DNA of 64,000 nucleotides from Tubulanus polymorphus (lineage: Eukaryota > Animalia > Nemertea). Numbering within the stretch: position 1 is the first letter of the stretch; each line of letters starts with the position of its first letter. A program made the position numbers and the translations under genes. Positions 1 to 64,000 of the stretch are shown here, piece by piece. The stretch covers positions 14,198,001 to 14,262,000 of the forward strand of contig NC_134025.1 of NCBI RefSeq assembly GCF_964204645.1, given 5' to 3'. Under the pieces are notes generated by a model. That model did not search any database, had not been told where the DNA came from, and worked only from the letters and a program-made list of their open reading frames with translations.

Positions 1-681
1 TTTCAAAAAAATAAAACTAAAAAAGATGGCAAACAAACATATTGCAAAAGCTGTACTAAACTATACAATAACAAATTTCTTGAATATAATCCAAATTATT
101 CAACACAATATTATATGGATAATATTGAAAAATTCAAAGTTAGAAATAAACAATGGAGAGAAAATCACTCAGATTATGTAACAGAATATATGAGAGAATG
201 GAGGGATAATAATAGAGAATATTATAAAGCGTATCAAAATAATTATAAGAAAGAAAGATATCAAACAGATTTTAATTACAAATTGAAAAAATGTTTAAGA
301 TCTAAAGTATCAAAATTATTCAGTAAAGAAAACCACTCAGTTACACTAGCACATTTATTGGATTGTTCAGATAAATTTTATAAATCATGGATAATATATC
401 AATTCGATGATAAAATGAATATAAATAATTATGGCAATTATTTTCATATTGATCATGTGTTACCAATATCTAAATTTGACATGAATGATGAATATGATAA
501 AAAGTTAATTTGGAATTGGAAAAACCTGAGACCTCTTGAAAAGAAGGAAAATATGATTAAACATGACAAACTAGATTTACAGTTATATTTAGAACAGTTA
601 ACAAAAGTAAAGAAATCCATTGAATTATGGAATAATGATCAAAATAATGAACAATACGTTGAGTCTTTAATGAGTGGTTAA
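1..681 (+). CDS. HNH-type endonuclease with N-terminal Cys zinc ribbon (5' partial)
   Basis: Frame is open from base 1 (KDGKQTYCKSC); C-terminal HIDHVLPISKF...WNWKNLRPLEKKEN motif; homologue of 41602-42264. Confidence 0.8.
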   Translation, partial: FQKNKTKKDGKQTYCKSCTKLYNNKFLEYNPNYSTQYYMDNIEKFKVRNKQWRENHSDYVTEYMREWRDNNREYYKAYQNNYKKERYQTDFNYKLKKCLRSKVSKLFSKENHSVTLAHLLDCSDKFYKSWIIYQFDDKMNINNYGNYFHIDHVLPISKFDMNDEYDKKLIWNWKNLRPLEKKENMIKHDKLDLQLYLEQLTKVKKSIELWNNDQNNEQYVESLMSG

Positions 682-930
682 AGAATAATATATCTCAAAT
701 AAAATATGATAAAAATTACATACCTTCAACTAGCCATTATTTCTATTTTAATTTTTAATATTTTCTTTTCAAAAAAGAATACTTTATATCACAAATAAAA
801 ATTACTTAAAAAAACAATAACTAATACTAAAATTCTTTACCTTTAACTAAGCTAGTATTAATCTAAAGAGATACTGGTATCATTTGAAGAATACTTATAA
901 TATTTTTCTTATTAAATTTCTCTAATATAA

Positions 931-1539
931 ATGTCAAAGAAATCTAATAAGAATAGTATTGATATTGAAAAAACATTAGATGATTTGGGTATAAGTGATA
1001 ATAAAGATACAGTTGTAACTAATTGTGCTCAAGTTAATTGTAATATAGATTATGAATACTATTTATATTGTAAGCATCATCTAGAACTATTGATTGCCGG
1101 TGGAAAAACTAAAGAGTTTTTATATAGAATTATTACTTTTCAAGAATTAGACTCTATGAAACCCGATAAAGTAATAAAATATTTTAAGATTTATGAAGAA
1201 GCTAGATTAGCCCGAATAAATGATTCTATTTCAGATGGTATTGTCAAATGTTATTCTAAGTTATGTAACCAGTTAATACCAACTGATGATGAAAATAAAT
1301 TATATAGTGATTTGAAAAATGACTACTTAGTTATGACTGAATTACAAAAATGGGTCGGTTATGCTTCATTTCAATTAGGATCGGTTATGACATTAATTTC
1401 TACTGGTGTCATAACATTTTCGAACATCAAGCCTATGGAATATAAATCAGGTAAGAATGAAACAGATGACGCTGTACTACAACCAAACGTCGAAACAGAA
1501 AATGAATCAGAACAAAAAGTAACTAAAATAAATGAGTGA
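931..1539 (+). CDS. Polinton conserved hypothetical protein (202 aa, one hydrophobic segment)
   Basis: Intact ORF, near-identical to 42513-43115; starts in TAAATG. Confidence 0.8.
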   Translation: MSKKSNKNSIDIEKTLDDLGISDNKDTVVTNCAQVNCNIDYEYYLYCKHHLELLIAGGKTKEFLYRIITFQELDSMKPDKVIKYFKIYEEARLARINDSISDGIVKCYSKLCNQLIPTDDENKLYSDLKNDYLVMTELQKWVGYASFQLGSVMTLISTGVITFSNIKPMEYKSGKNETDDAVLQPNVETENESEQKVTKINE

Positions 1540-1901
1540 TGGCGTTAAGAAAAAGCCTAGATCCGAGAAACAAATTAAATGGGCAAGAGAATTAGGTAAA
1601 AGATCTTCAGAATTAAAAAAAAGCTAAGAAAAAGAAATTAACTGATATAAATGAATCACAGACTTTATCTGATATTGATTCAAATAATAATCCATCTGAT
1701 TCTTCTAATGCTGGAAGTAATTATAAATTATATATTACAATTGGATTAGTAACAGTTATTATATTATCCGGTGTAATATATAAATCAAAATTCAAATCTG
1801 ATGATAAATATGATTCCAATGACAATAAACCTATTATACCAGAAAATAAGTCAAATCATAAAGTCATTGAAACTAAATCTAAATTATTATTAATGGATTA
1901 A
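1532..1901 (+). pseudogene. Frameshifted small basic membrane protein
   Basis: Homologue of 43108-43482; frameshift in the A-run near 1615-1622. Confidence 0.75.
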
Positions 1902-1907
1902 AATAAG

Positions 1908-3020
1908 ATGAAAAAAGAACAATATTCAAGAGATTTATATTACAACCCAGAAAGTGAAGTATCATATTCTAACGTTTCAGAATTATGGAATGAAATTAAA
2001 TCTGATAATGAAAATGGTGCCGTACGGCACCCACATGGTGATATAAAATATAGTGAATTGAAATCATGGTTACAAAATCAACCAACATATCAAATCCATA
2101 AGAAAATGGATAAAACTTATTTAACAAGAAAAGTTATGGTTTCATATATCGATCAACAATGGCAAGCAGATTTAATTGACATGAAGAACTTAGAAGAATA
2201 CAACAAAGGATATTTCTGGATATTAAATGTTATAGACATATTCAGTAGATACGCATGGTCAATTCCAATCAAAAATAAAACTGGTATAGAAGTAACAAAT
2301 GCTTTTAAATCTATATTTAAAGAAGCTATTCCAGATAAGATACAATTTAATGAAGGTAAGGAATTTTATAACAAACATTTCAAAAAACTATTATCTGATA
2401 ACGATGTAGAATATTTTTCAACACACTCAGATAAAAAAGCATCTATTATAGAAAGATTTAATAAAACATTGAAAATTAGAATGTGGAAATATTTTACTGC
2501 TAATGAAACATATAAATATATCGATGTATTAGATGATTTAGTGAAAGGTTATAATAATTCTAAACATAGTTCTATAAATATGAAACCTATACAAGCTAGA
2601 AAAGAAGATACTTCGGAAATAGTTTGGAATAATTTATATGGTGCGTTTGTTACACATGATTTCGGAGAACCTAAATTTAAAATAAGACAACATGTTAGAA
2701 TATCTAAATATAGAAAAACATTTTATAAAGGTTATACTCCAAATTTTACTGAAGAAATATTTAAGATTAAAAATATAATATTAACTGAATCTTTTGTTTA
2801 TAAATTAGAAGATTTAAAAGATGAAGAAATATTAGGTTATTTCTATGAACAAGAATTATCACTTGTACCAAATCCAGATGAAATAGAATACAAAATAGAA
2901 AAAGTATTGAAAACAAAAACTCTTAAAGCAAAAAAGTATTCTTTGGTGAAAAATAAAGGATATGATGATACATTTAATGAATGGATTTTATCTAGTAAAA
3001 TTAAAAAAATAAATGAATAA
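1908..3020 (+). CDS. Retroviral-like (rve) DDE integrase with C-terminal chromodomain; second catalytic Asp changed to Asn
   Basis: WQADLIDM, IQFNEGKEF (copy 2 has IQFDEGKEF), IERFNKTLK; chromodomain EYKIEKVL...NEWI. Confidence 0.93.
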   Translation: MKKEQYSRDLYYNPESEVSYSNVSELWNEIKSDNENGAVRHPHGDIKYSELKSWLQNQPTYQIHKKMDKTYLTRKVMVSYIDQQWQADLIDMKNLEEYNKGYFWILNVIDIFSRYAWSIPIKNKTGIEVTNAFKSIFKEAIPDKIQFNEGKEFYNKHFKKLLSDNDVEYFSTHSDKKASIIERFNKTLKIRMWKYFTANETYKYIDVLDDLVKGYNNSKHSSINMKPIQARKEDTSEIVWNNLYGAFVTHDFGEPKFKIRQHVRISKYRKTFYKGYTPNFTEEIFKIKNIILTESFVYKLEDLKDEEILGYFYEQELSLVPNPDEIEYKIEKVLKTKTLKAKKYSLVKNKGYDDTFNEWILSSKIKKINE

Positions 3021-3624
3021 AGATTTATTTATATTTGAACCGCATCATATGTTAGTTACTGGTGTAACAAACTGTGGTAAAACACATTTCATATTAGACT
3101 TGTTAGAAACTATTTATAAGAATCATTTTGATAATATAATATTATTTTGTCCTACTTATGAAATGAATAAAACATATAATAGAGATATAGTTAAGATGAA
3201 AAAGTTTATTATATTAGATCCTAAAACAGTAAAAGAAAATTTAGATAATTGTATAAAAATAGCAATTGATACTTATAAAGGATCAAATACATTATTCATT
3301 GTAGATGATTGCGCAAATTTACATGTTTCAAAAGTGAGAGAAAGTGAGTTATGTTACTTAGCTTTCTCTGGGAGACATTTTGCGATAACAACATGGGTTT
3401 TAAATCAAAAATATAATTCAATTGTTAAAGACTTTAGGGAGAATATGAGATTTCTAGTTTTATTTTATAACAAAGATAGAAAATCTATGCAACAATCATT
3501 GGAAGAAAATCAAATTATACCTACTGATTTACATGATGAATATATGAATAAATTAAAGAATAATAAAGGTCCAAAATTATTACTGAGATTACAATTTCCA
3601 TATGAATATAAATTTATAAAATAA
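3013..3624 (+). CDS. A32/FtsK-like genome packaging ATPase
   Basis: Walker A GVTNCGKT, Walker B FIVDDC, GRH motif. Confidence 0.93.
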   Translation: MNKDLFIFEPHHMLVTGVTNCGKTHFILDLLETIYKNHFDNIILFCPTYEMNKTYNRDIVKMKKFIILDPKTVKENLDNCIKIAIDTYKGSNTLFIVDDCANLHVSKVRESELCYLAFSGRHFAITTWVLNQKYNSIVKDFRENMRFLVLFYNKDRKSMQQSLEENQIIPTDLHDEYMNKLKNNKGPKLLLRLQFPYEYKFIK

Positions 3625-3644
3625 CTATTTATATATTTTTCTAT

Positions 3645-3964
3645 CTAATACGTATTAAATACGTATTAGATACGTATTAAATACATTAATACTTAAAACC
3701 CCATTTTAAAATAAATATTATTCATACAATTTTCAACCAATTTATTTTTATTTTTTTCAACTAATATATGAATAAGTTTGAAAATAATAAAGGTTATTTA
3801 TTATTACCGAGGTTTCAGTATAAATTTAAAAAAGAAATATAATTTAAGGTATTTTCAAATGATACGTATTAGATACGTATTAGATACGTATTAGATACGT
3901 ATTAGATTCCTTAATACTTAAAACCCCCTTTTTTATTTACTATTATTTTATACAATTTTCAACC
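3645..3964. repeat. Two direct copies of a ~95-100 bp block, each led by 11-bp ATACGTATTAG tandem repeats, at the convergent gene junction
   Basis: 3645-3738 and 3861-3964 both read (atacgtattag)n...ttaatacttaaaacccc...atacaattttcaacc. Confidence 0.85.
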
Positions 3965-3968
3965 TTTA

Positions 3969-4904
3969 TTACTTTTTGAGTGTTAGATAATTACTTTCTG
4001 AATCACTTTCATCATCACTCTCCAATTCATCATCAGACCCTAACAATTTATTCAAATGCTTTACCGTATCTTCATAAATAATTGGTTTATTGATATACTT
4101 ATTAGTCATCTCAACTATATCTTCATTTTCTGATTTAAGTTTGATAGAATCTTTATTATCAATATGCTTATCTGTAACTATATCACCATGTGGGTGCCAT
4201 ACGGCGCCATTTTCATTATCATCTTTCTTAGTGTTTGACCTTAATATTGTATTTACAATGCTTGATTCTAGTATTTTTCTAGCAGCAGATAAATCTAATT
4301 CATCATTACTAGGTTCCTTAGATAAAAATTCACCTAATAAATCTTTATATAAATCTTTACCATCTACTTTTTTATTTGAAACAAACTTTGTAACATAATT
4401 AAATGGGTGTTCTATAAATTCTCTTATACCAACACGATCTATTACATTAATAATATGTGAATTTGTATTCATATGATTATTCCAATTTGATGGAGCGTTT
4501 GAAAATTCACCTTTACAATAATCACAATAATTTCTATTTTCACTAACATTTAATATTATTGCATTATTATATGTAGAAGGTATTACATTATTAGATGTAG
4601 TAGGTATTACATTATTTGATGTAGAGGGTATTATATTATTAGATGTAGTAGGTATTAGATTATTAGACGTAGAAGGTATTACATTATTAGATGTAGTAGG
4701 TATTACATTATTATCAATTACATTACTTAAATTATCAACAACACCACTTTTATTATTATCGATTTCTATTAGTTTAGTTTTATAAATTTTGAAAATAGGA
4801 TCAAATATAAAAGCTATATTACAAGGTATTACATAATATAAACCATCATTATTTTCATGTGTATCGATGTATGGAATATGTTTATATACTTTACCTCCTT
4901 CCAT
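3969..4904 (-). CDS. Variable-slot protein with NNVIP(S/T)TS repeats, C2H2-like zinc finger and acidic tail
   Basis: Intact 311-aa ORF; 24-nt tandem repeats; YCDYC...NWNNHMNTNSH. Confidence 0.75.
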   Translation of the reverse strand: MEGGKVYKHIPYIDTHENNDGLYYVIPCNIAFIFDPIFKIYKTKLIEIDNNKSGVVDNLSNVIDNNVIPTTSNNVIPSTSNNLIPTTSNNIIPSTSNNVIPTTSNNVIPSTYNNAIILNVSENRNYCDYCKGEFSNAPSNWNNHMNTNSHIINVIDRVGIREFIEHPFNYVTKFVSNKKVDGKDLYKDLLGEFLSKEPSNDELDLSAARKILESSIVNTILRSNTKKDDNENGAVWHPHGDIVTDKHIDNKDSIKLKSENEDIVEMTNKYINKPIIYEDTVKHLNKLLGSDDELESDDESDSESNYLTLKK

Positions 4905-4936
4905 TTATTATATAGATTTTTATTAAAGTTAAAATT

Positions 4937-6184
4937 CTAATACATAATACTGTTTAATTGAGAATTTACAATATTTAATTGCGCGTCAGATATGATATAA
5001 ATGTGCATTTTGAAATTTTTGATTCCTTTATTCTTTGTCATGAATAATTGTATTCCATCTTTAGTGTTCTGTAATTTTTTTCCAGAACCATGTAATGAAT
5101 TATCCTCTGTTGTTCTAAAATCTAACCATAATGCATATTTATTACCGGTATAATAATCAATTTGATTAATGTTACAATTTTCAGATGATTTTACTTTTTC
5201 ATTCATAAAATGTTTTCTAATTTCTGGCCATTAATCAATCATTCTCATTCCTTGACAAAATATTTTATTTGCTATTCCTTCGATAGTTATTTCTACTTTT
5301 GTTATTTCAGGATTATAATAATTATCAACATTTATTGCGCCATTAGTATATGTTGCAATGGTAAAAAATATTAATATACCTTTAATAGATCTTCTTGGGA
5401 AGTTAATATTCTCATTAATAATTTCATCATTTGCATTAATAGTTACAGTTTTAAATTTATCAATATAATCATATAATAATGAAAATCCTTGATTGTATTT
5501 AGTTTGAATTATACTTGAAATATTTTCATCAGTTACTGTATCATATTCTAAACATATATTCGATAATTTATAACTCATATCTTTATTAACGCTAGATATT
5601 ACGATTTCATTTACAGGAGCAAATGTTATTTCGAATATAACGTCTTCTTGAATTGCATATTTATATAAAGGTGCATTATTATTTATCAATTCAAAGTCTA
5701 ATGGAATTTTATATTTGCTTCCATATATACCTTTTATCAATTTATCTACAGCATTAGTTAATATTGCATTATGCGCTTCTGGTCTTAATTTATTTTGGTT
5801 TTCTGATTGGATGCCTTCAAATATCATATTATTTCTATTTTCTTTAGTTAACCATAAATCTTTATAATGCATAAATAAATTATAATCATCTAATGAGAAA
5901 ACTGTTTCTGGACCAATCTTTATTGTTAACTTTTTAATCAAATATCTTCCAACATTATCAACAACATAATTATTATTATTACCGATTACTTTCATATCGG
6001 CTGATAAATAAATACTATTTGGAACATAAAAAGTATTTTGTGTTAATTGAGGGATTCTAACATATAAAGTTTCATCGGGATTAATATTAGAAGGGTTATG
6101 AGTAATTATATGATGTGATCTTTCTGCTTTAATAGCATTAGATATTCTATGATTCTTAGAAGGATTGATATAACTCCCACTCAT
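4937..6184 (-). pseudogene. Major capsid protein (double jelly-roll), disrupted
   Basis: Two ORF pieces match 46648-47897; premature stop and frameshift near 5225-5233; beta-rich motifs LYVRIP, KYKIPLDF, LEYDTV. Confidence 0.8.
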
Positions 6185-6200
6185 TTATTTAACAAAAAAA

Positions 6201-7665
6201 TTATTTATTTTTCATCATGTTTACTAATCCAAAAATAATAGCACTTACAACTGTAATTAAAAATAAAATAATATGTTCAGCAGCAAAGTTAATAATGTTT
6301 CCTGCAGATTTCAATATAAAACCAACAATTGATGCAATAACTCCTGGCAATGCTGCGGCAGATTTTTTAGATAGTTCCGATAAATATTTAGCTAATTTCT
6401 TTAAACCATCCTTAACTTTATCTTGTATAGAATTATTATTATCTGGGGGTTTATCTGGTTTATTGGGAGTAGGAGTAGATTTCAAAGCATTTGATATTGC
6501 TAAATCAATTGTTGTAAATAACATAATTACAGCTGTTAGAATTGAAAGAATTGTTATTCCTTCTAACTTAAATAATAATTTTATTCTATCTTTCAATGAT
6601 ATTTTAGAATCTGGTTTAATCAACAAATCTTTACAAATAACTTTAAATCTATTTATATTATAATCATATGATTTTAACAATAATTTAATTTCTTCTTTTT
6701 GTAATTCTATGTTATATTCTTAATCATCTTTTTCTATTTCTAAATACGCATTTCTTTTTTTAAATTCGATTTCTTCAATAACTTTATTATCTCTATCTAA
6801 TTTTAATTGTTCTATTTCTTTATTTTTATCAGTTAATTCTTTTTCTAAAGTTCTAATTTTTAAATCTCTTATACTTTTATCATGCGCAATTTTATCAACT
6901 TCATTTCTTATATTAATAATTTCTCTTATTGCTTTATCAGAAAGTATATTATTTAAATCTTCTAATTGTTGATCTGTTGCATCAAGTAATCCATTCGGTA
7001 AAAGTTTTTCAATTGGAACTCCTTTTGAATTATGTTTACTAGTTTTGGAAGTTATATTCTGTTCAGAAGTTGTTTCTGTTTCTAAATTATAATCGATTGT
7101 TTCAAATAATTCATTAATTCTTTGTTTAAATACTCTTTCATTTTTAATAATTTCTTCTTGTGTTACATCTTCTATTTCATTACTATTTCTTATTCTTTTA
7201 ATTCTAGATAGGTCTAACTAAAGTTGATTCTGCTAATATTTTGTTTTGTTTTTTATAAGAGATATCAATATAATAATCATCTTTCAAATGATAATAATAT
7301 TCACCATCTAATGATTTTAATTCTCTTACTAAATATCTAGCACCTCTATCATTGATATTATATCCAGATTTTTCAAATATAGGTTTGAAATTATAAACAT
7401 ATTCATTATATTCTAAATTTTGTTTTACTAAATCTGGATTTTCATTTTCAGGATTTATTCTCGATCTAGTTCTTCTATCAATTTCATCTGTTGATGGGCC
7501 TTTAGAACCACTATATGCTAAATTAGAATTATATGCTGATTCATTACCATCATTAATATTAGTTTCATTAAGATTAGCACCTGCATCATTATAATCATCA
7601 TCAATATATCCTTCATTATTATTTCCCATGCCATCCAATGGAATATCTTCTCCACCTTCTGCCAT
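6201..7665 (-). pseudogene. Coiled-coil and multi-hydrophobic-segment protein, fragmented
   Basis: Homologue of 47966-49435, broken near 7210 and 6721. Confidence 0.8.
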
Positions 7666-7680
7666 TTACATAATAAAAAA

Positions 7681-8989
7681 TTAAAATTTAAAATATAATA
7701 TTCCTCCTATAACAATTCCTATACAAGTTAAAGCTAATTTAGTATTTTCATGTGATTTATTATCATCATTTAGTTTAATTATATCATGTTGAATATTATC
7801 AGTTTTTATATTTTCTGATGTATTGTAATCTTTTATTTTAGAATCATTATTTAATTTAATATTCTTAGTTTTAGTTTCAGTTGATTGAATATGTTTTTTA
7901 TTTTTTTCACCTTCCATTAATTTTGGAGCGGTAATAATCGTTTTATTTATATCATTCAATCCAAATGAATTATTTATTGTTGCAGTTTTAATTAGATTAT
8001 TATAACCAATTATATTTCCCATCTTTAATACTAAATCATTAGAAATAATTAATAGATTAGGGCCTATACAATAATTTAATCTAATATGTGATTTATCTAA
8101 ATAATTTTGATATCTTACAATGTTTTCTGGAATCGATCTATTTTTATCATTATGAATTGAATCTTCAAATAATACTTTGAATTGTTTCTGCGCATCGAAT
8201 GAAGTGTTATCATTTCCAATTACTGGGGATCTTGTTTCAACTTGCGCACCTAAAATACATATCAAATAAGTTCTAATAGATTGATTTATTCTTTGTATTC
8301 CGGCTTTAAGTAAAACCTTCACTATTTTCTAAAATGAAATTAACCCAACCATTATTATTATCAATTTTATAATTATGATAAGCTCCAATTCTATGCATAT
8401 AATCAATTCTTTTTATTTCATACTGTTCACCAATACCTTGCAATTTACCATGCGCTCTGAAATCGGAATTAATATTTATACTAAATTCATTACATACTTT
8501 ATAAAACTTAGATAGATTAATATTATTATCCAATTCTTTAAAGTATTTGGATCCGGGCAAAGGACATTCTAATTCATTTAATATTATTCTGATTTGAAAA
8601 TATGTGTGAAATCTAGATATTGTGTGAATTAATTTTAAATCAGAATACTTCAAATTCTTATCTAAGTTATTTAAATGATCATTCCAACTTATTCCACATC
8701 CTGTTGTTGCACGATAAACAGCAAAATCTAATTGGTTCTGCTAATATTTCATATTAGATTTTACTTTATATATATGATATTCATCTCGAGTAAAAGTAAC
8801 TTCATATGTATTAAATATATTTTCCATTTTAGAAATAAAAAACTGTGATTCAGTAACATAAATTTCTAAATTAGTTAATGAATTTAAAACTACATTCCTA
8901 TATGTAATATTTTTCTTAAAATCTATTGCAGGAATATTATATTTAATTGATCTATTATATTGGAAAGCTTTTGGAAAACTATCTACCAT
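7681..8989 (-). pseudogene. C-terminally anchored Polinton protein, fragmented into 3 ORFs
   Basis: Homologue of 49452-50840; W-to-stop at 8741 and a frameshift near 8310. Confidence 0.8.
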
Positions 8990-9005
8990 TTATATAATTA
9001 AAAAA

Positions 9006-9440
9006 TTAATAATTAACTAATTCTTTTAATAATTTATCTTGTTCTTCAACTGTTATATGACCATTTAAACTTATTATATAATCTAGTGTATTCTTCAATT
9101 TATTAATTTCTTTTATATTAGTTTTAATTTTTTCTTTATTACTTTTTATATTTAATTTTGAACTTATACCAGTTAATACACTTGAACTTAATCCTAATAC
9201 ACCAATTGATATAGCTAAAGGTGTTAATGGACTGAATATTGCTAGAAATGTTATTACAGAACTAATTGTAACCGAACTATTTATAATCAAATAATATATA
9301 ATTTTACTTTTTAAATATTTTTTCTTTTTTATCTTTAAGTCACTTTCAAATTCTAATATTTGTTTTTCTAAATATGTTTTTAATTTAGTTTTATTTATAT
9401 CATGAGGAATAATATCAATATTATCAACTTTATCTTCCAT
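9006..9440 (-). CDS. Two-TM small membrane protein
   Basis: Hydrophobic hairpin; homologue of 50857-51285. Confidence 0.75.
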   Translation of the reverse strand: MEDKVDNIDIIPHDINKTKLKTYLEKQILEFESDLKIKKKKYLKSKIIYYLIINSSVTISSVITFLAIFSPLTPLAISIGVLGLSSSVLTGISSKLNIKSNKEKIKTNIKEINKLKNTLDYIISLNGHITVEEQDKLLKELVNY

Positions 9441-9459
9441 TTATTTAGCAAAAAAATTA

Positions 9460-9882
9460 CTAATTAGTAAACTTATAAGCAACAAATATAACAATAACTG
9501 TTCCGCCTAAAATCCATATTATTTCATATTTCTGTTGTTCATTACTTGGGGTATAATAATCTGATATTGTAGGTTTATGTAGATGTAATTTTTCTTTATT
9601 GGTTACCGCGTTATATAAACTCATTGCATCATCAACTGATTGAAAATCTCTATGTGAAATCTTCTGATCATATAATTCTTTATTGATGTAATCCATATAG
9701 TTTTGCCTCTTTTCTCTATATTCTTCTGCTGCTTTATTGTATTTCTCTAATGCTAAGTTATGTCTTTTTTGTTCTGTTATTGATCCATTTTTATCAATAT
9801 GCTTAAATAAATAACCACCACCAGTAAATGCTAAAGCGTTAACAATTGCCGAACCTATAATAGTTATAACTGCAGAAGCCAT
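9460..9882 (-). CDS. Small membrane protein with hydrophobic N- and C-termini
   Basis: Homologue of 51305-51727. Confidence 0.75.
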   Translation of the reverse strand: MASAVITIIGSAIVNALAFTGGGYLFKHIDKNGSITEQKRHNLALEKYNKAAEEYREKRQNYMDYINKELYDQKISHRDFQSVDDAMSLYNAVTNKEKLHLHKPTISDYYTPSNEQQKYEIIWILGGTVIVIFVAYKFTN

Positions 9883-9906
9883 TTATTTAGTAAAATAATT
9901 ATGCAT

Positions 9907-10125
9907 TTATATGGGAGGAATATATTTTTGTTTTTCTAAATAATCAATAGTTAAATTAGATAAAGTAACTGCTAATGTTAATTTTAAAATATCATTGATA
10001 TCATATCTATCAGCATTAACACTTCCCATTTTAAATACTTTTTTTAATACCATTGAATAACCAACAGTTCCAACTGATAGTAATGCGCCTTATAATCCAG
10101 TTATAATCCACTTATTGTCACTCAT
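9907..10125 (-). pseudogene. Small hydrophobic protein, deletion near 5' end
   Basis: Homologue of 51752-51973 with a short deletion near 10090. Confidence 0.65.
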
Positions 10126-10467
10126 TTATTTATCAAAAAAATTACTATCATCAAAATATTTAGTTAACTTATTTATGATTAATTCAACATTTATTTCATT
10201 ACTACTTTTATGATTATCATATATTTTTGTTAATATGTTTTTAATATCATCAATAATTCCATCTTCATTTAATTCATAATATTCTAAAGGTGATTTAATT
10301 AAATCAATTACTTTTTCTATATTATAATTTTCTTTATTAATCATTGATGTATTGTTAAATGATTTACTTTTTATATCAGTAATTACATCATTTAGTTTAA
10401 TTCTCATTTCTTTTCCATGTTTAAAATCAAACCCAAAACATATACTCGGCCCAACAGTTATATTCAT
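10126..10467 (-). CDS. Polinton hypothetical protein (113 aa)
   Basis: Near-identical to 51974-52315. Confidence 0.75.
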   Translation of the reverse strand: MNITVGPSICFGFDFKHGKEMRIKLNDVITDIKSKSFNNTSMINKENYNIEKVIDLIKSPLEYYELNEDGIIDDIKNILTKIYDNHKSSNEINVELIINKLTKYFDDSNFFDK

Positions 10468-10484
10468 TTATATAGTGAAAAAAA

Positions 10485-11265
10485 TTACTCTTTACATCTT
10501 ATAACTAATTCATAAATTACAGGAAAGTTATTCAAATCAATTAAATATCCATTGTGATTTCTAATTTCTAATCTAAAATTATTAAAACGAGGAATGCATG
10601 GTTTGAAATCACACTCTGTTAAATTATAATTTATTTGCGTTCCAAATTCTTTAACATTCTTCAATGGTAAAATATTTAGTAAACCAGAATTACAAGTTAT
10701 ATCTTTAGTTGCTTCGAATGTTTTTGTAGGATCGATTAAATTGCAATAAATATAAAAGTGTGTAAAAGGTATTAAGTTAGGTGTAGCATCAATATTTGTA
10801 AAAGATTTATCTGGAGGAATTCCTAACAGTTTAGCTAGTTTAGACAGTTTTAACAGTTTAGGTTTTTTTTACCATAAATGCATGTTTTTCAATATCAGAC
10901 AACCTTATCTTTATTTTGTCAGAACTCTCACTTTTTAGAAATCTTATATTAAACCCGGAATTATTACCTGACTTGTGCCAGGCTTTTCTGTTAATTTCTT
11001 GTGCTAATGTATCTAAATTATATAACCCCGGTTTTAAATATATATAGGCCCATTCATTTTTATTTTTATTAAAAATTAAAAAAGCTCTATGTTCAATAGT
11101 TTTATCCGATATATCATAAAAAGAATTACATAAACTTATATTTACTAATTTTAAATCTACACAATTCTTGAATTCTCTATCTAATTGTACTAGTAAATTA
11201 TGTGATTTATAATTTGTAAGCCTTCTTGAATCAACAAATATTCTGTATTCTTTTAATTCTACCAT
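10485..11265 (-). pseudogene. Minor capsid protein (penton), frameshifted
   Basis: Homologue of 52332-53090; micro-duplications (acagttt repeats) at ~10825-10860 break the frame. Confidence 0.8.
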
Positions 11266-11282
11266 TTATTTTACATATTTTC

Positions 11283-11634
11283 TTATTCGAAATCTATTTC
11301 ATGATGCCCTTTTTCATTATTACCTTTGTATACGAAATAGAAATCTCCAGAACATAATTCTTCTAGATCTTCACTTGATAATCTATGAAATCTATCTGGT
11401 AAATATGTTCTGAATTTATATGTATTTCCTTTTAATCCTTCATATTCTAAGTGTATAACTAATTTATCTCCATAGTTATTAGTGACTGTATCAATTTGTA
11501 ATTAGATAGTTCTTATGAATTGTTAATTCTGTTAACTTTTTGAATTTATAATCTACAGATTTTACATTTGTTATATCTTTAATTCTATCTAGAAATAATT
11601 TGTTGTTCTCACTGTGTGCTTGTTTACTCTCCAT
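11283..11634 (-). pseudogene. Small beta-rich protein, frameshifted
   Basis: Homologue of 53108-53449. Confidence 0.7.
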
Positions 11635-11663
11635 TTATAATACATATTTTTATTAAAATTTGA

Positions 11664-14279
11664 TTAACACGTTAGAATTCTTTTCATTATCTCGTTCTCT
11701 TTTGTTTCTTCTCTTTTAAATTTTAAGTATTCATCTAAATTACAACCATAAGCAACTGTATGAATTCCATCATCTAAAATATATCTTTTATCATCAAATG
11801 GGTTTAGACTTATCTTTTCAATTTCTTCAATAAAAATTTCATGATCTTCAGATCTTAAACATCTCATCTTATGTTTTCTAACTTCTTCACTGAATATACA
11901 ATTGATGTAATCTTTGAAATGAATATTCTTTTCTACTACACTTTTAGTTATTCCTTTTAACTTTTTAGCTTCATGTTCTTTAGTTTTATATGAATACATT
12001 TTAGATCTAATACCGATGAATTCAATCATTTCTTCACCACCTAATTCATCTTTGAATTCACCGGGAACTTTTTTTTTATCATTGCTAAACAATTCATGAT
12101 CTTTAGGATAATTACTGAAATCAAAATGATGTTTTAATATTTTTAAATCATCAGTTATGTTATTAGTTTTTATCTTTAATATGTAACTGTCAGTATCAAA
12201 ATATAATATTTCTATATGTGTTTCTCCAAAAAGTGGTTGTAATACATAATAATAAAATTCATACATTAGTAATTTTGATAATTCTAAAACTGATGCTCCA
12301 ACATAGATTGGTTTGTTAAATTTCATGTTGTTCTTCTCATTTTAACTGCGGCTAAATTTTCATCAAATATTCTGTTACCAATGAACTTAGGATATGTTTG
12401 TAAATGCCTTATCCTTTTACCATTACTAACTAACTCAATATCATTTCTATTTCTAATATTTTCACAAGTCTTACCATAGAATGCATTATTCATTAACTTG
12501 AAGAAATCTTTTTCGAAATCAGTTTTAGCTTCAGTTCTCTGTTTGGTGTTAAAATCTATATATTTTTCTAACCACTTAGATTGACTAAATGAAATATATC
12601 TATGTACTTTTTTTAGAACCATTCCTTGATTCAAATAAAACTTTAACATTCTATAATGTACTACATAATTAGATTTATCTTCTTGAGTTACCATTAACTT
12701 TTCTGTATGAATAAGATTTTCGGGTTTAATTCTTTTTTGGTAATTTGATAATTCTTCATGAGTTACAGTTTTATGTTCTGGACAGTATGCTAGATTTCTA
12801 GATTTAAATTTAATATGTTCAGGATATTCTAAATCTACAACAAAGAAGTAACCAGTATCTGAATCATCTGCAATATCTAGAATTCTTTTCTTCCAATCAA
12901 ATTTATCATTATTTTCATTCTGTAAAACTTCAGTTAATTCAAATACTCCATAAGGTTGTGGTTCCATCATTGCCCAACCATACAAATTATTTGCATCTAT
13001 ATATAATAACTTATATCCAGGGTTATCATTTACATTGAAATATCTATCACCTAATACACCTGAAACTCCTCCTCTTATAGATTTTTCAAATAATAGTAAT
13101 TGATCTATATTTGTTAACAAATCCATTTTTATATCTGTAAATTTTAATCCACAATCCCATGTTAAACCTGGTGATGAATAACAATGACAAGGATCAATGT
13201 TAAAATATTTTAGTTTAACATCTCTAAACCTTTCGAATATATCGGTTAATAATAATACATCTGATTTTAAATATAAATCTACTAATTGCCCATGATTTTC
13301 TATTTTGAAATGATTCCAAATATTCAATGTTCTATTATATACTTCATCTTTAACATATTCATTTTTTAATTCATCATAGAATTGTTCTTTTAATAATTCA
13401 GTTATGTTAAAATCATTATGTTTTTTATAGAAAGAATATGGAATTGCGCCTTATTATCTCATTAATTGGAAATCATCATTATTTGGGTAGTGTTGCTTTA
13501 ATATTTTCAATTCATCATCAACTAATGATTTTGATAAGTTATCTAATGAACTATTTAAAAATCTATATGAATCTATAAATCTTAGGCAACCAAATTGGAA
13601 TGATATATAATTCTCAGATGTTTTAGCTAACATTCTTAATTTATAAGTTGGTATTTTATCTTTTGATCTATTTGAATTTAATCTTTCTATTTCATTATTA
13701 ATTTCTTCTATTTTATGGCATAACTGTTTGATGAATAAATGTGCATCATATCCTGATAGATTATGAAATATAACTGGTACAAAGTTAATTTTCTTAGCTT
13801 GTAAGTTACAATTCTCATGCGCGGCGCCTCTAAGCTTTCCGTTCAAATGATCATGGTCTCTTACTTTTTTATCTTTATAATTAAATATCTTTTCACAATA
13901 ATAACATTTATCTGCAAACGCAAATTCTTCTTTATCTTCTTCTGTCATTATAATTTCTATATTTGTATTCAATAATTTACTAAATCTTATTTCATATTCA
14001 ATTAATAAGTCACAAAAATGATTGATAACATTTTCATTTCTATAATGATAATATTCACTTTCAATTAGCTCTGGATAATCAGATTTAATATATAACCCGA
14101 AAGCAGCAGCTGATTGATGAATCTTTTTAATAGTATTTGTTTTTGGTGGTTCATCTGAATAATCATTTTCATTAGAATTTAGTTTCTTTCTTTTATAATA
14201 TATTTCTTTTCTATCTTGATCAGTTAATTCTTTATTTAATGATTCAAAATCTCCATATATAACAAATGGTACTTTATTT
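11664..14279 (-). pseudogene. Type-B DNA polymerase, fragmented and 5'-truncated
   Basis: YIDANNLYG, KLMNNAFYGK and YFDTDS motifs spread over three ORFs; N-terminal third missing. Confidence 0.93.
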
Positions 14280-14410
14280 ATTAGTGTTCCCAGTGAGTTT
14301 GTTATGTTCATTTCATGTACTGATCATAAGTACTGATTCCATATTTATAGGTATTATCTTTTAGCTATGATTTCATTTCCATCGTTTTTCATTGAAGTTG
14401 CAAATTATAG

Positions 14411-15368
14411 GTTGCAAAGAAATCGACTAAACCTTTGAAGGCTCCTGAATGTTTAGCTATTCAAATTAACAGGTAAATACTTAATCTGTCAATTTGCTTA
14501 AACTGCTTTTGTGTAACTGAAAACACATTTTTTGAGGCACCCTGTAACACATTTTTTTAGGCACCCTGTAGAATGGTATTTTACGCATGGCATATGAACA
14601 ATATCTCTAGAATTGATTGTTGGAGTTAAAACTAATAGACTTGTCCTTTTAAGATTCAGTAAGACATTGGAAAAAAGAAATGATTTTGTGAGATTTGATG
14701 AAGTTCTAAGCTTCCACAACGAGGTATGCTCATTTACTGAAGATATTCTAGTTCTTTAGGAATACTGCACATAAATAACACTGTCACATATTTTTCTGAA
14801 TTTTAAACTTTGCAGTGTTGTGGTTCATCAAGGCTCTTCTTTGGAAGGAGGACATTATATATCTTTTGTTTGCGATATTGATGGTAAATGGTTTGAAACA
14901 AATGACAGTAAGGTACTGTAAATCCATTGATCATTTGCAACAAGGAATATTTTATCATTTATTGATTATTCATCAGACACCTGGCAGCTATGTCTTGAAC
15001 ATGAGTCGGATAACTAAGGCGAATCACCATTCTGACGCAGCACCTAATTCTTTAATCTGTTTCATGCCCATTCTGTCACATTATATAACAAAAACCAATG
15101 CAAAATATGCAATTACAGGCAAAAGTGACTCAAAAGTTTTATTATCATAAAATAATCGCTACGGACAAACCCTTTGGAACCACAGGAGCTCTATATGAAA
15201 AACAAGCATACATCCTGTATATTTTTGTCATAATATCAAATGAGGACAGAGAAGTTAGTTCCGTTCATTTGAACAATATAATGTAACTTAATCTTTATTT
15301 TAGGTATTGAGAGAGCCAATAAGGATTGGGTCCTATCCCAGAATGCTTACATGCTATTTTATATAAAA
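14411..15368 (+). pseudogene. Spliced 3' part of a ubiquitin-specific protease (USP/C19) catalytic domain
   Basis: GT-AG exons ~14411-14472 (APECLAIQINR), 14654-14723 (FSKTLEKRNDFVRFDEVL), ~14760-14910 (FKLCSVVVHQGSSLEGGHYISFV...WFETNDS, His box; in-frame TAA at 14772 if this acceptor is used) and 15304-15368 (VLSQNAYMLFY). Confidence 0.8.
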
Positions 15369-15427
15369 GTACCAGTATGTGTTCTTTCTTATTTTGTCAT
15401 ATAATATTCAACTTTATGTAGAGTAAA

Positions 15428-15750
15428 CCCTTAACTTGCTGCAGGCGACTGAGTCGACACACTGGGGATCTGCCGTAGGCAACTGTATTCAACAGCCCGG
15501 CCTATCTCGCATTAAAAGTTCGTTTTTATGTCACAAGCGCCTCGCAGCGCGTTGAGCCATAGTTCTTAACACATGGCAACTCCCTATACTCGTGAATCCG
15601 AACCCGGAAGTGATTTCACTTTTCGCGCTGGGTCCCCAAAAATGACCCCACCCAGTGTACCCCCTCTTTCAAAAATCTAATTAATTTCATCAACATGCAA
15701 ATGATCTTGCACACACAGGACTTAACAATAAAGCTGCCAGCAGTTAAGGG
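15428..15750. mobile_element. piggyBac-like MITE
   Basis: Ends CCCTTAAC(T)TGCTG...CAGCAGTTAAGGG; flanked by TAAA (left) and TTAA (right). Confidence 0.65.
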
Positions 15751-15910
15751 TTAAACTCGCCAGTAATGCACGATACAACGGTAATTAGGATTTAGGATGC
15801 AATATATATTTTTAATGAGTCTAAATATTATTTTTCAGACAAGGACTACGGCAGATAATTCACATCAACCTACGGAAGCCCCTAGGTGACATACGAGAAA
15901 ATTTTTTCAC

Positions 15911-16055
15911 AATTTCGACTTATTAAGTCGAATTCCGACTTAAGAAGTCGAATTTCGACATAATAAGTCGAATTTCGTGTTAATTAAGTCGAATTTCGAC
16001 TTAATAAGTCGAAATTCGACATGAAAATAAAACTCGAAATTCGAGTTTTATTTTA
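15911..16055. repeat. Tandem ~20-bp palindromic repeats (TTCGACTTAWTAAGTCGAA)
   Basis: About 5-6 degenerate units followed by the palindrome aaaataaaactcgaaattcgagttttatttt. Confidence 0.8.
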
Positions 16056-16744
16056 TAATTCTTCTCGTTTTCACTGTCAGGAGAGGAGAAAGCCAATGCC
16101 TAACGAGAGAAATCCCAGAATGAAAGCCCAAAAATGAAAAGTTCTATAGCAAAGTGGTATATATTTTGAGCAACATATATGCTAAATACTATTAGCCATC
16201 ATCAGATTATACCGATGTATATAGAATTTTACTCAAGAACTTAACATTTTTGGCTGAATCTATTGTGGGATTTCTCTCATTATTCTTCTTACATGGATAT
16301 TGTTTATCTTTCAAGACTAAGTCTCTTTTGTTTTGCTTATTTTATGTGTGAGACCATAGTAAGTGAGGGCAAGTCAAAGAGGCTGGTTGCAGTAGTGATG
16401 TGCTGGAGGCATTTGGAATGCCACTACACCTCCGAGGACCATAGAAGTAGGAGCCGGTGTTTGGATGACTGATCTCGTATCTTGTCAAGGACCCTGACTT
16501 GATTGAGTACCTGGCAGACACTCGTCCTGATTGGTCAAGTGACTTCATTTAGATAATTTAGTCACCTGGGAAAGATTTCGCACTCATCTCGGACACTAGT
16601 TTACCCCTTTTAGACCTTTTATTCCTGGAGTTGGCCATTATTCATTCATCAACCTTCAGAGGATGAAATTTTAAAAATGGGAAAATTTATCTAGCAAGAT
16701 ATACCATAGACTTCAGTATTTCAAAAGTTTAATCTTAAATGATT

Positions 16745-16930
16745 AGCTTGTATAAAAGGTATACTGGAAGAATGTGGAATGGTCGATGTTGGGGCACACC
16801 AAAATATCCGAATATTCAATATGTTTAAGAATCTATTAAACTACGACTAACCGACCAATTTATTCAACATTGGAATTCAGACTGCTTAACTTTTTCAAAA
16901 GCCGTAACATATCTTGAAATCAAACCAACT
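16745..16930 (+). mobile_element. Old RTE-X-like LINE 3' fragment
   Basis: Translates as IKGILEECGM...IKLRLTDQFIQHWNSDC, resembling the C-terminal ORF2 region of the LINEs at 23.7-27 kb. Confidence 0.5.
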
Positions 16931-17067
16931 TTTAACAACAAATAACTAGAACTTATCTTTTTAAATTTATTTTGACAAACCCAACTATCCATAATCATGA
17001 ACACGCTTTTTTATATAAATGACAAAAAACACCCGGTACGTTAATTTTCTAAAATATAAAACAAGAT

Positions 17068-17124
17068 TAGTTAAGTCCGCTGCACACGCGTTTTTTTCGG
17101 TGCCGTGTGCAGCGGACTTAACTA
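17068..17124. repeat. Perfect 21-bp inverted repeat (possible collapsed TA-flanked MITE)
   Basis: tagttaagtccgctgcacacg ... cgtgtgcagcggacttaacta. Confidence 0.7.
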
Positions 17125-19731
17125 TATGTATAAAGTTTTAAGATGCAATGTGGTAAACCACTAAAACTTCAAACGCGAAATAAGCCTGCATTTATTCATT
17201 CTCACAAAAATGGTGTCAGTCATCACTGTCTTGAATATGAACTATTCAATTTTCAGCCTATTTACCATGTTGACCGATAAATATCAAGACTTTTGATCCT
17301 ACGGTTTGCAAAACTTCTCTCAGAACTGCAAACTGCTGAAAATGTTTGTCGTGAATCTCATTGACATGAAGGTTACTTTCCTCCAGCCATGAACCTACTT
17401 TGCGTGCCTCTGTACCGAACCAAATATCAGGGCAGTTCATTTATATCAAGAAAGAGCAAGCAAATTACATATCAAATTTCATAGATTATATTATAAACCA
17501 AACTGGGTTTTTTGAACAAACCGCCTGTGGCTGGTGATTCTAGCTGTGAAAACTACTTGACTATAGGTCATGCAGGCGCAATGAAAAATGAAAGTTTGGG
17601 AATTAAATCCTCGAATTATGGTGGGAAAAGTCTACATCTTCCCCTAAAAATGACTGTCATGTGTCTTGATTTAGAATGTTCTTAATTTTTGCCATATCAT
17701 TCACCTTGTGGAGGGATATTTTTGACCCAAACAAATGACGTAGATAATTATTGGTCCAGCACCTTAAACTTTCCTTGAACATTTAAAAATTTAGAAAAAT
17801 TGTGCTTGCCATATAAAATTCACCATATTGATGCAGCCAATGTACTTTATGACGAGTATCGAAATGCTGTATCATTTTGATCTGATGTTTCTAATGAATG
17901 TTAGGACCAATTGAACGCCTAAACTTGCGGTTTTTAAATGATCTAATTTCGAATGCTGCAATATCTATTGATTCTTTATCAACGCGCAATGGATCCTATC
18001 TTAATCAATCCAATTGCGCTCCTTTAAGACAGGCTTACTAGCTGGGCCTGAATATTTAAATTTCCTCTATCTAGCTTATGTAACTGTTATTGAACAATCC
18101 TTCAAACATGGATAAAGCCTTATGTAAGATTTTAATCATTGCAATTAGTGTAGAAAGTCTTACTCTTCAAAGGTCTATATTATCACTCAACTTATTTCAT
18201 GAAATATTAATGTAAGAAATCATAGCCGAACAAGGTTCTTAATTTTTCAATGTGGGTTTTCCTAGTCAGTAACCTGATCCGGGCCTAATCATTACACCGA
18301 CACACACTTATAATACAGAATATATAGCCCACATTCGATAATGACAATGGTTTTCTATGATATGGGTGCTTCTTTCAGGACCCCATAGCGATCTGACTTC
18401 AAATTTGAATTTTGTTTTAGTTGTGATTTTGTTATGGATTTATCGATCATTCAACTCTAGCCAAAGTGATGTGATATGTATTAGTTGGCATAGGCAGGGT
18501 TGGTATGTTTGCCTCAGTTTAACACATACATGTATTTTGAATTCAATAGGGAGTACACTATAGCGTAGTTAGTCCCATGAATTACTATATATGATCATAA
18601 TCAATTTCAAAAAATAATAATTTTGCGTGTATCTTTATTCATAAAGGTACATATCTCCTTGTTCATTCTTGTCACAAACTGTAGATAGTGTACGTTTTAT
18701 TTGAGTGAGCATCGACTTGATAGTGTTTGTTGATGTTTTTGCAACAATTTGATTCTGAGCAGCTGAGCACTAGAGTAGGCCTATTGTCTCGGTCGTGCCA
18801 GAAAATTTGAAAAAAATACATGCGCTCAGATAATCTGCAGCAGATACGTTTTGTCGGTGATCCAACTGTTCCCCAGGTCGCCGATATCAGAATGGTCGAG
18901 ATAAAAGTTATCATACACAACAGGCATGAACTGAATTTGATTTTTAAACCAAAAAGGCAAAGTCATCTAATTACATATTCACTCGAAAACGCGTAACCAT
19001 AGAAGTTCAATCAAATTATTCTGTTAGTAGATAGAAAAATATGATTATCTCCTTTTCTTGATTGTCATATCGTCCGCATACAAAGCCGTCACTTCAAGAA
19101 ATGGAAATATTGCAACTCCGATAACGAGGAAGGCCTATAAGATTTTGAAATGAAATCGCCGTTTCCCAAAAGCAATCAAAGTCAAACTGAAAGCAGTTGA
19201 ATTTAGGAGCCATCTCATTTTACATGAAGAATACCCAATCTGGGAGGATATTGTAGGCCTACGAACCGCATTGTTAGAAATCACCTTATGATATCCAATC
19301 AATTTTTGAGAATTGCTTTAGGTGACGAACAAAATTTCCCTAATATTAAACATTTCATGAAAAAACTTTATACAAGACCAAGACAAATCATTAGGCTAGT
19401 TGGTGGCGTAGGGGAAATTGAAACTTCCAAAATTTCAGCTCATCAAAATACCATGACAAAAAAAAATCAAGTTGCGAGCGCGAATGTTTAACATTTACAC
19501 GGAATTTTGAATTATGAATGAAGCATTTGGGGATGTTAGGCCTAATTCTGTTCGTAAATCCTTGAACAGCGCATTTCTACAGCGTAACGATTTATTTTAC
19601 CAGAAAGTAAGCGGTTGGCTATAGCCGATTTCTTCTGTACCAGTATTTTAACTTCCGCGGCCAACATTGGAAGAGGTTTCCAAGACCCAATATTCAGCCA
19701 CCCGCTGATATGTGACATCATATGAATTTTA

Positions 19732-20291
19732 GGCCATCCCATATTAATGATCTGTTTGCCGTAACCCAACCGACCCGACTTCAAAGGTACCGAGTGAAAA
19801 CTTTTTTTCTGGGATTCATTGAAATAAATTTTATTTTTGATAAAAACTGCCGACCGACCGACCCACTGCCGACGTATGAGCTACGTATGTTTGAATTCAA
19901 GTGTGCATCGTGTGAAAACATGCCTTGACATGTGGCCTAATTTAAGTTTTCCAGGTATCTGGCAGTGTTCCAATAAGCTGCCATTCATTCTCATAGTGAC
20001 TATATTAAAGCTGGTAACGTAAAAGCGCGCACTATTCAATGTACTTTTTCATTTTTAACACAGAGATGACACTCTGGACGAAGTTATAATTTTAGAATAA
20101 TTCTCGAAATCTACGCTATAAGACAAATTCCTGTGCACAAGATGATTTTTGCGATATTGTTTCTGTGTAAAAAAGGTGATAAATTCGTTGTTTTATTTTT
20201 GCCCAAAAATTTTGCAAACAAAATTTCTACCTACCTACCGACTCATCCTGTTGAGTAGGTGATACGGCAAACACAATTTTTTGGGATGGCC
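19732..20291. mobile_element. MITE with TTA target duplication (PIF/Harbinger-like)
   Basis: tta|GGCCATCCCA...TGTTTGCCGTA and TACGGCAAACA...TGGGATGGCC|tta. Confidence 0.65.
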
Positions 20292-21127
20292 TTATTTGAA
20301 TATTTTTTTCATATTGTGAAACATATTTTTTTTAAAATATAATAGTTTCCCTGCCGCGCCTACCTGTACCCTACAAAATTTTGGACGTGGGCCGTAACCA
20401 AATGTATATCTCTGGTCTTATTTGACTACAAAATAATTCTTTAAGAAAGATAAAATACAATATAAACTTGTGGAACTTTGAAGTCACGAATTAAAAAGAT
20501 TTTTCAAGCAATGCCCTTATTCCAAACAAGTTCTAGCTTTCAAGGTAAACCACACTTTGCCCATAGGCAATTTATTTACCCAGTGAGAACACTTATATCT
20601 ATGAGACTGAAAGAGATTCACCTAATGCTCTGCATAGGCCTAAGTCACAATTTATCATCAAAACATGGAATTATAAAATATTCCTAATTTTTGATGGGTC
20701 CCGCAATTATATATATGATGTCTTGATATTTTGGGAAAAAGAAGATGTGCATAATCGAAAAGCAGGCGGTAGCCATATCAGAACTCAAAAGACAACTTGC
20801 TTATTTTTATATTAAGATTGCTTTTTCTTTTTTAAGCAAGGAATTAGTCTTTCTCTAAAGCTTATTTTTTTCAGAAAAAAAAGTTTAGTTGCGGCTTGCC
20901 TTATCTGGGCAGGCTAATATTCTGATATCATCTAAAATTCTAGCAAAGAAACGGATATGATATCAGATGATATCTATGGATTCTTATAGAAGAAATGGGA
21001 AGAAGGGGGAGAAGAAAAGAAAGAGGAAAGATTTTAGCGGGCTACCGTTATCATCGTTTCGCCAAAGCAATTTTAAATTTAGAGTAGTGCGCATATATTC
21101 TCAGATGGCACGATTCCTATTCGGCAC

Positions 21128-23455
21128 GCAAAAACCGTAATGTTTCCAATGTCTCCGTTTTTGACGCATGCGCATTAGGCTTAGTAAGTGTTGAAAAAGT
21201 CTAAGTCGAGAAAACAGTACAGTGCGCAGGCGTCATGACAGTGTTTACATGTTTCAAAACTGGGTCATGTCACACACAGTACGGTATTCGCTTGAAATGA
21301 ACCAGCGTGAACTTTAGCAGCGGGATCGTGATGTCTAAATAATCTCGTATCATATGCTTGCGTATTATAGACGGACGCCGGGCGCCGAAGGCGCCCGGAG
21401 GACGTCCCTTTGGTAAACGCGTATATGTGGATACTACGAAGTGTCTTCTTAACCGATTCTGACTAGCTGACAAAGTCAGAAAAAAATGACGTCACTTGAC
21501 GTCCGGTTTGAAGTTCATGGGGAAATCGGAAGTAGAATTACGTCACGCTAAAATCCGGCAGCGAAATAACTAAAATAAGGCAATTTATGGATCGGGTTAT
21601 TTCAGAATTTATTTATTTCATGAAATTTTGAACAAGATTGGGTCGATGAATAGTTTAACAATGAACCGCGTTGATCGAACGAGTTCGAAAATAGCTGAAA
21701 TTCCCTTAGCAACGGGGAGCGAATTCATAATAAACAAACCACGCGCCGGGGCCCGGTTCAGCCATCGCAGGTTCGAATCCCGAAGAATTACGCTCTCGCA
21801 CGCGCGTGCGACAGTCAACCCCAGCCGCAGCGCTGAAATATGTGATCATTTATCAAGTTTAATGACCCTAAAACTGCGATGAGTCGCGTTGTCGTACGAT
21901 TTGCTTAAAATTTCAAGGCGGCACGGTCTCGCTCCGCGGAGCAGCGACATCGCGGTCGGCAAAAACATTAGTCTCCGCCCCTTCTTTCACCAAAAAAGGA
22001 ATTCGGTACCGCTGGCCACGTGCGGTACTCGATTCCTGGTACTCGACATACCCCCGAGAATTAGAAACAAATAAATATTTTTTGCGAGAGAAATCAATTT
22101 TTGTATTGACATTTAAATTTTACTGCTGATAATTTATTCGATTTTTTCTTCTGGCAGAAAAAAATTATGCGATCGAAGCGTTTCAACGTGTCTTTCATTT
22201 TTTCTCGTCTTCCTTTACTTTTCAAATGGAGCTCATTTCTAAATTAACACCAGGTCAAATTCTTCAATCTTGCAAACCGTCTCCAGTTTCACCATAATGT
22301 CGGTTTATTACATTTCGGGTTTTACAAAGTGGTTTATACCATTGAAAAATTCCTGATACAAATCGAAATAGTAATCTTTTTAGCAGTGGTAAACCGACCT
22401 GTCCCGGGTAGCCAAACTCCAGTTTATATTTAGTTAAGAAATGGGTCAAGCTATTTTCATAGAAAATTGAATTTCATTTGATCTACAGATGAAATGAACA
22501 GGTTCGTCATAATTTTCCTAATCAAAATATAAGCCAAAATTTTTAATAACCAGAAATTAATCGAACCTTAAAGTTGAAGTTTCATCTTCTTTCCCCCACC
22601 ACTTAACTACATGGCATCAGTTTTCATTTTTCCAAGCTTAACAATAAGAATTGATTTAATTTCTTCAATAATTTAATGCTCGGGGCCCAAATCTACAGAA
22701 CAATTTCAACATCGAAATAAAATTGATAGACTTTAAGAGTTAGTAAGAGTTTCTTTCCATTTTCATTGACAACAATTAATTTTCTCGGTGTTCCTTTAGT
22801 CACTGACACTATTTTGAGTGTTTTTGTTACACTCCATGAACGAGGTTGTTTTCGAATCGTTATGATTTCTTAATCTTAGTCGTGAAAATTAAATCAAGCT
22901 GCGGTGACGAAGCGTCCGTCACTTAGATTTCATCTATTACATATTATGTTAATACAATTAAAAGAATTGTCCAAATAAATAAACAGTGACATTGGGGATC
23001 ACCATAGAAAGTGCACCAAAGTTCATAATGGTTACCATTTCGAGATCAGCATTTTCGGGATTCGAACGTGATAGCGTCGTATAAAATAAATCAGCGACAC
23101 TGGAGTCATCAAAGTTCAAATTGAAATGAAATAAGTTCAGTATTTTTCGGGGCTCGAATCTGGTAGCGCCGCAAAAATAAACGAGTGACACTCGGGTCAT
23201 CAATGTTCAAATCGAATTGAAATAAGATGAAATAAGATAATTATTTATTGTGGGATTCGAATCTAATAGAAACGGAAACATTGGAGTCATCAAAACACAC
23301 ATTTATTATGCGTCCTGACATGACCCAGTTTTGAAAGTTCTGACATGTAGTGACGCCTGCGCACTCAACCGATTTCTGGACTTAGAGAATTTCACCAACA
23401 CTCACTAATGCGCATGCGTTAAAAACGGAGACATCGGAAACATTACGGTTTTTGC
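21128..23455. mobile_element. Non-autonomous Mutator-like element, ~145-bp imperfect TIRs, 9-bp TSD
   Basis: TIR GCAAAAACCGTAATGTTTCC...; ATTCGGCAC at 21119-21127 and 23456-23464. Confidence 0.8.
21365..22946 (+). mobile_element. ~1.6-kb non-coding dispersed repeat, copy A (subterminal IRs plus GC hairpin; possibly Helentron-derived)
   Basis: Colinear with 37251-38846; starts ttataGACGGACGC followed by hairpin ccgggcgccGAAggcgcccgg; ends GCGTCCGTCacttagatttcatctattacatatta. Confidence 0.7.
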
Positions 23456-23551
23456 ATTCGGCACGCAACAGTCCCCTATTCTTAAATCACACCTCGACTC
23501 GAGCTAATGTTTTCTATCCACCACGCAATAGGTAGAAAGTTTCTAATGTCC

Positions 23552-26095
23552 GATAAGATAAGATAAGATAATTTATTACTCTCCAACCATTTCCATGGTA
23601 CGTGGAGGAAAAAAAGATTTTGTTTACAAATATTTACATATCGAGAGAAAAATAAAAAATATTTTAAAAACATAAAAAGAGTATTTACAATATATACAAA
23701 TACAGTGTACTATTTACAATTGACAGACTACAGGAGGGATCTATATACATCTAAACCATCTTTTATAAATTGTGCTAATTGAAAATTTGGAGTTTTTAAT
23801 ATATCAAAGTTTCTAAATGTTTCTAAATTCGGAATGGTATTGCGAAGTTCGGTAAGAATCTTACAATCAAAGAGAAAATGTAATTCATCCCCAAAAACAT
23901 TGCAGATTGGGCACATTCTTTCGTTTCTAGGTATATGGAGATTAGAAAATCTATGTACAGGTAATAGGTGGGATCCTATTCTAAACTGAAAAAAACTAAA
24001 AACACAATTATCACCTAGTTGGTTAATATAATTCTCAAACTTAATATCGTTTTTGTATTCCCTGAAATTAATATATAACGGATTATTATTGATTTTGAAA
24101 ATAGTCTCTTGTGCATACTGGTCACGTAGAATTTGTCTTACATATTTTGAGAACGCCCTAGAACTTTGCATATATTGTTGCATCCATACATAGGACAGAC
24201 CGCAGTCATCAAAGGTTTGTTTAATACTGAAAAGCCAAGGACTAGTATGTTTGTCATTTAGATACAGATTACAGGAAATTCGATAGAGTATTGCATTAAG
24301 CTTAGATTGTTTGCCAGATACAGTTTTACACCAAAAATTAATCATTCTACGCTTTACTTCAATGAACAAAGGATAACGCCCTAACTCTGCTAACACCGGT
24401 AAATTATGAGAATACTTTGTTACCTTCATTAAAATCTTGCAAAAAAGACAATGAATATTTTCTAATAAGTCTAAATTTTCGTATCCCCATACCTCGCAAC
24501 CATACATGGCAACAAGGGCAACGCACATATCGAATAATTTAAACATTACGTCGATTGGGAGTTTCAGGCGCCTACCCTTTTGGATAATAGAAAACATAGC
24601 TCTCATAGCTTTATCGTAAAGATATTTTCTTGCTTTAACCAAACTACCGTTCCAGTTGAATTTAACTCCGAGGTACAAATAATCTTCAACTATCTCCAAT
24701 TCTTGGTTGCCAAACATAAATTTTGGAATTTGCTTAATTCTAGATTTACTTCGCGCAAAAACTAATATTTTTGTCTTATCGACATTTACAGTGAGGCCGT
24801 TGTCTGTGCAATATTCAAATAATGTATCTAAGTGTAACTGTAGTGATCTCTCATCCTCGGCAAGAATGACCGTGTCATCCGCATATAGGATAATAAATAA
24901 ATTCAGTAAAGTATCAAGATCCTGATTACACCCCGAGTTCAGATGTTCCATAAACGATAAAGTTGAGTTACCACGGCTAATAGAAAATTCCTCAATATCA
25001 TTCAAAAAAAAGAAAAAAGAATAGGTGACAGGTTTTCGCCTTGTCTTAAACCACGATCAGCTGCGAAATAATGCGACGTATTACCCTTAGACCTAACACA
25101 TGATTTGACGGAATCATACATACTTTTTACTACATTCAAAAAATTACCGGTTATACAATTAGCTATGAGTTTCTTCCATAAAAAAACCCTACAAACCGAA
25201 TCAAAAGCTTTCTTGAAGTCGACAAAGGCGCAGAAAAGTCTTCTTCCTTGACAAAGATACAACTCGACGATGGTTTTTAGGGTGTAAATATGATCGATAG
25301 TTGAGTATTTAGATCTAAAACCAGCCTGAGCTTCACTGATAATGTTGTTAATATCTAGGAATGAAGACAGTCTTTGATTCAATATACTTGTAAATAATTT
25401 GCCTAAACAGCTAACTAGTGTGATGCCTCTATAATTATCTGGATTGGCGGGGTCTCCTTTGTTTTTAAAAATGGGTTTAATGACGCCAACGGACCACATC
25501 TCTGGTACATGGCCAGTTTTAAGTACTAAGTTAAAAATATTTTGTAATATCGTTGCTATACATGGATACTCATTAACTTTCGGCATTTCATTGATAATTC
25601 CATCTATACCAGATGCCTTGTTGTTTTTCAATGAAGATATAGCTTTGCCTATTTCTTCAGTAGAAATTTCACAGTTTAACATGGAGTTGTCATAATCAGG
25701 TGGGTCATCATCTTGAGTTTCAGTAATGGTATCAGTCTGCTCGTTTACGTTAATATTCAAATCATTCAGTCTCATGAAGTGTTCAAGGAAAGTATCGATA
25801 TCGATATTATCTTTGTCAACTGTTGTTACTGTCGCTGAGTTCAGCATAGACCAGTATTTCTTAGGGTAACTAATTTCACATTCTCTTAATTCTTTGATAA
25901 AGTTTTCTTTCTGTCTTCTTTTAGATTCTCGAATAGTTTTTTTATATTTCCTAGACGAGTTCTTTAAAAATTCTAAGTTTGCGGAATTCGGACAGCTCCT
26001 ATATCTATTTCGCCTATAATTATACTCTTTTTGCGCTATTCTACAATCCCGACTAAACCACCTATTATACGCTTGCTTTTTACGGCTACTGCTCT
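23552..26095 (-). mobile_element. LINE B, RTE-X-like, 5'-truncated
   Basis: RT (NYRGITL, FVDFKKAFD, GLRQG, YADD), C-terminal CxxC...HFLFDC, 3' stem-loop, AATAAA and (TTATC)n tail; frameshift at ~25005. Confidence 0.9.
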
Positions 26096-26315
26096 GATTA
26101 CGATTACGATTACGATTACGATTTATTTACACTCCAACCATTTCCATGGTATATGGAGGAAAACTATTACACATGTATATACAAGTATTTACAAAACAAC
26201 ACTAAAGTGATTAAAATTTAGAGAATGAAAACGTAACGAAATATATATATACATCAACTATTTACAATACTATATATACTATTATATACATCAACTATTT
26301 ACAATACTATATATA

Positions 26316-27017
26316 CTATTGGAGGGATCTATATACATCTAAGCCGGTCTTAATGAATTTAGCTAAGTTGACCGTTGGGTTTTTCAGAATATCAAGGGTA
26401 TTAAAGGTATTCAAATTCAAAAAGTTTTTGCGTTGTTCGTTAAGTAAGGTACAGTCAAACAGAAAATGGGATTCGTCACCTAAAGTATTACAAGTGGGGC
26501 ATATTCTATCGGCTCTGTCTAAATGAAGGTTTGAAAATTTGTTCACAGGTAAAATATAGGACCCGACCCTAAATTCAAATAAACTAGTTCCTAAGTCATC
26601 ACCAAGTTCTATTATATACTTCTCTAATCTAATATCATTTTTATATTGCCTAAAGTTAGTGTATATCGGATTAGTATTTATGGCAGATACAGTTTCTTGA
26701 AGGTGCTGGTCACGGAGTATCTGTTTTATTCGTTTTGAAAAAGATTTACTGTTAGTCATGAATTGCTGCGTCCAAATGCAGGACAAACCACAGTCATCAA
26801 ACGTTTTCTTTATATATGATAACCAAGGGCTCTTGAATTTATCCCTTAAAAATAAATTGAAAGATATTTTATAGAGTATTGAATTAAGTTTGGTTTGCTT
26901 TCCAGATACTGTTTTCACCCAAAAGTTAATCATCCTGCGTCTAACATCTATATTCAAAGGGTAACGTCCTAGCTCTGATAAAACTTGTAAGTTGCGAGAA
27001 TATTTCGTCACTTTCAT
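26316..27017 (-). pseudogene. LINE A ORF2 C-terminal part
   Basis: ELGRYPL...RICPTCNTLGDESHFLFDC; paralogous to the LINE B C-terminus. Confidence 0.9.
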
Positions 27018-27304
27018 TAAAGGGTAACTGACACTTTTTTTTTTATTTCAAAATTCGATAAGTTCTATCGAACTAAGGAAGACTTTGAAATAGTTCTGTT
27101 CAAAAATGTGTAGTTTCCGCGAAAATCGTGATTTTGTAAGACAATTTTTGACCTCATTTCGTTGTATACATCGCGTTAGAAATCATCGGCAATTTCCGTC
27201 GATCTCCGGCGCTGTGACGTCAATAAAGTGAGCACTGAAAATTCTCTTCTATGAGATAACGTTGCGTTTTTACTACTCGGCGTGTTTTCACTGCTTTTTC
27301 TCAA

Positions 27305-30106
27305 ATGCCAAATCGTTGTGTTTGCTTTGGGTGCGATTATTCGGATAGGGGTATATTTCTTTTTCCGAAGAATCCTGTTCTTCGAGAAAAATGGGCTTCT
27401 TTTGTAGGTTTAAAGCGATTGAATTGGAGCGGCCCAACGTCGAATAGCGTCGTGTGTTACCGGCATTTTACCAACGATGATTTCGTTAATAAAATGCAGT
27501 ATGATGCACAATTTGCAAAGAGGTAAGTTTCATTCAGTCATCTTAACATTTATTCGAGACATGGTTTGAGAATAATTATTGTATGGGCTTGAAAATCACT
27601 GTTAAAAGGGTCGCATTTTCAAGTCCAATTCAAATCAATAAAATTTATTTTTTCCACGCGCGGTATCCAATTCATAATTTTTTATGTCAATGCCGTTTAA
27701 CTTTTGTTTGCTAAGCGTGATTGTAAAACCATGCCTTCTAGGTCAGCTTACATCGTGTGACAATAGAAACATCTTTTCATTGAACTACTACTATAGGCCA
27801 CAGTGCATTGGCCATCGTACAATAGGCTTTTATTGTCATTGTGAGTGCCTTACTTCACTCACTAACTACAATAACAAAATGAATATTTCACGAGCCTTGT
27901 GAATTAACGGTTGCCTTTTGCTTGAAATAGATTGTTGCTGAAACAAGGAGCCGTGCCATCGATCCACACTGTGATAGAAACCCCTGAATCTACATCTCAA
28001 CCAGAGGATTTCTTCTCGCCACCACGAAAGCCTGGACGAAAAGTGTTTGAGAAGAGGGAGAGACGGCGAGTCATTGCTGAGACTGAGAGCCAGGTTTTGC
28101 ATAATCTTCAGTATAATATTTTAATCATGAATGATATTTTCCTTTCTTTTGTATAAAACTTCATTTATCATTGCAGTGATGAATCGGATAAGTCGTATAA
28201 AGACCAAACCAAGATTATTGTGTTCCAGTCAGCAATTCTGCAGCTGTTACAATACTGCCGGCGCTGTGGAAGAGAGAACCAAGTTTGGAAGAGGCACAGA
28301 GGAACAATGTTGACTGTCAGAACAAATTGTTTGAATTGTGGTGAAACTACTGAATGGTCCAGCCAACCAACAGTTGCTCGAGGAATTCCTATATTGGATG
28401 TTTTATTAAGTGCCATGGTTCTTTTAACAGGAAGTTTGCCCACAAAAGTTTTTCGACTGTTCAAGTAAGTTGCAGTAAAAACAATACTTTCAGTCTAATC
28501 AAACATAATTTTTTAAAGTTATAAATGTAATGGTCAATCCAATTTCAGTTTCATGAATATAAAGGCTCAGAGTACCAGGACATATTTCCGGTACCAGAAA
28601 AACTATCTTCACGATGCTGTTTCATCTGTGTGGGAAGCAAGTAGATCGGCACTTGTCAACAAATTACCAGGGCCACGATTGCTTGCTGGTGATGGACGTT
28701 GCGATTCTATGGGTCATTCTGCTAAATTTGGAAGTTACACTCTGATGGATTTAATAACTAACAAAGTGATCGCGTTTCAACTTGTTCAGGTATGTCAGAA
28801 CCATAAAATCTTGCTTTTTCCTGAATTTAAAACAGAGAAAGGTTTACGTCTATCTTTGTTATTGATTTTTTTAGTCGAATGAGGTAAAGAATTCAAATGC
28901 AATGGAATTGGAAGGCTTAAAGCGTTGCCGAATACAGATAGGAAACCTGAAAGTGATGGCATTTATTTCGGATATGCACATTCAAATTACTAAATGGACA
29001 AGGGAAGTTTGGAATGTAGCTCACTATTATGACTGCTGGCACGTTGTTAAAAGTAAGTTCAAAAATTCTTTGTGTAGAATTTACATATCACTCACGGAAT
29101 CAAAAATGAGACGAAATACTAATTTTTCATTTCAAGGTATAACCAAGAAACTAGAAATAATGTCAAGGAAAAAGGAATGTGAAGAAATCAAGGATTGGAT
29201 AAAGTCAATAAAATGTCATTTGTACTGGTGCGCTGCATCATCATCACCCGGGGATAAAGAAGGCATCAGTAAAAAATGGTCATCAGCAGTCAAACACATC
29301 CAAGACAATCATGAAGACTGCAGCCATGAACCCATAACATCAGAAAAGAAATAGCTTTATCCAGGTAAGATATTATCTATTGCAACTACTGAATCAGAAA
29401 TTATATCTAATTTCATGTGATGAAACATTTGATGTACTATTTACAGGATCTTTGGTTGGTGATTCTATGCAAAAATATCTGACGAATACACGGGTTATAA
29501 ATAAAGTGAAGATGATGTCACCATACGGCCAGACCAGTAAACTGGAGTGTCTTCACAGTTTATTCAATCATTTTGCCCCGAAGATGATTCAGTTTTCTTA
29601 CAATGGAATGACAAGCAGGTAAGCAAAGTATATAACAATTGAGTGATTTCTATTTTTTCATACATATGTCCCTGCTAAGACTTATATCAATGTCTTATGT
29701 CTTCTCTTAGGTTACAAATAGCTGCCCTACATTTCAATGAGAATAGTGACAGAATACAAGGCACAAAGATTGATGGGACAAAAAAATATAGCATTGTCTA
29801 TCCAAAATACAAGGACACCCACACATTACGAAAACTACTCACTGATGCCACTTATGGTGAATATTAAAGTCATTAACTAAACTTATGTAAATAATTCATT
29901 ACCAAACACATTGTTGGCTAACAGTGTTTTTTATTTCAGAATATGTCGACATTTGCTGGAACAAGATACTCGAGGACGTGGAAGAAGCAGATAGGCCGAG
30001 GAAAATAATCACAGTACCACCAAATCTCACATCAAACAAAGAAAAAATCACCAAAGAGGAAGCCATCGCAATGCACAGGACAAGATTCAAAAAAACTAAT
30101 AGATGA
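27305..30106 (+). pseudogene. Kolobok THAP-DDE transposase (about 9 exons; in-frame TAG at 29352)
   Basis: THAP (CVCFGC...FP...W...VCYRHF...AVPSI); LAGDGRCDSMGHSAKFGSY, FISDMH, YDCWHVVK, TSKLECLHS; GT-AG introns. Confidence 0.85.
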
Positions 30107-30785
30107 TTGAATGGTAAGTCTCTTGACATTTGTATTGAAGGTATAATTTCATTTAAAATTGTAATACATGCACATGAAAACATGACAATTATATTGATTT
30201 TCTTAAAAAATACATTCTTTTTAGGTCTGCGGAAAAAATGATGACCCGAAGTGATGATTTAATTCGAAAAATAATGTACGAAGAAATATATTTGAAATTT
30301 GGCAGTTCAAAGATACCGAGTACGTTTTATTTCAACATCAGGAATCATGATATATCTTGTATTCGTTTTATAATTCAACCTAAAATATTTTTCATGTCTT
30401 TTTCAGGTGATAAAGACAAAATATCTACATTTGCATGGGAAGATTAATGGTGAAACTACAAGTCTAAGTGAAAGTTGTAGACACCAGTTCACTCAATAAA
30501 TGATCTGTAGAAAATTGATAGGAAACTGAAAATAAAATTATTGATCTGCTTAAGCATAACAAAACTGCTCCTTACTTGAACAATTAATTGCGATCAGATG
30601 TTTAAATTAGAACTCAATGGATTGAAAGCAAAACGTTTTATACATTATAAATATGCAATAAAATTTATATTTTATATCTAAGCGATGTCATTGTTTTATT
30701 AAAATATCTGTAAGAAAAGCACAAGTTAAGAAGAATATATAAACATCGTTAGAATTTTTAAGTTGAATTCTTCTATTTTAATTCA

Positions 30786-31735
30786 TTATGGTCCATCAAT
30801 CGACACATTACGAAATCCTTTATATACATGGTCCTCCTCATAACCGTCCTCAGGGAAATGTGCGCGGATGCACGAAACGACACAAGCAGGCAAAATTCTC
30901 CTATTCTCCTTGCCCAAATATCCCCAACACCACCGAACAAATGATCTGTATGCTACATGTCTTAATTTCGCATTTGCTGGCCCTTCAAAACTTTTCCGTC
31001 CGTACTGCCGTTTAAATTCGGTCCACATCAGCTGCAGGACCCAAGGGTTCAAACAGATCGAAGCGAAAGCTGCTGTGTCCGTCATGCAGGTCTCTTCATT
31101 TTGTCCGGACTCCTCCCAAACCCATTCCAGTCTTCTTTTCACGACATCAATCTCCATACAGCACACACACTCTTGCTCCGTCTCTAAGATCTGACAGTGT
31201 CCACATTGGCACCTAAAAAGATTATCCATAAAAATATTTTTAAGGTATGGATATAGGTATCTACTTGTTGTAAGCCTATGCTGATGCAATGCAGTGCAAG
31301 AATAGTCCAGCAGTGCCAGCACAACGACGTTGAATCGCACTGAGCTTTTGAAACGAACATGATAAGATTCTCTCAACTTCGCCAACAAAGCTCAAAAACC
31401 TATAATTAAATCTACGGCTTAATGAATCTTAAAATATATATTTTTAAGTTAATTGTTATATGAACATACCACTGATTCAGATTATGCAGCTCCAAACGGT
31501 TTATTCGGCCTTCGTCGTCGTCTCCCTCTGCCTCCGGTCTGGGTTCATCGCCGTTTCGCTTCGGTTCTGCCTCTGGTTCGTATAAATACGGCCCGATCAT
31601 TAATTCCTCTTCGTCACTTGTTTCCTGCCATTCAAAATCACTAAGCGATTCATCTGAATTTGATGCCGAAGTGGCATTAAATTCAGATGAATCGCTCCCA
31701 TTGTCCGATTCTCTATTCATTTCTATAGACGCCAT
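30786..31735 (-). CDS. KolX-like Cys-rich protein (P2X7 cytoplasmic ballast-like domain), 2 exons (31735-31470, 31212-30786)
   Basis: Spliced W-CQCGHC...ECVCC...RHVAYRSFVRWCWGYLGKENRRILPACVVSCIRAHFP...YKGF; acidic first exon with PYLYEP. Confidence 0.85.
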
Positions 31736-31960
31736 TATTGAGTCGCTGCCTTTAATGACGTAGTTCTATAAATAGCCCGCAGTACACGTGTTTTTCCGGA
31801 ACGATGTAAACAAAACGAGGCGCGCGAAAATCAAAATCATCAAATATCATTATAAATTGAAATTTTTTCCGATCTTTCAAATTGTCAATCTCAATAGTAT
31901 ACTATAATGAATCATTTTATTCCAAAAGTAGAAAATTCTTGAAAAAGTGTCAGTTACCCT

Positions 31961-33540
31961 TTAAGATTTTACAGAAGAAGCGATGAATATTTTCTAATAA
32001 ATCAAGATTTTCATATCCCCAGATCTCACACCCATACATGGCTATTGGAGCAACACACGTATCAAATAATTTAAACATAACATCTATGGGCAATTTCAAA
32101 CGTCTGCCTTTTTGAACGATCGAAAACATAGCTCTGATAGCTTTATCGTAAAGATACTTTTTTGCCTTAGCAAAGTTACCATTCCAATTGAATTTTACTC
32201 CGAGATAAACATAATCTTTAACTACCTCTAACTCTTGATCACCAAACATAAATTTCGAAATCGTTTTTATCCGGGATTTACTTCGCGCAAATACTAGTAC
32301 TTTAGTTTTCTCTGGGTTAACAATGAGACCATTAGCCGCGCAATATTCAAATAAGGTATCTAAGTGTAGCTGAAGAGATTTCTCATCCTCAGCAAGAATA
32401 ACTGTATCATCTGCGTATAGTATTATGAATAAATTCAGTAAAGTATCAATATCCTGATCACGATTCAAATTTAGTTTTTCTATAAATGACAAAGTTGGTT
32501 TTCCACGATCAATGAAAAATTCTTCAATGTCGTTTAAGAATAACGAAAAGAGGATAGGTGAGAGATTTTCGCCTTGTCTTAAGCCTCTATCAGCTGCAAA
32601 GTATTGTGACGTGCAACCATTTAATTCAACACATGATTTTATGGAGTTATACATATTTTTGACCACATTGAAAAAGTTTCCATTAACATTGTTAGCAATT
32701 AATTTTCGCCATAACTTTACCCTACAAATCGAGTCGAAAGCTTTCTTAAAATCAACAAAGGCGCAAAAAAGTCTTCTTCCCTGACAAAGATACAGCTCTA
32801 CGATTGTTTTAAGCGTGTAAATATGATCAATGGTGGAATATTTCGATCTAAAGCCAGCCTGGGCTTCACTTATAATGTGATTCGTATCTAGAAATGTTGA
32901 CAATCTTTGATTTAGGATACTTGTAAATAATTTACCAAGACAGCTAACTAAGGTAATACCTCTATAATTATCAGGATGAGAGGGATCGCCATTCTTTTTG
33001 AAAATGGGTTTGATGACGCCTATAGACCACATCTCTGGAACATATCCTGTTTTAAGAACTAAATTGAATAATTTTTGTAATATATCAACTAAAAACGGAT
33101 ACTGACTAACTCCCAGCAGCTCATTCGTGATTCCATCAATGCCTGGGGCCTTATTGTTTTTGAGTAAAGAGATAGCCTTAATTACCTCATCACTGGTTAT
33201 ATCACTGTTCAAAATATAATTGTCATAGACAGGATGGTCACCCACGTCTGGGGGCTCATCACCGTCATCGGTTTCATTGTTAACATTATTCAAATCATTT
33301 AATCTCATAAAATGTTCAAGAAAAATATCAATATCTATATTAGCCTCATTATTTTTTGTTCCGCTCGCAGAGTTTAGCATCGACCAATACTTTTTTGGGT
33401 TATTAATTTCGCATTCTCTCAATTCCTTAATAAATTCATCCTTTTGTTTCTTCTTATTTTCTCGGATGACCTTTTTATAGTTTTTAGACGAGTTCTTAAG
33501 GGACTCAAAATTGGAAAGGGTAGGGCAACCCCTATATCTT
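31961..33540 (-). pseudogene. LINE A ORF2 reverse transcriptase domain
   Basis: KAPGIDG, NYRGITLVS, QAGFR, VDFKKAFD, GLRQGENLSP, YADD, YLG. Confidence 0.93.
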
Positions 33541-34731
33541 TTTTTTCATATAATTATATTTCTTCTGTGCGTCTCTACAGTCCCTGCCAAACCATCTGTT
33601 GCGGACCGGTTTTTTGCAGTTATTACTTTTCCTACTTTTTCTATGGTACATCAAATTACACTCATCAGCACTTGATAATAAAGAAGATACAAATCTATCG
33701 GTAAGTCCATTAATGTCATCTGGCGATTGATTTCCTAGATCTTGCAACCCGTCCAACAGTAACTTATCTAAATCATTATCTCGTAATCTTGATTCTACAT
33801 TCAGGAAAAATTGATTTGATCTAGTACTGACCCACCTAATTGAAGTTTTAAAGTTCGCGTGTTCATTACCCCTTTCATTATCGCTAGCAATGGTGTCCCT
33901 AGAATTCGTATACACGCACAGATTAATAGGATTATGTCCATCAGATAATAATGGGTCAAAAGGCATTATTTCAAAGTCCTCAACATAACCAAACAGTTCT
34001 AAATCACACACAAAATAATCGATGACACTAGTGTTCCTAAAAGTATAATTACCTGTCTGATCATTGCCACATCTGCCATTGAGGATAATTAGTGAATGGT
34101 TCTTACACAAATCTATTAGTTGATAGCCTGTATTATTCTTTCTTTTGTCCTGATTATTTCTAGTAGTGGGAACGCCTAAATTAATCAATGAGTCAACAAT
34201 AGGGTCTAAGTTATCATCTTGAATTATCTGATTATCAGGTTCCAAAAAGTCTGGCATACAAGCGGTGTGAGCATTAAAGTCACCAGAAATTAACACATTG
34301 AAATCATACTCAACTTTCAATTGCAATAACTCTATTTCAATTTCTCTGATAGCTATTTCTGAATAATAACGACTATTTTCTGGAGGAATATAAATTACAC
34401 CTAAAAGTACATGTTTGTCGCGATTAAATAAATCTTTATCTAATAAATACCAAGATACAAACTGAGAGTCAGTCGAAATTGGTTTTATTTTATTTTTCAT
34501 GAACTTCCTATATATGATACCGACGCCACCTGATCCTTTTTTTGAAAACTTTTTCCTATTTTTAAAGTGCGCCATATGGGAGGCGGGCAAGCTACAACCT
34601 AAATTACCGTCTAAATCATCTAAGTGAGTTTCAGTTAGACATGTGATGTCATTATTGCTAATAAATTCACAGAATTCTGGGATATCGAGTTTAGCTATAA
34701 GGCCACATACATTCAGCGTAGAAAACTTTAA
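33532..34731 (-). pseudogene. LINE A ORF2 APE endonuclease domain (offset from RT by a homopolymer frameshift at ~33540)
   Basis: TLNVCGL...LTETHL, GGVGI, GDFNAH, SVIDY, SDGHNP. Confidence 0.9.
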
Positions 34732-35064
34732 TGATGATTTGATACAAGGAATTTCACTTATGTTTGCTGCGTTTGCTGTACTAGTTACATTTTGCTTATT
34801 TAAATCAGAAGTGTTAATATTTCGCTTATTTACATCAGAAATGAAATGGTTAGGAGTTACATCAGGTACATGATTGTTACTATTTACATCAGGGTATGTA
34901 TCTACCGTATGAGAATTTACATGCGAGCCAACGATATCTCTATTTACATTTGGATAACTGTCACATAAATTTACACTATTTACAAATTCTATAACATAAC
35001 AACAACTTCGAGATACAAGGACAGTCCGGTCTACGAATTGTACGCTAAGTCCCTCCGCTGGTTC

Positions 35065-35850
35065 CTAGTGGCTGTCCATCGGTACGCGGTCACGGTTTTC
35101 GCGGATAACGAGTTTGTCCCGTACAAAGAAAGCTTGTTTTCCGTTCGCTTTCGCGGCTCTCAGCTCGGGTAGCTTTTCGCGTCGTCTCGCCGCCCATTCC
35201 TCAGGCACCTGTTCATTCAGTCCTAAAGACGAGCCCGCGAGATTTTTCGCAACTGAACGTACCAGTTCACGATCTTTGAAGAACTCGAATTTTGCAACAA
35301 TTGGGCGCGGTTTTTTCTGTTCGTTTTTCCTTCGTCCAAGGCGATGTGTTCGCGCGAATTTGAATGAGTCCACGGTCGTCTTCGGTAACTTAAGGTCTTT
35401 CTCGCAAAAGCCTTTAATTAAGTCCTCGGTATTCTCATTTTCGGATTCCTCGACGCCGTAAAAGATCAAATTATCGCGCATGCTACGCCATTGCTGATCT
35501 AGGAGTAGTTCATGGTCCGATTTGATAATTGCGTCCTGATCAGCGACGACTTTCTCTAAATCGCGAACTTTGCTTCTAAGTTGTTCGTTTTCACTCTTTA
35601 GTTGTAATACGTCCTGGTGGCAAAATTCAAGCGATTGTTTAACTTCGGTCATGTCCCTCTGCAAGTCGTCTAGAAGCTCTAATTTCGAAAGCTGGGAAAG
35701 AATCGCATCAAGTTTTGACGATATTCCATTGTCTGCTTCCACACGTGATGCCGTTTCCTCAGTCGATTTATGATTCTGGCGATTCGGACGATTTGATGCT
35801 GCAGTCTTCTGCTTCTTGTTAGGGGGTGAAACACTTTGTCTTCCCGCCAT
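35065..35850 (-). CDS. LINE A ORF1 (coiled coil plus RRM-like RNA-binding protein)
   Basis: Heptad region, then RDNLIFYGVEE...RTHRLG...PRPIVAKF, typical of LINE ORF1p. Confidence 0.88.
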   Translation of the reverse strand: MAGRQSVSPPNKKQKTAASNRPNRQNHKSTEETASRVEADNGISSKLDAILSQLSKLELLDDLQRDMTEVKQSLEFCHQDVLQLKSENEQLRSKVRDLEKVVADQDAIIKSDHELLLDQQWRSMRDNLIFYGVEESENENTEDLIKGFCEKDLKLPKTTVDSFKFARTHRLGRRKNEQKKPRPIVAKFEFFKDRELVRSVAKNLAGSSLGLNEQVPEEWAARRREKLPELRAAKANGKQAFFVRDKLVIRENRDRVPMDSH

Positions 35851-37250
35851 TTTCTCCAGGTCTCACCGAATATCACACAGATTTTGTGGTTGAAAAAGAA
35901 AAACAAATCGGTTAAGTTTCAATATATAGAAACGGGATTAACTGGACGCAAAGAATTAAACTAATCTAGGCCCTACGCACGTTAGTTCGTTTGTCATCAA
36001 CCGGTGCGATTAGTCTTTGTCGACTATGCAATGTTAATTCGTTTGATATAAGCTAGTTTTTAGTGTCTGTCGTGGCCGAATAATTAATACTAAATTCTCA
36101 GCTAATACGGGCTAAACGCACAAAAACGGCAACGGAATATAATAGATCTAAGGTAGAAAAAATAGTTTCCTTGGATAATGTTTGTAAGTGAAATGTGAAA
36201 ATTTACCTTGACGGTCGTTTAAGTAATTCAAGGAGCGCGCCGAAAGTACGTCCGCACAGTTCAGTACACCGCCGTGATTCGACAGTACCGGTAGCGCCGC
36301 TACTTAGCAACAATAAGAACTAATGTTATTGACGATGTTTTGTTAAGTGGAAAGACGCCGAGTACCAGTATATATCCGATAGGTTCGAATCCCCAATTTC
36401 TTCGGGATGTTTTGATTTTAAAATAGCGATCGTTTTAATAGATTTGGTGTACCTTATTAAACTTACCCACCGGCACCACACCTGCCGGATGTAAAACAGG
36501 GAACGTCCTATTCCAATGACGCTAAAGATTTAGTGTGAATTTTATGGTACTGTAAAGGCGGTATGAATTGAATTCAGCGTATAGACTGAGAGTAAAGTAT
36601 TTTAAGGCGAACTCTAATGGGCTGTTGCACATCGTCGAAAGACTTCTCATCGATACTTGATAAAAATGAAATAAAACATCTAGTTCCAATTATGTCATGT
36701 AAGCGTAAACATTTATTTTGAAAATCTCAACCATACATCAAAACATTTTAAAGCCTTCTATATCAAATGCAATCTTTTGCTAACATAAACAATGGACAAA
36801 TGGCCATATCTCTATCATATTAATTTTATCACGAATGCTAAATATTGCGATATTAATTGAAATCGTTCAACCAACAAATGAATTTAGTTAATCATCACAA
36901 ACCATTCATATCCTTGGCAAAAGACTTATAAGCTTTTAGAATATCCAAACAGGAAAACTTTAGTCTCATTTCTATGCGAGTAGAAATACATTATCATTAT
37001 AACATCCATATCGTTGCATTATATATAACATCCATATCTTTGCACTATATATATGTTTATAATGTCATATCTCTTAATAATAATCAATCCAATAATTAAA
37101 TCAATAATACTAATTTATTTTAAATTAATAATTGATAATTAAACTATCAATTCTGCTATAATTGAGTTACACATGAGGTAAAAAAATTATGACATAAAAA
37201 CTCCTGTCAGAGTAATAGAAATAACTGTCTAATACATGAAATAACACATT

Positions 37251-38846
37251 TTATAGACGGACGCCGGGCGCCCGGAGGACGTCCCTTCGGCAAACGCGTA
37301 TATGTGGATACTATGAAGTGTCTTCTTAACCGATTCTGACTAGCTGACAAAGTCAGAAAAAAATGACGTCACTTGACGTCCGGTTTGAAGTTCATGGGGA
37401 AATCGGAAGTAGAATTACGTCACGCTAAAATCCAGCAGTCCATTAACTAAAATAAGGCAATTTATGGATCGGGTTATTTCAGAATTGATTTATTTCATGA
37501 AATTTCGAACAAGATTGGGTCGATGAATAGTTTAACAATGAACCGCGTTGATCGAACGAGTTCGAAAATAGCTGAAATCCCCTTAGCAACGGGAGCGAAT
37601 TCATAATAAACAAACCACGCGCCGGCCGCGGCCCGGTGCCACGCGGTTCGGCGCGCAGGTTCGAATCCCGGAGAATTACGCTCTCGCGCGCGCAGCTGTC
37701 ATTCCCAGCGGCAGCAGTGAAATACACTTTTTTAATCAAAAGTAACGACCCTAAAAACTGCGGTGAGAGTCGCGTTAGAGTCGTAAAATTTCTCGGCCAG
37801 CGCGGCGGCGGATCGGCACGGCGTAGTCTCGCTCTCGAGCAGCAGCAACATCGCGGTCGGCAAAAACATTAGTCTCCGCCCCTTCTTCACCAAATAAGGA
37901 ATTCGGAACCGCTGGCCGCGTGCACTGCTTATTTTGAACCGTATTCCCGGCGGATTAGAAAGAAATGTATATTTTTCGCAAGAGAAATCACTTTTTGTAC
38001 TGACATTCGCATTTCCTGCTAATTCGAGTTTTTTCTAGCAGAAAATAATTTTCCGATTTGTACGTTTCAACGCGTATTCGATTTTTTTTCTTTTTGAAGG
38101 TAATTAAGAAATGCGTTGTAATCTTCTCATCTTCCTTTTATTTCCAAATGGAGCTAATTTCTAAATTAACTACCAGGTCAAAATTCTTCAATATTGCAAA
38201 AACCCCTCTCAGTTTCCACCATAGAAATGTCATTGGTTACATTATGGTTTCACAAAGAGTTTTAAACCATTAAAAAATGACACTTTATCTAAACCGAAAG
38301 AATAATGTTTTTAGCAGACAGTGGTACCGAGACCTGATTTATAAGAAATTTTTCAAGTTTTTTTTCTCGCAAAAATTAAAATATTAAATTTCATTTGATC
38401 TTATAATATAAGATTAAAGAATTCTGAGGTTTGATTCATTTCTGAAATTTGGGCTTATAATATATCAAGCCCAAATTTCAGAAATGAATCAAAACTTACA
38501 GTTACAGAGTTACAGTTTCATCTTCTTTCTTCCCACCCCTTAACTCGAGCATTAATTTTAAATTTTCCAAGTTTTGACTAAGAATTGATTTAATTTCTTC
38601 ATTAATTCATTGCTTTGGGTTCAACTACAGTACAATTTCAATATGAAATATTGGAGTTGATTCTCTTTCCAGTTTCATTAACAACATTTAAGTGTGCTCC
38701 TTGTCACTGACAATATTTTGAGTGTTTTCGACTTCGTTACCCCTACTTGAGGTTGTTTTCCCCAATCGCTATCATTTCTTACTATGAAAAATTGAATCAA
38801 GCTGTGACGAGGCGTCCGTCACTTAGATTTCATCTATTACATATTA
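37251..38846 (+). mobile_element. ~1.6-kb non-coding dispersed repeat, copy B
   Basis: Same ends and internal sequence as 21365-22946. Confidence 0.7.
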
Positions 38847-39007
38847 GAATGAACTGAGCTCTGAATCTGATGAAAATATTAAATCTGAGATCTTACGAAT
38901 GATGTTATTTTAGCCCTCTACTTCTGAAAACTGAATAGCGCGCTGTGAACTTCAACTTCAAAACAAATTTGTTGAACAGCAGTGTATCGAAAAACTGTAC
39001 GTACAGT

Positions 39008-39582
39008 AGTAATAGGGGTAATGGGCTTTCAGGCCAAAGGTCGAACGGTCGAGCCCATTAAAAAACAAAATATTAAAAGTAATTAAAAAACTATAATATA
39101 TTTTCATAACCGCGTGCATTTTATATCAAAACTAAATATTTATTCTAAGATATCAATAATATAAAAAGCATATTGTATTAAATCAATTAGTCGCTCCACT
39201 TCGCTACCGCTCCGCTCCGCGACTAATTGATTTAATTACAATACACAAATTCAAATAATCAAATATATTCAAATGATAATAATTATTCTATTATTCAACT
39301 GAAATGCACGCGGTTATGAAAATATATTATAGTTTTTTAATTACTTTTAATATATGTTATTAATGAACTCGATCATTAAACCTTTAGCTTGAAAGCCCAT
39401 TACCCCTATTACTCTTAAAATATTCACATAAATGAATAACATTTAAATCATTGAACTTCTAAAATCAATTTTAATAAAAAATATAGTATTAAAATGGAAG
39501 CAAATAAGTACTACTGCCCAACATGTAATATCGATATAGATAAATCCCAAAAAGCAAGACACAATAAAACTAAAACACATTT
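39008..39582 (+). repeat. Left TIR (575 bp); outer 406 nt is a fold-back palindrome
   Basis: Reverse complement of 57421-57995; one mismatch seen near the inner end. Confidence 0.95.
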
Positions 39583-39667
39583 GTTTTTAGTCCAGTTGGT
39601 TAAAGCAAAGACATTTATCGAATTAAGGAACTCAACATATAGTGAAAAATATGTTGAATCGTTATAA
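39494..39667 (+). CDS. 57-aa chimeric mini-ORF: PolB N-terminal zinc finger fused to an HNH-protein-like tail
   Basis: MEANKYYCPTCNIDIDKSQKARHNKTKTHL-FLVQLVKAKTFIELRNSTYSEKYVESL*; too short for the ORF track. Confidence 0.45.
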   Translation: MEANKYYCPTCNIDIDKSQKARHNKTKTHLFLVQLVKAKTFIELRNSTYSEKYVESL

Positions 39668-39989
39668 ACGCCTGATAATACTCAGCTATATAGTTGGTTG
39701 TATTAGCTCTAGTAAACATATGTTACCAGCTTATATTTCAATTGTAAAGAGTTAATTAATTTCATTGATCTAAATGCCTTTATTATTGATTTTTTTTTCA
39801 ACTTCAACGCGTTGTGTATACGGCGAACGTAGCAAATCACAAATCTCATAATCTACAAGTCTCAACACGCTTGTTCTAGATGTTTATACTAGAAAATGAT
39901 TCTATTTTAACCTATATACATTCAATGTACAGAGCCATAGAATAAATCTATAAATTCGCAGCTGTTACAGTTGTTACTATAACAACGAG

Positions 39990-40105
39990 ATATTATGACT
40001 CATAATATTACAAACTGTGCTGGAATATTCTAGAAAGGCGCGCCGGAACTAGATGATGTGGCATAATCAACAACGTGTCATTCTAGAAATCGCCCCGGAA
40101 ATGGA
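39990..40105 (+). promoter_or_regulatory. Cluster of AP-1, heat-shock element and ETS-like motifs
   Basis: ATGACTCAT (39995-40003), GAAtaTTCtaGAA (40023-40035), TTCtaGAA (40081-40088), two CCGGAA. Confidence 0.5.
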
Positions 40106-40407
40106 TATACGCTGTAATATTGTGCTCAGGATATTCTATCTTTCGAAACGAAATTAGGAGTTTATAGTTTACAATTATAAATCTAAATGTAAGTACTGTT
40201 TTTTGTAGTTATTGGGGCTATTAAATATGAAACCTTTAAGTGCTTTTGACAACTACAACTTCATACAGTTAATTCTATTTTACGTTAGATAGTTAATAAC
40301 TTGAACTATAATAAGTTATAATAATTAGAAACGATAGACTTGAAAATATTTATATCATATAATATCGCGGTTCCTGTTCTACCGCTGATATCTTTTAGTT
40401 GAATAAA

Positions 40408-41178
40408 ATGTCGTGTGTATCAAGAAGTACTCTTGATTCTCAGAGGACAACCGAAATAGAAGATGAACCAACCGAAATGGAAGATGAACCAACCGAAATG
40501 GAAGATGAACCAACCGAAATGGAAGATGAACCAACCGAAATGGGTGCTGAAGTAAAAGAATCTTTCGATATAGAAGATGAAACGTTAGAAGAAGTTAAAA
40601 AACATTTATATTACCATCAAGAAATGACATTAATTTTAGAAAAAATTATAGAAAACCAGCAATCAAGCGTAACATCATTACCAAAAAAGCCAACAACCAA
40701 TGTAGAAATATTGCTAAGACTAAAAGGAACAAAAATTAAAAAGAAAATGAGTGGAAATGAGTTAAATAAGTTTTTTAAATCAAAATTATCAAATGAAAAA
40801 GATGTAAGTTTTAAAGAAATAGAAGGTATAACATCATTTAATGAAATAACTGTTTTATTGAAAAAAAATTATAGAACCTTGTTATTCAAAAAAGCAAAGC
40901 ATTTATGGGATTATATCATTTTCGGGGATTGTTTAAATAGGGGATTTTTAATGTTTAATAAACAAACTGCGGGGATTCCTTGGGCTTCTTGGGTTAAAAA
41001 ATATATAGGTATCAGTGTTGGGCATGAAAGAAAATTAAGGAGCGTAGGTAGATTAATTACATATAAAAGATTCAAATTATTAAGTTTGTCATTTAGTGAA
41101 GTAATCAGATATATGCCAGAAATTGAAAAAATGCTTGTCAATGATCCAGAAATTGAAAAGTTCTGGTTGGAATTATAA
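40408..41178 (+). CDS. Putative HTH DNA-binding regulator with acidic EMEDEPT repeats
   Basis: ATG at 40408 after an acceptor-like ttttag; 21-nt tandem repeats; W..WV...IGIS...ERKLR helix-turn-helix-like pattern. Confidence 0.6.
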   Translation: MSCVSRSTLDSQRTTEIEDEPTEMEDEPTEMEDEPTEMEDEPTEMGAEVKESFDIEDETLEEVKKHLYYHQEMTLILEKIIENQQSSVTSLPKKPTTNVEILLRLKGTKIKKKMSGNELNKFFKSKLSNEKDVSFKEIEGITSFNEITVLLKKNYRTLLFKKAKHLWDYIIFGDCLNRGFLMFNKQTAGIPWASWVKKYIGISVGHERKLRSVGRLITYKRFKLLSLSFSEVIRYMPEIEKMLVNDPEIEKFWLEL

Positions 41179-41240
41179 ATCAAATTATGTACAACGACTG
41201 AACAACTTGTATAATGTATTGTGTAAATCTGTTTGGTGAA

Positions 41241-41481
41241 TTTTTATGTTCGGTCGTTTCTATTTCTAGAATGAATATATAATTATGATTAGCGCATGCG
41301 CATTGATCAAAAGCGCGCACGAATGCGCGGTTTGCTCAGTTGTATGATTTTGATATTTTCTGTGTTCGGTTGTTTCTATTTTACAGATTTACATAATGAA
41401 TATATAATTATGATTAACGCATGCGCATTAAGCAAAAGCGCGCATTCATGCGCGCTTTGCCCAGTGGTATTATTTAGATAT
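41241..41481 (+). repeat. Diverged ~120-bp tandem duplication with (G)CGCATGCGCA motifs upstream of the HNH gene
   Basis: tgttcggt.gtttctattt...aatgaatatataattatgatta.cgcatgcgcatt...aaaagcgcgca occurs twice. Confidence 0.75.
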
Positions 41482-41601
41482 CAAGGAATCGAAACTGACT
41501 TATCAAAAGCAGCGAGGAATGAAAAAGGATGACGTTAGTCGGAGAAATGGAAGAGGATTCTAAAATTATTAACCAATTTAGTAAAAAAATACGTATAATA
41601 A

Positions 41602-42264
41602 ATGGAACCAGAACAACCACAAACTATCAATATTACAAATAACACTGGCGTTATAAACATATATTACAAGAAGTGTTCTAAATGTGAATTAAATAAATCA
41701 TTAACAGAATTTAGTAAGCGTAAGATTAGCAAAGATGGTTTTCAATATTACTGTAAAACTTGCATTAAACTATATACCAAACAATATCGAGAAGATAATA
41801 GAGAATCTTATAATGATTATATGACAGAATATATGAGAGAAAGATATCAAACAGATCTTAATTTTAGATTAAAACAATGTTTACGGTCTAGATTAACACA
41901 ATTATTCAACAAAGAAACACATTCAGAAACATTAACTAATTTGTTGGGTTGTTCAGATGAATTTCTCAAATCATGGATAATATTTCAATTCGATGATAAA
42001 ATGAATATAGATAATTATGGGGATTATTACCACATTGATCACGTGTTACCAATATCTAAATTTAACATGGACGATGAATACAATAAAAAACTTATTTGGA
42101 ATTGGAAAAATTTAAGACCTTTAGAAAAGAAAGAAAATCAAATCAAATCTAATAAAATAGATTTACAGTTATATTTGAATCAACTGGAAAAAGTAAAAAA
42201 ATTTATTGAATTATGGAATTCAACACATAATGAACAATACGTTGAGTCTTTAATGAGTGGTTAA
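41602..42264 (+). CDS. HNH endonuclease with zinc ribbon (giant-virus-like)
   Basis: KKCSKC...YYCKTC; YHIDHVLPISKF...NLRPLEKKENQIKSNK. Confidence 0.82.
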   Translation: MEPEQPQTINITNNTGVINIYYKKCSKCELNKSLTEFSKRKISKDGFQYYCKTCIKLYTKQYREDNRESYNDYMTEYMRERYQTDLNFRLKQCLRSRLTQLFNKETHSETLTNLLGCSDEFLKSWIIFQFDDKMNIDNYGDYYHIDHVLPISKFNMDDEYNKKLIWNWKNLRPLEKKENQIKSNKIDLQLYLNQLEKVKKFIELWNSTHNEQYVESLMSG

Positions 42265-42512
42265 AAAATGATAGATTTTAAATAAAAAGTATTTAAAAAA
42301 CAATAACTTCAACTAGCTATCGAATTCTATTATATTTTTAATATTTTCTTTTCAAAAAGAGAATACTTTATATTTTGAATAGATCCGAATAGAAATTCTT
42401 TAAATTCAAATAGCTAGTATCAGTAGTCAATACTAGAATTCTTTAACTTTAACTAGCTAGTATCATTTTATAATACTTATAATACTATTCTTATTAAATT
42501 TCTCTAATATAA

Positions 42513-43115
42513 ATGTCAAAGAAATCTAATAAGAATAGTATTGATATTGAAAAAACATTAGATGATTTAGGTATTAGTGATAATAAGGATACAGTTGTTT
42601 CTAATTCTATTCAAGTTAATAACAATATAGATTATGAATACTACTTATATTGTAAGCATCATCTAGAACTATTGATTGCGAGTGGAAAAACTAAAGAGTT
42701 TATTGGTAAAACAATAACTTTTCAAGAATTAGATAATATGAATAAAGAAAAAGTAATAAAATATTTTAAGATTTATGAAGAGTCAAGATTAGCTAGAATA
42801 AATGATTCTATTTCAGATGGTATTGTCAAATGTTATTCTAAGTTATGTAACCAGTTAATACCAATTGATGATGAAAATAAATTATATAGTGATTTGAAAA
42901 ATGACTATTTAGTTATGACTGAATTACAAAAATGGGTTGGTTATGCTTCATTTCAATTAGGATCGGTTATGACATTAATTTCTACTGGTGTCATAACATT
43001 TTCGAACATCAAACCTATGGAATATAAATCAGGTAAGAACGAAACAGATGTACTACAACCAAACGTCGAAACAGAAGATGAATCAGAACAAAAATTAACT
43101 AAAATAAATGAGTGA
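42513..43115 (+). CDS. Polinton conserved hypothetical protein
   Basis: Intact and conserved in both copies. Confidence 0.8.
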   Translation: MSKKSNKNSIDIEKTLDDLGISDNKDTVVSNSIQVNNNIDYEYYLYCKHHLELLIASGKTKEFIGKTITFQELDNMNKEKVIKYFKIYEESRLARINDSISDGIVKCYSKLCNQLIPIDDENKLYSDLKNDYLVMTELQKWVGYASFQLGSVMTLISTGVITFSNIKPMEYKSGKNETDVLQPNVETEDESEQKLTKINE

Positions 43116-43482
43116 TGGAGTTAAGAAAAAGGCTAGATCCGAGAAACAAATTAAATGGGCAAGAGAATTAGGTAAAAGATCTTCGGAATTAAAAAAAGCT
43201 AAGAAAAAGAAATTAACTGATATAAATGAATCTGATATTAATTCAAATAATAATCCATCTGATTCTTCTAATGTTGGAAGTAATTATAAATTATATATTA
43301 CAATTGGATTAGTAACAGTTATTATATTATCCGGTGTAATATATAAATCAAAATTCAAATCTGACGATAAAGATGATTCCAATGATGATCGGAAACTTAG
43401 TTATCCGTTTACAGACAATAAACCTATCATACCAGAAAATAAATCAAATGAAACTAAATCTAAATTATTATTAATGGATTAA
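43108..43482 (+). CDS. Small basic single-TM protein
   Basis: Lys-rich N-terminus; TM segment LYITIGLVTVIILSGVIY. Confidence 0.75.
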   Translation: MSDGVKKKARSEKQIKWARELGKRSSELKKAKKKKLTDINESDINSNNNPSDSSNVGSNYKLYITIGLVTVIILSGVIYKSKFKSDDKDDSNDDRKLSYPFTDNKPIIPENKSNETKSKLLLMD

Positions 43483-43488
43483 AATAAG

Positions 43489-44574
43489 ATGAAAAAAGAA
43501 CAATATTTAAGAGCGTTATATTATAACCCAGAAAGTGAAGTTTCATATTCAAGTGTTTCGGAATTATGGGATAAAATTAAATCTGATAAAGAAAAAATAA
43601 AATATAGTGAATTAAAATCATGGTTACAAAATCAACCAACATATCAAATTCATAAAAAGATGGATAAAAAATATTTAACAAGAAAAGTAATGGTTTCATA
43701 TATTGATCAACAATGGCAAGCTGATTTAATTGATATGAAAAACTTAGAAGAATATAACAAAGGATATTTCTGGATATTAAATGTTATAGATATATTCAGT
43801 AGATACGCATGGAGTATCCCGATTAAAAATAAAACTGGTATAGAAGTTACAAATTCTTTCAAATTAATATTTAAAGAAGCTATCCCAGATAAAATACAAT
43901 TTGATGAAGGTAAAGAATTTTATAACAAACATTTCAAAAAACTATTAACTGATAACGATGTAGAATATTTTTCAACACATTCAGATAAAAAAGCATCTGT
44001 TATAGAAAGATTTAATAAAACGTTGAAAACTAGAATGTGGAAATATTTTACTGCTAATGAAACATACAAATATATCGATGTGTTAGATGATTTAGTTAAA
44101 GGTTATAATAATTCTAAACATAGTTCTATAAATATGAAACCTATACAAGCTAGAAAAGAAGAAAATTCAGAAATAGTTTGGAATAATTTATATGGAGCGT
44201 TTGTTACACATGATTTCGGTGAACCTAAATTTAAAATAGGACAACATGTTAGAATTTCTAAATATAGAAAAACATTTTATAAAGGTTATACCCCTAATTT
44301 TACAGAAGAAATATTTAAAATTAAAAAGATAATATTAACTAAACCATTTGTTTATAAATTGTTTGATTTAAAAGATGAAGAAATATTAGGTTATTTTTAT
44401 GAACAAGAATTATCATTAGTACCAAATCCAGATGAAATAGAATACAAAATAGAAAAGGTATTGAAAACAAAAACTCTTAAAGGAAAAAAGTATTCTTTGG
44501 TGAAATATAAAGGATATGATGATAAATTTAATGAATGGATTTTATCTAGTAAAATTAAAAGAATAAATGAATAA
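43489..44574 (+). CDS. Retroviral-like (rve) integrase with chromodomain, intact DDE
   Basis: WQADLIDM / IQFDEGKEF / IERFNKTLK; chromodomain ...LVKYKGYDDKFNEWI; consistent with the 6-bp TSD. Confidence 0.95.
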   Translation: MKKEQYLRALYYNPESEVSYSSVSELWDKIKSDKEKIKYSELKSWLQNQPTYQIHKKMDKKYLTRKVMVSYIDQQWQADLIDMKNLEEYNKGYFWILNVIDIFSRYAWSIPIKNKTGIEVTNSFKLIFKEAIPDKIQFDEGKEFYNKHFKKLLTDNDVEYFSTHSDKKASVIERFNKTLKTRMWKYFTANETYKYIDVLDDLVKGYNNSKHSSINMKPIQARKEENSEIVWNNLYGAFVTHDFGEPKFKIGQHVRISKYRKTFYKGYTPNFTEEIFKIKKIILTKPFVYKLFDLKDEEILGYFYEQELSLVPNPDEIEYKIEKVLKTKTLKGKKYSLVKYKGYDDKFNEWILSSKIKRINE

Positions 44575-45178
44575 AGATTTATTTATATTTGAACCACATA
44601 ATATGTTAGTTACTGGAGTTACAAATTGTGGTAAAACATATTTCATATTAGACTTGTTAGAAACTATTTATAAAAATCATTTTGATAATATAATATTATT
44701 CTGTCCTACATATGAAATGAATAAAACATATAATAGAGATATAGTTAAGATAAAAAAGTTTATTATATTAGACCCTAAAACAGTAGAAGAAAATTTAGAT
44801 AATTGTATAAAAATTGCATTAGATATTTATAAAGGATCAAATACATTATTTATTATTGATGATTGCGCAAATTTACATGATTCTAAAATTAGAGAAAGCG
44901 AGTTATGTTATTTAGCTTTCTCTGGTAGACATTTTGGGATAACAACATGGGTTTTAAATCAGAAATATAATTCAATTGTTAAAGACTTTAGGGAGAATAT
45001 AAGATTTCTAGTTTTATTCTACAACAAAGATAGAAAATCTATGCAACAATCATTAGAAGAAAATCAAATTATACCTACTGAATTACACGATGAATATATG
45101 AATAAATTAAAAAATAATAAAGGTTCAAAATTATTAATGAGATTACAATTTCCATATGAATATAAATTTATAAAATAA
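44567..45178 (+). CDS. A32/FtsK-like packaging ATPase
   Basis: GVTNCGKT, FIIDDC, GRHFGI...Q. Confidence 0.94.
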   Translation: MNKDLFIFEPHNMLVTGVTNCGKTYFILDLLETIYKNHFDNIILFCPTYEMNKTYNRDIVKIKKFIILDPKTVEENLDNCIKIALDIYKGSNTLFIIDDCANLHDSKIRESELCYLAFSGRHFGITTWVLNQKYNSIVKDFRENIRFLVLFYNKDRKSMQQSLEENQIIPTELHDEYMNKLKNNKGSKLLMRLQFPYEYKFIK

Positions 45179-45194
45179 AATCCTAATTCAAAAT

Positions 45195-45561
45195 ATTATA
45201 GAATTCACTGTATACTAATGGATGAGTGGATGAATTGGATGAATTGGATGAGTGGATGAATGGATGAGTGTAATAATATATATATTTTACTTTTTAACAC
45301 ATAAATTAGAAGAATAGTATGAGTATAAATATAATATTTATATTCTTTATTAAATTTAACACAATATATATATTATTAAAATAATATTTAAATATAGTAT
45401 AAAATTGATAAAATAACTTCAAATCAAACTCTTACTGTTTAAAAAATAAAAAACATATGTAAATTATATATTATTACACTCTTCCACTCTTCCACTCTTC
45501 CAACTCATCCAACTCATCCAACTCATCCATTCATCCATCAATATACAGTGAATTCTATAAT
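45195..45561. repeat. 367-bp inverted-repeat structure with TGGATGA(A/G)T tandem arrays at the convergent gene junction
   Basis: attatagaattcactgtata...(tggatga)n...gtgtaataatata is mirrored by tatattattacac...(tcatcca)n...tatacagtgaattctataat. Confidence 0.85.
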
Positions 45562-45571
45562 CTTTTTAATT

Positions 45572-46615
45572 TTAATTTTCATATTTTTCTTTAAGCTTAT
45601 TGTATTCTAAATATATATCCCTTTGCATTTTCTTTGGTATAATTCCTAAATAATTCTCGAGTTTATATTTATTGAATGTTTTTCTTGAAAATATTTTTGG
45701 AATATAATTTTCGATTTCAGTTTTAGATGGATGTTTATTTAAAAATTCTCTAAAATCATCATATTTAAGTTCAAATAAGTTCATTGCATAAGTTACATTT
45801 GGTTTAAAGTTATCTAACTTTTTCAATATGGTAACTTTATCATTACTCAAGAAATAATCTATAAATGTTTTTCTATACCACCGATAATCTAATATATTCT
45901 TTTTATTAAATTTTGGATTTATAACTGTTGGATTTTCTATTACATTATCTGTACCAATATGTTTAATTGAGTATTTATGATTCAATTGTTTATCATATAT
46001 TACATATTCTTTACATTTTTCACACCAAGATTTAAATACTTGTATTGCATGGGCTGAATCATTTCCACCTTTTGTTTTTAATTTATAATGTTTTGCCCAA
46101 TTAGCCTTTGTTATACATTCATTACAGAAGGCACAATAATTCTGATCCTCTTTGCATTTCTCTTTATATATATTGGCATATGTTTTTACTAATTGTAAAA
46201 TATGTTCATCTTTTTTGATGTGTAATAAATAATCATTATAATTATCAAAATCTTCTTCACAATACATACATCTGATGTTATCTTTTGGTTGAACATTTAA
46301 TTTTTCTATTTTAGGTTCAATATTATATTCTATTTTTGTTTCAATCTTATCATCATTCGATGTAGAAGGTATAACATTATCTTCTATTTTAGATTCAATA
46401 TTATCTTCTATTTTAGATTCAATATTATCTTCTATTTTATATTCAATATTATCTTCTATTTTTGTTTCAATATTCTTATCTATTTTACTTATTCTATATT
46501 TGAATTGATTAAAGTAATCTCCAAAATACTTACTGTATTCATCATAAGGTAATATATAATATATATCTGATATCATTTCACTTGGAGATTGTATTTCATA
46601 TATTCCACCTTCCAT
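45572..46615 (-). CDS. Variable-slot protein with EDNIESKI repeats and zinc fingers
   Basis: CMYCEE...HIKKDEH and YCAFCNE...H motifs; 24-nt repeats. Confidence 0.75.
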   Translation of the reverse strand: MEGGIYEIQSPSEMISDIYYILPYDEYSKYFGDYFNQFKYRISKIDKNIETKIEDNIEYKIEDNIESKIEDNIESKIEDNVIPSTSNDDKIETKIEYNIEPKIEKLNVQPKDNIRCMYCEEDFDNYNDYLLHIKKDEHILQLVKTYANIYKEKCKEDQNYCAFCNECITKANWAKHYKLKTKGGNDSAHAIQVFKSWCEKCKEYVIYDKQLNHKYSIKHIGTDNVIENPTVINPKFNKKNILDYRWYRKTFIDYFLSNDKVTILKKLDNFKPNVTYAMNLFELKYDDFREFLNKHPSKTEIENYIPKIFSRKTFNKYKLENYLGIIPKKMQRDIYLEYNKLKEKYEN

Positions 46616-46647
46616 TTATTATATATATTTTTATTAAAGTTAAAATT

Positions 46648-56400: not shown

Positions 56401-57509
56401 AATTTAATTAAATCAAATATATTTATTTTAAGATTATTATCTCTTTCTATTTTTGGAATATTTTTAATTCTAACAGGATACTTATCTATCTTATAATTAT
56501 TTTCAAATTGTTTATAATGAGTTAATCTATAAGTATGTTTATTATAATCTTCAACTGGATGTAAACAACTTATTATAACCCATAGAAAACATTTATCATC
56601 TTCATTTTGTACATTTATTACAGCATTAGTTTTAAATGGTAGTTTAATATAACTTGATGCTTCAATATCTGGTTCTTTATAATATGATAAATTATTTTCA
56701 TCAATTGGTTTTGATTTAGTTAACTTATTATATTTTGTGTTATAAACATGTAAAGTTATAAATATTATCTCATCAAATATTAAACCAGATCCTTCAAAAT
56801 ATTTCTCTTCTATTTTAGTTTTTATTTCATTATAACATTTATCTAATTTATCATCTATATGTTGTTTAGAAATAATATGTTGTGAATGAGAATTTATATT
56901 ATATATTGGTTTATCTTCAGATTTTATAAACTTTACTTTAGAAGATATACTTATTTTAGGATATTCAACATCTGTAATTATTTTTATTATTTCTTTCATA
57001 TTTTCTAAATGTTTTTTATTTTCTTCTAATGTTTTACCTTTATGAAATTTAAACTCGATAGCTGCTGGACCAATATCACTTTTAAATGCTTCGGTTATCT
57101 CTATATCTTTTTTATTATCTAATGAATTAATATAATTTCTTACATCTTCCATGTATGGTCTTTTATTGTTTAATTTATTTTTTATGCTTTTAATTGTCTT
57201 CTGTTTCTTATCGTTATCATTATCAAAATAATCTTCACCTAAAATATCATTATTCTCATTTCTTATATGACTTATAGTTTTTAAATGTTCTTTATAATAT
57301 CTTTTATCACTGAATGATTGATTACATGTATCACATTTGTATGTTTCTTTTTCATCCTTTAATTCTTCTAATTTATTTTCTAATATATCATCTTTATACT
57401 CTAGTTTCAATTTATTCTCTAAATGTGTTCTAGTTTTATTGTGTCTTGCTTTTTGGGATTTATCTATATCGATATTACATGTTGGGCAGTAGTACTTATT
57501 TGCTTCCAT
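53478..57509 (-). CDS. Polinton type-B DNA polymerase (zinc fingers, OTU-like region, exonuclease with endonuclease VII-like insert)
   Basis: Intact 1343 aa; IYGDFE, HNLSGYD, YIDANNLYG, KLMNNAFYGK, YFDTDS; CYYC...RDHDHLNGKFRGAAHENCN. Confidence 0.96.
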   Translation of the reverse strand: MEANKYYCPTCNIDIDKSQKARHNKTRTHLENKLKLEYKDDILENKLEELKDEKETYKCDTCNQSFSDKRYYKEHLKTISHIRNENNDILGEDYFDNDNDKKQKTIKSIKNKLNNKRPYMEDVRNYINSLDNKKDIEITEAFKSDIGPAAIEFKFHKGKTLEENKKHLENMKEIIKIITDVEYPKISISSKVKFIKSEDKPIYNINSHSQHIISKQHIDDKLDKCYNEIKTKIEEKYFEGSGLIFDEIIFITLHVYNTKYNKLTKSKPIDENNLSYYKEPDIEASSYIKLPFKTNAVINVQNEDDKCFLWVIISCLHPVEDYNKHTYRLTHYKQFENNYKIDKYPVRIKNIPKIERDNNLKINIFDLIKLPNTKGNNIKHYTLEPLYLSKDYDSNDVIDILYYENHYMWIKQIDLFFKSENDHHKIYLCRKCLHRFSNESTLLNHKQLCDNHDYCKLVLPNEKDKILEFKKYDYKNKVPFVIYGDFESLNKELTDKDRKDIYYKRKKLNSNESDYSDEPPITNTIKKIHQSAAAFGLYIKSDYPELIESEYYNYRNENVINHFCDLLIEYEIRFSKLLNTNKEIIMTEEDKEVFAFTDKCYYCEKIFNYKDKKVRDHDHLNGKFRGAAHENCNLQAKKINFVPVIFHNLSGYDAHLFIKQLCHKIEEINNEIEILNSNRSKDKIPTYKFRMLAKTSENYISFQFGCLRFIDSYRFLNSSLDNLSKSLVDDELKILKEYYPNNDDFQLMRYKGAIPYSFYKNHNDFNITELLKEQFYDELKNEYVKDEVYNRTLNIWNHFKITNHGQLVDLYLKSDVLLLTDIFERFRDVNLKYFNIDPCHCYSSPGLTWDCGLKFTDIKMDLLTNIDQLLLFEKSIRGGVSGVLGDRYFNVNDNPGYKLLYIDANNLYGWAMMEPQPYGMFEITEVLQIDKFDWKKRILDIADDSDTGYFFVVDLEYPENIKFKSRNLAYCPEHKTVKHEELSNYQKRIKPDNHIHTEKLMVTQEDKYNYVVHYRMLKFYLNQGMILKKVHRYISFSQSKWLEKYIDFNTTQRTKSKTDFEKDFFKLMNNAFYGKTCENIRNRNDIELVSNGKRIRHLQSYPKFIGNRIFDENLAAVKMKRTSMKFNKPIYVGAAVLEISKFLMYKFYYNILQPHFGEKHIEILYFDTDSYILKIKTDNITDDLKTLKHHFDFSNYPKDHELFSNDNKKVPGKFKDELGGEEMIEFIGIRSKMYSYKTKEHEAKKLKGITKSVVEKNIHFKDYINCIFNEEVRKHKMKCLRSEDHEMYIEEIEKISLNPFDDKRYILDDGIHTVAYGCNLDEYIKFKREETKENEIMKRILAC

Positions 57510-57995
57510 TTTAATACTATATTTTTTATTAAAATTGATTTTAGAAGTTCAATGATTTAAATGTTATTCATTTATGTGAATATTTTAAGAGTAATAGGGG
57601 TAATGGGCTTTCAAGCTAAAGGTTTAATGATCGAGTTCATTAATAACATATATTAAAAGTAATTAAAAAACTATAATATATTTTCATAACCGCGTGCATT
57701 TCAGTTGAATAATAGAATAATTATTATCATTTGAATATATTTGATTATTTGAATTTGTGTATTGTAATTAAATCAATTAGTCGCGGAGCGGAGCGGTAGC
57801 GAAGTGGAGCGACTAATTGATTTAATACAATATGCTTTTTATATTATTGATATCTTAGAATAAATATTTAGTTTTGATATAAAATGCACGCGGTTATGAA
57901 AATATATTATAGTTTTTTAATTACTTTTAATATTTTGTTTTTTAATGGGCTCGACCGTTCGACCTTTGGCCTGAAAGCCCATTACCCCTATTACT
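57421..57995 (-). repeat. Right TIR (575 bp), containing the PolB start; outer 406 nt is a fold-back palindrome
   Basis: Reverse complement of 39008-39582. Confidence 0.95.
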
Positions 57996-58334
57996 TACAG
58001 TGCACTGCGAACTGAACGCGGCGTCTTCTCACTTAGAAAATTATCGACTTGACAGATTAGTTCGATTTTCGACCGCAGCGGCGCTATACGACATTTGAAA
58101 CTTTCTACCTTTTGCATTCACCACAGCAGACCCGTGTGTCCACGTTTGTTTACTTCTTCTGCGCATGCGCTGTGAGGAGATTATGCTGGGGCAGAAAGAA
58201 AACAACGCTCTCCCTGATATTCTCGGAGCTACCCCATTCTCCCGGTCTTTAACTTACCCAAACCTGCTAACCGGCTATCGTTCAAGAGTCGCTGTGTATT
58301 TTGCTAGGCCAAAGCTAGATTTTAACTAATAAAA

Positions 58335-58482
58335 ATGACATGGGAAGAACAATTTGAAAATTTGACTTCGATAGAAGTAAATGGAAAAATTTCTGTCACT
58401 AAATATCGATCAAAAGCCACTGGTATGACAATATGTTTAGCAAATGTTGGCGGGCCTTTAGTGAATGGATATTTTTGTTTGG
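58335..58482 (+). CDS. First coding exon of a host M16-family zinc metallopeptidase (C05D11.1-like)
   Basis: VTKYRSKATGMTICLANVGGPLVNGYFCL followed by G|gtaagt donor; NRF1-like TGCGCATGCGC at ~58160; later exons not found in the window. Confidence 0.8.
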
Positions 58483-58716
58483 GTAAGTTGCATCTTCTGC
58501 CTTTCTTTGTATCTTGTTTCTGGGACAATAATGTCACGTGATGACACTCTAGGCGCTAGCAAACTCTTTTAAGTGCAGAAAAACGCAGACGGTACAAACT
58601 CTCGACTTTGTGGTGGACCGTGGCGTTGTGGTGTGGATCGACGAGCAGTACTATTTTAGTGTCTTAACGAAATGAACGGAAAGATGCTTGGAACACGAGT
58701 TAGTTACCTGATTGTT

Positions 58717-60199
58717 CAGTCAGGAACACTTTCCAAAAACGGCTTATTCTGCCAATTTCGGCGTTTTCCGCCAATTACGGCAGAATCAGCCGTTTATGGA
58801 TCACTCAGTTTTGAAACTTTCACAGTCGTTTATGGCTTAATCAGCCAGTTTCAGCTCACTAAGTTTCGAGTTTTGCTTTAAAGTTTTTTGCGCACTTCCG
58901 GTTCAATTAGCACATGTTGCCGATGACGTCATAATCTCGAGCAGACGATAAGCTTTCATATGACGCTAGGATGGAAATTTTTGAGCTAGGTAAAGTGGTC
59001 AAATTTACGTTTTTCTAAATGATTACGTCATATGAAGCGCAAAAACTCCGGGAAAACTCTCAAAACTACTACAGCATGAAACAAGTTTATTAATCATGAT
59101 TTTTGTTAAAAATAAATTTGGGAACTAGTTTTAAAAACTATTATAAAGTTTTCAAGTAAACGTTGCCATGGGTACACATAAAAACATTCGCCATTTCTGG
59201 CGTATTCCGCCGTTTTTGGCGTAGTTAGTTTTATAATCATAAACTATTAAGCCATTATTGGCAGTCCACTTGTTATATATGAGGATTCCCCCACCCACTT
59301 AGACGTTTCCCCTAGTGTCTACGCGGTACTTTTTTCGGAATAAAATGATTAATTTGCTGAGGTGAACGGATGTGTAAATATTATATGTTAAAAATATAAT
59401 TGTTATTATTATAATTATCATTCTCATAAGACAAATCAATCATGGATGTATAAACTAGTGTATCAAAAATCTAGTTTTAAGTTTTGCCCATGGTCTTATC
59501 TTGCCTAATAATGCATAGAATGGTTGAGGGATATATTGGACTGCATATGATGTTGGTTAATTGAAGGTAATTAACATCTTCGATGCCTCCAAGCTAATTG
59601 ATGGATTCTTGTGATGGATAGTGATTGAATGAATTGGTGGCCGATGACGTTACAACTCAAAATCGATAGGCCTACAGCTGTATCTAGACTCATTTCAAAA
59701 TACAACAAACATTTTCGAAACAATTTGGGATACATGTATGTATATATTTATTTCATAGAATACAGGTATACAGAAAGAACAGAATTCAAATACATTTGCC
59801 ATCGGAAACCCATACATTTATATTTAATTCTTTCTTGAAGCCTGGAACGGATCAATGAGATTAATTTTTCGGCGCAAATATACAAATGTTTGCCAGCAGA
59901 AAAGCGATGATGTCATAATAGGGACTCCCATCGAACTAAGCATTATAAATAGCACCTGTAAAACTATCTAAGCTAAAAACGTCGTTTCTGGCGATGTAGT
60001 TTTAAAAACTGTAACAGCTGAAAACGGCGGAAATGGCGTTTTTTAAGAACAAGCCAAAAATGGCAGAAAACGCCGATTTCGGCTAAATTGGCAGAAGCAG
60101 TTTAAAACTGAGTAATCCATAAATGGCTGATTCTGCCGTTATTGGTGGAAAACGCCGAAATTGGCAGAATAAGCCGTTTTTGGAAAGTGTTCCTGACTG
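58717..60199. mobile_element. Non-autonomous TIR element (~100-bp TIRs, apparent 5-bp TSD TTGTT) in the host intron
   Basis: ttgtt|CAGTCAGGAACACTTTCCAAAAACGGCTTATTCTGCC...GGAAAGTGTTCCTGACTG|ttgtt. Confidence 0.8.
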
Positions 60200-60214
60200 T
60201 TGTTGGTGGTACAC

Positions 60215-60300
60215 TTTTTAGCCCACTTGGGACATCGTCCCAGCAGCCTATTGGGTTCACTTTTCGTCCGTCCATCTGTCCTGCCGTAGATAGCTATATC
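60215..60300 (+). mobile_element. 5' end of a Helentron-derived (HINE/DINE-1-like) repeat; extent not determined
   Basis: tttttagcccacttgggac..gtcccagc..ctattg.gttcacttttcgtccgtcc, matching the sequence from 63031. Confidence 0.55.
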
Positions 60301-61929
60301 CATAAAAAATTCAAATAGCTCCAATCTTACTGAAAGAATGTTCGAATGGGGAGGGCTCAAATAACAATATGCTTTTTAAATTTTTGAATTATCTTCAGTA
60401 GTTTTCGAGATATCGCAAATTGAAGTTTGAAAATTTGAGCGAAAAGTGTCTTCATGTTTCAATACACAAAAACTGATCTAAGAAGGCAATATTTCATGTA
60501 AACAAACTTCAATATCTCTTAAACTAAATGAGATAGACTAGAAATTTAAAGAGCAATACACTCATAGCACTTTCAGGTGACAGTCGAAAGACCCACAATT
60601 TTTATCTGATTCCAAATGCCTATGGTTTCCATGGAAACCAGCCGAAAAATGGTAAAATAATGAAAATATCGATGTTAGATCAAAAGTTATGATGTAGAAA
60701 GGGGATAGAATAACTAGTTATCAATAGTTTATGTTTGCCCTAAGTTTATCTAGGAATATCTATTATTATATAGATTATTATTATTAGGTTTCCATGGTAA
60801 CAGCAAGAATAAATGTGAAATATTGAGAAATATTGATATGATTTCAGATGAAATTATTTTTTTCACTACATAATTTTTGAAATGATTAAACATGATTATC
60901 AAGGCCTGTCAGTAAGGTCTATAGCCATAGGCTCCTATTGCAAATTGATTTAAATATACCAATTTTATATATTATTTGCTAAATGAATTTTAGTTAAGAA
61001 AAGCAGAAAATTAGGCTTGGCCTAGCTCAAAACGCTGAAATTTGAAATATATTCATGATATCATAATAAAATCAATCAGTTTAGAATCATAAACCAAGCA
61101 ATAGTAATAATACTACTAATAATAACTAAATAATAATCCATTTGTTTTGTTTTGAGCTAAATTTCAACAATATTTTATATATATTTCAATTTTGCTGCTT
61201 TTGGAAAATCCCCTCGGGAGCCTCACTGTCCCATCACGCGCCTCTATTTTTGCCCGATTCATGCCTCAATTCATCCCATTAGACGCCTCCCTCTTTCAAC
61301 AGCCGCTTTAGCGACGGGAGCGTAGTGGCAATCCGCGCGCAAAAAAAAAATATTCAGAAATATAGTGATGAATAATTATGGATCGGAAAATAAATACAAT
61401 AATTCACCGCTAGACCGATGAATAATTGTTGAATATTGATCTCATCACGAGCAGCCCGGCGAGTCGTCATTCAATAACAAGTGCTGGCCGCCATTTTGTA
61501 TCGCTCGCTTCAACGCAAAACTTAGACATCGACTTTTCCGGCAGCGATCGCTCAGCCCTGACACGAAATAAAATCATGCAGTCTTCAGTATTTGAATTTT
61601 AAGATCCTAAACCTTCCGATTCCTGATGATTCGTCGCTTATTCCGGGTCCTAGGCTGACGAATTTTGCTCTTGAAAAAGGGTATATTTCGATTTTTATTT
61701 TCTTCGACTAAAATACGGATTTATACACTAAACCAACCCCCAAGTGATAAAGATCGATTTTATTGGTTGATTCCAAAAGATTTTAGCTCATTTGCATTGA
61801 TAGACAGGTTTTATGAATGATTTTACTACGCGATGTCAAAACGTGTAGTAAAAACGCGCATCAAACTTTTCCTAATCAATAATGGTCGTCACAATCGATA
61901 GTGGCGCCCCGCGCGGACATGAACATACC

Positions 61930-64000
61930 TACCGTAGACGGAATCCAGTTATTTTGGGATGTGTTGGCGAAGTTTTGTCAAGATGGCTGTCCTATGACGT
62001 TTTTGTGGCCAAAAATGTCAATTTTGGCCCGAATTCTAGGTCCTGTAGCTTCCTACTGGTTTGCCATTTCTCATTGCAATTTGTGATGGGTATTCTTTGG
62101 AAAGGGATGTTTTATACCTGAGACAGATATTGGTATCACAATCAATTGAAAAATCATAGGTGCTGACATATTCTATGATTGTGGTGAGTTTCAAGGTCAT
62201 TGGTTTTTTTGTATGGTCAACAGGGGGCATTGAACACGAAATTGTTAGATTGTTGAGCATTTGAAACCACTTCCCAAGTGGGCATGGTGTCCCTGGACCC
62301 CTAGTTGAACTTTTTGATGGAAATTTTGAAGATGCTTTAATCAATTACCTTTATCTTTCTTATATATTTGAATCCTCCAAGGGCCCATTAGCATAAGAAA
62401 AATTGGGTCGATCAGACTCGAGATGGCCGTCCTATGACCTAGTAGGTGCCCAAAAATGTCTATTTTGGCCCGAATTTTGAGTCCTGTAGCTTCCTACCGG
62501 TCTACTATTTCTCATTGCATTTTGTAATGGGTATTCTTTGGAAAGGGTTGTTTTATACCTGAGACAGGTATTTTTGATCAGCCGATTATGACGCAATTGG
62601 CGGCCATTTTGGTGTCATCAGTACTCATTCGTAGGTGGGAAAAAGTTTTTCGACATTAAATTGATACCTAAGCATATTGTGTTACTATAATCAATTGGAA
62701 AATTGTAGCCCATAGGGCTTCAGAATTAGGAGGCTAAGGAAACCATGCCAATTTCAATTTCCAATGCTAAGAATTGCAATTTCAAAATTTTTTACATAGA
62801 ATGCAAAAGCAGTTTCCAACTACGCAAAACATTGAAGCCTAATCTGGTATTGATCCGATTAAAATCGTAGGACTAGAATTGTAGGACTTGAGTAGACAAT
62901 GATAAGCAATGACAGTGAACCGCTTTTCGTTGATGGCAGGTACTTTCATACAATCTATAACCTATTTACTCATTACTGTTCAAAACATTCAGTTACTTGC
63001 CTCTAATCTAGCTTCCTTCAAAAGCTCTCCTTTTTTAGCCCACTTGGGACTTTAGTCCCAGCGGGCTATTGCGTTCACTTTTCCTCCGTCGTCCGTCCGT
63101 CCGTCCGTAGACGGAATCCAGTTATTTTGGGAAGTTTTGAAGACGCTTCAAGGTAATGTCTTGATATTTGGGTTACACATGTATCTCCCCTAGACACATC
63201 TTCAGCCCAAAAACTGGCCGTGTCAGAATCAAGATGGCCGACAAGCAGCCATTGTTGTTCGCCAAAATCAGCACTTTTTACACATTTTTGAACTTTTTGA
63301 GGGAAATTTTGAAGACGCTTTGATCAATTACCTTGGTCTTTCGGATATATGTGAATCCCCCCAGGGCCCATCAACATAACAAAAATTGGGTCGGTCGGAC
63401 TCAAGATGGCCGTCCTATGACCTTTTTAGTGCCCAAAAATGTTAATTTTGGCCAGAATTCTGAGTCCTGTAGCTTCCTACTGGTTTGCCATTTCTCATTG
63501 CAATTTGTGATGGGTATTCTATGGAAAGGGATGTTTTATACCTGAGACAGGTATTTTTCATCAGCCAATTATGACGCAATTGGCGGCCATCTTGGTGTCA
63601 CCAGTACTCATTCGTAAGTGGGAAAAAGTTTTTCCACATTATATTGATACCTAAGCGTATTTTGCTACCACAATCAATTAGAAAGTTGTAGCTAATAACG
63701 TGTTCTATGATTGTGGTGAGTTTCAAGGTAATTGGATTTTGTATATGGCCACCAGGGGGCGTTGAATAATACAATATCTTAGCATTTCTTTATTATATTC
63801 GTACCTATGCATATTTTGTAACCACAATCAATTGGAAAGTTGTAGCTCATGACATCATCTATGATTGTTGCGAGTTTTAAGGACATTAGTTTTTCTATAT
63901 GGTCACCAGGGGGCGTTGAATAGTAGAATAACTCAGTATTTCCTTATTATATTGGTACCTAGGCATATTTTGTTGCCATGATCAATTGCAAAGTTGTAGT
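61930..64000 (+). mobile_element. HINE/DINE-1-like repeats with (CGTC)n microsatellite and internal tandem blocks
   Basis: Head at 63031 (T-run, hairpin, cgtc repeats); blocks caagatggccgtcctatgac...tatacctgagacag and caatcaattggaaagttgtagc...cagggggcgttgaa recur in 61.9-62.7 kb and 63.1-64 kb. Confidence 0.6.

Follow-up and report, generated by a model that had tools for sequence, protein, structure and literature searches.

How Polintons leave the chromosome and how their ends are copied is, in the literature consulted, so far described by models, without demonstration. The 64-kb stretch of Tubulanus polymorphus DNA analyzed here (the window) bears on this question, as each end of the Polinton that it contains (39008-57995; 18,988 bp) opens with a 406-nt palindrome able to fold back on itself. 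Is this palindrome kept, on which strand would it fold, and what might it do for the element?

The 575-bp terminal inverted repeats (TIRs) of the element differ by a single mismatch (offset 566), end in AG...CT (more fully, AGT...ACT) and are flanked by a 6-bp target-site duplication (TSD); the uninserted flank was recovered in contigs of X2 and X3, which represent a single sample (Table 1). Together with a protein-primed family B DNA polymerase (pPolB), a retroviral-type integrase (rve) and a packaging ATPase, these features identify a Polinton/Maverick, with the same pPolB, rve, ATPase, TIRs, 6-bp TSD and AGT...ACT ends as the Beta adintovirus-like elements in the available text of PMC8097293. 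The polymerase (PolB) is 37% identical to a named adintovirus PolB (P0113) and is not matched by PF03175 in Pfam, which fits the Beta class as given in the accessible portion of PMC8502044. A Pfam scan of 16 open reading frames (ORFs) returned no protease family that could represent a maturation protease. For the probable capsid protein, the corresponding ORF of a sibling Polinton gives a weak Capsid_N match (E 0.0045). The possible single-stranded-DNA-binding protein of 113 aa has as its nearest named atlas cluster (score 0.84) one with Phi29 SSB in 44% of its members, and has no match in PDB or PHROG.

Several features of the locus are recorded here in their own right. The probable major capsid gene of the window copy is split despite the near-identical TIRs, through either mutation or assembly error. 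The sibling (1-14279) is a decayed Polinton in which many ORFs are broken, although identity is still about 88-92%; it stops inside PolB and has no terminus inside the window. The first 29 PolB codons are duplicated in the left TIR (39494-39582), with unrelated sequence thereafter, and a close relative (L025) starts inside these same codons and differs in gene order, with its PolB immediately preceding the HNH gene. The Polinton itself sits in another multi-copy repeat (38848-39007 and 57996 onward), with a flank depth in the hundreds.

Table 1. Features of the Polinton and its termini, in window coordinates.
Feature	Position	Strand	Remarks
Left TSD, 6 bp	39002..39007	+	TACAGT; empty site in X2/X3 contigs
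Left TIR, 575 bp	39008..39582	+	406-nt fold-back + 169 nt (PolB upstream region, first 29 PolB codons)
Left terminal fold-back, 406 nt	39008..39413	-	Minus strand carries free 3' end and folds better
Hairpin tip	39195..39218	-	GCGNAGC/GCGNNAGC-type mini-hairpin run on 3'-end strand
HNH / endonuclease VII-family nuclease, stand-alone, 220 aa	41602..42264	+	phrog_1035 E 1.9e-19; HNH_4 E 0.011
Retroviral-type integrase with chromodomain	43489..44574	+	rve E 8e-9
A32-like packaging ATPase	44567..45178	+	Pox_A32 E 3.6e-11
Major capsid protein, probable, split in two ORFs	46648..47897	-	47649-47897 + 46648-47583
113-aa ORF beside PolB, possibly ssDNA-binding protein	53108..53449	-	Lead only
Protein-primed family B DNA polymerase (PolB), 1343 aa, Beta-like	53478..57509	-	Family + relatives search
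Endonuclease VII-like insertion of PolB, residues 587-635	55605..55751	-	PF02945 E 5.7e-5
Predicted vOTU protease domain of PolB, about residues 289-414	56268..56645	-	Cys307, His406 present
Predicted terminal-protein (TP) domain of PolB, about residues 136-256	56742..57104	-	Ser241 in Gly-Ser-Gly loop, last helix/last strand
Right TIR	57421..57995	-	Partner of left TIR
Right terminal fold-back	57590..57995	+	Plus strand carries free 3' end, pairing flush with 57590
Right TSD, 6 bp	57996..58001	+	TACAGT

The initial annotation described three stems, a loop, a mirrored copy at 57590-57995 and a terminal sequence present four times, all of which were confirmed when the sequence was checked. The outermost stem is perfect (39008-39031 with 39390-39413; 24 bp), the second spans 52 bp (39070-39121 with 39302-39353), and the innermost (39171-39194 with 39219-39243) has one bulge and closes a 24-nt loop; the sequence of 39008-39413 reappears at 57590-57995 in exact reverse complement, and an 11-nt terminal motif recurs at 39008, 39403 (minus strand), 57590 and 57985 (minus strand). 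Folding of the palindrome as DNA, a check proposed in that annotation for the TIR, yielded -114.4 kcal/mol compared to -29.4 +/- 4.0 for shuffled sequence (z -21; 0/100 shuffles as good), far beyond chance. The last base of the 3' end is paired, flush, with offset 406 as part of the perfect 24-bp stem. In a cruciform of the palindrome the junction would, by geometry, coincide precisely with 39007/39008 and 39413/39414. Neither the terminal 24-mer nor the tip motif has an exact match in viral_contigs, and a single-protein PolB scan of the same collection found no relative.

Were the palindrome a one-off duplication, it should be absent from sister copies. These were studied at the left end of the element, at 85% likeness, via contigs and via the reads of X5 (1,934 Mb, or about 12% of the run). 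X5 is a different sample that carries the same species label, and all read evidence from it concerns integrated copies. Mean read depth over the hairpin body is 1,399, and single deletion joints are covered by only 4-16 reads, from which we infer that at least about 100 genomic copies were sampled. Among the best 40 of 64 variants, 33 lie inside the hairpin, i.e., 18 at stem positions paired in the window copy, 8 at its mismatches and 7 in loops. Fourteen of the 18 stem variants form seven complementary pairs and four have no partner change among the variants listed, such that 7/10 listed variants in the left arm and 7/8 in the right are matched; at the window mismatches, 7/8 listed variants restore a pair. 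Matching of 7/10 in the left arm was reached in 0/100,000 permutations, a procedure that ignores relatedness among copies. X5 reads can land on the wrong arm of the hairpin; however, the paired changes at 39189/39224 (99%/98% of reads) and 39113/39310 (71%/72%) exceed the frequencies that such misplacement yields and are thus not artefacts of it. Both partner homopolymer runs also show a 1-nt deletion, and changes in the terminus are accompanied by changes in its internal copy (39018/39403 and 39023/39398). As variants are matched across the arms, the paired homopolymer deletion included, the arms evolve jointly, via selection, arm-to-arm copying, or both. The palindrome is thus present in sister copies, is kept paired there by complementary changes, and is not a one-off duplication.

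Internally deleted forms of the hairpin are rare, at 4-16 reads per joint against a depth of about 1,400. The X5 reads also contain rare copies without the hairpin interior, as well as (within 39008-39450) at least two further subfamilies with the same outer end, which diverge after 39064, before 39379 or after 39448, with about 460-580 reads at each point, or near 39027, with 263 reads. Two strand-switch joints within the hairpin, both rare (7 and 4 reads), could reflect either inner inversions or chimeras from library preparation.

Inverted (flip/flop) isomers of the hairpin interior had been predicted for an end of this type. Three signs of flop ends were sought in X5, these being random flank behind 39413, left-type letters beside the interior, and a joint of 39414 to 39008. 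Random flank adjoins 39007/39008 in 2,390 reads, and no loose end behind 39413 occurs among the six best-supported ends (the sixth at 263 reads). No 39414-39008 joint, which would mark a dimer junction or a flop end, is among the 15 of 21 joints listed, from a run that may lack the replicating element. At least two of four diagnostic left-arm sites fall below 8%, since just two C>T variants at 8% or more lie outside those listed. Both ends of the window element have the same hairpin form. A single orientation therefore dominates the integrated X5 copies and the two isomers are nowhere near equal in amount; a minority flop form is possible, as the test rests on 150-nt reads, a blunt instrument here. 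Neither free genomes nor a pile-up of molecule ends was seen in reads or contigs, the read libraries being uninformative on blocked ends.

The two strands of the fold-back are not equivalent. Four mismatches of the window copy (offsets 28, 35, 39 and 47) have no variant among those listed, and as the variant tables are seemingly ranked by share, with 21% the lowest listed, the majority of reads retain these mismatches. On the 5'-end strand each of the four is C·A, which makes it G·T on the strand whose 3' end is free. Over the whole window hairpin the 3'-end strand folds to -118.6 versus -114.4 for its complement; for the outer stem alone, the 5'-end strand of this copy is slightly better (-42.0 versus -40.5). 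At the tip, four overlapping mini-hairpin motifs of the GCGNAGC/GCGNNAGC type (one of them G·T-closed) lie on the 3'-end strand and none on the opposite strand, with a single match of this motif class on both strands of the 18.2 kb between the hairpins; a variant at 39198, in 35% of reads, completes the fourth. Only GNA triloops give these very stable DNA mini-hairpins in the available text of PMC13037366, from whose table the GGTA tetraloop is absent. The 3'-end strand, a predicted one outside the window, also folds better in all four elements with a fold-back (-42.2 versus -33.3 in L108, -30.4 versus -25.6 in L028 and -22.1 versus -19.2 in L045, in addition to the window), for which the coin-toss chance is 1 in 16. 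The persistent G·T mismatches and the GCGNAGC tip likely favour folding of the free-3'-end strand. Strand-biased mutation, e.g., deamination of one strand, could be an alternative source of the one-sided G·T.

These other elements came from a screen of 168 loci with a related PolB, most of which have no recognisable element end. Among 10,086 anchored AGTA...TACT pairs, seven score at least 13, and at three loci the terminal motifs stand at both ends of a fold-back beside PolB, i.e., L108 (129 nt; z -10/-12), L028 (137 nt; z -4.5/-6.1) and L045 (72 nt). Their putative ends were called from the AGTAG...CTACT motif and the position beside PolB. None of 101,757 shuffled control pairs scored 16 or more, and in another run 1 of 42,600 scored 17.5; the identification of L028 (16.5) and L045 (18.5) thus rests also on position, motif and folding. 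Both element ends were found at 0/168 loci (one, L135, has a far inverted repeat), and the L108 record holds no second fold-back copy. With shorter, flush fold-backs beside PolB at 3/168 loci, the palindrome does recur in other Polintons. It is also dispensable in relatives, as five candidate ends recognized by motif only (L113, L090, L035, L106 and L057) have no flush fold-back.

On a PolB tree of 141 sequences (the others being duplicates or without the core region), L028 falls with the window PolB in a five-member clade (SH-aLRT 96), and L108 and L045 are placed outside it. The fold-backs are scattered over this tree (three changes; 391/500 shuffles as low). The longest stretch shared between L028 and the window hairpin is a 10-nt tip motif, matched in 8/5,000 shuffles in a post hoc comparison.

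Other palindromes from the screen were set aside, those at L112, L114, L116, L128, L129, L136, L008 and L057 lacking flush alignment to a terminal motif or resembling host repeats, and the matches at L125 being microsatellite, which was filtered. The L032 contig begins (1-90) with a GC-rich hairpin, just upstream of PolB, that resembles the sequence lying about 15 nt inward of the candidate L113 end and may be a subterminal, non-flush variant. In a relative from the window clade, 43-bp inverted arms surround one 140-aa gene (L050:4996-5507). Many bacterial and archaeal MAGs also include contigs with a Polinton-type PolB (L105-L168), probably as eukaryotic or viral contamination.

The polymerase itself bears on what the fold-back might do. 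PolB residues 100-420, modelled with 93 sequences (pLDDT 82), form a region of four strands and two helices, with Ser241 in a loop ahead of the last strand, followed by an OTU domain. The former matches the little finger of Y-family polymerases (4IR1; Z 8.0, rmsd 2.7, 94 aligned) and the latter a viral OTU (3PHU; Z 7.2, rmsd 3.8, 101 aligned), with no match of the segment rising above a middling Z-score of 8.3; viral structure matches of the same segment are PolBs labelled adintovirus, MELD virus and densovirus. Matches of both kinds are likewise given for the TP and vOTU domains of PolB in PMC11071308 (available text, sections 7 and 9), where the TP domain is defined by a linking Ser/Tyr between alpha2 and beta4 (section 7). 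Ser241 is conserved in 92/93 aligned sequences, Cys307 in 93/93 and His406 in 92/93, and the PolBs of L108, L028 and L045 also retain the Gly-Ser-Gly and Cys motifs. Structure prediction thus provides the TP linking Ser and the vOTU Cys/His expected of a protein-primed replicon, and PolB appears to retain the predicted TP and vOTU domains used in protein priming. No HUH Rep/NS1 nickase was detected in a Pfam scan of 16 of the 19 ORFs of at least 80 aa, 10 of these 16 having no family at E 0.01. The initial annotation had proposed the endonuclease VII-like domain of PolB as a hairpin nickase; as this domain is widespread in related PolBs (PF02945 on many of them), its presence does not point to hairpin nicking.

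We tentatively favour, at somewhat under an even chance, a reading in which the fold-back is a local panhandle on the free-3'-end strand, rebuilding the terminal origin for protein priming. Protein-primed initiation at one duplex end would displace a full strand, the 3' 406 nt of which would snap back to form a duplex equivalent to the terminal origin (exact over 24 bp and largely so over about 115 bp); this local duplex would substitute at short range for the 19-kb panhandle between the two TIRs. TP-PolB would start on the folded 3' end and displace through the hairpin, thereby keeping its orientation without a nick, and the integrase would then insert the open duplex with its 6-bp TSD. In addition, the folded structure would protect the 3' end and serve as a template for end repair, which on this proposal would help the arms to stay alike. 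The local panhandle is favoured because it would account for the flush palindrome, the joint evolution of the arms, the structure of the 3' strand, the single orientation and the retained TP. Against it, the paired 3'-OH could be extended by any polymerase, as seen for the Streptomyces fold-back 3' end, which is extended as a primer in vitro with Mn2+ (PMC4513846, accessible text), and 575-bp TIRs by themselves already permit an ordinary panhandle. The fold-back is conserved, is probably functional on single-stranded 3' ends, and probably assists rather than replaces the predicted protein primer.

Of the competing accounts, the one with most to recommend it is self-priming, in which the folded 3' end is itself extended as the DNA primer, for second-strand synthesis on an excised or displaced strand, and the resulting closed duplex or dimer is resolved asymmetrically, keeping one orientation, with TP serving open ends only. 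We consider this unlikely, though well worth weighing. The flush 24-bp 3' pairing would allow it, as the initial annotation had supposed; strand-biased stability and the mini-hairpin tip fit it, and the conserved near-end mismatches could mark the arm to be cut. In autonomous parvoviruses, resolution of the left-end junction keeps one orientation. PMC3431310 (text in part) names junction resolution for that end of these viruses, and the self-priming model has been put forward for 52-nt palindromes of protist virophages and a Polinton-like virus (PLV) in the available text of bioRxiv 10.64898/2026.07.28.741278. Self-priming with orientation-keeping resolution retains some weight because the Streptomyces fold-back end, too, can be extended as a primer. 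It sits less well with the intact predicted TP and vOTU domains, the failure to find an HUH/Rep nickase in 16 ORFs (many without a family) and the lack of a 39414-to-39008 joint among the 15 of 21 listed. A hybrid end, doubtful in our estimate, would combine protein priming at open ends with self-priming from the flush 3' fold-back in a lineage of animal Polintons, and the endonuclease VII domain that the element encodes would cut at the base of the cruciform or flap to give precise excision of the provirus; were this true, the hybrid end would supply the missing step of Polinton excision and represent a living intermediate between terminal-protein ends and poxvirus-like hairpin telomeres. A role as a cap or recognition signal only (3' exonuclease protection, packaging or integrase loading), with none in initiation, seems quite unlikely. 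Mini-hairpins are exonuclease-resistant and bind SSB poorly (PMC13037366, available text), mismatches in the vaccinia hairpin serve packaging (PMC8956199, text in part) and the element encodes a packaging ATPase; yet a cap needs no inner arm that ends exactly at the terminus or tracks it, and both hold in four unrelated elements.

A telomere of the poxvirus kind would arise if a cruciform at the element end were cut by an endonuclease VII-type domain, leaving closed hairpin ends and excising the provirus as well. The junction would fall exactly at the boundaries of the palindrome, and two predicted endonuclease VII-family domains are encoded, one also being present in the L108 PolB. We nonetheless hold this to be improbable, as symmetric cutting gives equal flip and flop in vaccinia (PMC8956199, accessible part) and here one form is seen, with any flop signal below the display cut-offs; the insertion is common in related PolBs, fold-back known or not, and the integrase would require closed ends to be reopened. 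More improbable still is a functionless by-product, with template switching at linear ends repeatedly making fold-backs and repair copying arm onto arm. The homopolymer deletions in both arms do look like copying, the scatter on the PolB tree and a second, unrelated 403-nt fold-back within the same element are as expected, and accidental annealing is raised as an alternative in bioRxiv 10.64898/2026.07.28.741278 (available text). Long palindromes are deletion-prone, however, yet deleted forms are rare here; the tip motif is shared with L028 by arms that have nothing longer in common, and the strand bias recurs across elements. Lastly, the 406-bp unit, which has terminal motifs at both ends, could be an independent mini-element (MITE) capping the Polinton and also mobile alone. 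This can be practically set aside, as mean depth over the hairpin body (1,399) is lower than over the inner TIR (1,845), i.e., solo copies are not in excess (a few are possible), and random flank was found before 39008 and not behind 39413 among the six best-supported ends.

Known systems offer partial likenesses. Parvovirus hairpins (AAV ITR, left end of autonomous viruses) share the flush 3' fold-back, the structured tip and the mismatched bubbles. The AAV ITR shows a balance of flip and flop; in the window Polinton no such balance is seen, no Rep/NS1 was found, and the gene set is that of a dsDNA virus plus an integrase. Poxvirus telomeres likewise carry a long, AT-rich, incompletely paired palindrome at each inverted-repeat end, but vaccinia ends are covalently closed, equal in flip and flop, and made by the A22 resolvase (PMC8956199, text in part), whereas here one form dominates and a predicted terminal-protein domain is kept. 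The terminal fold-back is thus not shown to be a telomere of the poxvirus or AAV type. In adenovirus and PRD1, the displaced strand regains a duplex origin by inverted-repeat pairing, followed by protein priming, although this panhandle idea for displaced strands is still treated as unproven where it is discussed (PMC11886824, available text); there both genome ends pair, whereas the inverted copy 406 nt inward would allow the window Polinton to pair locally. Typical Streptomyces telomeres combine a 5' terminal protein with a 3' palindrome that folds onto its inner complement and forms sheared-G:A hairpins, but differ in the internal bidirectional origin, the end patching by Tap/Tpg and the shortness of the palindromes (PMC4513846, accessible text); this likeness is one of architecture, a working analogy with no homology claimed.

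The closest precedent is found in protists, where palindromes beside TSDs occur in Halocafeteria seosinensis virophages (subtypes 1, 2, 5 and 6) and a PLV (subtype 4). These resemble the window Polinton in having a palindrome in the TIR adjoining the TSD and an rve integrase, with a hairpin-priming model proposed, but are short (52 nt in subtype 5) and mostly accompany replicases other than pPolB, as identified by a screen for loops of at most 10 nt and at most four mismatches (bioRxiv 10.64898/2026.07.28.741278, available text); the fold-back described here is 406 nt long, imperfect, and from an animal element whose pPolB has predicted TP and vOTU domains, and thus runs counter to that trend. 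The same text, so far as available, contains no covariation, strand-bias or flip/flop tests. "Hairpin" and "palindrome" have no match in the accessible vertebrate (PMC8097293, main text) and nematode (10.1101/2023.08.22.554363) surveys, nor "hairpin" in that of PMC8502044. Palindromic ends of animal Polintons are not reported in the available portions of these three, of PMC11296320, of 10.64898/2026.10.13.758929 or of 10.1101/2022.07.28.501842, though supplements, Kapitonov and Jurka 2006, or Repbase may mention them. Short terminal palindromes and hairpin priming were therefore already known from the 2026 preprint, and what is new is a long one in an animal Polinton with pPolB. As short-read assemblies often stop at such repeats, fold-back ends may be under-counted. 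A conserved, strand-specific 3' fold-back beside a predicted TP domain also provides a short, defined substrate for distinguishing in vitro between protein priming, self-priming and cutting of the junction.

The second fold-back of the element (45177-45579; 403 nt, z -12.9) is unrelated to the terminal one and lies between the convergent ATPase and 347-aa genes. At the matching place, the sibling (3620-3975) has a weaker fold made of different repeats (z -4.6). This internal structure is possibly a two-way terminator or a fold-back hotspot.
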